Part shown: positions 1-64,000 of the stretch, one piece after another | How positions within the stretch are numbered: the first letter of the stretch is position 1 | Layout: the number at the start of each line of letters is the position of its first letter | DNA from: a virus | Lineage: Duplodnaviria; Heunggongvirae; Uroviricota; Caudoviricetes | Strand: one strand, 5' to 3' | DNA length: 64,000 nucleotides | IMG/VR virus record: IMGVR_UViG_3300007351_000001 | Notes under the pieces: generated by a model | Databases searched by the model: none | Seen by the model: the letters and a program-made list of their open reading frames with translations, nothing else | What the model was told of the DNA's origin: nothing | Made by a program: the position numbers and the translations under genes

Positions 1-7456: not shown

Positions 7457-9057
7457 GCGACCTCCTCAGTACCCGGCACAGGCACGCCGTCCGGGACCGA
7501 GATCGTCTCCTCGATCACCGCGCGGTTGATGTGGGTTTCCTTGCCCCACTTCGCATCTTCCTTGTGCTCGACCGGCGTCGCCTTCACCTTGTAGACGCCA
7601 CCGATGACCAGCTCGCTGATGTAGCGCGTCGAGAACCACGTCAGGCGGTTCCCGCCTTCGTCGGCGAAGCCGTAGATGTGCTTGGTGCCGAAGCCGGTCT
7701 CGTAGCTGTGGTGGCGCAGGAGAGTGAGGACGAACACCGCGCGTTTCTTCAACGTGCCGACCCACTCGCGCGTCAGCGCGGCTTTCTTCTCGCGTTCGAT
7801 GCCCGCCGCGCGTTCCAGCTCGCGCTCGTAGGTCGCGATGATCGAACAGGCGAGCCCGGCGTTCTTGTGCGTGACGTAGCCGATGCGGCAGACCTGGGCG
7901 ATGTTGAAGAAGTAGTCGTTCAGGTTGTCCTGCTCGATCAGCGACTGCGCCCAGGCGAGCGCGCCCTCGGCCTTCGCGTCGTCGATCGCCGCCACGTAGG
8001 CGTCGTGCGCTCGCTGCCCGTCCTTGTCACGCGGGTGCGGCTCGATGGCGCAGAACACGTTGCTGACTGTCGAAGAGTAGTGGCGCTGGTGCTCGCCCGT
8101 GCGGCCTTCGATCTCGTCGGCCTTGGCGTTCAGCTCGCGCGCTTTCTTCACCGACGTCCAGCCGTCGATGGCGATCGCGCCGGTGGTGAAGCGCAGGAAG
8201 TAGTCGAGGCTCCAGCGGCGCTCGCGCCGGCTCCCGCCGCCCAGGCCCTCGAACTCGCGCGCGATGTCGGCGGCGCTCAAGATGGTTTCGAGGATGCGGG
8301 CGACGTTCTCCGGGTTCTGGTGGCCGAGGAAGTCGGCGACACACTGCCGGCCCACCTGCACGCGCTTGCCCTCGTCGTGCTGGCAGACGAAGGTCTCCAG
8401 GCGGAAACGCTTGGTCTTGCAGTGGTCGCAGTCGGGGTGCGCGTCGCGATACTCGGGCAGCTCGAAGCCCGGCACAGCGCGCAGGAAGGTGACCGTCGTG
8501 CCGTCGTCGGCGCGCTGGTGATCGAGCGTGCCGATGAACGACCAGCCGGCGAACTTCGGTGCCTCGCCGATGACCTGGATCGAGTGGACGATCTTGACCT
8601 CGCCGCTCCACTCCGCGTCGCGATGGGTGGCGGTGACCTGCCGCCCTTCCTTGTCGCGGTAGATCTTGAACTCTTTGGTGTCGACCTCGACGAGGACGAT
8701 CGGCTTGGCGCCGAGCTTCGCCGCGCGCTTGTTCAGCTTGGCGATCTTCTCGTGCAGCGCGGCCAGGTTCTCGTCGGGGATCTCGAACACCGTGCGGCCG
8801 GCGAAGTCCTCGGCCAGCGGCAGCCCGGACTCGACCGGGCAGATGACATGCAGGATCGCCGAGACGTTGCCGTCGGGGTCGACGACGTCAGCGGGCTCGC
8901 CGTCATGGACGTAGACGTGGCCCTTGCCGGACCAGGTCTCGAACGACACCGTCACGCCATCGTCGCCCTCGCGACAGCTGACGTTGCGGTACCCACCCTC
9001 CGAGCGCAGCAGCTCGGCATACGTCTCAGCCAACCCGATGTCAGTAGGAGTCGCCAT
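7453..9057 (-). CDS. large hypothetical protein (534 aa) with internal CxxC...CDHC zinc-finger-like motif
   Basis: Long uninterrupted ORF. Start ATG at 9055-9057 (MATPTDIG) sits directly downstream of motif copy 3. Confidence 0.8.
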   Translation of the reverse strand: MATPTDIGLAETYAELLRSEGGYRNVSCREGDDGVTVSFETWSGKGHVYVHDGEPADVVDPDGNVSAILHVICPVESGLPLAEDFAGRTVFEIPDENLAALHEKIAKLNKRAAKLGAKPIVLVEVDTKEFKIYRDKEGRQVTATHRDAEWSGEVKIVHSIQVIGEAPKFAGWSFIGTLDHQRADDGTTVTFLRAVPGFELPEYRDAHPDCDHCKTKRFRLETFVCQHDEGKRVQVGRQCVADFLGHQNPENVARILETILSAADIAREFEGLGGGSRRERRWSLDYFLRFTTGAIAIDGWTSVKKARELNAKADEIEGRTGEHQRHYSSTVSNVFCAIEPHPRDKDGQRAHDAYVAAIDDAKAEGALAWAQSLIEQDNLNDYFFNIAQVCRIGYVTHKNAGLACSIIATYERELERAAGIEREKKAALTREWVGTLKKRAVFVLTLLRHHSYETGFGTKHIYGFADEGGNRLTWFSTRYISELVIGGVYKVKATPVEHKEDAKWGKETHINRAVIEETISVPDGVPVPGTEEVA

Positions 9058-9090
9058 ATCGGCGCAAAGGTGCGAGGACCGTGCCAACCA
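9058..9090 (-). promoter_or_regulatory. sigma54-like conserved promoter motif, copy 3 (TTGGCAC-ggtcc-TCGCAC-CTTTGCGCCGAT then ATG)
   Basis: GTGCCA 9081-9086 and GTGCGA 9070-9075 on plus strand. Lies between divergent starts of 7453..9057 and 9081..9395. Confidence 0.6.
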
Positions 9091-9395
9091 GAGCGAACTA
9101 CACCCTGAAAATCGTCTTCCACCACGGGAAGGATCGCATCATCCCGGACGTCATCGAGTACGTCGGCGGCTGGCGGTACCTCTTTGTCGCCACGGCCGAC
9201 CAGGACCGGGACACGCTCCGTATCCCGCGCCGGAAGATCCGTCAGATCTACCGCCAGCACGGCGGGCCGGACGCCGACTGGTTCCCGGTCGTGCTGCGCA
9301 AGCCGCGGTTCCAAGCCCAGGCATCCGGCGACCTCGACGCACGCCGGCAGCAGATCACTGACCGCTTTCGGCCGCGTCCAAAGGCGCCAGCTTGA
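9081..9395 (+). CDS. hypothetical protein (104 aa), divergent from the flanking minus-strand genes
   Basis: Protein-like frame (YTLKIVFHHGKDRIIPDVIEYVGGWRYLF). The GTG start coincides with the GTGCCA of the motif. Convergent 40-nt overlap with 9355..9867. Confidence 0.4.
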   Translation: MPTRANYTLKIVFHHGKDRIIPDVIEYVGGWRYLFVATADQDRDTLRIPRRKIRQIYRQHGGPDADWFPVVLRKPRFQAQASGDLDARRQQITDRFRPRPKAPA

Positions 9396-9867
9396 AGCTG
9401 CCCCCGACGCGCTGTGCCCACTGCGTAGTGTAGACCTCGCCGCGGGCGCGGTGCACGGCGGTGACGAACTCTTCAAGCGTCGTGCCGGCGAAGATGGCGA
9501 CGATGGGCTCGCCTTCTTGGTTGTGGCCGGTGTGCAAGCAAGCCGGCGCCGCGTGGTCGTTCAAGCGCACGAGGATCCAGCCCTCGGTGTCGGCGAGCCA
9601 CGGCACCATCCGCCGCGTGTTGATGTCCTCGACCGACCACGGCGTGTTCGAGTGCTGATCAGCTGGCGTTTCCAGGTCGCCGTCAAAGGCGACCTTCACC
9701 AGCTCGTACGGCACGCCGCCGGAGAGATTGGGCAAGCCGGCGTTGTGCTCGTACGGTGCATCGTCCCAATCGTCGCCGCGGATCGAGTCGACGGGGGCCG
9801 TGGTGAAGAACGCCCACGGCCCCTTCACAAAGACGAGCTTCAGTTCACGTGGATCGCTTACGGGCAT
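9355..9867 (-). CDS. hypothetical protein (~170 aa)
   Basis: Trimmed to ATG at 9865-9867 (MPVSDPRELKLVF...), protein-like. Confidence 0.65.
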   Translation of the reverse strand: MPVSDPRELKLVFVKGPWAFFTTAPVDSIRGDDWDDAPYEHNAGLPNLSGGVPYELVKVAFDGDLETPADQHSNTPWSVEDINTRRMVPWLADTEGWILVRLNDHAAPACLHTGHNQEGEPIVAIFAGTTLEEFVTAVHRARGEVYTTQWAQRVGGSFKLAPLDAAESGQ

Positions 9868-10396
9868 CTGCAGACTTCTTGAATGCCCGTAAAGTATGCC
9901 GGGTCGGCCACCGTTGCGCAACCGCATTTGCAGCGACCAGCTCCCAGCTCGGTTTGGCCGCGTGTTCGGGGAGCAAGAAGCGCAGGGCGCCGGTTGGCAG
10001 TTGGATCACGTTGAGCGCAGCAGGGTCTGCGATGCAGACGCGATACGCCTTGGTGTACGCGAGCCGGCGCCGCGGCAGGTGCAGCCGCACCGGTACGCCC
10101 TCCGCGTAGAGCCCACCGTAGCCGTTCGAGCCGAAGGACAGCTCGTACTTCTGCGCCTCTGCGGCAGCGGCGAGCGTGCGCCAGGCCTTGGACTTGCGCT
10201 TCATCCAGCGAGCACGTGGGCGCGCCGTACGCGCGGTTTGGCGCACTGCGCTCCGCGCGGCTTCCCAGATCTCCTTCAACCCGTAGCGCTGCAGCATCTG
10301 GCTCGCGGCTTCACGTGTCCGCAGCCCCGCCTGATCCGCGATCGCTTGGAGTGTCAGCCCCCGTTTCGCGCAGCTCTGGGCCTGCGCGCGGGTCAT
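9845..10396 (-). CDS. HTH DNA-binding protein (183 aa), sigma region-4-like N-terminal HTH
   Basis: MTRAQAQSCAKRGLTLQAIADQAGLRTREAASQMLQRYGL; ATG at 10394-10396 with GAGGAGG RBS; paralogous to the next gene. Confidence 0.65.
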   Translation of the reverse strand: MTRAQAQSCAKRGLTLQAIADQAGLRTREAASQMLQRYGLKEIWEAARSAVRQTARTARPRARWMKRKSKAWRTLAAAAEAQKYELSFGSNGYGGLYAEGVPVRLHLPRRRLAYTKAYRVCIADPAALNVIQLPTGALRFLLPEHAAKPSWELVAANAVAQRWPTRHTLRAFKKSADARKRST

Positions 10397-11033
10397 GCTT
10401 TTCTTCCCCACCACAACCTCCTCCACCTCGTTCGGCGCCCGCCTCGGGCGCACTCTCATCCGCGACCGCTCGCCACGCTTCTCGAATGCGTGCGGCCGTC
10501 GGCCATCGTTCCGCCGGCAATCTCCCCTCACGAAAATACCGATACCGTGGTCCGATCTCGTCTGGCAGCACGAAATAGCGTCGTTTGTCTGGAAACACAA
10601 CGACATGGAGCGCGCGGCTCTTGATGTGGATGTGGAAGTACCGGGCCGCGGCCCGCGCCTCACCGTACGCGTACGACTTCGCCACGACGTGCACCCGCAC
10701 CGGACCGCCCTCGATGGTGACGCTGGCATTTGTCGAGCGCACGGTGAGGCCGTGCGCAACGGCGTCGTCAACGAGCCGGCGCAACTCGGCGCCGTTGCGC
10801 TGCCCGCGCTTACGCGAGAGCGTCTTGTTCAGTGTGCTCGTCGCGCGCTCGACCCGTCGCTGCGACTGCCAGCGCGGATAGACGCCGTGCTTCACGAGCA
10901 GTTGACGAGCGCGTTCCCCCGTGACACCCAACCGCGCACCGAGGGTGCGCAAGTCTGGTACGGGCCGTTCATCAACTGCAGCGAGGATCAGGGTACGGGC
11001 GTCGCGCTTACCACCGCCCCCGGACGTAGTCAT
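10311..11033 (-). CDS. HTH DNA-binding protein, paralogue of 9845..10396 (~240 aa)
   Basis: DLRTLGARLGVTGERARQLLVKHGV HTH, then a domain similar to the neighbour (GGPVRVHVVAKSYAYGEARAAARYFHIHI vs GVPVRLHLPRRRLAYTKAYRVCI). C-terminal ~28 codons overlap the next gene. Confidence 0.6.
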   Translation of the reverse strand: MTTSGGGGKRDARTLILAAVDERPVPDLRTLGARLGVTGERARQLLVKHGVYPRWQSQRRVERATSTLNKTLSRKRGQRNGAELRRLVDDAVAHGLTVRSTNASVTIEGGPVRVHVVAKSYAYGEARAAARYFHIHIKSRALHVVVFPDKRRYFVLPDEIGPRYRYFREGRLPAERWPTAARIREAWRAVADESAPEAGAERGGGGCGGEEKHDPRAGPELRETGADTPSDRGSGGAADT

Positions 11034-11599
11034 TGTAGGTCCACCGTTGTCCCGATCGGTGGTCGACCACGCCGTCCGATCGAATCGTCCGACGTTTGTC
11101 GCCGCGCATGCCGGAGCCGATCTGTTGCCGGCGCTCCGTCTGCCGGGCCGTGGCGTGCGACTGCTGTAGGCGCTCCCACAACCGCGCTCGCAGGACGGTG
11201 AGTGTTCTGATGCTGGGAACGCTCCGACTCGATGCGCACGCGCACCTGTGTCGGGCGGTGGGTCATCTGGATAGCGGAGGCGGTCTTGTTGCGGTGCTGC
11301 CCGCCGGGGCCGGACCCCGTGGTCGCGATGACGTCGAGGTCGTCGTCCCGAATGACGAGCTGCGGCGCACTCGGCTCGGCGAGTACGGCGACGGTGATGG
11401 TGCTCGTCTGAACACGCCCGCGCCGTTCGGTCGGCGGCACGCGTTGCCAACGATGCCCGCCCGCTTCGTGCATGAACACAGTCTCGGCGTTTGGTCCGGT
11501 CACGCGTAGGATCGTGCTACCTGACCGCCGGTCGATGACAGTGCAGTCAAAGACAGTGGTGTTGCGCGAGGCGGGCGTAAATGCCCGCTTGATCGTCAA
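11030..11599 (-). CDS. peptide chain release factor RF1-like protein lacking domain 1 (189 aa; GGQ motif, PxT-type tripeptide PPT)
   Basis: FMHEAGGHRWQRVPPTERRGRVQTSTITVAVLAE and DLDVIATTGSGPGGQHRNKTASAIQMTHRPTQVRVRIESERSQHQN align with RF1 domains 2-4. TTG start at 11599; GAAGGAGGAG lies 18 nt upstream. Confidence 0.7.
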   Translation of the reverse strand: MTIKRAFTPASRNTTVFDCTVIDRRSGSTILRVTGPNAETVFMHEAGGHRWQRVPPTERRGRVQTSTITVAVLAEPSAPQLVIRDDDLDVIATTGSGPGGQHRNKTASAIQMTHRPTQVRVRIESERSQHQNTHRPASAVVGAPTAVARHGPADGAPATDRLRHARRQTSDDSIGRRGRPPIGTTVDLQ

Positions 11600-11613
11600 C
11601 GAGGAGCTTGGCG

Positions 11614-11853
11614 TCAGCTCCTCCTTCTGCGGCTCGAATCTCCAAGATCATCCTCGGCCTCTCCTATCCCGTGTTGAATGCTGTCCTCAGCCATCTGCCA
11701 CGCCATGGCGCGCATTGACACCGTAGCATGCTGGACCGGCATGCGAGCGGCTTTACAGAGATCCGTCAAGTGCTCGCGATAGAACCGTTCCAGGACCTGG
11801 CGGCGTCCCACTCGTCGACGCCGCCAGGTCCAGAGTTGTTGGAGCCACTTCAC
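11614..11853 (-). CDS. hypothetical protein (79 aa)
   Basis: ORF track only; weak. Confidence 0.35.
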   Translation of the reverse strand: MKWLQQLWTWRRRRVGRRQVLERFYREHLTDLCKAARMPVQHATVSMRAMAWQMAEDSIQHGIGEAEDDLGDSSRRRRS

Positions 11854-12527
11854 GCGCCGGAAGAACTGTTCGCGGCGAGTGATGGGCTGTGTGCGTCCGT
11901 GGCCGGCAGCGGCTGCGTACTCTGCCCCGCGTCCACTGCTGGCGAGAACGTAGGGTCCAGTGCCGGCGGCGCGCTCTCCTGATCGCGCGTGTCAGGGGTG
12001 TCGGTGGCCGCGGGATCCGCTGGCTTCGGTGCCTCGACGATCTTTCCGTTCACCTTCGGCGCGTAGAGGTTGCTGACCACGTACACGCCCTTGCGCTCGA
12101 TCACGACCTCGCCCGCTTCGACCATGCGGTAGAAGGTCCCCTTGACGACGTTCATGTCACGCAGCCCCATGCCGAAGTGCTTCAGCTCGTCGGTAGTGAA
12201 GCGCTTCTTGCCGTCGGCCGCTTCCGTCATCCCGTCCATCCAGGTGCGAAGCTGCCCCAGGTACGGACGCTCGGCGTACGGCATGCCGCGGCTGAACTTG
12301 CGGCTCGTCTTGCGCGTGCCCGGTGGTGCGCTGGCACGCGGTGCCGGCGACGCTGCGGCCGTACTCGGTGTCCCGCCGATCAGCGCCTGCATCTCATCGA
12401 GGCACTCTTGCGCCTTCGCGCGGTGCCCGGCAGCGATGAGGTCGTGCTCTTCTGCCTTGAGCGTGTGCTGCTGTAGCTCGCGAGAGAGCTTCTCGATCCT
12501 CGCCGCGCGCTCGCTTCCCTCAGCCAT
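11850..12527 (-). CDS. hypothetical protein with N-terminal coiled coil and disordered Pro/Ala/Ser tail (~225 aa)
   Basis: ATG at 12525-12527 (MAEGSERAARIEKLSREL...). Confidence 0.6.
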   Translation of the reverse strand: MAEGSERAARIEKLSRELQQHTLKAEEHDLIAAGHRAKAQECLDEMQALIGGTPSTAAASPAPRASAPPGTRKTSRKFSRGMPYAERPYLGQLRTWMDGMTEAADGKKRFTTDELKHFGMGLRDMNVVKGTFYRMVEAGEVVIERKGVYVVSNLYAPKVNGKIVEAPKPADPAATDTPDTRDQESAPPALDPTFSPAVDAGQSTQPLPATDAHSPSLAANSSSGA

Positions 12528-12587
12528 GTCTCTACCCCCCACGTGAAAGTGTGGGGCACCATAGCGCACGCGGACGGAGATTGTAAA

Positions 12588-12992
12588 TCAGTGCGGATGG
12601 GCGATGAAGATGTAGACCTTGATCCGTCGCCAGCTCGCCTTCCCTGTGCCGGAAGTGGTGTGCACCGTCCTGGACGTGCGGATGACGTCGAAGGTTACGC
12701 CGATGAGACGGTGAACTTGGTGAAGGATCTCACGGAGGCGGTTCAGCGGCAACGAGATGGTGAAGTGCCGGGTGCTCCATTCAGCGTGGTGCCCATTGCG
12801 TGCGCGCACGGCGCAGGCGGCGATCCCACCCGCCGCGTGCGCGCAATACGGATCGTCCGTGAACATCTCCGCGAAGCGGCGAACGAACATGGTATCGCCC
12901 AAAGAGAAGTCGCCCACCTTCGCGACGAATGGCGGCTGCTCGTAGTACCGCCACCGTCGCGTGCGAGCAGTTGGGATTTGCCCGCGTCTCAC
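12588..12992 (-). CDS. hypothetical protein (134 aa)
   Basis: ORF track; GTG start overlaps stop of 12989..13507 (GTGA). Confidence 0.55.
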   Translation of the reverse strand: MRRGQIPTARTRRWRYYEQPPFVAKVGDFSLGDTMFVRRFAEMFTDDPYCAHAAGGIAACAVRARNGHHAEWSTRHFTISLPLNRLREILHQVHRLIGVTFDVIRTSRTVHTTSGTGKASWRRIKVYIFIAHPH

Positions 12993-13507
12993 TTCTCCAT
13001 CAGCTTCCTGATCGCATCGACGATCTGCTCACCGACCTGCAACGCTCGTGCGTGCTCAGGATTCGCCGTGTCTGCCGGGTTCTGCAGCTGCTCGATCACC
13101 ACCTTCCACCGCTCGGCTGGGCTGGCTGGCGCGTAGCCAGCCTTCGCCAGCGCTTGCAGCTCGTCGCGGTACCCGTCAGGAACGGAGAACGCGACCGTGG
13201 CGTACGTAGCGTCGAACGAGTCGTCGGCGTCGCGCAGGTAGTTCGGGTGCCGCGGTAGGTGGTGCGTGATGCAGCAAGCCGGGCAGCGGCACCCGAGGCC
13301 CGGCGGCGTACCGTCCTCACTGTAGTGCTCGCGGTTGCCTCCACCGTTGCGCGTGTAGAGATGGATCTCCGTGCCGTCGGGAGACAGGAAGCAGTCGCGG
13401 AACCGACCGACCGGCCACTCACCATTGTTGTGAGGATCGAGACCGAGCAGCGGGAGCAGGACCCCAGCCAGCTGATCGAACCCGAAGATCGCGTTGTACA
13501 TGCTCAT
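12989..13507 (-). CDS. hypothetical Cys-containing protein (~172 aa)
   Basis: Trimmed to MSMYNAIFGFDQL...; upstream ORF portion is Arg-rich junk; ATGA overlap with 13504..13740. Confidence 0.65.
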   Translation of the reverse strand: MSMYNAIFGFDQLAGVLLPLLGLDPHNNGEWPVGRFRDCFLSPDGTEIHLYTRNGGGNREHYSEDGTPPGLGCRCPACCITHHLPRHPNYLRDADDSFDATYATVAFSVPDGYRDELQALAKAGYAPASPAERWKVVIEQLQNPADTANPEHARALQVGEQIVDAIRKLMEK

Positions 13508-13740
13508 GAGGTCAACACCAGGCCGTCGGCGACCATGCCCTCGGCAAGGTCGCCAGCATAGCGGTGGTCGACCGCGAAGCCGTTGCCCAGCCACTGCCAG
13601 TCCTCCAACTGAACGTTGTCGCGCACCCAGTCGCGGGCCGCGTCGGTGTTCGGCGTGAACAGTACGACGCTGCCGTCGTTCAGCACGGAGACGTCGGGCT
13701 CGGTCTGGGGCGGGACACTCGTCTTCTTCGTCTTCGGCAT
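13504..13740 (-). CDS. hypothetical protein (78 aa)
   Basis: ATG at 13738-13740 (MPKTKKTSVPP...), downstream of motif copy 4 and an AGGAGG RBS. Confidence 0.6.
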   Translation of the reverse strand: MPKTKKTSVPPQTEPDVSVLNDGSVVLFTPNTDAARDWVRDNVQLEDWQWLGNGFAVDHRYAGDLAEGMVADGLVLTS

Positions 13741-13790
13741 AGGGCACCTCCTACCGGTGCAAACCTGCGAATCGCGTGCCAGCACGATCG
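13741..13790 (-). promoter_or_regulatory. sigma54-like conserved promoter motif, copy 4 (CTGGCAC-gcgat-TCGCAG-GTTTGCACCGGTAGGAGG)
   Basis: GTGCCA ~13776-13781 and CTGCGA ~13765-13770 on plus strand; followed by RBS and ATG of 13504..13740. Confidence 0.55.
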
Positions 13791-13858
13791 TGGTCATATC
13801 GCGATTGACCGTCAGAGATCTACAGGTTTAGTCTCACAGCCTCTCCTCCCTCCGGCCA

Positions 13859-13905
13859 GCCAATGCCCTCACGTGCTCTCGGGCGCGTGGGGGCATTGGC
13901 GTTTT
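13859..13905 (+). terminator. GC-rich hairpin (GCCAATGCCC...GGGCATTGGC) followed by GTTTTC; terminator-like
   Basis: 10-bp perfect inverted repeat with ~22-nt loop, T-run on plus strand only; lies at the end of the leftward gene block. Confidence 0.3.
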
Positions 13906-14023
13906 CAGGGCTTGACCTCGCACGAGACACGCTGCTACCAGAGGACACGACAGGGGCAACCCAAACACACGTCGACCAACTGCACGCCGCCGTCGAGCCT
14001 CCCACTCGGCGGCGGTGCTGCAT

Positions 14024-14191
14024 TTAGGGCCGGAAAATCGGCACTGGTCGGCGGATGTCGGTGATGACACGAGCGATCTGCACGCGGTACTCCAGTTTGC
14101 ACCGTGGGCACTCGATCTCGCCGCCGCCGTCGAGTAAGTGCGGCAGTTCTACGAAGGTTCCACACCAGGGGCACTCGATCTTCGTCGCCAT
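14024..14191 (-). CDS. zinc-ribbon small protein (55 aa; CPWC...CPRC), absent from ORF track (<60 aa)
   Basis: ATG rc at 14189-14191 with GAAGGAGAG RBS. Translation: MATKIECPWCGTFVELPHLLDGGGEIECPRCKLEYRVQIARVITDIRRPVPIFRP. Confidence 0.6.
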   Translation of the reverse strand: MATKIECPWCGTFVELPHLLDGGGEIECPRCKLEYRVQIARVITDIRRPVPIFRP

Positions 14192-14396
14192 GATCTCTCC
14201 TTCTGTCCCAAAAGACGTCGGACGGGCTGTGGATCTGACACCTCACTTCTCCATACGCGGACGCGTGACGGCTTCTATGTCGGCTCCCGCGTGCCACCCC
14301 TCACCTACCTATTCCGGCCAGGAACGGGTTTTCGTGGAAGCGGCCAAAAGATTCTGGTAGGGCAGGTGGCCGAGCGAGCGTGAAAGGGGTGTGCTG

Positions 14397-15209
14397 ATGG
14401 CGTCCGTGGCGGTGGGAATCGTCGGGTACAACGATCCTGGAATGCTTGGGCAGACGTTGGACGCCGTCATGGCGACCGTCGCGTCCGATGTGCCGGTTTT
14501 CGTCTACGACGACGCGTCGTGGGCGGCGAACGTGCGGATGATCTCGCAGCGTCCCGAGTCGAAGGTCTTCTTCGACAACCCGTGGGTGGATCCCAACAAC
14601 CCGCCAGGCTTTTACCATGCGCACATCCCGAAGCTGTCGGTGATCGCGAGCCCAGTGAACCGTGGCTCCGCGTACGGCCGCAACGAGCTGTGGCACGCCG
14701 CGGAGTTCTACGGCATCGAGCGCATGGCGACGATCGACATGGACATGCGCGTGCATCCGGGCTGGTTGGACGCGCTCATGGGCGTGATGGACCGCCACGA
14801 CGACTGCGGCATCTCCACCTTCACCTACTGCAACGATCACGGCGGGCGCTTCCCGGTCACCCCGGCCGGCCAGGACCTGAAAGTCGCCGAGACTCCGTCG
14901 ATGTGTTGGCTCGTGCGGATCGCGATGCTGAACGACTGTCTCGGGCCGGACACGGTCTGGGGCATGGACACGCGAATGGAGTTGTTCTCGCACGACTCTG
15001 AGTTCTCGCAGCGGATGAAGCGCTGCTCGCGCTGGCGTCAGTATCTGAGCCCGGAGCCGCTCATCAGCGAGTTCGTTCAGCACCACAGCGTGAAGACCGG
15101 CAACAGTGTCACCTCGGCCGAGGCCGCGGCGCGGCGGGAGCGCGACTGCAAGATCTGGGGCGAGATGAACGGCAAGCGCGGCTGGGAAGACGGCAAGACC
15201 GACGTGTGA
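14397..15209 (+). CDS. glycosyltransferase family 2 (GT-A fold)
   Basis: VGIVGYNDPGMLGQTLDAVMATVASDVPVFVYDDAS N-terminal GT2 signature with DxD-like motifs; AAAGGGG RBS before ATG 14397. Confidence 0.75.
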   Translation: MASVAVGIVGYNDPGMLGQTLDAVMATVASDVPVFVYDDASWAANVRMISQRPESKVFFDNPWVDPNNPPGFYHAHIPKLSVIASPVNRGSAYGRNELWHAAEFYGIERMATIDMDMRVHPGWLDALMGVMDRHDDCGISTFTYCNDHGGRFPVTPAGQDLKVAETPSMCWLVRIAMLNDCLGPDTVWGMDTRMELFSHDSEFSQRMKRCSRWRQYLSPEPLISEFVQHHSVKTGNSVTSAEAAARRERDCKIWGEMNGKRGWEDGKTDV

Positions 15210-15481
15210 GCCTTGTGGCCCGCCAACCCAACACCGCCGGCTGGCACCTCGTGTACAGCTCGTTCGACTCGCTGGAGAACCACCACAGCGACGCTGTGGT
15301 GCAGACCTGGGAGACTCTCTCGCTGTCGAGCCTCGCCGAGCATGCGCAGGCGCGCTCGACCGCCACTGCGCGGTGGCGCTCCCTTCTCTCCCACCGGTAC
15401 GCGGGCTGGGACGATACGCTCTACCCGCGTGACCCGAGACTCGTCTACGTCGACGATCTCGCGTTCATGAGCGGGGAATGA
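15206..15481 (+). CDS. hypothetical protein (91 aa)
   Basis: GTG start overlapping preceding stop; plausible composition. Confidence 0.5.
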   Translation: MSLVARQPNTAGWHLVYSSFDSLENHHSDAVVQTWETLSLSSLAEHAQARSTATARWRSLLSHRYAGWDDTLYPRDPRLVYVDDLAFMSGE

Positions 15482-15849
15482 GCCGGCGCGCGATCGAGGA
15501 CCGGCTCTTCAGGCCGGGGCAGGTCGGGTACGCGTCCCAGCGTTGCGGTGATTGCCGGCGACCGATCGCTGGCTTCGAGCCTCTGTACCATCGCGGCCAA
15601 CGCATCTGCGTACGCTGCTATCTCCGTGCGGAGGCCGACTATTACGGCAGCGGACGCTGCGGCGGGTGCGAGCACTGCGGGTCGTTCGACTACGTGTTCA
15701 CGCCGACAGCGCAGTACCCTAGCCGACCTGTCCCGATGACGTGCGAGGAGTACGAGGCTGGTGGTGGAGGTGGTTGTGGAGCGGCGGACAGCGATGTGGC
15801 GCATGTGCCCCGTGTGCCGGCTGAAGGTGCAGAACCACAAAGATGGTGA
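15478..15849 (+). CDS. Cys-rich hypothetical protein (123 aa; several CxxC pairs); C-terminal Gly run may mark a frame change
   Basis: ATGA overlap with previous gene; QRCGDCRR, CVRCY, CGGCEHCGS motifs; tail after EYEAGGGGG is low-complexity. Confidence 0.45.
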   Translation: MSRRAIEDRLFRPGQVGYASQRCGDCRRPIAGFEPLYHRGQRICVRCYLRAEADYYGSGRCGGCEHCGSFDYVFTPTAQYPSRPVPMTCEEYEAGGGGGCGAADSDVAHVPRVPAEGAEPQRW

Positions 15850-15955
15850 AGAGGTCTTCGACCGCGGCTTCAAGCAGCTCGTGCACCGGCGCGCCTGCAT
15901 GCACCGGTACCGACAGACACGACGCCGCGCTCGCAAAGGGAAGGAGCAACGATGA
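15794..15955 (+). CDS. small Cys/His-rich protein (53 aa; MWRMCPVCRLK...HRRACMHRY)
   Basis: Alternative frame overlapping the end of 15478..15849; ends with ATGA overlap onto the GT4 start. Confidence 0.4.
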   Translation: MWRMCPVCRLKVQNHKDGEEVFDRGFKQLVHRRACMHRYRQTRRRARKGKEQR

Positions 15956-16938
15956 GGATCGGAATGGGCGGGCACATCTACCCGCTACCACCGCGCGGCT
16001 ACGGTGGCGTCGAGCGCGTCGCCGCCTGGTGGTGCGACGAACTCACGCGCCGTGGGCACTACGTGCATATCTTCGGGCATCCCGACAGCTCGTGCGCGCA
16101 CGACCGACTGACCCCCGCGTACGCGCAGCAACACGTCGATGGCTTCGGGCCGGCCTACGCGCAGCTGGGCGACGACCTCGACCTGATTCACGACAACTCG
16201 GACTCGCACCCGTCACCGATGCGTTGGTGTCGGCCCGGCGGGGTCCAGCGACCCTTCGTGCACACCGTGCACGCGTGCGTCTGGCACCGCGGTAGTCCCT
16301 GCCCGGTCTTCCTTTCGCAGAACCAGGCGCGCTGGTTCGGTGCCGAGAACCCGGTGATCGCGCACAACGGCTTCCCGACTGACGCGTTCACCGTCGAGAC
16401 CAACAAGGAGGACTTCTTCCTCTGGTGCGGTTCGCTGCGGACCTGCAAGGCACCGGAGATGGCGATCCAGCTCTGTGAAGAGACCGGCGAGCGCTTGAAG
16501 ATCATCGGTCCGATCCAAGACGGCCGCTATCACCACTTCCCGCAGTCGTACCCGCGTGGGGGCCAGATCGAGTACTTGGGCGAGATGGGCGCGCAGCGCA
16601 TGGAGTACTTCCGCAAGGCGAAGGGGTTCCTCTACACCTGCTCGCAGGACTGGATGGAGGGGATGTGCCTCGTGCTCTGCGAGGCGATGCTCTCCGGCAC
16701 GCCGGTGATCGGCCTGGTGACACCGAACAACACCATCGTCGAAGAGGTCGTGCAGAATGGGCTCGGTGGGTACGCGTGCAAGGACTACGAGACGATGCGC
16801 GGCGCGATCACCAACGGCCTCTACCGACTCTGCTCGCCGCAGGAATGCCGCGAGAACGGGGAGCGATTCTCGATCGAGCGCACCGTCGATCGCTACCTGC
16901 AGATCTACCAGGACGCGCTCGGCGGGAAGGTGTGGTGA
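15952..16938 (+). CDS. glycosyltransferase family 4 / GT-B fold (328 aa)
   Basis: GGVERVAAWWCDELTRRGHYVH N-domain and CEAMLSGTPVIG (EX7E-type) C-domain; strong AAGGGAAGGAG RBS. Confidence 0.8.
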   Translation: MRIGMGGHIYPLPPRGYGGVERVAAWWCDELTRRGHYVHIFGHPDSSCAHDRLTPAYAQQHVDGFGPAYAQLGDDLDLIHDNSDSHPSPMRWCRPGGVQRPFVHTVHACVWHRGSPCPVFLSQNQARWFGAENPVIAHNGFPTDAFTVETNKEDFFLWCGSLRTCKAPEMAIQLCEETGERLKIIGPIQDGRYHHFPQSYPRGGQIEYLGEMGAQRMEYFRKAKGFLYTCSQDWMEGMCLVLCEAMLSGTPVIGLVTPNNTIVEEVVQNGLGGYACKDYETMRGAITNGLYRLCSPQECRENGERFSIERTVDRYLQIYQDALGGKVW

Positions 16939-17216
16939 TGCCGATCGGACTCGAAGTCGACATGCTGCCGCAGGAGCGGTGGCCAGAAGCGCCGCCGCAC
17001 ATGCAGTACCTCGTCGAAAGAGAAACGCGCGATGGGGTGCCAACCGGAATCGGGTGGAACACGTCGCTCGGTTACTTCGTGATCCAATCGTCCGGACAGG
17101 GTCCGTACCTCATCGCGCAGGAGCGACACACCGACGAACGCCTGACCAGCGCGTCGTGTTGCTGCCAGACGTGCATTGAGCAGGCGCGTCGCGCACTCGC
17201 CATGGAGGAACTGTGA
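16938..17216 (+). CDS. hypothetical protein (92 aa)
   Basis: ATG overlapping the GT4 stop (TGATG); protein-like. Confidence 0.55.
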   Translation: MPIGLEVDMLPQERWPEAPPHMQYLVERETRDGVPTGIGWNTSLGYFVIQSSGQGPYLIAQERHTDERLTSASCCCQTCIEQARRALAMEEL

Positions 17217-17332
17217 CGCTCCTGACTCGCCTGGCGCGGACGATCTGGTACAAGCTCGACGGCATCGGGTGGGACGTCCCACACGGGCCGTTCACGCCGA
17301 CGTGGCGTGAGGCCTGGGAGGAAGCGGAATGA
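17213..17332 (+). CDS. possible small protein (39 aa)
   Basis: GTG start overlapping upstream stop (GTGA); ends ATGA into next gene; short. Confidence 0.3.
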   Translation: MTLLTRLARTIWYKLDGIGWDVPHGPFTPTWREAWEEAE

Positions 17333-17553
17333 GCAGTTCCATGTACTACCGCCAGTGCGTGCTGCGGGCTGGCTGCGAACAGCAGGTGCGCTGGATCCCG
17401 GAGACCTTCGCCCGCGTCGGCAAGTGGATCGTCGTCAAGGAGGACGGCTCCAACTGGTGTGTGAAGGAAGTTGGTGCAATGCGCGTCAGCGAGGAGTACC
17501 TTGCCGAACACGAACGAGACCACCTGCACCAGCGGGAAGCCTCGGACGTGTAA
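17329..17553 (+). CDS. hypothetical protein (74 aa)
   Basis: ORF track; stop immediately precedes tRNA-Phe. Confidence 0.55.
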   Translation: MSSSMYYRQCVLRAGCEQQVRWIPETFARVGKWIVVKEDGSNWCVKEVGAMRVSEEYLAEHERDHLHQREASDV

Positions 17554-17626
17554 GGCGAGATGGCAGAGTTGGTCAACGCGCCGGTCTGAAAAGCCGGACA
17601 TCTCGGTTCGATTCCGAGTCTCGCCA
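17554..17626 (+). tRNA. tRNA-Phe (anticodon GAA)
   Basis: Perfect acceptor GGCGAGA/TCTCGCC, U8, anticodon stem CCGGT/GCCGG with loop CTGAAAA, T-arm CTCGG-TTCGATT-CCGAG. Confidence 0.8.
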
Positions 17627-17646
17627 CTTGTTCGTGGAAGGGTTGT

Positions 17647-17721
17647 GGTGGCTGTAGCTCAGTTGGCTAGAGCGCGTGACTGTGGCTCACGAGGTCGAGG
17701 GTTCGATTCCCTCCAGTCACC
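17647..17721 (+). tRNA. tRNA-His (anticodon GTG) with G-1
   Basis: Extra 5' G pairing with C73; anticodon stem CGTGA/TCACG with loop CTGTGGC; T-arm GAGGG-TTCGATT-CCCTC. Confidence 0.8.
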
Positions 17722-17739
17722 CTTCTTTCGGAGGTGGGG

Positions 17740-18480
17740 ATGGTGGACGTGGCGGTGATCATGCCCGTGTACAACGAGCGGGCATGTCTGCATCAGGTGA
17801 TCGAGGAGTGGGTCGCGCTCTTGAAGCCGCTCGACGGCGTGCTCGTGCTCTGTGATGACGGCTCGACCGACGGCAGCGACGACGTCTGCCGAGAGTGGCA
17901 ACGGCTCGAACCGCAGCACGTCGTCGCCCGACGGCACGAGAACGTCGGCCACGGGCCGACCGTGTACTGGGGCTACCGGTACGCGCTCGACGAGCTGCGC
18001 GCGTGCTACGTCGCCCAGGCGGACTCTGACGGGCAGTTCCCCCCAGCCGGCCTCGACGAGCTGCTGAAGCACCGCCGTGGCGGTGTTGTGCTTGGCATCC
18101 GTCGGGATCGCCAGGACCCGCTGATCCGCCGGCTGCTCTCGAAGGCGATGCGCCGGATGAACTATGCCCTCTTCGGGGTGTGGGTCGAGGACGCCAACTG
18201 CCCGGTGCGCGTCATCTGGTCGGGCTACCTCGAACGCGTACTGCCGATGATCCCCCCGATGACGTTCGCACCGAACGTCTTGCTCTCCCTGCGCGCCGCG
18301 AAGGACGGCCGGCTCTTCACCAAGCCGATCCCCCACCGGCCGCGTGCCACCGGTACTGTGACCATCAACCGCCGCCTCCTCACGGTCTGCCTCCGCAACC
18401 TGGTCGAACTGCTTGCCTTCCGCCGTAACGGATTCCGTCGTGCGTTGGACGATCGTACGCGCACTCAGCGTCGGCATTGA
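17740..18480 (+). CDS. glycosyltransferase family 2, polyprenol-phosphate sugar transferase (DPM-synthase/GtrB-like)
   Basis: VIMPVYNERACL...LCDDGSTDGSDD motif; GGAGGTGGGG RBS before ATG 17740. Confidence 0.75.
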   Translation: MVDVAVIMPVYNERACLHQVIEEWVALLKPLDGVLVLCDDGSTDGSDDVCREWQRLEPQHVVARRHENVGHGPTVYWGYRYALDELRACYVAQADSDGQFPPAGLDELLKHRRGGVVLGIRRDRQDPLIRRLLSKAMRRMNYALFGVWVEDANCPVRVIWSGYLERVLPMIPPMTFAPNVLLSLRAAKDGRLFTKPIPHRPRATGTVTINRRLLTVCLRNLVELLAFRRNGFRRALDDRTRTQRRH

Positions 18481-18712
18481 CAGCACCGAGTTCCGGCTGC
18501 CGTATGCGGTCGATCGCCTCGCCTCGATTCGTGATCAGTTCCGTCGCGCACAGGGCATTCGCGATGGGCAGCACGTGCCGGCGTGGCAAGCCTACCCGTG
18601 GCTCGTCAAGCAGCGGCTGATCCGGCAGACGACTACCCCGATCATGAAGGTGCAGCTCGCCGTGCTCTGCACACGCCCGGTGGTCAAGCTGACCCCGGTA
18701 AAGCCATCATGA
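18440..18712 (+). CDS. possible small protein overlapping the GT2 3' end (~90 aa)
   Basis: ORF track 18413..18712; start uncertain (GTG). Confidence 0.35.
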   Translation: MRWTIVRALSVGIDSTEFRLPYAVDRLASIRDQFRRAQGIRDGQHVPAWQAYPWLVKQRLIRQTTTPIMKVQLAVLCTRPVVKLTPVKPS

Positions 18713-18998
18713 AGCGGTGCACCGCCATCGTCCGGTGGTAGCCGCAGATCGAGCACTCGCGCAGGTCGGTGTTCGGCATCACGTGCGGCTCGACCACCAC
18801 CCACTGCTCGGGGTGCTTCACCACGTTCATGAGACGCCGGGTCACTTCCAACCTGAAATGCCCACCGAACCCCGAGGCTTTGAGCCAGCGCACGCCGTCG
18901 CGCTGCACGAGCATCAGCTCTTCGCGGAGCCCATCGACCACTGGGCGATAGAGCAGGGCGCCACGCTCTAGCGCAGCGACCAACTCCGCAGCGGTCAT
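18684..18998 (-). CDS. hypothetical protein (104 aa)
   Basis: Protein-like; CSICGYH motif. Confidence 0.55.
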   Translation of the reverse strand: MTAAELVAALERGALLYRPVVDGLREELMLVQRDGVRWLKASGFGGHFRLEVTRRLMNVVKHPEQWVVVEPHVMPNTDLRECSICGYHRTMAVHRFMMALPGSA

Positions 18999-19423
18999 CC
19001 GGTAGGTGGGACGACGTGAAAGCCGGCGTCGCGCACGGCTCGATCGAAACGCTGGTAATCGAGCGGGTGCGCATCGACGCCGCGCCGCGGGTCCGGATCC
19101 ATCGGTGGGTCGAACGTCAGAGCTGCTCCGAACGCATGCGTGAACACCGCAATCATCGGCAGCGAGATCTGCTGCAGCGGCGTCCAGCGGAGCACATCGT
19201 GCGCGAGCGTCACCACGTGCCGGCGCTGTTCAGGCCAGCGATCGAAGGCGACGTTGTCCCGCACGGCAGCAAGGTGCGCCTTGGTGCGCTCGTAGTGGCC
19301 CGTCACGGCGTCCGGGACGATCGTCCGGTAGCCGCTCCACTCGTAGAGTTCGCCGAGCGCACGAGACAGTTCGCCCTGCGCGTCTTCCTCGGAATCGCTG
19401 AAGCTGTCGGCCATCATCCACAC
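18995..19423 (-). CDS. hypothetical protein (142 aa)
   Basis: ORF track, protein-like; 4-nt overlap downstream. Confidence 0.6.
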   Translation of the reverse strand: MWMMADSFSDSEEDAQGELSRALGELYEWSGYRTIVPDAVTGHYERTKAHLAAVRDNVAFDRWPEQRRHVVTLAHDVLRWTPLQQISLPMIAVFTHAFGAALTFDPPMDPDPRRGVDAHPLDYQRFDRAVRDAGFHVVPPTG

Positions 19424-19450
19424 GCCCTTTCCCCACCAGCAGCATCGGTC

Positions 19451-20089
19451 TCAGTTCCCGTCCCAGTCCAAGATCCCGAGCCGCTTGTCAACCATCCACT
19501 GCGCTTCCGCGGAGAGCTGGGGGTAGTTCGAGGGGCGCTGCAACGCAGCCAGCGCGGACGGGGACGGCGTGTGGTGCGTGACGAACTCCGGCAGGTGCTC
19601 CCCGACGATGAAGAGCGACGCCTGCGGGCTCACTTCCTCTGGCCGGCGGATGAACGAGGCCTGGCAGAGGTCGCCGTTCCAGTACGACCGAGCCTGCGCG
19701 ATGTTCTCGTGGAGCCGCTGCTCGCCGGTGTTCAAGTCGCGCTGGTTCCAGATGATCACGCGATCGAGATGCGGCTTGTGGAGCACGACGAAGTCGACGA
19801 GCTGGGGAATCGACCGCGGCTCGACCCACACCCGGTCATCATCGTGCCAGCGCCCGACGACGGTGGCGTAGTCCGCGCCGGCATCGAACGCGGCCTGCAC
19901 CTCCTCGTCGGTCGTATGCAGGCCCTTGGCGAGGATGCGCTTCCACGTCGACGCCTTCGCCTTCCGGACGAGGTCGAGGCTGCCGCCCCACCGAGCATCG
20001 GTGTGTACCGAGATGAGGTCCCCGTGCTGGTGCGCAAGGGCGAAGCGCTCCTCCCAGCTCTCAGGCGCCCGGAAGCCGAACGGGCTCAT
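19451..20089 (-). CDS. TIM-barrel protein resembling indole-3-glycerol-phosphate synthase (TrpC-like), ~212 aa
   Basis: VAEVKTMSPFG...ISVHTDARWGGSLDLVRKAKA...LAKGLHTTDEEVQAAFDAGADYATVV resembles IGPS motifs (IAEIKxxSPS / ISVLTD..F.GS / RKDFI.D..Q..EA...GAD). Confidence 0.5.
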   Translation of the reverse strand: MSPFGFRAPESWEERFALAHQHGDLISVHTDARWGGSLDLVRKAKASTWKRILAKGLHTTDEEVQAAFDAGADYATVVGRWHDDDRVWVEPRSIPQLVDFVVLHKPHLDRVIIWNQRDLNTGEQRLHENIAQARSYWNGDLCQASFIRRPEEVSPQASLFIVGEHLPEFVTHHTPSPSALAALQRPSNYPQLSAEAQWMVDKRLGILDWDGN

Positions 20090-20130
20090 CGTCTTGACCT
20101 CAGCCACGAAGAGCGGCCGTCCCAGCCTGC

Positions 20131-20613
20131 TCACGCGGCCTCCAGTGGCGGCGGTCCGCCGTACGAGTAGGCGCCCACATGGCCGTCGGGGAGTGGCCAC
20201 TGGCGTCCGGACTGTTCATGGCTGATGCTGACGATGGTCGCGCGGATGTTGAAGAAGCGGGCGTCCAGATGCGCGCAGTTGAAAAACGTGCGCATTTCGT
20301 TGATCCACGGTTCGAGCTTCGCATGCGTGACCCGTCCCACGATCACACAGAAGGGCTGGAATGGCTTCAGCTCGTCGTACACACAGAACATCGACGGGAC
20401 GGTGATCCGTCGCTTCAGACGGCCCTGACGCGGCCCAGGCGGGCCGAACACGTCGTGTCGTGGACAGACCGCAGCGACGCGATTCCCCATCCGCAGCAAA
20501 ACCCGCCGCACCGCCCCGTGGTCTCGGCCGTGGCGGTCGACCCGCGGCAGTCGCTCCTGGTCCGTGCGGTACTTCACGTAGAGCGTGCACGAGCGGTTCT
20601 CGAACGACGACAT
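20131..20613 (-). CDS. hypothetical protein (~160 aa)
   Basis: Trimmed to ATG 20611-20613 (MSSFENRSCTLYVKY...); upstream ORF portion is junk. Confidence 0.55.
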   Translation of the reverse strand: MSSFENRSCTLYVKYRTDQERLPRVDRHGRDHGAVRRVLLRMGNRVAAVCPRHDVFGPPGPRQGRLKRRITVPSMFCVYDELKPFQPFCVIVGRVTHAKLEPWINEMRTFFNCAHLDARFFNIRATIVSISHEQSGRQWPLPDGHVGAYSYGGPPPLEAA

Positions 20614-20642
20614 GGGAGGCCAGCGGACCGTCCAGGACCGTC

Positions 20643-21044
20643 TCACCAGACCCAGCCACCAGGCCAGGCGTAGCCGTAGTCGTAGACCCCAGGCTGCGGG
20701 CGGACGATGACGATGCTCGACCCGGTCGCCTCGCACGTCGACTCGCCCGGTGCGCACTGCACCGTTTCCAGCTGGCGGGTACGCCGGCCGTCAGTCACTG
20801 CCGCGGCACCTGGCGGCACCTGCACCACGCTGATCGGCGGCTGTGTCTGCAGGACCGGGAAGTACCCACAGCCGGTCGCAAACACGCCGAGGTAGATGAT
20901 GCCAGCCACGACGGCGGCAATGCCGAACGGGTGATCTGTGAGCACGCTCCGCGCGACAGCGGCCCACGACGGCTCCTGGGGTAACGGTTCGTCTCGTCTG
21001 ACGATGACCATCCGACCATCGACCCTCTTCCACTCGTGGCACAT
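20643..21044 (-). CDS. membrane protein (133 aa, one TM helix)
   Basis: FGIAAVVAGIIYLGVFATG hydrophobic segment. Confidence 0.5.
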   Translation of the reverse strand: MCHEWKRVDGRMVIVRRDEPLPQEPSWAAVARSVLTDHPFGIAAVVAGIIYLGVFATGCGYFPVLQTQPPISVVQVPPGAAAVTDGRRTRQLETVQCAPGESTCEATGSSIVIVRPQPGVYDYGYAWPGGWVW

Positions 21045-21071
21045 GCTGAGCCCTCCCGGCCGAGGACTCTA

Positions 21072-21356
21072 TTACAGGTCGGAAGATCCCTGCAACAGCA
21101 AAAAGACGCCCTCTGCGGCCAACGCGTTGGCCGTGACGTCCATCGTTGCGTCTTCGTACCGATCATCCAGCCACTGCTGACCGCAGCCGTAGCAGATGCC
21201 GGCGGGGTAGGTGATCACCTGACTGACATCACCCCAGTAGATCTTGGACTGCGTCTCGTGGAACTCGGTGCTATCGCTCTCACCACAGTTCGGACAGCGG
21301 GCTCGCCGTGCCGCCGCTTGCTCCGCGGTTTCCAGATCCCCCGTGTCGAGCGACAT
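21072..21356 (-). CDS. zinc-ribbon protein (94 aa; CPNCG...CYGCG)
   Basis: ATG at 21354-21356. Preceded on the same strand by a 14-codon uORF (MFGIGMLCGLFLAW) whose stop overlaps this start (TGATG). Confidence 0.6.
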   Translation of the reverse strand: MSLDTGDLETAEQAAARRARCPNCGESDSTEFHETQSKIYWGDVSQVITYPAGICYGCGQQWLDDRYEDATMDVTANALAAEGVFLLLQGSSDL

Positions 21357-21429
21357 CACCAGGCGAGGAAGAGACCGCAGAGCATGCCGATCCCGAACAT
21401 CACCCAGGACCGGTGCCGGACGTGCCACG

Positions 21430-21785
21430 GCTGCTGCGCTGGAGGTGGTGCCACCCGTAGCCGACGCGGGAAGTGCACGACCTGGTGCATGCCTCGATCT
21501 AGCGCACTTCTCGGCCGTCCGTCCAATGGCCCATTGAAGGAGCCATTGAAGGGGGCACTGTATGCGCCCTTCAATGGCCCAATACAGACAAGGCAGCTCC
21601 CTCTGAGTATTTAGGCAAACGCCTCGCTGCGCTCCCGCCTTCGGCTCCGCTCCGCTCGCAGGGGTTCTCCTGATGGCGCCAGGGGCGCGCAGCGTAAGCG
21701 TAGCGCCCCCGCGCCCTACATATGCTTTTTTTGTTCTCTCTGAGTATTTTTAGGCAAACAGGAGGGGGTGTGGGGGAACCGCCGG
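21430..21785. repeat. complex intergenic region with iteron-like 11-mers, a duplicated AT-rich 20-mer and GC palindromes
   Basis: CCATTGAAGG(G) at 21531 and 21543, its reverse complement at 21567, and partial CCAATGG. CTCTGAGTATTT(TT)AGGCAAAC at 21601-21620 and 21736-21760. T7 run at 21726-21732. Confidence 0.6.
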
Positions 21786-22463
21786 TCAGCCCCGTTTCGC
21801 GTCGAGTTTCGCCGTCAGCTCGACCTCGGCGGCGAGGCCGGCCGGGTCCGCGAACAGATCGCGGAAGGCGGTCTTCGGCAGCGGGATCTCCTGCAGCATC
21901 TCGATGTACGGATCGACCGAAAGCCACCGGTCGCTGTCGATGATGGTGATCTGCAGCGCAGAGCGGAAGCTGAGCTTGGTCCGGGTGATCGCCTCCCACA
22001 CCAGCCGGCGCCGACGCCATTCCGCCGCGGTGACGTCCTTGGGCCGGTCTGTGTGGTTCCAGTAGTCGAAGCGGGTCAGCTCCGGCATCTCGTCCATGAA
22101 CGCGAACACGTCCTCGAACAGCCAGTCGCTGATCGGCCGGAGGTAGTGTGTGCGGCGATGCTCGTGCACGATGACGTGGCAGTCGAAGTGGAAGGGGTTA
22201 CGGCGCGGGGACTTCAGCTGGGCCAAGTACTGCTGCCGCACGAAGTCGTGGACGTGCTCTAGCCGCGCCATTTCTTCCCCGACCGTCTTCATACGCTCGA
22301 CGATCTCGGGGAGGTTTGGTTTCAGCTCCCGTGTGAGGTCTTGGTAGAGCTTGCGGAGGATCGCCTGAGCGTACCGCTCGCCCTCGCGCTGGATCGTGCG
22401 CACGACTGACCAGAGTTGCCGGCTGTTGGTGAGACGGTAGGCTGGTGTGATCACCACGCTCAT
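21786..22463 (-). CDS. hypothetical protein (225 aa)
   Basis: Long protein-like ORF; ATG at 22461-22463. Confidence 0.7.
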   Translation of the reverse strand: MSVVITPAYRLTNSRQLWSVVRTIQREGERYAQAILRKLYQDLTRELKPNLPEIVERMKTVGEEMARLEHVHDFVRQQYLAQLKSPRRNPFHFDCHVIVHEHRRTHYLRPISDWLFEDVFAFMDEMPELTRFDYWNHTDRPKDVTAAEWRRRRLVWEAITRTKLSFRSALQITIIDSDRWLSVDPYIEMLQEIPLPKTAFRDLFADPAGLAAEVELTAKLDAKRG

Positions 22464-22482
22464 CGTCGTCTCCAGGAAGAAG

Positions 22483-22557
22483 AGCCCGCGGAGGGAGTCG
22501 AACCCCCGGCCCGCTGCTTACGAAGCAGCCGCTCTGGCCAGACTGAGCTACACGGGC
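22483..22557 (-). tRNA. tRNA-Thr (anticodon CGT)
   Basis: Acceptor GCCCGTG/CGCGGGC, D-arm TAGCTCAGTCTGGCCAGAGC, anticodon stem GCTGC/GCAGC loop TTCGTAA, T-loop TTCGACT. Confidence 0.8.
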
Positions 22558-22570
22558 GTGTGAAAGGGAG

Positions 22571-22642
22571 TGGGCTCGGCGAGAGTCGAACTCGCACCAC
22601 TCGGCTTAAAAGGCCGATGCTCACCAACTGAGCTACGAGCCC
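22571..22642 (-). tRNA. tRNA-Lys (anticodon TTT)
   Basis: Perfect acceptor GGGCTCG/CGAGCCC, anticodon stem TCGGC/GCCGA loop CTTTTAA, T-arm GCGAG-TTCGACT-CTCGC. Confidence 0.8.
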
Positions 22643-22867
22643 AGGGAAGGGCTCGCGTCATTTCAGCCGAGTCATCATGAGGGAAGGAAGGGGTACGCCT
22701 CCAAACCGCTGCCACCAGCCCGAGAACGGGAGCCTGACGCCCCGTCGCGTCGCATTACTGCGCGCATCAGCTATCTGGTGGATTTGGCGCATCGTTCACC
22801 GTTCGGCGTTCAATCGTGCGATCAAGCAACCCTGCGCTTTGCGGCTATGAGCTTTTCGATCCGTTGG

Positions 22868-22940
22868 GATCAAGTACGGGAGTTGAACCCGTTACCTTCT
22901 GGTTTCAGGCCAGACGCTCTACCAAATGAGCTAACTTGGG
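22868..22940 (-). tRNA. atypical tRNA-like gene (loop CCUGAAA: C33, anticodon UGA or shifted GAA; two mismatches at top of acceptor stem)
   Basis: Canonical 73-nt layout with D-arm GCTCATTTGGTAGAGC and T-arm ACGGG-TTCAACT-CCCGT. Pairs 1-72 and 2-71 are C-T and C-A. Class I body despite a Ser-type anticodon. Confidence 0.45.
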
Positions 22941-22990
22941 TATGCCACGCTTCTCTCGCTTCGCTGCCGAAGGCGTACCGCGGTCTCCTC

Positions 22991-23539
22991 TCAGTCGTCG
23001 ATTGTGATCTTGGTCGTCGCGTTCAGGAGCGAGAGCTTGCCGTCGAGATCACCGAGCGTCTTCTCGATGGCCTCGATCTCGGCCGTCAGCTCCGACTCCT
23101 TGACGTTGATGATCACAGTCTCTTCCGGTTTACCAGCGCTCGTGTCGCCGGCCTGTACGACCTGCCGCCCGCGCGCCTGGTTGCGCGTGTGCTGGATTGT
23201 CTGGAAGAGCTGCGCCAGGTACTGCTTCTGGCCCTCGGAGATCTCCCGGCGCCAGGTGAGCCACCCCGCCAGCGTGCGCGTCCGCTCGCCGAGTGTCAGC
23301 GTGACCTCTTGGTTCTTCGCCTGGACCGCGGTGCGGATCCGGATCACGCGCTCTTCGAGGTCGTTGATCGCCTGCCGCTCGCGCCGGATGAACTCGGCCG
23401 ACCCGCCGTCGATGTCCTCCATCGGATCGCGCAACTGCCCGCCGCGTGCCAGGTACGGGATGATCGACTCGCGCTTCTTCCCGAGCCGGGCTTCGATCGT
23501 CTTGATCTCGGCCAGGGCCTCCGTGATCGTCGTCTCCAT
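22991..23539 (-). CDS. hypothetical coiled-coil protein (182 aa)
   Basis: ATG 23537-23539 with GAGGAGGAAGG RBS; METTITEALAEIKTIEARLGKK... Confidence 0.65.
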   Translation of the reverse strand: METTITEALAEIKTIEARLGKKRESIIPYLARGGQLRDPMEDIDGGSAEFIRRERQAINDLEERVIRIRTAVQAKNQEVTLTLGERTRTLAGWLTWRREISEGQKQYLAQLFQTIQHTRNQARGRQVVQAGDTSAGKPEETVIINVKESELTAEIEAIEKTLGDLDGKLSLLNATTKITIDD

Positions 23540-23553
23540 TTTTGCCTTCCTCC

Positions 23554-23739
23554 TCACAGGTCGAGCTTGCGGGGTGGCCGACTCTCGAACAGCTCCTGGA
23601 GCTTCACCGATTCCACCTCTCCGGAGGTGAAGGCGGCGCACACACGTTCGACCAATGCCCGCCCCGCAAGCCGCGCGGCGACGTCGTCCGTGCCGGGCAC
23701 GCGCAACCGGACGACCAGTTGGTAGTTGTTCCCGTCCAT
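23554..23739 (-). CDS. hypothetical small protein (61 aa)
   Basis: ATG 23737-23739 (MDGNNYQLVVRLRVPG...). Confidence 0.5.
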   Translation of the reverse strand: MDGNNYQLVVRLRVPGTDDVAARLAGRALVERVCAAFTSGEVESVKLQELFESRPPRKLDL

Positions 23740-23910
23740 GAAGCTCCGTGGCGTAGCAGACCTCTTAGAAGTTGTCACGGTCTTTTGCCGGTGCTACGAC
23801 AGGCGTCGAAAGTTTTCTCCCACTCGCGTGGGCGTTTTTGGCTCTGGGGAGCATCTTACTAGGTAGGGGACTTGTGGTGGCTTGCGGCGGGGGAGGGCGG
23901 AAGGTGCAGG

Positions 23911-23940
23911 TTGGCACGCTCTTCGCACCTTTGTACCGGT
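23911..23940 (+). promoter_or_regulatory. sigma54-like conserved promoter motif, copy 5 (TTGGCAC-gctct-TCGCAC-CTTTGTACCGGT)
   Basis: TGGCAC 23912-23917, TCGCA 23923-23927. 25 nt later come GGAGGAAG RBS and the ATG of the MoxR gene at 23966. Confidence 0.6.
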
Positions 23941-23965
23941 AAGCCCTTAGCTGCGGAGGAAGCGT

Positions 23966-25183
23966 ATGCCAGATCAGAGTCTCAGTCTCGTCGAACTGCT
24001 CACCCGTTTCGCGAGGCTGGAGTACAACGTCCTCATGACGGGGCACACCGGCGTCGGCAAGACGACGGTGGGGCTCCACGTGTGCGAGCGCATCTGCTCG
24101 TACCAGGTGAAGTTCTTCAATGCGGCCATCATGGACCCGCAGGTCGAGCTGCTCGGGATCCCGACCCCAGACCTCGACTTCGAGCGCCAGCGCGAGCGGA
24201 TCTTGCGGGTGTTGATCGACTTCGGGTTGAAGGGGACCTTCCGGCCCTTGGAGAGCGAGACGCCGACCGAGACCTACTCGCGCGTCACGCAGCTGGTCGA
24301 CACCGCGTTCGACCGGCCGAAGTCGCTGCAGTTCCTGCGCCCGAAGTTCATCGACGAGTGCGACGTGTTCTTCGTCGACGAAATCAACCGCGCCGAAGTG
24401 CAGACGCTGAACGGCATCATGGAGGCGATCCAGTTTGCCACGGTCATGGGCGATCGGCTGCCGCGCCTCAAGATGACCTGGGCGACGCGCAACCCCGACG
24501 GCGACGACATGGGCTACCACGTCCAGCGCATGGACCCGGCCTTGATCCAGCGGTTCCGGACCTTCGTCGAGGTCGACGCGCAGCCGGCGGTCGACATCCT
24601 CGTTGCGTGCGGGCCGATGCGCGAGGCAGTCGCTCGCAACCTGATCGAGTGGTACACCGCGCTGCAGGAGGGTGTGAAGCTGCACCTGCCGCCACGCCGC
24701 TTGGAGTACATCGGCAAGGCGTTCGAGGATGGGCTGCCGCTGGAGTTCGCCATCCCACCGTTGGTCGACGTCACCAAGCTGCCGCTCAAGAATCTGGAGA
24801 CCATGCTGCGCAGCGCGACCAAGTCGACGCTGGTCAGCAAGGATGACCTCTCGACGCCGGAGAAGCGCGCGGCCTTGATCGGGCGCATGAACGACGGCAC
24901 GGCCAAGGGGCTCAGTGTCACCGTGCAGGTGCAGAAGATCCTCTCGCACCCGACGGTGAAGCTGCACAAGTTGATCGAGTACGTCGAGGTCGTCGAGGCG
25001 ATGCGTTTGGAGACGCGTGTCGGTATGTGGGCCGCGATCGGCACGCGCCTGCTGAATCAGGTACCGGAGCCGGCCAAGTACGACTTCTCGCAGTTCGGTG
25101 CGCAGGAAGAGAGTGCGCGCCGTCTCTTCCGCGTCGCGATCCGCGACGGGTTCTACCAGGACGTGAAGCCGACGGACATCTGA
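23966..25183 (+). CDS. MoxR-like AAA+ ATPase (405 aa)
   Basis: Walker A GHTGVGKTTV, Walker B FFVDEINRA, MoxR-like C-terminal helical region. Confidence 0.85.
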   Translation: MPDQSLSLVELLTRFARLEYNVLMTGHTGVGKTTVGLHVCERICSYQVKFFNAAIMDPQVELLGIPTPDLDFERQRERILRVLIDFGLKGTFRPLESETPTETYSRVTQLVDTAFDRPKSLQFLRPKFIDECDVFFVDEINRAEVQTLNGIMEAIQFATVMGDRLPRLKMTWATRNPDGDDMGYHVQRMDPALIQRFRTFVEVDAQPAVDILVACGPMREAVARNLIEWYTALQEGVKLHLPPRRLEYIGKAFEDGLPLEFAIPPLVDVTKLPLKNLETMLRSATKSTLVSKDDLSTPEKRAALIGRMNDGTAKGLSVTVQVQKILSHPTVKLHKLIEYVEVVEAMRLETRVGMWAAIGTRLLNQVPEPAKYDFSQFGAQEESARRLFRVAIRDGFYQDVKPTDI

Positions 25184-26763
25184 TGACCATCGACTACTCC
25201 AAGATCCACCTGACCGGTGGCAGCCAGCACGAGCTGTGGAAGATCTCCCGGCCGTGTGACTGGCGCTGGCTGCCGCCGGGCTGGGATGACCCGCAGCGGG
25301 TCGCCTGGCGTCAGGAGCGCTTCGAGCAGGCGTTGGAGACGATTGACGCCGCTGCGGAGCACGACCTGTGGATGCAGCTGCGCTTCGCACAGCTCGGGAC
25401 GCCGAAGTTCCAGGCGCTCCCGATGCCGACGACGGCCGTCGGCCTGCGCCCGAACGGGCAGATCGAGTACGTGTTCCACCCGCGCTTCTTCGATCTCTGC
25501 GAGCCGGAGCGCTTGGTGTTCTCGATCGTCCACGAGCGCTTCCACGTCGACCTCGACCACCTGCGTCGCGGCATCGGCAAGCGGCGCAACTTGTGGAACA
25601 TCGTGATCGACATCGTCGACAATGAGTACTGTCACGCACTCGGCTTCCTGCCGCCGGAGATTGGCCGCGACTACTGGTCAATCGAGAAGCTGCTGCCCGG
25701 CTTCCGTGGCCTTGGGGAGGATGTCGGGGCCGTGGCGGACTTCCGCACGGAGTTCGACGCGACGCGCCTCTACGACTTCCTGTTGTCGATCATCGAGAAG
25801 ATCACCCTGCCGCCGTTCGCCGCGTTCGCTATGGACATAGGGATCGGCATGCCGATCCCGGATGAGGATGCCGACGACGACGAGTCGATACCGGGTCCTG
25901 GCGGGTCGGACGAGGGCGAGGGCGAGGAGGACGACGATGAGGGGAACGATCTTGGTCCCCCAATCTCGTGGTCGGACGTCGAGGAGGACCCACAGGATCA
26001 CAACGACTATCAGGACGACGTCGCGGCCAATGGCGGCGCCAACCCGTTTGGGGGTGGTGGTGGGGGTGCCGGCAAGGGCCGGGGAACCTTCGGCGACTCG
26101 ATCATGCCGGCAGTGGCCAAGTCGCGTTCGCACACCTGGCTCGACAACTTGGCTGATCGCGTGCACGGCGAGGTTGTGCGTCGCGTCGAGAAGCAGTGGG
26201 CGATCCCGCCGCGTCGGCTGGTCGGGAGCGGACTCTACCCGCATGTGCTCCTGCCGTCAGTTCGCCGCACCATCGTGCGCACCAAGTCGGTGGTGCTGAT
26301 CGGCGATTGCTCGGGCTCGATGGCCGGCGTGATCCCGAAGATGCTGCGCCTCTTCTCCGAGATGATCGACCACTTCACCAGCGGCCACATTCAGCGCAAC
26401 CCGGTGAAGGTCGATTCGTACGCGTTCGACGATGGGGTGTACCACTGGCCGAAGGAACTGATTCAGCGCGGCCGTGCTCCGCACTCCGGCGGGACCAACT
26501 TCCAGCGCGTGGCAAACTTCGTCGAGGGTCGTGACGTCACGCTGGAGTCCGGCCACGGCGGCGCTGGCATCCGCCTGCGGCAGCACCCCGACCTGGTCAT
26601 CGTGGTCACCGACGGTGAGGATCGCGCGCCGAAGATCAAGTACCCGGACAACTGGGTCTGGCTCTGCGTTGAGGAGCAGGAGTACCCTGCCTACGTCAGG
26701 CGCGACACCAAGGGCATCGGGCAGGTCGTGATGTATGGCGACGTCTACGACGGTTCCTTCTGA
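25180..26763 (+). CDS. DUF2201-type protein: N-terminal putative HExxH metallopeptidase-like domain plus C-terminal VWA domain with MIDAS (527 aa)
   Basis: ATGA overlap with MoxR gene; IVHERFHVDLDHL (HExxH); VVLIGDCSGSMAG (DxSxS MIDAS); long acidic linker DEDADDDES...GEGEEDDDEGND. Confidence 0.75.
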   Translation: MMTIDYSKIHLTGGSQHELWKISRPCDWRWLPPGWDDPQRVAWRQERFEQALETIDAAAEHDLWMQLRFAQLGTPKFQALPMPTTAVGLRPNGQIEYVFHPRFFDLCEPERLVFSIVHERFHVDLDHLRRGIGKRRNLWNIVIDIVDNEYCHALGFLPPEIGRDYWSIEKLLPGFRGLGEDVGAVADFRTEFDATRLYDFLLSIIEKITLPPFAAFAMDIGIGMPIPDEDADDDESIPGPGGSDEGEGEEDDDEGNDLGPPISWSDVEEDPQDHNDYQDDVAANGGANPFGGGGGGAGKGRGTFGDSIMPAVAKSRSHTWLDNLADRVHGEVVRRVEKQWAIPPRRLVGSGLYPHVLLPSVRRTIVRTKSVVLIGDCSGSMAGVIPKMLRLFSEMIDHFTSGHIQRNPVKVDSYAFDDGVYHWPKELIQRGRAPHSGGTNFQRVANFVEGRDVTLESGHGGAGIRLRQHPDLVIVVTDGEDRAPKIKYPDNWVWLCVEEQEYPAYVRRDTKGIGQVVMYGDVYDGSF

Positions 26764-27685
26764 TCGCATCACGCCGGTCAAAGCGACCGGCACTTTCAAG
26801 CCGGCGCTGTGGAACGACCGCGCGTACGTCGCCGAGGAGAAGCTCGACGGTGTTCGCGCGGTCGTGTACGCCACTGCGGCCGGCGCTCGTGTCATGGTTG
26901 GCGAGCGCGACATCACCGCCCAGGTCCCGCACCTGGGCGTGTTGCACGTGCCTGGTCTCGTGCTCGACGGTGAGCTAGTGCAGAACGCGCTGAGAAGCCC
27001 CGAGACCGACCACGTGCCGGGGATCGGCTCGGCCTCAGTCACCGGGATCGTGAACAGTTCGCCCGGTCGCGCCATCGAGACGCAGAAGCGCGACGGGTTC
27101 CTCAAGTTCTATGCCTTCGACTGCCTGCATGTGGGGCGCGTGGGGCGACTCAACATGCGCACGCAGTCGTGGGAGCGCCGTCGCGCTGCCTTGGTCGACG
27201 TTCTGGCTGGGCTACCACGCCCGATTGGCGACAACTACATCGCCGTCCCGGTCGCTGTACCGCCACTCACACGCGAGTTCTACCAACGCGTCGTGCTACT
27301 CGGGGGCGAGGGGGTGGTACTCAAGCACCGCGAACAGTCCTACACCGGCGTTGGGTGGGTGAAAGTGAAGTTCCGGACCACGTTGTCGGTAGTGATTGCC
27401 GGCATCAACCGTGACCGAGAATCGGTCGCCATCGCGGTCTACGAGGACGGCAAGCTCTCCTCGGTTGGTGATTGCGGGATCAAAAACACGCAGCTTCGTG
27501 CGCAGGCACAGTTGAAACCGCACACCTTGGTCGGTCGTGTGCTCGACGTGCAGGCGTATGCGGTCAGTACCCGCGGCAAGCTGCGCAACCCGATCTGGGA
27601 CCGTCTGCGGCCGGATCTCTTTCCGAAGGCGATCACGCGCGACAAGCTGATCGCGGACTTCGAGCAGGCGGTGGAGCACGCGTAG
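26735..27685 (+). CDS. ATP-dependent DNA ligase (316 aa)
   Basis: Motif I EEKLDGVRA (KxDG), LVLDGELV, VVLKHREQSY; overlaps previous gene by ~29 nt. Confidence 0.85.
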   Translation: MATSTTVPSDRITPVKATGTFKPALWNDRAYVAEEKLDGVRAVVYATAAGARVMVGERDITAQVPHLGVLHVPGLVLDGELVQNALRSPETDHVPGIGSASVTGIVNSSPGRAIETQKRDGFLKFYAFDCLHVGRVGRLNMRTQSWERRRAALVDVLAGLPRPIGDNYIAVPVAVPPLTREFYQRVVLLGGEGVVLKHREQSYTGVGWVKVKFRTTLSVVIAGINRDRESVAIAVYEDGKLSSVGDCGIKNTQLRAQAQLKPHTLVGRVLDVQAYAVSTRGKLRNPIWDRLRPDLFPKAITRDKLIADFEQAVEHA

Positions 27686-27907
27686 ATGACAGGGACTGTG
27701 GTAGTGGGGTTGGTGGTGGCGGTGCTGCAGCTCGTGGCGTCGATTATCGCGATGGCTGCGGCCGTACGGACGGTTCGTGCCACGCGAGCAGTGAAGATCG
27801 AAGTCGATCGCTTGATGGTGATGCGCTCGGAGATTGAGCTGGTCCGCCTCGAAATCGAGAGCGAGCTAGCGATGCACTACCAACCGCCGGCCGCGCACCT
27901 GCACTAG
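27686..27907 (+). CDS. small membrane protein (73 aa)
   Basis: ATG immediately after ligase stop; VVVGLVVAVLQLVASIIAMAAAV TM helix. Confidence 0.5.
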   Translation: MTGTVVVGLVVAVLQLVASIIAMAAAVRTVRATRAVKIEVDRLMVMRSEIELVRLEIESELAMHYQPPAAHLH

Positions 27908-27946
27908 GCGCTTCCTCCACTCTCCGCTTGAGTCCACCAAAGGCCT

Positions 27947-28624
27947 GTGCCAGACTTCCCGACCGCAGGCGTAGGGAGGGTGGCGGTGGTGGAGCACGAC
28001 GGTCGGCCACGTGATGGTCTCACGTATCGGTTGCCCATCGAGCAGATCCTGGCAGAGCAGGGTGCGGCGAAGCGCAGCCGCCTCTTCCGCCAGTACACCG
28101 ATGCCACCTACGCGTGGATCGACGAGGACTTGGAGTTCTTGCGAGCGTTCGAGGAACTCCCGCAAGGTCAGGACGTCGGCGTGCTGCGCAACATCGCCAG
28201 CATGCGCGGCGCGGAGAGCCGGCGCGATCTCGAACGCGAGTATGATCGGCTGAAGCTCCCACACCAGTGGACCGTCAACTGCCTGTGCGTCGACGGTCCC
28301 ATGCTGGCGCTCAACGAACGCGCGCTCGAAGCCTACATCGAGGCGAACTGCCCCATCGCCGTCGGACCGTTCCTCGACTACCTCTGGCGCAAGCAGTGGC
28401 GCATGGTCCCGACGCCGGAGTGGGAAGCCGTGGTCTACAACCAGTTGATGATCGGCTCGCGCCGCGTGTTCGTCCAGGACCAGGTCTACTACTTCCTCCT
28501 CCTCCCGGCGCCATACCTGATCGACGTGGGGTTCATCGAGTCTGCGGAGAAGCGTGAGGCGATCGTCTACGGGTGGTCGCCGATTGACTTGCCGCCAGTG
28601 ACCTGGCAGCAAAAGCGCCGGTGA
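27947..28624 (+). CDS. hypothetical protein (~215-225 aa; start uncertain, GTG candidates at ~27986-27989 after GGGAGGG)
   Basis: Protein-like ORF. Confidence 0.6.
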   Translation: MPDFPTAGVGRVAVVEHDGRPRDGLTYRLPIEQILAEQGAAKRSRLFRQYTDATYAWIDEDLEFLRAFEELPQGQDVGVLRNIASMRGAESRRDLEREYDRLKLPHQWTVNCLCVDGPMLALNERALEAYIEANCPIAVGPFLDYLWRKQWRMVPTPEWEAVVYNQLMIGSRRVFVQDQVYYFLLLPAPYLIDVGFIESAEKREAIVYGWSPIDLPPVTWQQKRR

Positions 28625-28628
28625 CGAG

Positions 28629-29006
28629 ATGCTTGACGAGGGGGGTCGTCAGTTCGCGCTGCATCGCGGCTTGCTGCAGTGGATTGAAGTCGTCGAGGAT
28701 CGTGGCGACACCGTCGTGATCAACCATCCCCAGCGTGGGGAGATGGTCACGCCGCGCGAGCTGTACGAGTGGGATGTCGGTTCGCTCGACGAGTACTTGG
28801 ATCGCCAAGTCGTGGTTGAGTCGCCGTTCGACAGCTCCGCGTTCGTCGTCGAGGCGTCCCCCATCGACTTGATCACGGACGGTGACGAGGACGAGCCGAC
28901 TGCGCTGCGCGAAGCGTTGCCAGACGCCGCGTCGTACGAGCACCTCCTCTCGCCAACTGAGCGCCGCTTCATGGCGAAGGGGTGGACGATCATTCCCTTC
29001 AAATGA
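28629..29006 (+). CDS. hypothetical acidic protein (125 aa)
   Basis: ORF track, protein-like. Confidence 0.6.
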   Translation: MLDEGGRQFALHRGLLQWIEVVEDRGDTVVINHPQRGEMVTPRELYEWDVGSLDEYLDRQVVVESPFDSSAFVVEASPIDLITDGDEDEPTALREALPDAASYEHLLSPTERRFMAKGWTIIPFK

Positions 29007-29151
29007 GCTATTGCGAATGATGCTCAATGAGTAGCAAGAACGCTTGCGCAAGATGAGATAATCAGTAGTATTTACAGGCGAGCATCAACCTGATAGTGCT
29101 CGTCGTCCTGTCATCAACTCAAGGGTGCTGACGTGTGTGGGAGAGGGTTGC
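29007..29151 (+). promoter_or_regulatory. AT-rich intergenic region with sigma70-like promoter elements upstream of the sigma-factor gene
   Basis: TTGCGC-N16-TAGTAT near 29040-29068; contains AGTAGTATTTAC related to the GAGTATTTTTA elements at 21.6 kb and 37.47 kb. Confidence 0.4.
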
Positions 29152-29703
29152 ATGGGAGAGTTGGATCGGGACGAGATTGCCGCGCGGTATGAGTACGTCC
29201 ACGAGCAGCCGAACATCGTTCGCTACCTGGTAGCGCAAGCGATCGTTGCGCACCGCCGGAGTACGGTGCGCCTCGACGTCGACGACTACCTGCAAGCGGA
29301 GTTCCTCGCGTTGTGGGCGACGTGCCGTCGCATTGACCCGCGCGTCGAACTCGCGCGCTTCATCGGGTACTTGAAGGCCGCGTCCGCGGTTGCGATTCGT
29401 CAGGCGCAGCGCAAAGGCTTGCGTGAGACGCGCTTGCAGGATCCGTGGATCGAGGCGTTGAGCGACGTGGTGGCGGACGGGCGCCTCACCCCGGAGCAGC
29501 TCACGATCTACCGCGACCTGGTGCGCAAGCTCGGCTCCTTGGTGCGCGTGGAGCGAGACCCGTACCTGGAACAGGTCTATGATGCGCAAGTGGCGCCGCT
29601 CTTTGGGGCCGCAGCCGGTCACCTACCAGGCACGAAGAAGCGGGTGCGACGACACGTGGGCCGGTTGCTGTCCATGGTCACGACGCTCACCGCGCAGCAG
29701 TAA
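29152..29703 (+). CDS. ECF-type sigma-70 family sigma factor (183 aa)
   Basis: Region 2 DVDDYLQAEFLALW...FIGYLKAASAVAIRQAQRKG; region 4-like GTKKRVRRHVGRLL; GGGAGAGGG RBS. Confidence 0.65.
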   Translation: MGELDRDEIAARYEYVHEQPNIVRYLVAQAIVAHRRSTVRLDVDDYLQAEFLALWATCRRIDPRVELARFIGYLKAASAVAIRQAQRKGLRETRLQDPWIEALSDVVADGRLTPEQLTIYRDLVRKLGSLVRVERDPYLEQVYDAQVAPLFGAAAGHLPGTKKRVRRHVGRLLSMVTTLTAQQ

Positions 29704-29712
29704 GGGCGGGGC

Positions 29713-31176
29713 ATGCTCGCGTTCAACTACGGACCGGTCTTCACTACCGCCGTAGGGACCGAACTCGAACTCGGGACGGTGAGCCAGCTGCTCACGCCAG
29801 ACCCCGAGCAGCCGAGCTTGCTCCTGGGCTCGTACCTGCCGACGGGGCTCTTGTCGCACGTGTGCACGCGGCTCGACATGATCGACGTGCCGTACGTGCT
29901 GCACAACACGCCGGCCGAGGGCTCGATCTACGACGTGCCGCCGGACTACCTCGCCGGCATCACCCTGCGCGAGGAGCAGCGGATGCTCATCCGCAAGGGG
30001 CTCTACCACCAGCGCGGGTTGATCGAGAGTCCGACCGGCAGCGGCAAGACCGAGCTGACGTGCGCGATCGCGCAGTGGCTTGACGGGCGCGTGCTCGTCT
30101 TGGTGCCTGGTACCAACTCGCTGCACCAGACCGCGGCCCGCTTCAAGAAGCGGGGCCTCGATGACGTCGGCATGTTCGGTGACGGCAAGCGTGACCTGAA
30201 CCATCGCGTCATCGTCGCGATCGTTGCCTCGGTCTACCAGGCGATCGGTCGGCGCAAGGCGGACGTGCTGCGGATTCTCTCTGAGTTGCAGGCGGTACTG
30301 CTCCTCGAATGCCACCACTTGCAGGCGATGACTTGGCAGACCGTCTGTCAGAACACCGAGGCGCCATACCGCCTCGGGCTTTCGGCGACGCTCTTTGAGA
30401 AGGGCTCACAGCCGACCACGCATGGCGACTACGCGCTGATCGGGCAGACCGGGCCGGTGGTGGCCAAGCTCCCCGACCATCTGCTCATGAACCGCGGCCA
30501 CCTGGCGACGCCGTGGGTGCACACATTGCGGGTCTTCCAGCCCGAGCGCACCGACGAGCAGAAGAAGTGCGACAACTGGATCCAGCAGCAGCGCGAGTGC
30601 ATCGTGCACAACAAGCCGCGCAACACCATGATCGTCCAAGTCGCGGCGCCGCTGGTGCGCGAGGGCTTCAAAATCCTCACGTTGGTGAACGTGCTCAAGC
30701 ACGGTGACACGCTCGGGAAGATGGCCTCTGAGGCCGTGCGGCCGTTGGAGGTCCAGTTCTACCACGGCGGGTCGACGCTCGACGTCTACCGGGATGGGAT
30801 CCGGGTGCGGCGCGAGAAGCTGCCGATCTACAAGCTGGTCGACAAGCTCGAAGCGGAGCCGGAGTTCTTCCTGATCGGCTCACCGGCCGTGAAGGAGGAC
30901 GCGGACTTCCCTGGTGCCAACGTGCTCGTGGCGGCAGGAGCCGGCCGCGGGTACCGCGGCGTGATTCAACGCACCGGCCGCGTGCTGCGTGCGAAGCAAG
31001 GCACCAACATCGGCCACCTGGTCGACTTCAAGGACTACACCGCCTGGATGTTGAAGGCGCAGTCCGACGCGCGCCGCAAGACCTACGAGGCGCGTTACGC
31101 TGGTGCTGAGCGGTTGCGGTTCCTCGATCATCGGACGCCGGCTGACGTCGTGGAGGCGATTCGGCACGCCGCGTGA
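29713..31176 (+). CDS. SF2 DNA helicase (DExH box; UvsW/Res-subunit-like), 487 aa
   Basis: Walker A SPTGSGKTE, motif II LLLECHH, motif III LGLSATLF, motif VI VIQRTGRVLR. Confidence 0.85.
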   Translation: MLAFNYGPVFTTAVGTELELGTVSQLLTPDPEQPSLLLGSYLPTGLLSHVCTRLDMIDVPYVLHNTPAEGSIYDVPPDYLAGITLREEQRMLIRKGLYHQRGLIESPTGSGKTELTCAIAQWLDGRVLVLVPGTNSLHQTAARFKKRGLDDVGMFGDGKRDLNHRVIVAIVASVYQAIGRRKADVLRILSELQAVLLLECHHLQAMTWQTVCQNTEAPYRLGLSATLFEKGSQPTTHGDYALIGQTGPVVAKLPDHLLMNRGHLATPWVHTLRVFQPERTDEQKKCDNWIQQQRECIVHNKPRNTMIVQVAAPLVREGFKILTLVNVLKHGDTLGKMASEAVRPLEVQFYHGGSTLDVYRDGIRVRREKLPIYKLVDKLEAEPEFFLIGSPAVKEDADFPGANVLVAAGAGRGYRGVIQRTGRVLRAKQGTNIGHLVDFKDYTAWMLKAQSDARRKTYEARYAGAERLRFLDHRTPADVVEAIRHAA

Positions 31177-31224
31177 TGACGAGAGGGTTCGGTCGATGAC
31201 TGGGTTGACGTGGTGGAGGATGGG

Positions 31225-32631
31225 ATGGCCGATGCACCGCAGTATCCGTACGGTCCGCAGTTCCAAGACAAAGTCCTAGCGCTGATGATCCGCGAGCCGG
31301 AGTTCTTGCCGGCGCACGCGGGGATCATCCAGCCGAACTACTTCGACAGCGACATTCACTCGTCGATGGCGCGCATTCTCCTCGACTACTACGAGGAGCG
31401 CGGGTACCCGCCGGTCGCCGACACGGTGAATATGCTGATCACCAACTACATCGAGGCGCACAAGGTCGAGAGCAGCCAGGGTCATCTCCTGCGTGATCTA
31501 GTGCCGGCGCTGCAGAAGGTCGACCTCGCCAACCGCGTCGACATCATCGAGGCCGTGAGCAACTTCGGCCGCAGCAAGCAGCTCGAACAGCTCTGCTTCC
31601 AGCTGACGCAGCGCTTGGCGAAGGGAGAGAAGCCGGACGACATCTGGGAACACATCGACCGCTCGCGGACCACCGGCTCGGCCATCGGGGACATCGGCAT
31701 GTACCTCGCCGACGCGTTGCCTGGCGCCCCGGAGTTGGTGCACGCCGACAACCTCTACAGCGACATCGGGAAGATCTCGACCTACATCGGCCGACTGGAC
31801 AAGCAGTTCAACAACGGCATGGGCCGCAAAGAGCTGGGCGTCATCATGGGCTACACTGGCTTCGGCAAGTCGCTGATGCTGGTGAACCTCGGCGCCGCGG
31901 CGCTCTTCCAGAAGCTCGGCGTGGTGCACTTGTCGATCGGCGAGCTGGAAGAGATCGACCTCCTGGCGCGCTACGCCGCCCGCATCGCTGAGACCTCGAT
32001 CAAGGACCTCGCGCGCCTCGAACAGGTGTCGGTGGCGCTCTATCAGCGCCGCATTGCCGAGATCATCCAGCTCTACGGCGGGCGCGGCTACGCCAAGTAC
32101 TTCTCGCCCGGCACGAAGGTGGCGACGCTGCGTTCGTACCTCTCACGGCTGCGGTCGGAGAAGCACTTCGAGCCGCACCTTCTGGTGATCGACAACGCCG
32201 ACGACCTGCGACCGTCCTCGGCCGCGTTTCAGGCCGAGTCGTCCTACGAGCACTTGGGCCAGGTCTTCATCGAGCTGAAGGCGCTCGCGCACGACTTCAA
32301 CGTCGCCATCTGGTGCGACAGTCAGACCAACCGTTCTGGCAACAAAACTGACGTCGCTGACCTCGACGTCATCGCCGACTCGCACAAGAAGGCACGCAAG
32401 GCCGACATCGTCATCTCGGTGAACCAGAGCAAGCGCGAGCGCGAGCTGAGCGTGCTGCGCCTGGCGCTGGTGAAAGCTCGCCGGTACTCGCGCGCCGACT
32501 CGATCATCTGGTGCCGCGTCGACTACGAGCGGATGCTGGTCAAGGAGTGCGAGCGCCCGCCCGATGAGATCCTGAAGGCGCCGGTCGGTGCCCCGATTCC
32601 GCCAGAGTTCCTGCCGAACTTCCACCACTGA
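31225..32631 (+). CDS. DnaB-like replicative helicase (469 aa)
   Basis: Walker A GYTGFGKS, Walker B LLVIDNADDL, H3/H4-like motifs; GGAGGA RBS. Confidence 0.85.
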   Translation: MADAPQYPYGPQFQDKVLALMIREPEFLPAHAGIIQPNYFDSDIHSSMARILLDYYEERGYPPVADTVNMLITNYIEAHKVESSQGHLLRDLVPALQKVDLANRVDIIEAVSNFGRSKQLEQLCFQLTQRLAKGEKPDDIWEHIDRSRTTGSAIGDIGMYLADALPGAPELVHADNLYSDIGKISTYIGRLDKQFNNGMGRKELGVIMGYTGFGKSLMLVNLGAAALFQKLGVVHLSIGELEEIDLLARYAARIAETSIKDLARLEQVSVALYQRRIAEIIQLYGGRGYAKYFSPGTKVATLRSYLSRLRSEKHFEPHLLVIDNADDLRPSSAAFQAESSYEHLGQVFIELKALAHDFNVAIWCDSQTNRSGNKTDVADLDVIADSHKKARKADIVISVNQSKRERELSVLRLALVKARRYSRADSIIWCRVDYERMLVKECERPPDEILKAPVGAPIPPEFLPNFHH

Positions 32632-32671
32632 GTTTCGCGTCATGTTTCATGTTTCACGTGACACGGTACGG
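32632..32671 (+). repeat. short tandem ATGTTTC repeat with perfect palindrome TCACGTGA
   Basis: ATGTTTCATGTTTCACGTGACACG directly upstream of the HNH-like gene. Confidence 0.3.
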
Positions 32672-33025
32672 ATGAACACCGACTGGGGAGTGGGGCGGCG
32701 CCGTCGACGGCGCGACGGGCTCTGTCCGAACTGTGCCGAGCGGCCTAACCAATCCAGCGGCTATTGCAAGCCGTGCAAGGCCGAGTACGCGCGACGGCGC
32801 CGCGCGCTCGGGAAGGGGCAGCGCTACGCCACCATGACCGCTGACCAGAAGCTGCGCTCGCGCGCTCGGGCGTACGCGCGGGTCTACCTGCGCCGCGGCA
32901 AGCTGCAGCGTGGCCCCTGCGAGCGCTGTGGTAGCGACCGGGCGCAGATGCACCACCACGACTACACGCGCCCTCTGGAAATCTACTGGATTTGCAAGGA
33001 CTGCAGGGAGGTGCAGGCCGCATGA
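32672..33025 (+). CDS. HNH-like zinc-finger protein (118 aa)
   Basis: CPNCAE...CKPCKA and PCERCGSDRAQMHHHDYTRPLEIYWICKDC (HNH-like core). Confidence 0.6.
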   Translation: MNTDWGVGRRRRRRDGLCPNCAERPNQSSGYCKPCKAEYARRRRALGKGQRYATMTADQKLRSRARAYARVYLRRGKLQRGPCERCGSDRAQMHHHDYTRPLEIYWICKDCREVQAA

Positions 33026-34017
33026 TGATGGCAGAGAACGTCCTACGGCCGATGCTGTTCCGACAGCTCGGGGTGGAACTCGACGATGCGATCCAGTCGA
33101 ACCGCGGAGTCGAGCTGCGCTTCAACTGCCCGTTTTGCGTCGAGCGAGGCGAGCCGCGACCCGACAGCAAGTACCGGCTCTACGTGCACGTTGAGGATGA
33201 TGATCGCTTCGGCGCGTACAACTGTTTCCGCTGCGGCAAGCGCGGCCGACTGGTCGGGAAGTTCGATCCCAACTGGAAGCCGCGCTGCGGTGGTGTGATC
33301 GACGAGGAGGTCGACACCAGCCGCTTCCACGTGAAGAAGCCATCACTGCCTGACCCGGTGCGGATGGTGGTCGAGCTGCCGAAGGACTACGCGCCGATCC
33401 TTCCGACGATGGAGGCCTGCCGCTACATGCTCGGCCGCGGGCTCGCGCTGGAGGACATCGACTACTACCAGCTCGGCATCGCCCGCCGCCGCATCGTTTT
33501 CCCCGACTACTTGGACGGCAAGCTCGTCTTCTGGGTGTCGCGCAGCTACGTCGACGAGCATGGACCGAAGTACTTCAACGCGCCCGGAGTGCTCCGCAGT
33601 GAGCAGCTCTACAACCTCGGTCGCTGGCGCGCGGAACCTCGCGACCAGGTCGTGATTGTCGAGGGACCGATCTCCGCGATCGTCGCTGGCCGCGACGCCG
33701 TGGCGACCTACGGCAAGCAGATCACGCACGAGCAGATCACCTTGCTGCGCCAGATGGGCTGTGCGCGGTACTACGTTGCGCTCGACCCTGACGCGAAGGA
33801 GAACGCGCTCGGCCTCGCCAAGGCGCTCTACGGCCACGGAGAGGTGTACCTGGTCTCGATGCCGAACCGAGAGGATCCGGCGTCACTCGGCCGCGAGCGC
33901 TTCCGCACGCACTACTTGCCGGCGGCGCTGCCGTACGACCTCTACAGCAAGGCGACGCAGATCCAGTACATGCTCGGTGCGACCGCGGTCGCGTCGGTCG
34001 TCTCGACCCACGCGTAG
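33022..34017 (+). CDS. DnaG-like DNA primase (zinc-binding domain plus TOPRIM), 332 aa
   Basis: CPFCVERGE...CFRCGKRG zinc ribbon; TOPRIM VVIVEGPISAIVA and ALDPDAKEN; ATGA overlap with previous gene. Confidence 0.8.
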   Translation: MMMAENVLRPMLFRQLGVELDDAIQSNRGVELRFNCPFCVERGEPRPDSKYRLYVHVEDDDRFGAYNCFRCGKRGRLVGKFDPNWKPRCGGVIDEEVDTSRFHVKKPSLPDPVRMVVELPKDYAPILPTMEACRYMLGRGLALEDIDYYQLGIARRRIVFPDYLDGKLVFWVSRSYVDEHGPKYFNAPGVLRSEQLYNLGRWRAEPRDQVVIVEGPISAIVAGRDAVATYGKQITHEQITLLRQMGCARYYVALDPDAKENALGLAKALYGHGEVYLVSMPNREDPASLGRERFRTHYLPAALPYDLYSKATQIQYMLGATAVASVVSTHA

Positions 34018-34029
34018 TCGCATGCACGA

Positions 34030-34075
34030 ACTTTTTTTCACCGCGCGAACTTTTTTCATCGGCGCGTGGGCCGAT
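34030..34075 (+). repeat. tandem CGAACTTTTTT(T)CA elements between primase and polymerase
   Basis: GCACGAACTTTTTTTCACCGCGCGAACTTTTTTCATCGGCGCG; two T6-7 runs. Confidence 0.4.
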
Positions 34076-34112
34076 TCCTCTTCGAGCGGCATCTATATCG
34101 GGTGAGGGTACG

Positions 34113-37100
34113 GTGGAGGTGGCGGTGTTGGTGGAGGGGCAAGGAGCACCCTTGGGGGTGGGGCCGTTGGCGCCAGGTGGTGGTGCGGTGGATGCGGATG
34201 CGTTTCGTGCTGCACGTCCAACGTGGCTTCCGCACGAGATTGAACGAGCATTGCTGTCGAAGCAGCGGTGTCAGTTCTGCCGTCTCGGGCGGGACAAGCG
34301 CACGGGGTTCGTGGCAGTGGCGTCCAACGGCTCCCCCTCTCCTCAGATCCTCATCGTCGGCGAGGCGCCCGGCGGCGATGAAGACCGACAGGGCATCGCG
34401 TTCATCGGACGAGCCGCAGAGCATGGGAAGATGCTCCTGCAAAATGCGGGCGTGCCGTTGAGTGCAGTCAGATTCACGAATACCACGCGCTGCTTCCCAC
34501 AGGACGAGCACGGTTCACCACGCGAGCCGAACCTCTTTGAAGAAACGGCCTACTGTCTTGGGTACTTGTGGGAAGAGATCGACACCGTCCGCCCGAAGGT
34601 GATCGTCGCCTTGGGGAGCTACCCGGCGAGCATCCTCACCGGCGAGAAGACCGGCAGCATCTCGAAGATGTCGGGGCAGCTACGCACCATCACGGTGCGC
34701 GGCCGAGAGTACCCGGTCATCATGTGCGTGCACTTCTCGGCCGACTTGCGCTCGCACTACAAGTACTCCAACGCGATCACCGACGCGCTCGACACGGCGT
34801 GGAACCTCTGCCGCGAGATCGAGGTGCCGTGCACGACCGAGACGGTGAACGACACCAAATCGGCGCTCGCGTTCTTGAACGAGTTGCTCGCCCGGTACGA
34901 CGCCAAGGAGTTCGAGGCGGTCGCGTACGACTTGGAGTGGGACACTATTCTGCGCATCGGCAATGAGGCCGAGCGCGAGACGTACACGGACCTCTTCGAT
35001 CCCGAGAAGAAGATCGTCATGGCGTCCTTCGCGTGGTCGAAGGATCGCGGCACGTCGATCGTGCTGCACCACGACGAGAGCAAGGTCGACTGTGCGGTGG
35101 TCGAAGCGAAACTCCGCGAGGTCCTCAGCCGCGTTCCGGTGATCGCGCACAACTACCTCAAAGCCGAGGGGCCGTGGTCGGCGATGAAGCTCGGAGTGAC
35201 GCCCGAGCTGCACTTCGACACCATGCTCGCGTCGTTCGTGTTGCGCACCAAGACGGCAAGCCACGGCCTGAAGGTGCAGGCGAGCCGGTGGCTCAAGTGG
35301 CCGAACTGGTCGAAGAAGCTCGACGCGGTGGTGGCGAGCCTGCCGGCGGATCGACGCAGCTACAAGCACGCGCCGCTCGACCTGCTCGGTCGCTACTCGG
35401 CCGTCGACCCCGCGGCGACTTGGGGACTCTACGAGGTCTACAACGAGCACCTCGCCGAAGCCGACCGTCTGCTGCAGCCGCTCGATCTGCTGCACCGAGC
35501 GTCGCGCACGTTCATGAGCGTCGAGCTGCGTGGCGCGTTCATCGACCTCGACGAGCACGAGCGGCTGAAGCGCGACTACCCCGAACTCTTGAAAACCCAG
35601 ATGAAACTGTTGGCCTCGTACCCGCAGGTCAAGCGCTTCGTAGACCGCCGGCAGGCGGACATCGACAAGGCGATCGAGGGAACCAAACGCCGTCGCACAC
35701 TCTTCGCGTTCAACCCCGGCTCGAACGAGCACGTCGGTGACGTGATCTACGGCGAGTTCCAGGCGCCGATCCCACAGCCGACGAAGAAGGAGCGCAAGAA
35801 GGTCGAGAAGGTGATCGGCTCTTCGCTCGACGCTGGCGATCAGATGATCACCACGCCGCTGCGTGTGCCGAAGCTCCCAGACTCAATCTGGATCGGCCCG
35901 CCCGACGGCTCGGTCGAGACCGCCGAGCGCGTGAAGATCGACAAGCAAAACTCTGGGGACGGCATCACGCGCTTCCGCGCGCCGGTGCGATTCGCTCACC
36001 CGAGCCCGTTCTGGGTGTACCTCGGCCAACCGTCGACTTCGGATCTCTCGTTGCAGTGGTTGATGCGTGAGACACGCTGCAAGCCGTGCAAGGGCAGCGG
36101 CGAAGAGCAGGACGGGACGTGCCCGTCGTGTGGTGGGAGTGGGCGCCGCGGCGATCGCCGAATGCTCGCGAAGTTCCTGCAAGCCCACCGCGACTACAAG
36201 AAGATCGGCAAGATCAACGATGCCTACGTGCAGGCACTGCCGAAGTTCATCGTGCCGAACACCAACCAGCTGGTGTTCAACTACCTCTTGCACGGCACAG
36301 ACACGGGCCGTCTCGCCGCGCGCAACTTCGCGGTGCAGACCGTGCCGGCAAAGTCCGACATCCGCCGGCTGTTCGTTTCGCAGTGGAAGGATCGCGGCGG
36401 GCTGATCGTCGGCATGGACCAGTCGCAGGTCGAAATGCGCGTCATGGCCTCGATTGCGCAGGACGACCGCTTCATCTCGTTCTTCTTCACCTGCTCGAAC
36501 TTGGCGTGTGGGTACGTCGGCTCGCCGGCTGATTGCGGGACCTGCCCGAAGTGCGGCGCGAAGCTCGGCGGCGACATGCACCGGCAGGTCGCGTCCCAGG
36601 TGTTCCGTAAGGACCCGAAGGACGTCACTGATGGGGAGCGCAGCTCGGCCAAGACGATCGGCTTCGGCATCCTCTACGGCCGCGGCCCGGCCTCGATCGC
36701 CGTCGCGACCGACAACACGATCGCGCAAGCCGAGGCGATGATCCGCGACTTCTTCGGGCAGTTCCCCGGCGTCGAGGCCTGGGTGAAGGCGCGCCATCAG
36801 GACTGTCTCGACTTCGGATACGTCATGTCGGCGTGCGGCCGGCGGTTGTGGCTCGAAGGGGCGGTCTGGAAGGACGGCGAACTGCAGCGCGACCGGCACG
36901 GCAAGATCGTTTATGTCAGCGACCAGTCGCTCGCGGGCGCGCAGCGCAAGTCGCAGAACTACCCGATCCAGAGCGCGGCGTCGGACTTGACGCTCGAAGG
37001 CTTCCTGAATGCGTACGACGCGTTGGTCGCCGGCAACTTCCAGTCGCGACCGTGGGAGACGACGCACGACTCGATCGAACTCGACGTCTACCCCGGCGAG

Positions 37101-37445
37101 TTGCTGTCCGTGATCAAGACGGTGCGCGAGGCGATGACGACCCAAGTGCACCAGACCGCGCCGTGGCTGCGCGTCCCGCTGGAGATGGACGTCGAGATCG
37201 GCGTGCGGTGGGACGGTGCGGTGAAGTGCAAGTGGATCAACGAGCAGACCAACACGATGCGGGTCGTCGGCAAGAAGCTCTTCTACGACGACCTCGTCGA
37301 GCAGCTGCGCAAGGTCCACCAGGTTGATGAAGAGATCCTAAAGACGTTCGACGACCCAGAAGAGTTGAAGGGCGGTATCCGCAAGACCTACCAAGGTCGC
37401 AATGGCGGACTGCCGATGATCGACGCGCAGCTCACGATCCACTGA
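34113..37445 (+). CDS. family A DNA polymerase with N-terminal family-4 UDG-like domain, 3'-5' exonuclease region and two zinc-ribbon insertions (1110 aa)
   Basis: UDG4 motif ILIVGEAPGGDEDRQGIAFIG. Pol A motifs DQSQVEMRVMA (A), RSSAKTIGFGILYG (B), THDSIELDV (C). Insertions CKPCKGSG...CPSCGGSG and CGYVGSPADCGTCPKCG. Exact start (GTG/TTG near 34113-34152) is uncertain. Confidence 0.9.
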   Translation: MEVAVLVEGQGAPLGVGPLAPGGGAVDADAFRAARPTWLPHEIERALLSKQRCQFCRLGRDKRTGFVAVASNGSPSPQILIVGEAPGGDEDRQGIAFIGRAAEHGKMLLQNAGVPLSAVRFTNTTRCFPQDEHGSPREPNLFEETAYCLGYLWEEIDTVRPKVIVALGSYPASILTGEKTGSISKMSGQLRTITVRGREYPVIMCVHFSADLRSHYKYSNAITDALDTAWNLCREIEVPCTTETVNDTKSALAFLNELLARYDAKEFEAVAYDLEWDTILRIGNEAERETYTDLFDPEKKIVMASFAWSKDRGTSIVLHHDESKVDCAVVEAKLREVLSRVPVIAHNYLKAEGPWSAMKLGVTPELHFDTMLASFVLRTKTASHGLKVQASRWLKWPNWSKKLDAVVASLPADRRSYKHAPLDLLGRYSAVDPAATWGLYEVYNEHLAEADRLLQPLDLLHRASRTFMSVELRGAFIDLDEHERLKRDYPELLKTQMKLLASYPQVKRFVDRRQADIDKAIEGTKRRRTLFAFNPGSNEHVGDVIYGEFQAPIPQPTKKERKKVEKVIGSSLDAGDQMITTPLRVPKLPDSIWIGPPDGSVETAERVKIDKQNSGDGITRFRAPVRFAHPSPFWVYLGQPSTSDLSLQWLMRETRCKPCKGSGEEQDGTCPSCGGSGRRGDRRMLAKFLQAHRDYKKIGKINDAYVQALPKFIVPNTNQLVFNYLLHGTDTGRLAARNFAVQTVPAKSDIRRLFVSQWKDRGGLIVGMDQSQVEMRVMASIAQDDRFISFFFTCSNLACGYVGSPADCGTCPKCGAKLGGDMHRQVASQVFRKDPKDVTDGERSSAKTIGFGILYGRGPASIAVATDNTIAQAEAMIRDFFGQFPGVEAWVKARHQDCLDFGYVMSACGRRLWLEGAVWKDGELQRDRHGKIVYVSDQSLAGAQRKSQNYPIQSAASDLTLEGFLNAYDALVAGNFQSRPWETTHDSIELDVYPGELLSVIKTVREAMTTQVHQTAPWLRVPLEMDVEIGVRWDGAVKCKWINEQTNTMRVVGKKLFYDDLVEQLRKVHQVDEEILKTFDDPEELKGGIRKTYQGRNGGLPMIDAQLTIH

Positions 37446-37470
37446 ACAAACCAAGCGCGAAGGGCGTGAA

Positions 37471-37487
37471 GTAAAAATACTCAGAGG
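37471..37487 (+). promoter_or_regulatory. GTAAAAATACTCAGAGG element: third copy (reverse orientation) of the CTCTGAGTATTTTTA motif from 21.6-21.76 kb
   Basis: Lies 11 nt upstream of ATG 37499; TAAAAAT resembles a -10 hexamer. Confidence 0.45.
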
Positions 37488-37498
37488 ATCCGTGGAGC

Positions 37499-38002
37499 AT
37501 GGCGCACTACCCAGTGAACGCGGAGCGGCTCAAGCGCTTCAAGACCTTCCATAAGGACCTGCTCGAAGAGGTGAACGAGTGGTTGTCCGAACCGCTGCTC
37601 CGTGAGCTGCTGTCGGACGACGACCGTGAACGCTTCCGCTGGCTCCTCGTGGCGATGCGCGCCACGGACGCCACCTTGGACGACGACTTGAATGTCCAAG
37701 GTGACCTGGAAGTCGTGATCGCTTGGCTGCGCCCCAAAGTCGAGGAGGCCTACGCCAGAGAACAACAGTCACTAAAGGAGTGTGAGGGGAACATCCGGAA
37801 GCGGGCTCGTGACACGAGCAAGCCGGAATGGGTGGCGGACGCGACGGTGGAGGCGGATCCGGAGGTCGTGCGGAAGCGAGACCGTGTGATCACGTACCGA
37901 CGGCTCTACTCCATGCTCGACACCTTGAGCTACTCGCTCAAGCATCGAGCCGAAGTCCTTGGCCACCTCGTCCGGCGCGGCAACGAGTCCCGCCACACGT
38001 AA
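37499..38002 (+). CDS. hypothetical protein (167 aa)
   Basis: ORF track, protein-like. Confidence 0.7.
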   Translation: MAHYPVNAERLKRFKTFHKDLLEEVNEWLSEPLLRELLSDDDRERFRWLLVAMRATDATLDDDLNVQGDLEVVIAWLRPKVEEAYAREQQSLKECEGNIRKRARDTSKPEWVADATVEADPEVVRKRDRVITYRRLYSMLDTLSYSLKHRAEVLGHLVRRGNESRHT

Positions 38003-38057
38003 CACCACACCACAGGCTCCGTGTGGAGCCAAGCAACACACAGACGAGGAGTCAGCC

Positions 38058-39329
38058 ATGGCATGGCAAGTCAACCGTGAGAAGGCAGCCGAACGCGCCC
38101 AGGAGATCGAGCAACGGCAAGATCGAGCGGGTGGCAAGATCCGGTGGTTCAAGTGGCAGACCGGGCAGCCGGGCAATCTGATCCGCTTCATGCCGCCGGG
38201 GCCGGACGAGAACAAGCCGCCGTACATCCCCGACGCCGAGTTCGCGATGATCGTGTACTCGCACAAGCGCGTGCCCGGTCTCGACAAGGACACGAACTTC
38301 CGCTGCGTCGGGAAGACCTACCCGTCGCAGGGGCCGTGCCCGAAGGAGATCTGCATGTGCGCGGCGATGCAGAATCTCAAGGATTTCATCGGGCAGAACA
38401 AGGAGCGCGAGGATCGCATCCTCGGCACCGGCCAGAACAAGTACTACCTCTCGAAGCAGTTCTGGACCAACTGCATCAACCGCAAGTCGATGCGCGTGCT
38501 CGACACGGCAAGCAACGAGGTCACTGAGCTGGTCGCGGGGCAGCAGCCGACGGACACACAGGTGTTCGCGCCCGAGCTGATCGCACTGCCCGAGACTGTC
38601 TACAAGTGGGCGCTCACTAACCTCGACGTCGTCGGTGACTTCACCGATCCCAACACCGGGATGGACGCCTTCATCCTGCGCACCGGGACTGGCCGCGATA
38701 CCAAGTACCAGACGATGACGCTGGTGCCGGATCGTCGGCCGATCGACGTCCCTGGCAAGATTCAGATGACGCTCGACGCGATGTACAACGTCGCTGACAT
38801 CTTCAAGTACCCGGACGCGGCGACGATCGACAAGATGCAGGCGCACGTGCGCACGGTCGAACAGTTCCTCGGTCGCTCGCGCACCGACATGCCGATGACC
38901 GAGGGCTCGCAGCAGGCGGCGACCAACGGCATGGCGATGGGCGCCGGCCATCAGGCGGCGCAGGCGGTCGCCCCAGCAACTGCACAGATGCAGCCTGTGA
39001 TGCAGCCTGCCCAGGCTACGGCCACGCCGGTGCAACAGCCGGTCCAGCAGCAGCCGGTGCAACAAGTTGCCCAACCGGCCCAGACGACGGCGCCAGCACA
39101 GACCACAGCACCGGGCACGATGAAGGTGAAAGACCAGATCGCTGGCATGCTGCAGGCGGCGCTCTCTGGTGAGGAGCCTGACTGCTACTTCCACCAAGTC
39201 ATCGGGTGGAAGAAGTGCCAACTGTGTCCGTGGGAGGCGCCGTGCATGGACGCGACGCAGCGCGCGGAGAGCACCACGCCGCCGCTCGTCACGTTGGAGA
39301 CGCGCAAGCGCATCCACGGCATCGCGTGA
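38058..39329 (+). CDS. T4 gp32-like ssDNA-binding protein with Gln/Pro-rich linker and C-terminal Cys cluster (423 aa)
   Basis: NLIRFMPPGPDENKPPYIPDAEFAMIVYSHKRV...FRCVGKTYPSQGPCPKEICMCAAM parallels the gp32 core VIRFLPSKNDEQAPFAIL...C..H...CPVC. GACGAGGAG RBS. Confidence 0.6.
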   Translation: MAWQVNREKAAERAQEIEQRQDRAGGKIRWFKWQTGQPGNLIRFMPPGPDENKPPYIPDAEFAMIVYSHKRVPGLDKDTNFRCVGKTYPSQGPCPKEICMCAAMQNLKDFIGQNKEREDRILGTGQNKYYLSKQFWTNCINRKSMRVLDTASNEVTELVAGQQPTDTQVFAPELIALPETVYKWALTNLDVVGDFTDPNTGMDAFILRTGTGRDTKYQTMTLVPDRRPIDVPGKIQMTLDAMYNVADIFKYPDAATIDKMQAHVRTVEQFLGRSRTDMPMTEGSQQAATNGMAMGAGHQAAQAVAPATAQMQPVMQPAQATATPVQQPVQQQPVQQVAQPAQTTAPAQTTAPGTMKVKDQIAGMLQAALSGEEPDCYFHQVIGWKKCQLCPWEAPCMDATQRAESTTPPLVTLETRKRIHGIA

Positions 39330-39332
39330 ACC

Positions 39333-39908
39333 ATGGAACAGTTCTGGGTACCGTTCCTCGGGGTACCTGAGAAGGTCCCCGAGGGATGGTGTCACTCCGG
39401 ATGCGGTGGGAAAGTGAAAGAGGGAAACCATTATTGCCACGGCGGTTGCGCGAAACGAATGCGAGTAATCTTCAAGTTCATCGAAGAGACCGGATGCCTT
39501 GAGGGGACGCGCGAACCTAGCACGTCTCAGGGTTACATGAAGGCGCCTGGCGGAAAGTATCTCCACCACGTGGTGGCTGTGCATCACTACGGTGAGTTAC
39601 CGCCAGGGTACGAGTGGGATCACTATTGTCAGAACCCGCGATGTGCGCGGCCTGATCCGGCTCATGTTCGGCCGCTTACGATGATCGAGAACAGAGGTCG
39701 CGTCCGCCCGCGGCGCATGCTCACTCAAGAGGAGATCGAAGAGATCAGGAATGACCCGCGCGGCGTCAGCGCAGCGGCCAAGCGGTTCGGCATTCAACTC
39801 TCGACCGCAAAACGAATCCGCGAACCTGGGTACTGTCCACCTTCGGACCGACCAGCTGGTGGGCGATTCAGTGGTCGACTCAAGTATCACCCCAACCTGC
39901 GCCCATGA
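39333..39908 (+). CDS. HNH homing-type endonuclease (191 aa)
   Basis: YLHHVVAVHHYGELPPGYEWDHYCQNPRCARPDHVRPLTMIENR (HNH_3-type). The first ~300 nt of the gene are visibly lower in GC than the flanks. Confidence 0.7.
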   Translation: MEQFWVPFLGVPEKVPEGWCHSGCGGKVKEGNHYCHGGCAKRMRVIFKFIEETGCLEGTREPSTSQGYMKAPGGKYLHHVVAVHHYGELPPGYEWDHYCQNPRCARPDPAHVRPLTMIENRGRVRPRRMLTQEEIEEIRNDPRGVSAAAKRFGIQLSTAKRIREPGYCPPSDRPAGGRFSGRLKYHPNLRP

Positions 39909-40852
39909 TGCCGTCGTTGCTCATCGTTGACGCGAACCACACCTTGCACCGGGTGATGAAGCAGCCGTCTGTCGCCGAGCTGAAGATGGGCGGCGTGTTC
40001 GGCTTCTTGCGCACGCTGCACCAAGTGCTTGGCCGGTATCCGTTCCGGCAGGTGGTCGCGTGTTGGGACGGTGGGCTCTCCACACGACGGCGTGCGCTGT
40101 GCCCAGAGTACAAGCAGCACCGAGATCCGCCCGAGCCAGGCTACCGAGAACGGTTCAACCTGAATCGGGCGTATCTCTCCCAGCTCTTCGCGTTGCTGGG
40201 TGTTGGCGAGCTGCGCTTCGAGCGCCGTGAAGCCGACGACGTCATTCATCGGCTCCGAGAGCGCGTGCGGCTCCTGGATCCGACCGTGGCGGCAGTAGTG
40301 ATCTCTGAGGACCGTGACTTCTTCCAGCTCGTGGACGAGGTCACGGCCCTCTACCTGCCGCGCAAGGACCGGTACGTCACTGTCAACTGCTTCGAGGAGC
40401 TGGCCGGCGTGCCGCGCGACCGGTTCCTGCTCTGCAAGTCAATCCTCGGGGATCGTGGAGACAACATCAGCGGCATCCCCGGCGTCGGGGAGGTGACCGC
40501 AAAGAAGATCGCGAACGCTGCCCCAGTCGCTGACGGTGCGCTGCTCGAAGAGCGGTGGGAACCGGTGCGCCAGTTCTGCGTCGAGTCGACCGACAAGCGG
40601 GTACGCAAGGCGAGCACGGCGTGGAACGTCGTTTATCGTAACTACCAGCTTGTGGCACTCGACCTCGAACCGTTCACGCCACAGGAGTTGCTCGACATCG
40701 ACGCGCTGATCACCGCGCCGCCAGAGGTCAATCTCGAAGGGGCTCGCTCATTGCTGAGCGCGATGGAGTTCCGCTCGATCATTGCCACGTTTGGTGACTG
40801 GGCCGAGCCGTTCAAGCGTCTGCGATCCGGGCCGTGCATCGTGACGTCGTGA
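39905..40852 (+). CDS. 5'-3' exonuclease / flap endonuclease (FEN, Pol I N-domain-like), 315 aa
   Basis: LLIVDANHTLHR metal-site start and H3TH ISGIPGVGEVTAKKI. Confidence 0.85.
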   Translation: MMPSLLIVDANHTLHRVMKQPSVAELKMGGVFGFLRTLHQVLGRYPFRQVVACWDGGLSTRRRALCPEYKQHRDPPEPGYRERFNLNRAYLSQLFALLGVGELRFERREADDVIHRLRERVRLLDPTVAAVVISEDRDFFQLVDEVTALYLPRKDRYVTVNCFEELAGVPRDRFLLCKSILGDRGDNISGIPGVGEVTAKKIANAAPVADGALLEERWEPVRQFCVESTDKRVRKASTAWNVVYRNYQLVALDLEPFTPQELLDIDALITAPPEVNLEGARSLLSAMEFRSIIATFGDWAEPFKRLRSGPCIVTS

Positions 40853-40862
40853 AGGTGTGGGG

Positions 40863-41423
40863 ATGTGGAAGTCGATGCGTGGGATCGTCATCGGTGCGGT
40901 CATCGGCGCCGTGACGCTCGTTCTGCAGGATCATCTCATGCGGCTCATCTACGCGACCGAGGAAGCCGTCCTCGATACGGTTGCAGCACTGTTCGCCGAT
41001 GATGAGCGATCGGATGGAGGCAGCCAGATCGCGATCGTGGACGATACGTACGAAGAGCCGACACCTCACGCGAACCCAATGACCGAGTTTGGCGGGACGA
41101 TGCACCTCTTCGCTGATGGTGCCGTGCTCTCGAAGGAATCGCCGGGCTGTGCCCTGACGACCTACAACGGCACGAACCTGCCGTATCGCGCGCTCAACTG
41201 CTCGCCGGGGGCTGGACAGGCGTTGTGGCAGCTTCCGTGGCCGGTTGGGGACGACTTCACCTACCGCGTGCACTACTCGACGGCGACGACGGACGTTAAG
41301 GCTTGCAAGTGGAACGTGGCGGCGCTGCCGGACCACGGCACGGCCGTCGTGTCGGTGAGCCTCAACCGTGACTCGACGACGACCACGGACTGCTCGCTCC
41401 GTAGCCTGGAGATTCGCTACTGA
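40863..41423 (+). CDS. membrane-anchored or secreted hypothetical protein (186 aa)
   Basis: N-terminal hydrophobic helix GIVIGAVIGAVTLVL. Confidence 0.55.
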   Translation: MWKSMRGIVIGAVIGAVTLVLQDHLMRLIYATEEAVLDTVAALFADDERSDGGSQIAIVDDTYEEPTPHANPMTEFGGTMHLFADGAVLSKESPGCALTTYNGTNLPYRALNCSPGAGQALWQLPWPVGDDFTYRVHYSTATTDVKACKWNVAALPDHGTAVVSVSLNRDSTTTTDCSLRSLEIRY

Positions 41424-41878
41424 TGTACCAACAAGTGCAAGCTGACCTCTGGTCGTACCCGGCCGACTGGCGAGTCGTCACGACTAATGGCTTCACGCGC
41501 AAAGACGGCACCGCCGTCATGGGTCGCGGCATCGCGGCGCAGGCGCGCACGAAGTACCCCGAGCTGGAGCGCAAGCTCGGCTTGCAACTGCGCGTCACCG
41601 GAAACGTCGTCTACGTCTTCCCCGAGTACAAGATCATCACGTTGCCGGTGAAGCCGACGCGTGGGCCGGACGGCACGCCCGGCTTCATGGTCGCGGCCGA
41701 TCCCATCCTGATCGGGGAGAGTCTTGTACAACTCGTGCGACGGAACCTGGACGGTGTGATCGCCATGCCGCGGCCAGGATGTGGCAACGGCAAACTGGAT
41801 TGGGCCACACAGGTCAAGCCGATCTGTGACCTCGTGCTCAAAGACGACCGCTACGTGGTGGTCGATTGGGAGGAGTGA
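41423..41878 (+). CDS. macro-domain-like protein (151 aa), putative ADP-ribose binding or hydrolase
   Basis: WRVVTTNGFTRKDGTAVMGRGIAAQARTKYPEL resembles the macro-domain N-terminal glycine-rich signature. Confidence 0.5.
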   Translation: MYQQVQADLWSYPADWRVVTTNGFTRKDGTAVMGRGIAAQARTKYPELERKLGLQLRVTGNVVYVFPEYKIITLPVKPTRGPDGTPGFMVAADPILIGESLVQLVRRNLDGVIAMPRPGCGNGKLDWATQVKPICDLVLKDDRYVVVDWEE

Positions 41879-41881
41879 GCG

Positions 41882-42967
41882 GTGGCAGTGAAAGCGGTCA
41901 AGAAACGAAAGGCCGGCAGCACCAAAACGGCCGACGGGTTCCAGGCGTTGCTGAAAGACCTGCGCGAGAACATGGAGGAGGGTGCAGTGCGCCTGGCCTC
42001 TGAGGGGTTCGACTCTGACGTGAAGATGTGGATCCCGACCGGGTTCACTCAGCTCGACGTCCTGCTGAAGGGCGGGATCCCGGTTGGACGCATCGTCGAG
42101 ATCTACGGCCGGGAAGGTAGTGGGAAGACGACGCTCGCTACGCAGATCATGGCGAGCTGTCAGCGCATGGGCGGCGTGGCGATCCTCCTCGACTCGGAGT
42201 CGAAGTTCTACCCCGAGCGCGCCAAGCTCATGGGCGTCGACTTGAACCAGTTGCTCACGGTGCGCGCCAACACGGTCGAGAAGGGGTTCGCCTACATCCT
42301 GCAGATTCTGCCGAAGGCACGCGAGCACATGGCGGCTGACTTGCCGGTGGTGGTGGTGTGGGACACGATCGCCTCTGCGCCGACAGAAGCGGAGTTCGAC
42401 GCGCAGACTGAAGGCGACGACCCGTTCAAGCGCGGCATGATGGAGAAGCCGCGCATCATCAAGCAGGCGATGCGGGTCGGCGCGACACTGCTCAGCCAAA
42501 CCCAAGTCTCGCTGGTGCTGATCAACCAGATCATGGAGACGCAGCACGGGGACCGGCCACCGGGCGGCACTGGTATCCGGCACCAGACGTCAGCGCGCAT
42601 TCAGATGTACCGCACCGGCGAGGAGGGGGCTGAGGTCTCGTTGCAGGCACGCATCCGCAAGCTGCAGCTCGACGGGCCGCAGTCCGGCACCGACCGCGTC
42701 GACCTCGTCATCCGCCCACACGGCGGCGCCGACCACGTCTCGATGTTGGAGTACCTCGCGACGCAGAAGGCGTGCGCCGAGATCACCAAGAGCGGCGGTT
42801 GGTACACGATCGGGTTCAACGGCACCGACCACAAGGCACAGCGCTCGACCATCGAGCAGAAGGTCATGGAAGTCGACGGCTTGTCTGACTTCTTGAAGGA
42901 CCGGACAACCTTCTACATGCTCGGGATGGCTGGGTACGAGCAGTGGAAGCAGATGCATTCGCGGTGA
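41882..42967 (+). CDS. RecA/UvsX-like recombinase (361 aa)
   Basis: GFTQLDVLLKGGIPVGRIVEIYGREGSGKTTLA (Walker A in RecA context), Walker B VVVVWDTIAS; GGGAGGAG RBS. Confidence 0.8.
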   Translation: MAVKAVKKRKAGSTKTADGFQALLKDLRENMEEGAVRLASEGFDSDVKMWIPTGFTQLDVLLKGGIPVGRIVEIYGREGSGKTTLATQIMASCQRMGGVAILLDSESKFYPERAKLMGVDLNQLLTVRANTVEKGFAYILQILPKAREHMAADLPVVVVWDTIASAPTEAEFDAQTEGDDPFKRGMMEKPRIIKQAMRVGATLLSQTQVSLVLINQIMETQHGDRPPGGTGIRHQTSARIQMYRTGEEGAEVSLQARIRKLQLDGPQSGTDRVDLVIRPHGGADHVSMLEYLATQKACAEITKSGGWYTIGFNGTDHKAQRSTIEQKVMEVDGLSDFLKDRTTFYMLGMAGYEQWKQMHSR

Positions 42968-42971
42968 CGGT

Positions 42972-43505
42972 ATGCGATACGGAGGATTGCGGTTGCTGGT
43001 GCCGCCGCCTACTGACGAAGTGCGCCGAGGGGAACGGCAGTTGCTCCTGGCAATGATGGACGACGCGCAAACGTGTCTGCGTACGGCGATGACGAACTCC
43101 CGCACGTTCTGGGACACCTACGTGTGGATGTACGACCGCAGGTGCTCGGCGCCGTTCTCCTTCGAGGATACCTGCATCTATCTCCGGCTCGATCCGGAAG
43201 CAGTCCGCGATTGCCTGCGCCGCGACTTGCAGCGGCGGTTCCCGAACGGCATCCCACCGCTCTACGACGAGGACCCGCATGAACAACGTGCCCGAGCCGC
43301 TCGCGCCGGGGGTGATGCTCAAGCTCTTTCGTCCCCCAAACCCCAAAACCCAGCAGATGGGGTTCGAGATCATCGTGTCCGATCAGAACGACAACGAAGC
43401 CGTGCAGCGGCTGAAGCAGCTGGCCAGCGAGATCCGGGGACTCGCCGACCCAGCCTAGCTGGCACGGCTCCTGCACGTTTGTACCGGTTGGAGGTCTACC
43501 AGTGA
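42972..43505 (+). CDS. hypothetical protein (177 aa as ORF; the last ~70 codons are low-complexity and contain motif copy 6, so the true end is probably earlier)
   Basis: N-terminal 100 aa protein-like (MRYGGLRLL...PLYDEDP). Confidence 0.4.
   Translation: MRYGGLRLLVPPPTDEVRRGERQLLLAMMDDAQTCLRTAMTNSRTFWDTYVWMYDRRCSAPFSFEDTCIYLRLDPEAVRDCLRRDLQRRFPNGIPPLYDEDPHEQRARAARAGGDAQALSSPKPQNPADGVRDHRVRSERQRSRAAAEAAGQRDPGTRRPSLAGTAPARLYRLEVYQ
43279..43458 (+). CDS. small protein (59 aa, MNNVPEPLAPGVMLKLFRPPNPKTQQMGFEIIVSDQNDNEAVQRLKQLASEIRGLADPA) in an alternative frame
   Basis: Clean ATG-to-TAG ORF ending one nt before motif copy 6; not in ORF track (<60 aa). Confidence 0.45.
   Translation: MNNVPEPLAPGVMLKLFRPPNPKTQQMGFEIIVSDQNDNEAVQRLKQLASEIRGLADPA
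43459..43492 (+). promoter_or_regulatory. sigma54-like conserved promoter motif, copy 6 (CTGGCAC-ggctc-CTGCAC-GTTTGTACCGGTTGGAGG)
   Basis: TGGCAC 43460-43465, CTGCA 43471-43475, then TGGAGG RBS and GTG 43502. Confidence 0.55.
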
Positions 43506-44329
43506 CGATCCGAGAGACGCTTACGGAGCTGGGGGAGGACATCATTCCCCAGCTGGAGGCGGTCGCCGGCCAGCATATCGAGCCGACCTACCTGACACAG
43601 TTCATGGACACGGTGCTGGGCGTCGACGAACCGTTCAGCCCGGACTACGTCCGGGCGATCGTTCTCTTCACCATGCAGGTGCCGGGCGTGAAGCCGGCCT
43701 GCTACTACGCCGTGTCGAAGTTCTTCACCGACAACGGGTTCAAGGTGCGCATGCAGCGCACCAAGGGAAAGGGCAAGGCGAATCAGCCCGTCGAGAACAC
43801 CAAGGCGGTGATGATCACGCCCGCCGCCGCGGCCGAGGAGCAGGCGCAGCGCGACGCGGCGATCGCCCAGCTCGATCAGGCTGGCCAGGACGCTGCCGCG
43901 GCGATCGCTGCTGCAGCTGCCGCCGCGGCGTCCGGTGCCCCGGCCGATCCGAACGCGCCACCGGTGGAAGGCGTCGAGGTCGAGGACCAGACGCCGAAGA
44001 AGCCGACGCCAACGTTCTGCGTCGAGGACGTGTTCTCCTACGCTGGCAGTGTGGCCGACGAGGGCTTTCTCACGCTCGCCGAGGGCAGCAAGCAGATCAA
44101 GATCAAGCACAGCGTTACCGTGAACCCTGGACGGATCCAGCGCTTGCTGACGACGCTCGGCACGCAGGGGAAGAAAGCCGGCACGGTGGTGTACGAGACA
44201 CACGAGTTCCCGCCGGCTGTCTCAGAGAGCGCTGGCACCGGCGCGCCGTCAGGGCACCGGTTGCGCCGGCTCGTGAAGTGGTACACTGATCAGAACCTCG
44301 ACGTCCCGGATGGCGTCGCAGCAGAGTGA
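43502..44329 (+). CDS. hypothetical protein with Ala/Gln-rich linker (275 aa)
   Basis: ORF track; stop abuts tRNA-Trp. Confidence 0.7.
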   Translation: MTIRETLTELGEDIIPQLEAVAGQHIEPTYLTQFMDTVLGVDEPFSPDYVRAIVLFTMQVPGVKPACYYAVSKFFTDNGFKVRMQRTKGKGKANQPVENTKAVMITPAAAAEEQAQRDAAIAQLDQAGQDAAAAIAAAAAAAASGAPADPNAPPVEGVEVEDQTPKKPTPTFCVEDVFSYAGSVADEGFLTLAEGSKQIKIKHSVTVNPGRIQRLLTTLGTQGKKAGTVVYETHEFPPAVSESAGTGAPSGHRLRRLVKWYTDQNLDVPDGVAAE

Positions 44330-44401
44330 GCGGCGGTCGGTTAGTCGGTAAACCACGAGACTCCAAATCTCGGACCGGGGGTTCGATTCCCTCCCGCCGT
44401 G
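44330..44401 (+). tRNA. tRNA-Trp (anticodon CCA)
   Basis: Acceptor GCGGCGG/CCGCCGT (G1-U72), D-stem GGTT/AACC, anticodon stem CGAGA/TCTCG loop CTCCAAA, T-loop TTCGATT. Confidence 0.8.
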
Positions 44402-44443
44402 CTCTGAGGTCGCAGCTGATGATGTGGTGTGGTGGAGGTGTGG

Positions 44444-45022
44444 ATGCGCGTTCAGAGCGGCAAGGCCAAGGGCCGTCGTCTCCAGGCGACGGTCGCTGAG
44501 GCTCTTTCACGGACACATGGCCTGACGATCGAGGCCGTCCCGCCGACGAAGCCGGGCGCGCGTGAGCACGGCGCGACCTACGTCGGCGAGTTCAAGCAGC
44601 CTGACCTCCGCGTCAAGCGGATGGGCGAGGCGGGCGCCGACGTCGTGCTCTTGTCACAGCGCGCCGTTGACCGCGTCGCGCTGCAAGACACCAACGGCGT
44701 CTGGCACCCGGTGTGGTTCGAGTGCAAGAACCGTGAAGGGTGGCAACTCGATGCCCACTTCTGGAACGCTGGACGGCTCGCGATCCTCGATCGCGCTTTC
44801 GAGCAGACTGCGGAGCGTCCAGAGGAGTACGTGCCGATCGTTGTGCTCTCGCGCAATCGGCACCCGCCGCTTGCAGTGCTGCCGGTGGAGGTACCGTTCC
44901 GCTTGCGCCTGCCGGCAAATCTGCTAGACGGCACGCCAAGCCTTATGCTACCACTCCCGACCGTTTCTGTGGTGGTGTTGTTGGACCAGCTCGTGCCGTA
45001 CTTCGGGTACGGCCGACCCTAA
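44444..45022 (+). CDS. putative PD-(D/E)xK-fold nuclease (~192 aa)
   Basis: GADVVLLS ... VWFECKNREG gives a D...ExK arrangement. Assignment is tentative. Confidence 0.45.
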   Translation: MRVQSGKAKGRRLQATVAEALSRTHGLTIEAVPPTKPGAREHGATYVGEFKQPDLRVKRMGEAGADVVLLSQRAVDRVALQDTNGVWHPVWFECKNREGWQLDAHFWNAGRLAILDRAFEQTAERPEEYVPIVVLSRNRHPPLAVLPVEVPFRLRLPANLLDGTPSLMLPLPTVSVVVLLDQLVPYFGYGRP

Positions 45023-45039
45023 CCTGTGCGGAGGAGAAC

Positions 45040-46134
45040 ATGGCGGAAGCGGACGTCAGGGTTGGTGGTGTACGCGTCACGTTCCATCGAACGGTGCGCG
45101 TCCCGAGCAAGCGTGGCGATGGGACGCCGAATCAACTGCCGGCGAGTCTCGGGAGCTTCGGGCTCTACCCGGTGACGAGTCTCAAGCAAGCGCCGAAGCA
45201 CTGGAAGCGGGAAGGCGCCTACGTGCTGCCGATGCATGGCCATGAAGCGATGTGGCTCGGTTTCGCACCGCCGGCCAAGCCGCGCGCGATGGTGATCGGC
45301 ACCGGCATGGTGAACGCGGTCACCGGTGACACGCTCAGCAACGAGCTGTCGGGCGACAAGCAGAACTATGTCGTGGTGCCGCCGCAGCCGTGGATCGACG
45401 GCTTCAAGCTGAAGGGCAAAGAAGAAGTGCGGCAGTTCGTCGCCGCGGTGATGGGCGACGGCGAGACCGCTGAAGAGCAACTCACCGGCAAGGCCGAGTT
45501 CGGCGGCATCCAGCTCGGCGTGTTCGAGCCGAAGATCGAGCTGATCCCGGTACACATGCCAGGCGCGGTTGGCGGCGCCGGCTGGATGGCGAACGAGGCG
45601 GCGTACAAAGCGTCGTCAGGTATTCTGCGCACGTGTAGCTTCAACGCCTCGACGACGCCGACCATGTCGTCGGCGCGTGGCATGTCGTCCGGGCCACCGC
45701 GGGAAACGAAGACCTCTGGCGGTATCATCGGTGCCTCAGCGGCCGACGCGCCGATCGGCATCTACAACGTCACTGACGTCAGCGAGATGGGCCTCGGCGG
45801 TGGCGGGACCATCGCGCAGAAGATCTACGACGATCCGTACCTCGACGGGAAGACGGTCGCCGAGGTGTGGTCGGCACAGCCGACCGACAAGGCGTGGATT
45901 TACATCGTGCACGCCAAGGACTGGGAGCTGCTGACTGGCAACAAGGCGCCCGCCTCGCCGATCACGTACCAGACCTACCAGGAACACGGCTATCCGTGGT
46001 TCGGACTGGCCGACGGCACGTGGGCCGACGAGGGCGGCAGCGACGCCTTCGAGCAGATGGCGGGCGTCGGCGGCAACCCGTCGGCGGTGCACGTCGAGCC
46101 GCAGCCGAATCCAGACACGAAGGGAGTCTGGTAG
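45040..46134 (+). CDS. hypothetical protein (364 aa)
   Basis: Trimmed to ATG 45040 with GGAGGAGAAC RBS; upstream part of ORF overlaps previous gene. Confidence 0.7.
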   Translation: MAEADVRVGGVRVTFHRTVRVPSKRGDGTPNQLPASLGSFGLYPVTSLKQAPKHWKREGAYVLPMHGHEAMWLGFAPPAKPRAMVIGTGMVNAVTGDTLSNELSGDKQNYVVVPPQPWIDGFKLKGKEEVRQFVAAVMGDGETAEEQLTGKAEFGGIQLGVFEPKIELIPVHMPGAVGGAGWMANEAAYKASSGILRTCSFNASTTPTMSSARGMSSGPPRETKTSGGIIGASAADAPIGIYNVTDVSEMGLGGGGTIAQKIYDDPYLDGKTVAEVWSAQPTDKAWIYIVHAKDWELLTGNKAPASPITYQTYQEHGYPWFGLADGTWADEGGSDAFEQMAGVGGNPSAVHVEPQPNPDTKGVW

Positions 46135-46135
46135 A

Positions 46136-46215
46136 CCAGCCAGACGGAGATCCCGGTCGTGGCGGGGTTCAGACCGCTTCGGAGTCTGGCTGGGGCGCAC
46201 GCCCAGAGCGGCTCT
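46136..46215 (+). terminator. nested GC-rich hairpins after gene 45040..46134
   Basis: CCAGCCAGAC...GTCTGGCTGG (10-bp arms) enclosing CAGAC-cgcttcgga-GTCTG; no strong U-tract. Confidence 0.3.
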
Positions 46216-46325
46216 GAAGAGCCTGGTGGTTCCAGTCCAGAGGGCTGGTGAGGCCAGGCGCCAAAATACCGGTCGCGTGTGCGGCGACCGGCTAACCTGT
46301 GGACTGAGTGGGGGAGGTGCATCAA

Positions 46326-47264
46326 ATGCGTCGACTGTGGTGGGTAGTCGCATTCGCATTGGTGCTGCTGTTCGGCAGCATCGTCTTCGCCGGGCCGTCG
46401 AGCAGTCGCAGCGGTGGTGGGTTCGGCAGTTCGTCGCGTAGCGGGAGCTACAGCTCGCCCTCGCGCAGTGGGAGCGGTGGATTCGGGCGTTCGGCGCCAA
46501 AGGCAGCACCACCCGCTCGCGCGCCGTCGAGTGGTGGCTTTGGATCGTCGAAGCCAGCCGCACCGTCCGCACCAAAGGCCGCACCGCCAAGCAGTGGCGG
46601 ATTCGGCTACAGCTCGAAGCCGAAGCCAGCTGCACCGCCACCGGCCGCAAGTAACAGCGGCAGTGGTGGGAGTCGTAACAGCAGCGGGTGGTCAGGTGGA
46701 TTCGGGTCGTCAGCCAAGTCGGCAGCCGTCGGCGCCGCGGCTGGAGCTGCTGCAGCCTCCGCAGCGGGTGGGGATTCTGGGAGCACAGCGAGTGATCCTG
46801 CCACAGCACCAGCTGCGAAGCCGTACGGTGGATTCGGCGAGTCGGCGCCCAAGGCGGTCTCGGCGCAGAAGGCCACCGACCGCGCGCTGACGCAGATGGT
46901 CGGCAAATCGGGCAAGACCTACACGACCTCGCAAGAGGCTGAGGCGGATCTGCGCGCGAAACTCGCCACGGCCAAGCTGCCGACGGAGCCCGCCGATCGT
47001 CCCGACTTCGTGCCGTCGAGTTATTCGACGTCGGGACGCAACTACACGATCATCTTCCACGACGGCGGGTACGGGTACTGGCGCGACGATGGGTTCTGGA
47101 ACCCGTTGCCGGCCGAGGCGTACATCATCCGGGCGGCGCACTTAGCGGCGTACGGCTATCAGCCGTCGGTGGTGATCAGCGGCGGCTCGGTGATCATCTT
47201 GGTCGCCGTCTTTCTGGTCGTGGGAATCGTCATCGCAATCATCATCTACCGCATCGTGCAGTGA
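46326..47264 (+). CDS. Gly/Ser-rich repeat protein with N-terminal signal/TM helix and C-terminal TM anchor (312 aa)
   Basis: MRRLWWVVAFALVLLFGSIVFA signal-like; repeats SGGFGSS / GGFGRSAPKAAPP; C-terminal ILVAVFLVVGIVIAIIIY. Confidence 0.65.
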   Translation: MRRLWWVVAFALVLLFGSIVFAGPSSSRSGGGFGSSSRSGSYSSPSRSGSGGFGRSAPKAAPPARAPSSGGFGSSKPAAPSAPKAAPPSSGGFGYSSKPKPAAPPPAASNSGSGGSRNSSGWSGGFGSSAKSAAVGAAAGAAAASAAGGDSGSTASDPATAPAAKPYGGFGESAPKAVSAQKATDRALTQMVGKSGKTYTTSQEAEADLRAKLATAKLPTEPADRPDFVPSSYSTSGRNYTIIFHDGGYGYWRDDGFWNPLPAEAYIIRAAHLAAYGYQPSVVISGGSVIILVAVFLVVGIVIAIIIYRIVQ

Positions 47265-47276
47265 GAGGAGGGCAAC

Positions 47277-47858
47277 GTGGCACTACGAGCAGACCAGTTC
47301 CAACAGTTCTCAGCAGGCGATCTTCTCGTCCTGCGTGACATCCATGCCATGGAGGCGACCGGCCAGGCCGAGTGGTCGACGCCGATCAAGACCGTGCGGC
47401 GTTGGCGCTGCCAGGGCGGACAGCTTCGGTACACTCTGGCTGAGATCGCGTACGAGGACGCGCGCCTCGCGCTGATCATCAAAGAGGTTGGGGATGCCGC
47501 CGATCTCGTGGTCGGCCGCGTCTGGTCCGAGTACGTCGCGTCGACGCCGGACACAAGCGTACTGAACCTCTGGACGCCGAACGGCCGGCACATCGACTTC
47601 AGCCCAACGATGCGCGTGCAGATCGAGAACGAGGCCGTCGACTACGACCGGCTGCCCAACTTCCCATTCTGGGATGCGCAACTGGAAGGTACGACGGACG
47701 AACCGTCTGCGATCTGCGAATACCGCGCGACGAAGGCCGAGCCGAGTGCGTGGAATCGCAACGCGCTGGTAGAGTACTCGCCGCTGGGCGGGCTCACGAC
47801 GTTGTGGCTCGGCTGGGACATCAACCCGCGCGACGTCGACATGCTCGACCAGCGCTGA
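47277..47858 (+). CDS. hypothetical protein (193 aa)
   Basis: GTG start after GAGGAGGG RBS. Confidence 0.6.
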   Translation: MALRADQFQQFSAGDLLVLRDIHAMEATGQAEWSTPIKTVRRWRCQGGQLRYTLAEIAYEDARLALIIKEVGDAADLVVGRVWSEYVASTPDTSVLNLWTPNGRHIDFSPTMRVQIENEAVDYDRLPNFPFWDAQLEGTTDEPSAICEYRATKAEPSAWNRNALVEYSPLGGLTTLWLGWDINPRDVDMLDQR

Positions 47859-47885
47859 TCGCAACATCACATCAACGAGGAGGGC

Positions 47886-48596
47886 ATGGGAATGCGGCTA
47901 CTCAATCGACTCAAGGACATCGTCACCGCGGTGCTCGATCAGCGCGTGCAGGAGGCCGAGTCGCAGAACGCTGGCGCGCTCGCGCAGCAAGACATCGGCC
48001 GGCTCGAAGAAGCCCTGCGCGAGTCGTCCGGCGCTGTTGCCTCACTGGGCGCCGAAGTGCAAGCACAGGCCGACCTGGAAGCGGAACTGCGCGGGGAAGT
48101 ACAGCGCTGGCACGACGTCGCCAAGATCGAGGCCGAAGCCGGGCACGACGACACAGCGCGCCAGGCGCTGCAGCGCAAGCTCGACGCCGCGGCCGAACTC
48201 CAGGCGGTCTCGACCGGCTACGCGGCGTTGAAGGAACGCTTCGAGACGGCCAAGGGGCGCGTGCTGGAGAATGCCGAGCGTCTCCAGCAAGCGAAGTCGC
48301 GCGTCCGCACCGCCGTCGCGCGTGACCAGGCCGAGCAAGCAACCGCCGCGGCTGATCGCGCGTTCGGTGACCTCGGGGATCACGAAGACCTCTTCCAGCG
48401 CATCGACGTGATGGAGGATCACATCGAGCGTCGCGAGCGCACCAACGAAGAGGCGCGCAAGCTGGCCGATCAGATCGCCGGCAAGGATCTCCTCCGTGCG
48501 GCCGATCAGACGGCGCGCACGCGGGCGGTCGAGGACGAGCTGGCGGCGCTCAAGACCCCGCCGCCGGCCGCACCGGCGAGTTCACCGACTGCCTGA
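47886..48596 (+). CDS. PspA/IM30 (phage-shock protein A / LiaH / Vipp1) family protein, copy 1 (236 aa)
   Basis: N-terminal RLKDIVTAVLDQ amphipathic start, all-coiled-coil composition, AEAGHDDTARQALQRK (cf. KGREDLAREAL), DLFQRIDVMEDHIERRE (cf. ARFESFERRIDQMEAE); GAGGAGGG RBS. Confidence 0.75.
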   Translation: MGMRLLNRLKDIVTAVLDQRVQEAESQNAGALAQQDIGRLEEALRESSGAVASLGAEVQAQADLEAELRGEVQRWHDVAKIEAEAGHDDTARQALQRKLDAAAELQAVSTGYAALKERFETAKGRVLENAERLQQAKSRVRTAVARDQAEQATAAADRAFGDLGDHEDLFQRIDVMEDHIERRERTNEEARKLADQIAGKDLLRAADQTARTRAVEDELAALKTPPPAAPASSPTA

Positions 48597-48602
48597 GCAG
48601 CA

Positions 48603-49829
48603 ATGCTCGAAGACACTACAACCGGCGGCGCGGACCCTTCGCGCTCAGCCCTAGCTGAGTACCGTCGCCACAAGGTGACACGAGGCGATCTTCACCCGCC
48701 GCATGCGTACCAGCCGGTTGTAGAGGGGGAGGGTGGCGCATCCACCCTCCCCCGTCCTTCGGAAGGGAGTGAAACAGGACCAGCTCTTGGCCAAGTCAAT
48801 CGCACCCAAGCCGTGCCGCTCGTGTACGTCACTGGGGAGGAGCGCAGGCAGCTGCTGCGCTACGCGTATATCGCTGCGCGGTTCGGCAACCAGCTCCTCA
48901 CGTCCCAGTACGCGCAGTTCACCGCCCGACAGCAGATCGCGGCGCTCGCCGAGCAACACCAGGTGCCTGAGAAAGAGCTGCTGAAGGCGTGGACGGTCTA
49001 TCGGGACTTCGCCGACGAGCTGTCAGGCTACGTCCGCGATGCCGTGCAGCGGGAAGTGCAAGGGATCTGGAAGCGCCTTTTCAAAGACATCATGGCTGGC
49101 CGGCAGACGCTGGCCTGTTTCAGGATGCACCGGGCGCTCTCGATCCGCGGGCGCGGTGTCACGCTGTTCAAGGACCAGGACAGTGCGTACCACTTCACGT
49201 TCCGCTTCGGGCCACGGTCGGGTGCGCCGACCCAGCTCTCAGTGTACATGGACACGTTGTGCCGCAATCCGTTTCTCGAAGCGTTGCTCGACAAGCTGAT
49301 CGACGGCACCACGTACGAGATCACTCACGCGACGATTCGGATCCCACGCACCGGCAACAAGCTGAAGGTGCTGCTGGGTTACCGGAAACCGGCTGTCGCG
49401 CAGCTGGTGCATGAGACGCGAGCCTTGGTCGCGCTCGAAGCGGGCGTGCTCGTTGTGCGCTGCGGCTCGACCATGATGACGCTTGGGGACCGTGTCTACC
49501 GCCTCCGTGAGATGAAGCTCCACCTCGACGGGATCCAGCGGCGCTTGCGCGCCACGCTCAATCGTCGCAGCCGGCGTGGGGAGTATCGCCGCCAGCTCGC
49601 ACACGCGCAGAGCTTCGAGGAGTGGGCGCGGACTCCACTGCATCAGCTAAGCAGTGAGATCGTCACGTGGGCACAGCGAGCCGGGGCCGGCCAACTCGTC
49701 TATATGATGCCGAGCACGGCCGACCTGCCCTGGGCGACGCTGCATCAGCAACTGGAGTACAAGAGCGCTGAGCACGGCATGCGGTACGAACGAAGAGAGA
49801 CGAAAGTTGAAAAGTCTGACGAGCCGTAG
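48603..49829 (+). CDS. hypothetical protein (408 aa as ORF; true start probably downstream of the strong hairpin at 48729-48760)
   Basis: Protein-like from about residue 60 onward; no recognisable catalytic motifs. Confidence 0.5.
   Translation: MLEDTTTGGADPSRSALAEYRRHKVTRGDLHPPHAYQPVVEGEGGASTLPRPSEGSETGPALGQVNRTQAVPLVYVTGEERRQLLRYAYIAARFGNQLLTSQYAQFTARQQIAALAEQHQVPEKELLKAWTVYRDFADELSGYVRDAVQREVQGIWKRLFKDIMAGRQTLACFRMHRALSIRGRGVTLFKDQDSAYHFTFRFGPRSGAPTQLSVYMDTLCRNPFLEALLDKLIDGTTYEITHATIRIPRTGNKLKVLLGYRKPAVAQLVHETRALVALEAGVLVVRCGSTMMTLGDRVYRLREMKLHLDGIQRRLRATLNRRSRRGEYRRQLAHAQSFEEWARTPLHQLSSEIVTWAQRAGAGQLVYMMPSTADLPWATLHQQLEYKSAEHGMRYERRETKVEKSDEP
48729..48760 (+). other. strong stem-loop GGGGGAGGGTGG-cgcat-CCACCCTCCCCC
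   Basis: 12-bp perfect GC-rich stem ~130 nt downstream of the PspA-1 stop, inside the annotated 5' end of the next ORF. Confidence 0.45.
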
Positions 49830-49883
49830 CAACAATCGTTGAGCCGGCTCGCACGGGGCGGGCCATTGTGGAAGGAGTGAGCA

Positions 49884-50495
49884 ATGATGCGGATCAAGAT
49901 CGGTGAGGGTGACGAGGCCGACGACTACGGCGTCGGGTTCGGATACCAGGAGAAGCGGCGCGGCCGGACGCGGAAGCAGGGCGGAACCCCGCACTTGTCG
50001 GTCACAACGACGGCGATCGTCCAGCTGCCCAAGCGGTTCCAGTTTGCCGATGTGTTCGGCGTCGGGCCGCACCAGACGGACGAGGACGGCACTCTGCGCG
50101 GGGTCGTGACGATCCACGATGACGAGGGTGACCCGACGTTGACGGCCGAGGAACGCGCCAAGCACGCGTTCGTGGTCGAAGTCGTGCAACCGAAGGGCAA
50201 GGACGAGGCGCTCGATCGCGTCATGCTGATCGCCAGAACACGGTGCCACTCAGTGGCGGACGTCTACGATCGCGGCCGTGGCCGGCGCGGGGCGTTGCGC
50301 CGAGTGCTGACCGGGTTCAAGCAACTGCTTCCTGACGTCTATCTCGCCAAGGGCGATCGCCGCAGCGTACTCGCCAAGCAGATCTGGGCGATGTACTTCG
50401 ACCGCACGCGGGACGGCGTCGAGTTTGGCATGCGCGGCCCGTTTCTGAAGACGGACAAGAAAGAGGCTGTGCTGGATCCCGCTCCTTTGGAGTGA
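49884..50495 (+). CDS. hypothetical protein (203 aa)
   Basis: GGAAGGAG RBS; protein-like. Confidence 0.65.
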   Translation: MMRIKIGEGDEADDYGVGFGYQEKRRGRTRKQGGTPHLSVTTTAIVQLPKRFQFADVFGVGPHQTDEDGTLRGVVTIHDDEGDPTLTAEERAKHAFVVEVVQPKGKDEALDRVMLIARTRCHSVADVYDRGRGRRGALRRVLTGFKQLLPDVYLAKGDRRSVLAKQIWAMYFDRTRDGVEFGMRGPFLKTDKKEAVLDPAPLE

Positions 50496-50497
50496 CC

Positions 50498-51925
50498 ATG
50501 TCCTTGAAGTACCGCGCAGAGTTGCACGGGACGAACCACTACGTGTTGCCGCGCATCGGCACGATGCGGTGCGACGTGCACGCGTTCATGTCCCCAGAGC
50601 TGTACACGATCAGCGACGAAGGCACCTGGCAACAAGCCTTCGACGCTGCGTCGTACCCGAACGTGCGCGGAGTCTACCTGATGCCCGACTGCCATCTCGG
50701 GTACGGCATCCCGGTTGGCGGTGTAGTTGTCACCGACGGCGTGATCATCCAGTCGGGGTCGGGGTACGACATCTCATGCGGTGTCATCTACATGCGCTTG
50801 CCGGGAGTCACCGCAGCCGACGTCGTTGACTGGGAGCGCCGGCTGCGATGGGTGCGGGAAGTCGAGCTGCGGGTGGCCACTGGTGTCGGCCGGCACCGCC
50901 CGAAGCTCGCCCCCAAGATCACTGGTCGGATGATCGCCGAGGTCTTGCTCCACGGTGCCAAGCCCTTGGGCGTGTCGGCCGACGTGTGCGAGCGGCAGTT
51001 CATCCAGGTCGACGAGAAGCACTTCGACTCACAGCGGGTCGAGCGCGCCATCGAGCGTGCTGGCGACCAGCTTGGCTCGGTCGGCGGCGGCAACCACTTC
51101 ATCGAGCTGCAGGTGGATCGAGACACCGGTGAGGTGTGGGCGATGGTGCACTGTGGCAGCCGCGGCTTTGGTTGGCAGACGGCCAACCACTTTTTCTTCG
51201 CGGGCGCGGAAGCGCGCGGCCTGCCGAAGAACCGGCGCGAGTCGTCGTGGCTGTACGCCGACGAAGAAGTCGGGAAGCAGTATTGGGCGCATCACAACGC
51301 GGCGGCGAACTACGCGATCGCCAACCGGCACATGATCGTCGAAGGCGTGCGCGAGGCGACGCAGGAAGTGTTCGCGGCGAGCCCAGAGGTCTACTTCGAG
51401 ATCTCGCACAACCTCGTGCAAGACGAGCGCGTGCTCGTGCCTGGTGCGGACGGCTCCTACGAGTTTGTGCGTGGGTTCGTGCACCGTAAAGGCGCGACGC
51501 GCGCCTTCCCGGCACACCACCCCGATCTCGTCGGGACGAAGTGGGAAGAGACTGGGCACCCGTGTCTGATTCCAGGCTCGATGCTCGACGGAGCTGCGAT
51601 CTTGTTCCCGACCTTCCGCACGGTGGAGAGCGGGTTCTCAGTCAACCACGGCTCGGGTCGTGCCGTGGCGCGTGGACAGGCCAAGCGAGATCTCGAACCG
51701 CTGCAAGAGGACATCGACACCGAAATGCGGACGATCCGCCGCACAGTCGGCCCCGACCGGGTCGAGATCGTGGGCATTGTTGGCAACACAGCGAAGACGC
51801 CACTCGATGAGTGCGGACACGTCTACAAGAAGCTCGACCAGGTTGTAGGATCGCTGGTTGATGCCGGCGTGGCCACCGTTAGTGCGCGACTGTATCCCGT
51901 GGCGAACTTGAAAGGGACGGACTGA
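50498..51925 (+). CDS. rtcB: RtcB RNA 3'-phosphate ligase (475 aa)
   Basis: MPDCHLGYGIPVGGV, GSVGGGNHFIE, HNLV, GSM, NHGSGR: the conserved RtcB metal/GMP-binding motifs, in order. Confidence 0.9.
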   Translation: MSLKYRAELHGTNHYVLPRIGTMRCDVHAFMSPELYTISDEGTWQQAFDAASYPNVRGVYLMPDCHLGYGIPVGGVVVTDGVIIQSGSGYDISCGVIYMRLPGVTAADVVDWERRLRWVREVELRVATGVGRHRPKLAPKITGRMIAEVLLHGAKPLGVSADVCERQFIQVDEKHFDSQRVERAIERAGDQLGSVGGGNHFIELQVDRDTGEVWAMVHCGSRGFGWQTANHFFFAGAEARGLPKNRRESSWLYADEEVGKQYWAHHNAAANYAIANRHMIVEGVREATQEVFAASPEVYFEISHNLVQDERVLVPGADGSYEFVRGFVHRKGATRAFPAHHPDLVGTKWEETGHPCLIPGSMLDGAAILFPTFRTVESGFSVNHGSGRAVARGQAKRDLEPLQEDIDTEMRTIRRTVGPDRVEIVGIVGNTAKTPLDECGHVYKKLDQVVGSLVDAGVATVSARLYPVANLKGTD

Positions 51926-52032
51926 CGCTGGGCCTTGCTCGTGGTGGGGTGAGGTCCGGTTCTGCCCGAGGCGGTTGGTGTTGGGAAGAGCGCCAGCCGT
52001 CTCGGGTTCCACCGAGTGAAAGGAGGAGGGCG

Positions 52033-52695
52033 ATGGCTGTTCGTGATCGGGTACACCGATTGGTCACCGGTGCGTTTCATCAGATGATCTCTGCGATCGA
52101 GAACCAGGCTCCAGATGCCGTGATGGAGCAGGCGATTCGCGAGGCTGACGAGGCAACCGAGGAAGCTCGCAGTGAGTTGGCGCAAGTGCTGACGCGACAG
52201 CATTTGGCGTCGTCGCGTATCGCACGCGATACGGACGCGCTGCGCGCACTGGACGCGCAGGTGCAGTTGGCTCTGAAGGAGAAACGAGAGGACCTCGCGC
52301 GCGAAGCAGTCGCGCGGCAACTGGACCTCGAAGCGCAACTGTCGGTCGTGCAGGAGGCGGCGGATCACGAAGCGCATGCACGCGCTGACCTCGAACGCAT
52401 GATCCTCGCGCTCGATGCCCAGCGGCGAGAGATGCGCGAGGAGTTGGCAGCGTTCCGCGCTCAGCAGGACCGGGCCGTTCCAGGCGTTGACGCACCACCG
52501 ATGGGTGGCGTCACGGGGACCGTCGCGGAGCAGCGGGCTCGCCGGGCGAAAGAAGTGTTCGGCGATGTCATGAGCCGGCAGACGAATCTCCCGCGGCCAC
52601 TCGGGTCCACCAGCAAGCTCCAAGAGTTGGCGGACCTGGAGCGGACACATCGGATTGACGAACGACTCGCTGCTGCGAAGGCACAGCAAGGTTAG
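52033..52695 (+). CDS. PspA/IM30 family protein, copy 2 (220 aa)
   Basis: MAVRDRVHRLVTGAFHQMISAIEN..., ALKEKREDLAREAVARQLDLEAQL (cf. PspA [20 protein letters not shown]); GGAGGAGGG RBS. Confidence 0.75.
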   Translation: MAVRDRVHRLVTGAFHQMISAIENQAPDAVMEQAIREADEATEEARSELAQVLTRQHLASSRIARDTDALRALDAQVQLALKEKREDLAREAVARQLDLEAQLSVVQEAADHEAHARADLERMILALDAQRREMREELAAFRAQQDRAVPGVDAPPMGGVTGTVAEQRARRAKEVFGDVMSRQTNLPRPLGSTSKLQELADLERTHRIDERLAAAKAQQG

Positions 52696-52697
52696 CC

Positions 52698-53384
52698 GTG
52701 ACTTCCTTCACCTTCCTGCTGCAGGCGGGCGTGTGGCCGTTCACGGCAAGCCTGTCCTTGGTCGTGGTGCTCGCGATCTTGGAGTTCATGACGTACGTGG
52801 CAGGCCTTGGTGGAATCACGCATGCATTCGAGCACGCCTTTGGTGTCGATCTCGATGGCGACTTCGACATGGCGCACCCAGATTTCTCTCACGGGGGCGT
52901 CTTCGTAAAGGCCGTGAACTGGGCGCGGGTGGGAGAACTTCCACTGTCGATCTTACTGATCACGTGGTGGTTCCTCTTCGGCATCGTGGGGGTGGGGGCA
53001 CAATACGCGTCGTCGATCGTGCTTGGTGGTGCCACGATGCCGTTTTGGATCGTGGTCTGGCCAGTGATGGCCGTGTCGATTGGCGCGTACCGAGGGTGCG
53101 CGCGGATCTTTGTGCGGGTCTTGCCGACTGATGTCGAGACGTACGCGGTCGAGCCGTCGTCGTTCGTCGGAAGGACGGCAACTGTGGTCATGGGTACGGC
53201 GACCGTGACCGCCCCTGCTCAAGCTCGCTTGGTGGATCAGTACGGGAACGCGCACTACGTCATGGTCGAGCCGAGCGATCCAGAGCAGGCGTTCGCGCCT
53301 GGTGCCACCGTGCTGCTTGTTGAACAAAACGACGCGGTATTCCGCGTTATCAACCCGCCGAGCGCACTGTTACTCGGCACGTGA
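52698..53384 (+). CDS. YqiJ/YuaF (NfeD-like) membrane protein with C-terminal OB-fold (228 aa)
   Basis: Several TM helices, then GRTATVVMGTATV...ARLVDQYGNAHYVMVEP...GATVLLVEQNDAVFRV (NfeD beta-barrel pattern); located directly upstream of a flotillin gene as in yqiJK/yuaFG. Confidence 0.65.
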   Translation: MTSFTFLLQAGVWPFTASLSLVVVLAILEFMTYVAGLGGITHAFEHAFGVDLDGDFDMAHPDFSHGGVFVKAVNWARVGELPLSILLITWWFLFGIVGVGAQYASSIVLGGATMPFWIVVWPVMAVSIGAYRGCARIFVRVLPTDVETYAVEPSSFVGRTATVVMGTATVTAPAQARLVDQYGNAHYVMVEPSDPEQAFAPGATVLLVEQNDAVFRVINPPSALLLGT

Positions 53385-53397
53385 TGGGGGAGAGCTG

Positions 53398-55194
53398 ATG
53401 GAAGGTTTGATCGGAATCGGGATGGTGGTCGCAGTCTGCATGGCCGGGCTGGGTGCGATTGCCTTCATGATGTCGCGGCTCTACGTGCGCGCCACGCCCG
53501 AGTGGGCACTGGTCCGCAGCGGCTACCGCGGCAAGAAGGTTGTGATCGACGGCGGGTGCTTCGTCCTGCCGGTCTACCACGAGATCCAGCGGGTCAACAT
53601 GAAGACGGTGAAGCTCGCCGTCACGCGCCAGCAGCGGGACTCGTTGATCACCAAGGATCGGCTGCGCGTCGATGTCATCGTGGAGTTCTACGTCCGCGCC
53701 AAGCCGGACGCGACGGCGATCCCGGAAGCGGCTCGGACGCTCGGGGAGCGCACCGCCGACCAAGCGGCGCTCAAGGATCTCATCGAGGGCAAAGCGGTCG
53801 GCGTGCTGCGTGCGGTTGCGGCGCGCATGACGATGGCAGAGCTGCACGAGGACCGGGCGAAGTTCGAGCAGGAAGTGCTGAACGGCGTGCAGAAGGACCT
53901 GACGAAGAACGGCCTCGAACTGGAGTCGTCGGCGATGACGCACTTCAACCAGACGGCCAAAGAGTTCTTTGTCGCCGAGAACGCCTTTGACGCCGAAGGG
54001 CTCGCAATGCTCACCGCTGCGGTCGAGCAGCGTCGGCAAGAGGTGAACAACATCGAGGTGACCACGCGCGTGGCGATCGAGACGCGCAATCTCGAAGGGC
54101 AGCGGCGATCGTTGCAACTCGCGCAGGATACGCAGGAGGCGATGCTGACTCAGCAGCTCGCCATCGAGACCGCCACTGCGCAGCGCAAACGTGAGATCGC
54201 ACAACAGCAGGCAGAGCAGGATCGGCTGGCGCAAGAGGCGCAGATCGCCGCGCAACAGCAAGTGCAGCTGGCGTCGGTCGAAGCCGAACGGACTGTGCAA
54301 GAGGCGAAGGCGCAACAGCACGCCGCCGTGCAACAGGCGCAGATCGCTTCAGAGCGGGCGGTGAAGGTGGCCGACGAACAGCGCCAGCGTGATGTGGCGG
54401 TGGCGGCTGAGGAACGTCAGCGTGACGTGGAAGTGGCCAAACAGGAGCGCAACATCAAGGTGCAGACCAAGAGCGAGGAGCTGTCGGGTGCCACGGCCAG
54501 TGCTGAACGCGCTCGTGCCGAGGCGGTCGTAGCCGAGCAGCAGGTCATCACGGCCCAAGCGGTGGCCTCCGCGGATCGTGAGAAGCAAGTGGCGGTGATC
54601 GCGGCTGAGCGCGAGGCACAGCAGGGGGCGGTCGGCCTGGTGGTCAACGCCAAGGCGCATGAGGATGCCGCCGCACACGAGGCCGCAGCTGTCATGGTGA
54701 GAGCGACGGCGGATACCGACGCCAAGCGCCTCGCCCTGGAGATCGCGGAGCGTGACTTCGCGGTCCGCGCCACGGGCACGCGGCTCTTGCACGAGTCCGA
54801 GAACGTGCTCGGGCAGTCGGCGATGGACTTGCGGCTGCGCCTGGCCCTGGTCGAGCACGCCGCGGCGATGATCACTGCGGCCGGCAAGCCGGTCGAGCAC
54901 ATCAAGGATCTGCGGGTCATTGCCGTGCAGGGCATTCCGGGGCTGGCGGGGCCGTTGCCGGTGAACGGCGACGGCTCTACCGTTGCCAACGGCACTGGGC
55001 ACGACGCCGGATTGCCCGACCAGATCGTCAATGCGGCCCTGCGTCACCAGGCGCTCGCGCCGCTGGTTGGGCTGTTGATGGGGGAGATCGGCATCGACCC
55101 CACGACCATGAATGGCATTGCTCGCCCTCTGACTGACATGGCGGTGGCGCGGCCCGCCCACCCAGCGAACGGAGATGCCCGAGCGTCGAGCTAA
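53398..55194 (+). CDS. flotillin / SPFH (band-7) family protein, YqiK/FloT-like (598 aa)
   Basis: N-terminal TM helix, SPFH core (YHEIQRVNMKTVKLAVTRQQRDSLITKDRLRVDVIVEFYVR), long Ala/Gln/Glu-rich coiled coil (flotillin repeats). Confidence 0.85.
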   Translation: MEGLIGIGMVVAVCMAGLGAIAFMMSRLYVRATPEWALVRSGYRGKKVVIDGGCFVLPVYHEIQRVNMKTVKLAVTRQQRDSLITKDRLRVDVIVEFYVRAKPDATAIPEAARTLGERTADQAALKDLIEGKAVGVLRAVAARMTMAELHEDRAKFEQEVLNGVQKDLTKNGLELESSAMTHFNQTAKEFFVAENAFDAEGLAMLTAAVEQRRQEVNNIEVTTRVAIETRNLEGQRRSLQLAQDTQEAMLTQQLAIETATAQRKREIAQQQAEQDRLAQEAQIAAQQQVQLASVEAERTVQEAKAQQHAAVQQAQIASERAVKVADEQRQRDVAVAAEERQRDVEVAKQERNIKVQTKSEELSGATASAERARAEAVVAEQQVITAQAVASADREKQVAVIAAEREAQQGAVGLVVNAKAHEDAAAHEAAAVMVRATADTDAKRLALEIAERDFAVRATGTRLLHESENVLGQSAMDLRLRLALVEHAAAMITAAGKPVEHIKDLRVIAVQGIPGLAGPLPVNGDGSTVANGTGHDAGLPDQIVNAALRHQALAPLVGLLMGEIGIDPTTMNGIARPLTDMAVARPAHPANGDARASS

Positions 55195-55246
55195 GGTCGT
55201 TCGTGTCGGTGACCACAGTAGTGCGTCGGCGATCTCGATTGCGGTG

Positions 55247-55507
55247 ATGGGGCTGGCTCTCAAAGAGCAGCCCCTCACCAACGTCGAGCTGCAATACCTG
55301 CGCGAGCAGTCTGGGATCACGATCGACACGATGGCGAACGTGGTGTGTTTGACACCACGGACTGTGCGTCGAATCGAGGACGGCAGATCAAAGCTGGCGT
55401 ACGCCGCTGAGGCGCTCTGGCGCCTCGCTGCCGTTCACTGGTTCGCGGTCCGTGCAGAACGATTCATCCTCTACAACCGACCCGCATCGAGACGGAGGGC
55501 TTCGTGA
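55247..55507 (+). CDS. small HTH protein (~86 aa)
   Basis: LREQSGITIDTMANVVCLTPRTVRRIEDG helix-turn-helix; start uncertain. Confidence 0.45.
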   Translation: MGLALKEQPLTNVELQYLREQSGITIDTMANVVCLTPRTVRRIEDGRSKLAYAAEALWRLAAVHWFAVRAERFILYNRPASRRRAS

Positions 55508-56895
55508 TGTGGCGCATCAACCCGATCCTGTGCACGGACAGCTACAAGCACACGCACCATCCGCAGCTGCCACCGGACGCCGAGGTCTTCTTCTCGTACT
55601 TCGAGGCGCGTGGTGGCGACTACCCAGCCACCAACTGGTTTGGGTTGCAGGCGATCATCCAGGAGCACCTCATCGGTGAGGTCATCACCGACGAAGACAT
55701 CTACGAGGCGCGCGACGTCGCCCGCTTCCTGCACGGCGGTGAGGATTACTTCAACATCGACGGGTGGCGGCGCATTGTGGGCGACCACGGCGGCAAGTAC
55801 CCGGTGCGCATCCGCGCGGTACCCGAAGGCACCTGGGTGCCGACCTCGAACGTGCTCTACACCATGGAGAACCGCGACAAGAAGCTGCCGTGGCTGAACA
55901 GCCACTTGGAGACCATGTGCGTGCAGTCGTGGTACCCGATGGGCGTCTCGACGCTGAGCGGTTTCCTGAAACCGATCTTTCAGCGGTATCTCGAACAGAC
56001 CGGATCGCCGGAACTGCTCCGGACGAGACTCCATGACTTCGGGATCCGTGGCACAACCTGCATGCACCAAGCGGCACGCGGCGGTGCTGGGCACCTCGTG
56101 CACTTTGATGGCACCGACAACTACCCAGCGATGTTGCTGCTGCGCGACTTCTACGGCGGCAAGCTCTACGGCTCGTCGGTGCCGGCCGCGGAGCACTCGA
56201 CGATCACGTCGTGGGGTCCTGAGCGTGAGCAGGATGCGTACGAGAACCTCCTGCGCCAATACCCGCGCGGACTGGTCGCCCTGCCGACTGATTCGTACAA
56301 CACGCTGAAAGCGATCCACATGTTGACTGTGACTCTGCGCGACTTGGTGGAAGCGCGCGACGGCGTCTTGGTCATGCGGCAGGACTCCGGTGACCCGAGT
56401 GAGACGATGCGCCAGGTCTTGGCGGTCGCCGGCCAGAACGCCGGGTACCACCTGAACGACAAGAGCTACCGAGTGTTGAACCCGAAGTACCGGGTCCTGC
56501 AATCTGAAGGCGTGAATCGCGCCGAGATCAACCAGATGCTCTGGCTCCTCACCAACAACACCTGGTCGATCGACAACATCGTCTTCGGCATGGGCGGTGC
56601 GCTTCTGCAGAAGCTCGATCGCGACACGTCTTTCTGCGCGTGCAAGTGCTCGTGGGTCGGGCTCTCTGACGGAACGGGCCGCGACGTCTACAAAATGGCG
56701 CCCGGCAAACGTTCCAAGCGCGGCCGACTGAAGCTCGTCGAACAGAAGGGCGAGCTGACCACGGTCCGGCAGGAAGAAGCTGGCAAGGATCTCCTGGAGG
56801 ACATCTACGACTGCGGCCAGCTGCTCAACCCGTACACCTTCGACCAGGTGCGAGCGAACGCCGAAGCGTCTTGGCGTCCGCGGTGGGCGCACTGA
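55504..56895 (+). CDS. nadV: nicotinamide phosphoribosyltransferase (NadV/NAMPT), 463 aa
   Basis: NPILCTDSYKHTHHPQLP, DFGIRGTT, GSSVPAAEHSTITSWG. Confidence 0.9.
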   Translation: MMWRINPILCTDSYKHTHHPQLPPDAEVFFSYFEARGGDYPATNWFGLQAIIQEHLIGEVITDEDIYEARDVARFLHGGEDYFNIDGWRRIVGDHGGKYPVRIRAVPEGTWVPTSNVLYTMENRDKKLPWLNSHLETMCVQSWYPMGVSTLSGFLKPIFQRYLEQTGSPELLRTRLHDFGIRGTTCMHQAARGGAGHLVHFDGTDNYPAMLLLRDFYGGKLYGSSVPAAEHSTITSWGPEREQDAYENLLRQYPRGLVALPTDSYNTLKAIHMLTVTLRDLVEARDGVLVMRQDSGDPSETMRQVLAVAGQNAGYHLNDKSYRVLNPKYRVLQSEGVNRAEINQMLWLLTNNTWSIDNIVFGMGGALLQKLDRDTSFCACKCSWVGLSDGTGRDVYKMAPGKRSKRGRLKLVEQKGELTTVRQEEAGKDLLEDIYDCGQLLNPYTFDQVRANAEASWRPRWAH

Positions 56896-57173
56896 TGGAG
56901 CTGAACGACACCACCTGGGTGCTGATCGGTGTGCCAGAGGCGCTCACCAAACTCGCTCCGGACGTCCACTGGTCACAGACCCACGTCTGCTGCACGTGCG
57001 GCGAGCGGCTCTACACCAACGAAGAGATGCGCGGGATTCTCGCCAGCGCCGACCATCACATCCACACCGTGTGCTTTCGCTGTGGGCTGAGTCTTGCAGA
57101 GAAGCACAAGGATGACGTCGCGATCGAGTGGGTTGAGGAGATCGCGGAAGGCATGAAAGGGCCACTGCAATGA
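56895..57173 (+). CDS. hypothetical Cys/His-containing small protein (92 aa)
   Basis: ATGA overlap with nadV stop; CCTCGERLY...HHIHTVCFRCG. Confidence 0.5.
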   Translation: MELNDTTWVLIGVPEALTKLAPDVHWSQTHVCCTCGERLYTNEEMRGILASADHHIHTVCFRCGLSLAEKHKDDVAIEWVEEIAEGMKGPLQ

Positions 57174-58102
57174 CGGACATGCAGCCAGTCGAAGAGAGCG
57201 GTAGTCGTAGCGTCGGGATCGTGATCGGCCGCTTTCAGGCCCACGCGTTGCACCATGTGCACCGCTCGCTGATCGAGTATGTCATGGGGCAACACAGCCG
57301 CGTCGCGATCTTCCTGGGGGTCGCGCCGATCCCCGGCACGCCGCGCAACCCGCTCGACTTCGAGACGCGCAAGCGCATGCTGCAGGACGTCTGGCCGGAC
57401 CTGCCGGTGCTCGATCTGCACGACCGCCCGACCGACGACGAGTGGAGCCAACTGCTCGACGAGCGCGTGCGCTCGCTCTATCCGACGCAGAAAGCCGTGC
57501 TCTACGGTGGGCGCGATTCGTTCATCAGTCACTACACCGGCCGGTTGCCGGCGCGTGAGCTGGAGCCGGCAACGTACGTAGCCCAAGTCTCAGCCACGCA
57601 GCTGCGCCAGCTTGCGGCCTCGGGCGTGGCGGCGTCAGAGGACTTCCGCCGCGGCGTGATCTTCGGGGTCCACAACCGTTACACGCGCACCGCGATCCCC
57701 GCCGTCGACATCGCTGTGGTTCGTGGGGAGGAGCAGGTACTGCTCGGCCGCAAGCCGCACGAGACCGGCTGGCGTTTCCCTGGCGGCATCGTCGAAGACG
57801 ACGAAACCTACGAGCAGGCCGTGCTGCGGGAGTTGCGCGAGGAAGCCGGTGCGCTCGACGTCGAGGACCTCCACTACTTGGCGAGCTTCAAGGTCGATGA
57901 CTGGCGCTACCGCGGTGAAGCGATGGGCATCATGACCGCCTTCTATCGCGCGACGTGGGTCGCCGGTACGCCGCTGCCGGGCGATGATCTCGCCGAGGTC
58001 CGTTGGGCGGGGCTCGTGTCGCTCACGCAGGAGGAGATCGTCCCGTCGCACTGGCCCTTGGTGCAGAAGCTCTGGTACCCGCCGACTCGGACGGAACGCT
58101 GA
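57170..58102 (+). CDS. nadM: bifunctional NMN adenylyltransferase / Nudix hydrolase (NadM-Nudix), 310 aa
   Basis: GIVIGRFQAHALHHVH (HxGH nucleotidyltransferase) and Nudix box GGIVEDDETYEQAVLRELREEAG. Confidence 0.85.
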   Translation: MTDMQPVEESGSRSVGIVIGRFQAHALHHVHRSLIEYVMGQHSRVAIFLGVAPIPGTPRNPLDFETRKRMLQDVWPDLPVLDLHDRPTDDEWSQLLDERVRSLYPTQKAVLYGGRDSFISHYTGRLPARELEPATYVAQVSATQLRQLAASGVAASEDFRRGVIFGVHNRYTRTAIPAVDIAVVRGEEQVLLGRKPHETGWRFPGGIVEDDETYEQAVLRELREEAGALDVEDLHYLASFKVDDWRYRGEAMGIMTAFYRATWVAGTPLPGDDLAEVRWAGLVSLTQEEIVPSHWPLVQKLWYPPTRTER

Positions 58103-58551
58103 TGGCACGCCCCAGCTGGGACGAGTACTTCATGACGATCACGCGGCAGGTCTCGGAGCGCTCGACCTGTACGCGGGCGAAGGTGGGGGCGATCATCGTC
58201 CGTGACCGCAACATCCTAGCGACCGGCTACAACGGCTCTCCGTCCGGAGCCCCACACTGCCTCGATGTCGGCTGCTTGATGTTCAAGACGATCGACCCTG
58301 ACGGCACCGAGGACGAGTACTGCTTCCGCACGATCCACGCGGAGATGAACGCGCTCACGCAGGCGGCGAAGCATGGCTCGACAGTGCGCGACGCCGACCT
58401 CTACTGCACGCACTCGCCCTGTTACCACTGCTTCAAGGTCCTGATGAACACGGGGCTGCGGCGGATCTTCTACGTGAAGCCGTATCGGCTGGAGTCGATC
58501 GCCGAGCTGCGGCAGGTGGCGCCGGTTGAACTCGTTCCCATCCTGCTATGA
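58102..58551 (+). CDS. dCMP deaminase (150 aa)
   Basis: CTRAKVGAIIV...HAEMNAL...CTHSPCYHC zinc-binding deaminase motifs; ATGA overlap. Confidence 0.85.
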   Translation: MARPSWDEYFMTITRQVSERSTCTRAKVGAIIVRDRNILATGYNGSPSGAPHCLDVGCLMFKTIDPDGTEDEYCFRTIHAEMNALTQAAKHGSTVRDADLYCTHSPCYHCFKVLMNTGLRRIFYVKPYRLESIAELRQVAPVELVPILL

Positions 58552-58820
58552 GTAGATGGGATCGGCGGTACATTGCCGCCCTCTGCGTCGTCCTAGCCGC
58601 GCTGGCGGGCTTTGCCGGCGCACAGCTCTCCTCGACCCCCAATGTCGTCTGCATCTGCCAGAAACGCCCCATTGCGTCCTGGGCGGCAATGCACGGCACA
58701 CACACGAAGTTCACGTGCACTGTGATGGTGCCAGAGGGCGGGCTGCTCGTCCACGCGGACTGTCTCTACGTCAACACGCACGAGGTCGTGAGGGAGTTCC
58801 GAGTCGATCGCCGACCGTAA
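58548..58820 (+). CDS. small signal-peptide/membrane protein (90 aa)
   Basis: ATGA overlap; IAALCVVLAALAGFAGA hydrophobic N-terminus. Confidence 0.5.
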   Translation: MSRWDRRYIAALCVVLAALAGFAGAQLSSTPNVVCICQKRPIASWAAMHGTHTKFTCTVMVPEGGLLVHADCLYVNTHEVVREFRVDRRP

Positions 58821-58902
58821 CGGCCGGCCTCGTGTGGAATAAGCACTTGACCACGCGATAAAACTTCGTCACCATCACGGCCGGATAGAGGAGGTGGTGG
58901 TG

Positions 58903-59055
58903 ATGGCGGAAGATCGACTCGTCGAGATCCGCGACGAGAAGGACCAGCTCGTGGGCTATCGGTGCCCTGTCTGCAGTCGGTACTTCGGACTGCAGGAGCA
59001 GGTCCAGGCGCAAGGGTGCCTGGCCTCGCATCGCGAGCTGCTTGTCGAAGGCTGA
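58903..59055 (+). CDS. zinc-ribbon small protein (50 aa: MAEDRLVEIRDEKDQLVGYRCPVCSRYFGLQEQVQAQGCLASHRELLVEG), absent from ORF track
   Basis: ATG after GAGGAGGTGGTGGTG RBS; CPVC...C..H. Confidence 0.5.
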   Translation: MAEDRLVEIRDEKDQLVGYRCPVCSRYFGLQEQVQAQGCLASHRELLVEG

Positions 59056-59071
59056 ATCTAGCCGCTCGCCG

Positions 59072-59797
59072 TTGGTCGAGGCCGTGTTCGCCCCGTTCGA
59101 GCGGGCGGCGGCGTTCGAGGCCTTCAACCACTGGCAGCAGACGCTCGCTGCGTCGGCGCTTGACCAGGCTGTGCAGCTGGCGCTCCCGTGCGTCGGCTTC
59201 GCGTACCGGATCCTGTTCCTGCAGCAGGCGCGGATCCGCAAGCTCGACCCGATGACGCGCGACGAGTTACTGGCCGGCGGCGCGGCTGAGGTGTTCGAGC
59301 GCTTGCGAAACAAGCGGGATTTTGTGGGCGACGCCGACGCGTACGAGCGGTACCTCGTCGCCACCGCTCGCCGGCTGATGTCTGGCATGTGCCCGCGGCC
59401 GGAGGTCCTCGACTACGACGTGTCGAGCCTCTGGCACCCGATGGGACGCGTCCGTGACATCCGCGACGTCGAGTATCAGCTGCTGTTGGAGAAGCTACCC
59501 ACGCTTCTGTGGCGCTACTTCCGTGACCAGTGCCGCCTGGTGGGCTCCGAACGCCACGCCGCGGCGGATGTGCTGCGCCGAATGCTGAGCGGCCGTGGGC
59601 TCGGGCTCATGCGGTTGAAACAACAGTTCCGAGTCCTCGATCCGGACTTCATTGTGAACTACGTCCTCGTGCTCGTGCGCCGGTTCCTCTACGAACTACG
59701 TGCCGAGTACGGGCGCATTGTTGAGGTGCCGACGGAGTGGGCGCCGGTGTGGGGTGGTGGTGGCGGCGGTGATGGCAGCCGAACAACTGGTCGGTGA
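59072..59797 (+). CDS. hypothetical protein, possibly sigma-factor-like (~240 aa; start uncertain)
   Basis: FERLRNKRDFVGDADAYERYLVATARRLM weakly resembles sigma region 2; C-terminal Gly run. Confidence 0.45.
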   Translation: MVEAVFAPFERAAAFEAFNHWQQTLAASALDQAVQLALPCVGFAYRILFLQQARIRKLDPMTRDELLAGGAAEVFERLRNKRDFVGDADAYERYLVATARRLMSGMCPRPEVLDYDVSSLWHPMGRVRDIRDVEYQLLLEKLPTLLWRYFRDQCRLVGSERHAAADVLRRMLSGRGLGLMRLKQQFRVLDPDFIVNYVLVLVRRFLYELRAEYGRIVEVPTEWAPVWGGGGGGDGSRTTGR

Positions 59798-60137
59798 CGA
59801 CGCGCTGAGCATCATCGACCCGGAAGTCCGGCGCCACTTCCCCATCTTCATGGCGCTGCTCTTCCAGCGGGTGCAGCGCACACTCTTGCCGGAGATCCTC
59901 GACATCTTCGGTGAAGAGGCGTTCCTCAAGTTCATCGACGTCTTCGCCGGTACCACGATCACGGTGCCGGACCGGACCGTGCTCACCAACCTAGTCCGCG
60001 ACGCCGACATCTACGCACGGCTGCAGGAAGGGGAAAGCACCGAGGCGCTCGCCAACAAGTACGGCATCACCCAGGAAGCCGTGCGCTGGATCCATCACCA
60101 GGTGAAGCGCGTGGCCGTAGAGGCGATCACGCCATGA
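59772..60137 (+). CDS. Mor/C-family-like transcriptional activator (121 aa)
   Basis: LLPEILDIFGEEAFLKFIDVFAGTTITVPDR...TEALANKYGITQEAVRWIHHQ matches the Mor pattern (FGG..LYIPK ... C-terminal HTH). Confidence 0.6.
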   Translation: MAAEQLVGDDALSIIDPEVRRHFPIFMALLFQRVQRTLLPEILDIFGEEAFLKFIDVFAGTTITVPDRTVLTNLVRDADIYARLQEGESTEALANKYGITQEAVRWIHHQVKRVAVEAITP

Positions 60138-60784
60138 CCAAGGCTTCTCCTCCCCCGACTCCGAGCAACGTCGTGCCTATCGCGGGCAAGGGACGCCGTC
60201 GGAAGAAGGGCGCTGCTGCCGCGGCCCCACCACCACCGCCGGCTCCACCGCCACCAGAGCCGTCACAGGGCAACCTGAACAACATCGCTGGCTGGGTCGG
60301 ACGTGACAGTGCCGATGTCGGTATGGCCGGTCCGTCGTTCCAATCAGTGGTGAAGAACGGCCGCGACGAGATGGTCGTGATTCAGCTCGCGTACGCGCGC
60401 CACGTCGTCGCCAACCGCCTGCCTGGGCTGGTGAGTCTCGCCGGTCGCGTCGAGCAGGCGCTGATGAAGAAGCTCGACGGGAAGCTCGAAGACTTCGACG
60501 TCAAGCAGCTCTGGGGCATGCTCGGACTCACGCAGAAGCACATCGAGGCGTCGATGGCGGCGGTTCAGGTCGTTGTTGACGGGCCGAAGCCGATCATGCC
60601 GCCGCTCGATGATCCCAACCCGAGCGCCTCGCGGCAGCTCGCTGCCAACCTCCCCGAGCGCAGCCGTGAGCGCATGCGCCGCTTGATGCAGTACCTTGCG
60701 ACCGCCGCCGAGCAGTTCTCGGACGACGAGCGTGCGGCGACTGCCCGCCCGATCACTGATGATCCTCCAACCAACCCAGGATGA
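60134..60784 (+). CDS. hypothetical protein, candidate terminase small subunit (216 aa)
   Basis: Position immediately upstream of and overlapping terminase large subunit; Pro/Ala-rich N-terminus. Confidence 0.45.
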   Translation: MTKASPPPTPSNVVPIAGKGRRRKKGAAAAAPPPPPAPPPPEPSQGNLNNIAGWVGRDSADVGMAGPSFQSVVKNGRDEMVVIQLAYARHVVANRLPGLVSLAGRVEQALMKKLDGKLEDFDVKQLWGMLGLTQKHIEASMAAVQVVVDGPKPIMPPLDDPNPSASRQLAANLPERSRERMRRLMQYLATAAEQFSDDERAATARPITDDPPTNPG

Positions 60785-62810
60785 GCAGCGGCTGCTCGCG
60801 CGTGTGCTTGATGAAGCGAAGCATCACGACCGGATCTTCTTCAACGCGCTCTCTGACCACGAGCAGCAGGCCGCGCTAGCGATGCTTCGCGAGTTGCGCC
60901 TGCAGGGCAACTCGCCAACGCTCGATCAGTTCTGGGAGATCGACTACGAACGCCGGCCGTTGACGGTCGCGCAGTTCTTCGACGACCCGTACCACTGCGG
61001 GAAGTTCTTGCACGAGAACCTCTACGACGTCTGGCGACAGGATATGCAGGACGTCGTCGAGGGGCACTGCATCGAGTGGATCTTGGCCGGCGCCATCGGC
61101 GTGGGGAAGACCACGGTCGCCATGGCGTTCATGCTCTACATGATCCAGCGTCTGCTCTGCATGCGCGACCCGTGCGGGTACTACAAGACGCCGGCCGGCA
61201 TCGTCTTCGCGTTCTTCTCGATCATCGTGCACCTCGCCAAGTCAGTCGAGTACAACATCCTCACCACCGAGTTGCTCGACTCTGAGTTCTTCCGCTCGCT
61301 GACCGCTGTCGACGAGGACAAGCGGCGCACCGAGCAGAACGCCGTGCTCCTCTTCCCGAAGAACATCAAGTTCGCCTTCGGGTCGAAGGCCGTCCACACC
61401 CTCGGCCAGAACGTCTACGCCGGGGTGATGGACGAGGTGGCGTTCGCCGGAGGCACCGAGAACTCGCAGATGGTCACGCTCTACAACAACGTCCGGCGCC
61501 GCATGGAGTCGCGTTTCATGGACGAGCAGAGCGAGGACCAGCCGGGCGTGCTCTGCATCGTGTCGTCGGCCAACCGTGAGGGTGACTTCCTCGACACCCA
61601 CATCAAGGCGCACCGTGACGACCCCATGGTGCACATCAGCACCTACGCCCGCTGGCACGTGAAGCCGTTCCCTGGCCCGTGGTTCCGCGTCCAGGTTGGT
61701 GACAAGCTGCACGCCTCGCGCGTCCTCGACGTCGTCGAGGAGAGCGTTGACCGTAAGGGTGAGCGCAAGGTGGTGCCACAGTCCGAGCCTGCCCTGGGCG
61801 CCAACGTCGTCGAAGTGCCAGCGCAGTTCTACCAGCAGTTCGTCGAGGACATTGAAGGCGCCTTGCGTGACATTGCCGGTGTCTCGATCTTCACCTCGAA
61901 CCCGGTGTTCCCACACCGCGAGAAGATCTACGCCTGCGCCACCGACGAGCTGCCCTTCCCATTCACCGTCGACGAGCCGCGGGTGCACATTCACTCTGAC
62001 ATCGAGCTGGAGCACGTGTTCAAGAAGGAGGCGCTCTTCAAGTGCGTCGATCCCTTCCGCGATGTTTGGCAGATCATTCGCCACCCGGCGTCGCCGCGGT
62101 TTGTTCACGTCGACCTTGGGCTGAAGCACGACTCGTGCGGCATCGCGATCTGTCACATCGCGGGTGTGAAGACCGTCACGCGTCTCGACAACCAGGACAA
62201 GGCGCACCAGGAGGTCGCTCCAATGGTCGAGTTCGACCTGGTGGTGCGCATCCCGCCGACACCGAACTCCGAGATCGACATCGCCAAGGTGCGCTCGTTC
62301 ATCTTCTTCTTGATCAAGCTCGGGATGCCGGTGCAGTTCGTCAGCTACGACGGCTTCGCCTCCGAGGAGTCGCTGCAGGTGTTCGTGAAGGCGTCGATCG
62401 AGGCCAAGCGCATCTCGGTCGACAAAGACCCGGCCGCATACCTCTCGCTCAAGTCGGCGATCATGGAGGAGCGGGCGCGGTACTACGGGTACGAGCCGAT
62501 GATGCGCGAGCTGGCGCAGCTGCAGCGCGTCGACCCCAAGCCAGGCACAATCATGTGGCACCGCAAGTTCAAGATCGACCACCCGCCGAAGGGCTCGAAG
62601 GACGCCTCCGACGCCGCGGCCGGCGCGTGCTACATGTGCGTGACCAGCAAGTTCGCCGAGACGCAGCTGCTCTCGCCGGAGGTCCTGGCCGGCGCCAAGG
62701 AGGCCTTCGGCAAGCCGCCGCTGCAGATACCGGCTGAGCCGATTAGCTGGGCCATCCGCGACCACGACGAGGCCGACGTCATCGCCAAGTACCTCGATGG
62801 TGGATTCTGA
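60759..62810 (+). CDS. terminase large subunit (ATPase + nuclease), ~683 aa
   Basis: Walker A GAIGVGKTTVAMAF, Walker B-like AGVMDEVAFAG, C-terminal nuclease region with conserved acidic residues; start taken at in-frame ATG 60759. Confidence 0.85.
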   Translation: MILQPTQDEQRLLARVLDEAKHHDRIFFNALSDHEQQAALAMLRELRLQGNSPTLDQFWEIDYERRPLTVAQFFDDPYHCGKFLHENLYDVWRQDMQDVVEGHCIEWILAGAIGVGKTTVAMAFMLYMIQRLLCMRDPCGYYKTPAGIVFAFFSIIVHLAKSVEYNILTTELLDSEFFRSLTAVDEDKRRTEQNAVLLFPKNIKFAFGSKAVHTLGQNVYAGVMDEVAFAGGTENSQMVTLYNNVRRRMESRFMDEQSEDQPGVLCIVSSANREGDFLDTHIKAHRDDPMVHISTYARWHVKPFPGPWFRVQVGDKLHASRVLDVVEESVDRKGERKVVPQSEPALGANVVEVPAQFYQQFVEDIEGALRDIAGVSIFTSNPVFPHREKIYACATDELPFPFTVDEPRVHIHSDIELEHVFKKEALFKCVDPFRDVWQIIRHPASPRFVHVDLGLKHDSCGIAICHIAGVKTVTRLDNQDKAHQEVAPMVEFDLVVRIPPTPNSEIDIAKVRSFIFFLIKLGMPVQFVSYDGFASEESLQVFVKASIEAKRISVDKDPAAYLSLKSAIMEERARYYGYEPMMRELAQLQRVDPKPGTIMWHRKFKIDHPPKGSKDASDAAAGACYMCVTSKFAETQLLSPEVLAGAKEAFGKPPLQIPAEPISWAIRDHDEADVIAKYLDGGF

Positions 62811-62848
62811 GGAGTTGCGCATGGGGTGTGGAGCTGACACTCTGACGC

Positions 62849-62937
62849 GGGACAGTGGCCGAGTCCGGCTGAAGGCACCAGTCTCGAAAACTGGCGACGG
62901 CGCAAGTCGTCCGAGCGTTCAAATCGCTCCTGTCCCG
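62849..62937 (+). tRNA. tRNA-Ser (anticodon CGA), class II with long variable arm
   Basis: Acceptor GGGACAG/CTGTCCC, D-arm GCCGAGTCCGGCTGAAGGC, anticodon stem CCAGT/ACTGG loop CTCGAAA, variable arm CGACGGCGCAAGTCGTCCG, T-arm GAGCG-TTCAAAT-CGCTC. Confidence 0.8.
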
Positions 62938-63002
62938 CCTTCCCAGGACCGGGAGGAGTCCCACGGGCTCCTCCCGTGTCCAACCTGGCGACGAGGGTGG
63001 TG

Positions 63003-63344
63003 ATGTCACACCGTAACCTCGTCGTCCGCCGTCTCGCTCGGGAGACGAACATCTCGCTGGAGGTCGCGCAGCAGCGCTACGCCGAGCTGTGCACCGTCAT
63101 GCAGCAGCTGCTCGTTGAAGGATGCGACGTGCGTCTCACCGGGATCGGGAAGATCGTCCCCGATCATCACCCGGCGCCGCATCGCGCGATTGTGCGCTTT
63201 GTCGCCGGCAAGGGCCTGCGGGCTGCCCTGCGACAGATCTTGAAGCCTACCGAGTGGGAGAAGGATCCATTCAGCTCGACCGAAGGCATTCGTGGTATAG
63301 ACCAGACTTGGGCTGCGGTGGTGGGCCGCGAGCACGGAGGGTAG
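63003..63344 (+). CDS. HU/IHF-like DNA-binding protein (113 aa)
   Basis: DVRLTGIGKIVPDHHPAPHRAIVRFVAGKGLRAAL matches the HU arm region (GFG.F....R.AR.GRNP.TG..I.I.A.......GK.LK). Confidence 0.7.
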   Translation: MSHRNLVVRRLARETNISLEVAQQRYAELCTVMQQLLVEGCDVRLTGIGKIVPDHHPAPHRAIVRFVAGKGLRAALRQILKPTEWEKDPFSSTEGIRGIDQTWAAVVGREHGG

Positions 63345-63348
63345 GCGG

Positions 63349-64000
63349 ATGGCGTGGTGGCAGGAAGTGCTCCAACAGCTGTACCAACGGCCGCAGATCG
63401 ACGGGCCGGCGATCGGCGATGAACTCAGTCCGATCGGTGCGTTCTACGCGCACCAGATGCAGCTCGGCAGCCAGCGCATCAAGAAGTACAAGGACTACAC
63501 CGACATGGCTGCCGACACGCTCATCTCGGGCGCGCTCGACATCTACGCCGACGAGGTGACGCAGTACGATCGTGTCCAGGGCTCCTCGATCTGGCCGGTG
63601 GCAAAGAACCGCCAGGTCGGCCAGGCGCTGCGCAAGCTCCTCGACAACATCGAGGCTGAGCAGTACTTGCACGGGCTCGCGCGCTACCTGTCGTGCATGG
63701 GCGACAACTTCGTCCACCCGCTCTTCTCATCGCAGACTGGCGGCATCGTCGGCATGGAGTTCGTCGACGCCGAAGACGTCGAGCGCATCGTCGACAAGTT
63801 CAACCGCCTGGTTGGCTTCCGCTACGGCGGGCAGCGCAAGCTCCTCGACCCGTGGTCGTTCATCCACTTCCGGATTGTCTCGCGTACGCAATCGGTGAAG
63901 CTCGGTGGTGGGATCTACGGCACCTCGATGCTGGAGAACGCGCGCAAGACGTGGCGGCAGCTGACGCTGCTCGAAGATGCGCTGGTCGTCTACCGCCTCG
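63349..64000 (+). CDS. probable portal (or other head-morphogenesis) protein, N-terminal part; continues beyond window
   Basis: ATG 63349 after GGAGGGTAGGCGG; open to window end (>217 codons); first large gene downstream of terminase. Confidence 0.5.
   Translation, partial: MAWWQEVLQQLYQRPQIDGPAIGDELSPIGAFYAHQMQLGSQRIKKYKDYTDMAADTLISGALDIYADEVTQYDRVQGSSIWPVAKNRQVGQALRKLLDNIEAEQYLHGLARYLSCMGDNFVHPLFSSQTGGIVGMEFVDAEDVERIVDKFNRLVGFRYGGQRKLLDPWSFIHFRIVSRTQSVKLGGGIYGTSMLENARKTWRQLTLLEDALVVYRL

What the first reader, a model, noticed from the sequence alone, without database searches (positions are those of the whole stretch)
55504..58102. NAD+ salvage pair NadV + NadM-Nudix (plus dCMP deaminase) typical of NAD-reconstitution anti-defence
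Seen: NAMPT signature motifs in 55504..56895. A bifunctional HxGH nucleotidyltransferase plus Nudix box lies in 57170..58102, separated by a 92-aa Cys/His protein.

Established: NadV+NadM convert nicotinamide/ADP-ribose back to NAD+. Such phage pathways have been reported to overcome NAD-depleting defence systems (Thoeris, DSR, SEFIR-type).

Inference: together with the macro-domain protein at 41423, this suggests the element is equipped against ADP-ribose/NAD-based host immunity.
Basis: partly seen in the sequence, partly recalled or inferred. Interest (0 to 1): 0.55.

Follow-up and report, generated by a model that had tools for sequence, protein, structure and literature searches.

The report
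Phage NAD+ salvage operon (NARP2-type)
A large uncultured phage carries the known two-enzyme pathway that rebuilds the cofactor NAD+ from nicotinamide, which phages use to survive NAD-destroying bacterial defences; it is a divergent but ordinary example of a described system.

Summary
Window 55504-56895 encodes a true nicotinamide phosphoribosyltransferase (NadV/Nampt). Window 57170-58102 encodes a two-domain NMN adenylyltransferase + Nudix protein (NadM-Nudix). A 92-aa Cys/His ORF lies between them and a dCMP deaminase follows. Overlapping stop/start codons tie all of them into one operon, on a jumbo phage (241-kb contig, 10 tRNAs, TerL, PolA, DnaB, RecA).

NadV is Nampt-type, not the NARP1 enzyme Namat: it lacks the aromatic clamp, and no Adps/Prs gene is in the window.

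NadM belongs to a short, uncharacterised subfamily. A 2-residue insertion shifts its HxGH motif, which reads HHVH here. This subfamily sits next to NadV in 152 of 160 loci examined. In Bacteroidota it forms an NrtR-nadM-nadV salvage operon.

So this is a NARP2-type pair, already described for phages and common in jumbo phages.

Peculiar to this locus:
- reversed gene order (NadV before NadM; 152 of 152 relatives have the opposite order);
- an orphan Zn-ribbon-like ORF wedged between the two genes;
- unique conservative substitutions at catalytic motifs (GD>SE and RPDSG>RQDSG in NadV; G/A>V in HxGH).

The anti-defence role is inferred by homology only. Verdict: new member of a known kind, low to moderate interest.

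The parts
55175..55507 (+). 110-aa XRE-like helix-turn-helix protein; its stop overlaps the NadV start (GTGA). Possible operon member or regulator.
   Evidence: Pfam HTH_31 24.9 bits and HTH_3 21 bits, both just below cut-off; phrog_7950 transcriptional repressor at 0.002; junction sequence.
55504..56895 (+). NadV / nicotinamide phosphoribosyltransferase (Nampt), 463 aa from GTG 55504. JGI aa from ATG 55507. Catalytic His231 is in AAEHSTIT (nt 56194-56196); GMGGALLQK is at nt 56587-56613.
   Evidence: NCBIfam PRK09198 454.8 bits > 405; PDB 7yqo 371 bits against SpbetaL1 Namat 9W5X 164 bits; Nampt-type clamp region and no Namat insertion; phrog_448 410 bits.
56895..57173 (+). Orphan 92-aa Cys/His (Zn-ribbon-like, CCxC...CxxC) protein. 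Translationally coupled on both sides (TGATG upstream, ATGA downstream).
   Evidence: Only self-hits among 5.8 billion proteins and in the exhaustive HMMER search of 1.84 billion representatives. No Pfam or PHROG family. GC3 0.79, typical of coding sequence here. JGI called the same 92-aa gene (P0121). AF2 model has low confidence, pLDDT 43.8.
57170..58102 (+). NadM-Nudix, 310 aa: N-terminal NMN adenylyltransferase domain (about aa 14-170) and C-terminal Nudix hydrolase domain (about aa 176-302).
   Evidence: hhalign against canonical phage NadM-Nudix: probability 99.9%, E 2.6e-35, 287 columns. AF2 pLDDT 84.9. The top 6 Foldseek PDB hits are all NadM-Nudix chains (2qjt, 2qjo, 2r5w), E 4e-18 to 4e-16. 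Linked to NadV in 152 of 160 loci.
57251..57262 (+). HxGH-equivalent motif H28-H-V-H31 of the adenylyltransferase domain.
   Evidence: H28 and H31 are invariant in 46 subfamily members. They align to the canonical HxGH. They sit at the N-terminus of helix 1 in the model. The third position is G or A in 114 of 118 relatives and V only here.
57590..57607 (+). SATQLR, the second nucleotidyltransferase motif (ISSTxxR-type).
   Evidence: Regex match; aligned to NATDIR of canonical NadM; R146 invariant.
57785..57853 (+). Nudix box, Gx5Ex7REUxEExGU (GIVEDDETYEQAVLRELREEAGA).
   Evidence: Regex match; Pfam NUDIX 73 bits.
58102..58551 (+). dCMP deaminase (149 aa), coupled to the NadM stop (TGATG). Nucleotide metabolism, not NAD.
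   Evidence: PF00383 96.2 bits; phrog_174 164.6 bits; HAE...PCxxC present.
58548..58820 (+). 90-aa ORF of unknown function, last coupled gene of the string (ATGA overlap).
   Evidence: Junction sequence; no family found.
41423..41878 (+). Context only: DarG-like macrodomain protein (151 aa), 14 kb upstream.
   Evidence: PADLOC DarG 3.4e-8; PDB 5m3i 9.4e-4; phrog_335 1e-19; no Pfam Macro hit.

Best explanation
This is a phage-borne nicotinamide salvage operon of the NARP2 type.

Proposed steps during infection:
1. NadV (Nampt) condenses nicotinamide with PRPP to give NMN.
2. The N-terminal domain of NadM adenylylates NMN with ATP to give NAD+.
3. The C-terminal Nudix domain most likely splits ADP-ribose (or NAD(H)) into AMP and ribose-5-phosphate. 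A host Prs can turn the ribose-5-phosphate back into PRPP.

The phage copy lacks the ADP-ribose-responsive repressor NrtR that controls the same gene pair in bacteria. NAD+ synthesis is therefore driven by the phage programme. [quoted passage not shown]

Shown here: identity, fold, motifs, operon structure and gene linkage.
Inferred: the enzyme activities and the Nudix substrate.
Inferred by analogy with KVP40 NARP2: the counter-defence benefit.
For: NadV:
- Above the curated cut-off and about 50% identical to structurally characterised Nampt.
- Catalytic signatures present.
- Nampt-type GMGGALLQK, whereas Adps-linked Namats read G[IV]GSYTYQY. It has a short beta1-beta2 loop and lacks the Namat insertion (criteria from PMC12774641).
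- No Prs/Adps homologue in the window, best tblastn E > 1.

NadM-Nudix:
- Full-length profile match to canonical phage NadM-Nudix.
- Confident model whose best structural matches are the solved NadM-Nudix enzymes.
- Invariant HxxH, SxTxxR and Nudix box.

Linkage:
- NadV lies within 6 kb on the same strand in 79 of 80 viral and 73 of 80 cellular loci of this NadM subfamily.
- The pair is also adjacent in Tunturi_5 and in a 642-kb megaphage.
- NrtR-nadM-nadV operons occur in Chitinophaga and Cytophagaceae.
- NrtR lies upstream in 68 of 80 cellular loci and 0 of 80 viral loci.

Operon and phage context:
- Overlapping stop/start codons link the genes.
- Phage context: TerL, 10 tRNAs, replication genes.

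Literature:
- NARP2 defined and shown to counter NAD-depleting systems (10.1101/2024.02.11.579819).
Against: - No biochemical data exist for this NadM subfamily. NCBIfam NadM equivalog models score far below cut-off (61.9 against 397).
- The window proteins carry substitutions that are unique among about 120 nearest relatives at conserved catalytic positions: NadV GD>SE (111 of 114 have GD) and RPDSG>RQDSG; NadM HxG/AH>HHVH.
- Only 64 kb of the 241-kb genome is visible, so an Adps, Prs, NadR or PnuC elsewhere cannot be excluded.
- The host and its defence repertoire are unknown.
- NAD+ salvage may serve general metabolism rather than counter-defence.
Confidence: 0.75

Rival explanations
1. Same enzymes, different purpose. 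The pair is a general auxiliary metabolic module that raises the NAD+ pool to support the heavy biosynthetic load of a jumbo phage. It would not be specifically a counter-defence device.
For: - The identical gene pair is a housekeeping salvage operon in Bacteroidota.
- It sits in a string with a dCMP deaminase, which is plain nucleotide metabolism.
- KVP40 NARP2 over-produces NAD+ even without any defence system.
Against: - The phage ligase in the window is ATP-dependent (PF01068), so there is no obvious NAD+-consuming phage enzyme here.
- NARP2 demonstrably counters NAD-depleting systems.
- The neighbourhood holds other candidate counter-defence genes: a DarG-like macrodomain and RtcB.
- The two roles are not mutually exclusive.
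Confidence: 0.3
2. One or both enzymes are retuned or inactive. The unique substitutions at catalytic motifs would change substrate or activity, so the operon would not run the canonical Nam > NMN > NAD+ route.
For: - GD>SE at the ribose/phosphate-contacting Gly-Asp (Gly360/Asp361 contact NAD+ in Namat, PMC12774641).
- RPDSG>RQDSG, and Val at the Gly/Ala position of HxGH. Each is unique among about 120 relatives.
- Gene order is reversed relative to 152 of 152 related loci.
Against: - All changes are conservative (Gly>Ser, Asp>Glu, Pro>Gln, Gly/Ala>Val).
- The catalytic His residues, Arg residues, the Nudix box and SxTxxR are intact.
- Both ORFs are full length with coding-type GC3 and are translationally coupled.
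- From my own knowledge: the third HxGH position is not Gly in some active NMNATs.
Confidence: 0.1
3. It is NARP1: NadV would really be a Namat that uses ADPR-PP made by an Adps.
For: Namat and Nampt are homologous and are both annotated 'nicotinamide phosphoribosyltransferase'.
Against: - No aromatic clamp-helix residues, a short clamp loop and no Namat insertion.
- 164 bits to Namat 9W5X against 371 bits to Nampt.
- No Adps/Prs in the window.
- The partner gene is an Nmnat. NARP1 and NARP2 were never found together in one phage.
Confidence: 0.02

Closest known systems
NARP2 of Vibrio phage KVP40 (Nampt NadV + bifunctional Nmnat/Nudix NatV)
   Same: Same two enzyme families, both phage-encoded, no Adps. 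Predicted route is Nam + PRPP > NMN > NAD+, with a Nudix domain fused to the adenylyltransferase.
   Different: - About 35% identity to a KVP40-genus Nampt (Vibrio phage XZ1).
- NadM belongs to a different, shorter subfamily: about 25% identity to canonical phage NadM-Nudix, a 2-residue insertion before HxGH, and a truncated interdomain linker.
- Gene order is reversed and an orphan ORF lies between the genes.
Bacterial salvage II operon nrtR-nadM-nadV (Synechocystis; Chitinophaga/Cytophagaceae here)
   Same: The same NadM subfamily (41-45% identity) sits next to NadV. The same pathway logic applies (PMC2330246).
   Different: The phage copy has no NrtR repressor (0 of 80 viral loci against 68 of 80 cellular). 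The bacterial order is always nadM then nadV.
Tunturiibacter phage Tunturi_5 gp218-gp217 and 460-640-kb uncultured megaphages (LR7565xx)
   Same: These are the closest phage NadM relatives (37-41% identity). NadV is adjacent in Tunturi_5 and in LR756502. All are jumbo phages.
   Different: Their order is NadM then NadV, with no Zn-ribbon ORF between. In LR756500 no NadV lies within 6 kb of NadM.
NARP1 (Adps + Namat)
   Same: It also rebuilds NAD+ in phages, and Namat is a NadV homologue.
   Different: It uses ADPR-PP directly. Namat has the aromatic selectivity clamp and an Adps partner; both are absent here.
NARP3 (PnuC + NadR-like; PMC13464706)
   Same: Phage NAD+ restoration with a HIGH-superfamily adenylyltransferase.
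   Different: It starts from imported nicotinamide riboside. No PnuC or NadR was detected among the window ORFs examined.

Membership tests
NARP2 (phage NAD+ reconstitution pathway 2) | Nampt-clade phosphoribosyltransferase, distinct from the Adps-associated Namat clade | tested here: met
   GMGGALLQK instead of the aromatic GSYTYQY; short clamp loop; no Namat insertion. 371 bits to Nampt against 164 bits to Namat.
NARP2 (phage NAD+ reconstitution pathway 2) | An Nmnat encoded in the same phage genome | tested here: met
   NadM-Nudix lies 275 nt downstream in the same operon.
NARP2 (phage NAD+ reconstitution pathway 2) | No Adps (PRPS-like) partner | tested here: inconclusive
   None in the 64-kb window (best tblastn E > 1), but the other ~177 kb of the 241-kb contig could not be retrieved.
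NARP2 (phage NAD+ reconstitution pathway 2) | Encoded on a phage genome | tested here: met
   TerL; 10 tRNAs; phage replication module; 241-kb contig.
NARP2 (phage NAD+ reconstitution pathway 2) | Makes NAD+ from nicotinamide, PRPP and ATP, and rescues phage from NAD-depleting defence | not testable with these tools
   Needs enzyme assays and plaque assays.
NadV / NAMPT (PRK09198) | Score above the curated equivalog cut-off | tested here: met
   454.8 bits against 405.
NadV / NAMPT (PRK09198) | Conserved active-site residues (Tyr in DSYK, HDFGxRG, GTD, catalytic His in AEHS, RPDSG, QGDG, GxGG) | tested here: inconclusive
   All are present except QGDG>QSEG and RPDSG>RQDSG, which are conservative but unique among 120 relatives.
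NadM-Nudix bifunctional NMN adenylyltransferase/ADPR pyrophosphatase | Two-domain architecture and fold | tested here: met
   hhalign 99.9% over 287 columns. The top 6 Foldseek hits are 2qjt, 2qjo and 2r5w chains over the full length.
NadM-Nudix bifunctional NMN adenylyltransferase/ADPR pyrophosphatase | (H/T)xGH and ISSTxxR nucleotidyltransferase motifs | tested here: met
   H28-H-V-H31 aligns to HxGH, both His are invariant, and Gly is replaced by Val. SATQLR is present.
NadM-Nudix bifunctional NMN adenylyltransferase/ADPR pyrophosphatase | Nudix box Gx5Ex7REUxEExGU | tested here: met
   GIVEDDETYEQAVLRELREEAGA.
NadM-Nudix bifunctional NMN adenylyltransferase/ADPR pyrophosphatase | Score above the NCBIfam PRK05379 equivalog cut-offs | tested here: not met
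   Best score is 61.9 bits against 397. The protein belongs to a separate, uncurated subfamily, so it is filed as a homologue or subfamily member and not as an equivalog.
NadM-Nudix bifunctional NMN adenylyltransferase/ADPR pyrophosphatase | Genomic association with nadV | tested here: met
   152 of 160 subfamily loci have NadV within 6 kb on the same strand.
NARP1 (Adps + Namat) | Adjacent Adps, and a Namat with an aromatic selectivity clamp | tested here: not met
Macro domain (DarG-type), ORF 41423-41878 | Significant match to macrodomain models | tested here: inconclusive
   No Pfam Macro hit at E<=1. PADLOC DarG 3.4e-8 covers 37 residues only. PDB DarG macrodomain 5m3i 9.4e-4. phrog_335 1e-19.
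dCMP deaminase | Cytidine/dCMP deaminase Zn-binding domain with HAE...PCxxC | tested here: met
   PF00383 96.2 bits; motif present. The TIGR02571 ComEB cut-off is not reached (146.5 against 219.45).

The most novel reading that the evidence does not exclude
The locus could be a rewired version of NARP2. Three features fit that reading: the reversed gene order, the translationally coupled orphan Zn-ribbon protein between NadV and NadM, and the unique substitutions at the substrate-contacting motifs of both enzymes.

Under this reading, either substrate use or regulation is altered, with the Zn-ribbon protein as a third functional component (for example an adaptor, or an inhibitor of a host NADase). 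Alternatively, the uncharacterised short NadM subfamily's Nudix domain (DDWRYR signature, NudC-like by fold) could act on an immune signal or NAD-capped RNA rather than ADP-ribose.
Probability: 0.06. Interest if true: 0.55.

Novelty: new member of a known kind. Interest (0 to 1): 0.25.

Why it matters
The locus adds a deeply divergent, high-GC jumbo-phage example to the known NARP2 class.

The analysis also shows that a large, biochemically uncharacterised NadM-Nudix subfamily is almost always paired with NadV. At least 343 viral and 372 genomic stretches carry this subfamily. It is short, has a shifted HxGH motif, and current curated models miss or under-call it: the NMNAT half gets no Pfam hit, and NCBIfam scores fall far below cut-off. 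This matters in practice for surveys of phage counter-defence, which may under-count NARP2 in environmental and jumbo phages.

The loss of NrtR in every phage copy examined fits deregulated NAD+ synthesis during infection. Beyond that, the finding is expected biology.

Tried and rejected
1. I first read GRFQAHALHH as a broken HxGH, because HMMER's gapless pairing with Francisella NadM put Ala and His on the motif. The subfamily alignment and hhalign showed a 2-residue insertion and invariant H28/H31, so I rejected that reading.

2. A conserved third gene between nadM and nadV in phages. The viral gap is larger (median 404 bp against 39 bp), but the inserts are heterogeneous: homing-endonuclease-like ORFs, unrelated small ORFs and one unrelated Zn-ribbon. 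Rejected.

3. Homologues of the 92-aa ORF. None were found by the word-indexed search, the exhaustive HMMER search (the 3 weak hits are long repetitive proteins), Pfam/PHROGs/PADLOC or tblastn on 160 related loci. The AF2 model is unusable.

4. An ADP-ribosylglycohydrolase at 43502-44329 (Pfam 0.0017). This is a low-complexity Ala-rich artefact.

5. NARP1/Namat. Rejected.

6. An NAD riboswitch or other RNA element near the operon. Rfam finds only tRNAs, and no promoter-like site lies in 52000-61000.

7. Retrieving the rest of the 241-kb contig failed.

8. The nearest NadV relative (58% identity) is on a cellular forest-soil contig without NadM, so it gave no synteny information.
Full report
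WHAT IS THERE

The window is 65% G+C. From about 24 kb onward it reads as a phage replication and host-takeover arm on the + strand. It holds an AAA_5 ATPase, an ATP-dependent ligase, a helicase, DnaB, a primase, a PolA fused to a UDG-superfamily domain, a 5'-3' exonuclease, RecA, PspA, RtcB, a YqiJ/NfeD + SPFH-flotillin pair and Mor. It also holds a large terminase, matching annotated TerL genes at E = 1e-74 but only about 28% identity. There are 10 tRNA genes. The NadM protein is found, 100% identical, on a 241,426-bp JGI contig. The element is therefore an uncultured jumbo phage with no close cultured relative. Its host is unknown.

THE OPERON

Gene junctions show overlapping stops and starts:
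- HTH/NadV: GTGA
- NadV/92-aa ORF: TGATG
- 92-aa ORF/NadM: ATGA
- NadM/dCMP deaminase: TGATG
- deaminase/90-aa ORF: ATGA

A GGAGG sits just upstream of the NadV start. No promoter-like site lies in 52000-61000. The genes are thus one translationally coupled string, probably continuing from the flotillin gene upstream.

NadV

ORF 55504-56895 exceeds the curated NCBIfam cut-off (454.8 bits against 405). It has both Pfam NAMPT domains. It scores 371 bits against Xanthomonas Nampt and 350 bits against human NAMPT.

Phage 'nicotinamide phosphoribosyltransferases' fall into two functional classes, so I tested which one this is. Namat, the NARP1 enzyme, carries a 'selectivity clamp': Phe392 and Tyr396 on a helix, plus a longer beta1-beta2 loop (PMC12774641). 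Two Adps-linked phage Namats read G[IV]GSYTYQY at that helix and have a large insertion after RPDSGDP. The window protein reads GMGGALLQK, identical to Xanthomonas Nampt, and has the short loop and no insertion. It scores only 164 bits against SpbetaL1 Namat (9W5X). No Prs/Adps-like gene is in the window. It is therefore a Nampt.

Two oddities stand out. The near-universal Q-G-D-G reads Q-S-E-G (GD in 111 of 114 relatives), and RPDSG reads RQDSG. Both are unique among the 120 nearest relatives.

NadM-Nudix

ORF 57170-58102 has a clear Nudix domain and a complete Nudix box. Its N-terminal half is missed by Pfam and scores far below the NCBIfam NadM cut-offs (61.9 against 397).

HMMER's gapless pairing with Francisella NadM suggested a broken HxGH. 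That reading was wrong. In an alignment of 34-46 subfamily members, H28 and H31 are invariant and many members read L-H-x-G-H. Profile-profile comparison with canonical phage NadM-Nudix proteins (probability 99.9%, E = 2.6e-35, 287 columns) inserts two residues after GRFQ. It places H28..H31 on HxGH and SATQLR on NATDIR.

An AlphaFold model (pLDDT 84.9) puts the motif at the N-terminus of helix 1. Its six best PDB matches are all chains of the solved NadM-Nudix enzymes. After those, the Nudix domain alone most resembles NudC-type NAD(H) pyrophosphatases.

The third motif position is Gly or Ala in 114 of 118 relatives and Val only in the window protein.

IS THE SUBFAMILY REALLY AN NMN ADENYLYLTRANSFERASE?

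Comparative genomics says yes.
- Among 80 viral and 80 cellular loci recovered with the subfamily profile, NadV lies within 6 kb on the same strand in 79 and 73 loci respectively.
- In Chitinophaga and Cytophagaceae the arrangement is NrtR-NadM-NadV, with Prs nearby. This is the NrtR-regulated 'salvage II' pathway (PMC2330246).
- NrtR with its winged-helix domain is upstream in 68 of 80 cellular loci and 0 of 80 viral loci. Phage copies have escaped the ADP-ribose-responsive repressor.
- The nearest phage relatives are Tunturi_5 and 460-640-kb megaphages. NadV is adjacent in Tunturi_5 and in LR756502.

WHAT IS PECULIAR HERE

1. Gene order. All 152 linked loci, the canonical phage examples and Synechocystis have nadM before nadV. 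The window has nadV first.
2. The 92-aa Cys/His ORF between the genes (CCxC...CxxC) is an orphan. Only self-hits appear in two very large protein searches, no family matches, and there is no counterpart in 160 related loci. Small ORFs between nadM and nadV are common in phages, but they are unrelated to one another. I therefore treat it as a lineage-specific insertion of unknown function.
3. The unique catalytic-motif substitutions described above.

MECHANISM

The most likely mechanism is canonical NARP2: Nam + PRPP > NMN (NadV), then NMN + ATP > NAD+ (NadM). The Nudix domain would recycle ADP-ribose to AMP + ribose-5-P, which a host Prs can use.

NARP2 from KVP40 raises NAD+ and counters NAD-depleting defences (bioRxiv 10.1101/2024.02.11.579819). 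A viral survey found NadV in 33% of jumbo phages and NadM always together with NadV (PMC9503650). The finding is therefore a correct identification of a known system.

The counter-defence role is an inference. A general NAD+-boosting role is equally compatible with the sequence, and the two roles are not exclusive.

The ORF at 41423 gives no Pfam macro hit. It does match DarG-type macrodomains in three libraries. 'Macro domain' is therefore reasonable, but it points to reversal of DNA ADP-ribosylation (DarT) rather than to NAD depletion.

The dCMP deaminase is genuine but belongs to nucleotide metabolism.

VERDICT

This is a new, divergent member of a known kind. Interest is low to moderate. 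The most useful by-product is the recognition that a large, poorly modelled NadM subfamily is tightly NadV-linked in both phages and Bacteroidota.

Noticed in passing
window 202-275 (-): A tRNA with an 8-nt anticodon loop (CU-CUGG-GU). ARAGORN reports a 4-base anticodon 'ctgg' and no amino-acid assignment; Rfam tRNA scores 52 bits. It could be a quadruplet-decoding or frameshift-suppressor-like tRNA, or a mis-folded Gln/Pro tRNA. It is one of 10 tRNAs in the window.
   Followed up: partly
window 41423-41878 (+): DarG-like macrodomain protein immediately upstream of the RecA/UvsX-like gene (41882-42967). It is a candidate phage enzyme for removing DarT-type ADP-ribose from DNA. Evidence is moderate: PADLOC DarG 3.4e-8, PDB 5m3i 9e-4, phrog_335 1e-19, and no Pfam hit.
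   Followed up: partly
window 47886-48596, 52698-53384, 53302-55194 (+): A phage-encoded membrane-stress set: PspA/IM30, a YqiJ (NfeD-like) protein and a 630-aa SPFH/flotillin protein. The last two lie directly upstream of the NAD operon. This is unusual cargo for a phage, and its function here is unknown.
   Followed up: no
window 50492-51925 (+): RtcB RNA ligase (Pfam 273 bits). It is plausibly tRNA repair against anticodon nucleases, which fits the many phage tRNAs.
   Followed up: no
window 48603-49829 (+): A 408-aa ORF with weak transposase/TnpB-like signals (phrog_506 1.8e-5; Pfam Cas12f1-like_TNB 0.22). It may be an IS200/IS605-type insertion in the phage genome.
   Followed up: no
window 34113-37445 (+): An 1110-aa DNA polymerase A with an N-terminal uracil-DNA-glycosylase-superfamily domain (UDG 67 bits + DNA_pol_A 194 bits).
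   Followed up: no
window 23966-26763 (+): An AAA_5 (MoxR/dynein-like) ATPase followed by a DUF2201 putative metallopeptidase protein. They form a conserved-looking pair of unknown role at the start of the + strand arm.
   Followed up: no
loci L013-L171 (related loci): The short NadM-Nudix subfamily (GRFQ-xxxL-HxG/AH, DDWRYR in the Nudix domain, about 300 aa) is abundant: at least 343 viral and 372 genomic stretches. Its N-terminal domain is usually not recognised by Pfam PF01467, and NCBI often names it only 'NUDIX domain-containing protein'. NrtR is upstream in 68 of 80 cellular loci but 0 of 80 viral loci.
   Followed up: yes
L005 8429-11754 (ENA contig NODE_17, 269 kb): Downstream of NadM-NadV there is a tandem duplication of a DUF5824 + 314-aa gene pair, with a truncated 214-aa NAPRTase fragment between the two copies.
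   Followed up: no
L177 (LR756500, 462-kb uncultured phage): This megaphage has the variant NadM but no NadV within 6 kb on either side. It is one of the few exceptions to the linkage.
   Followed up: no
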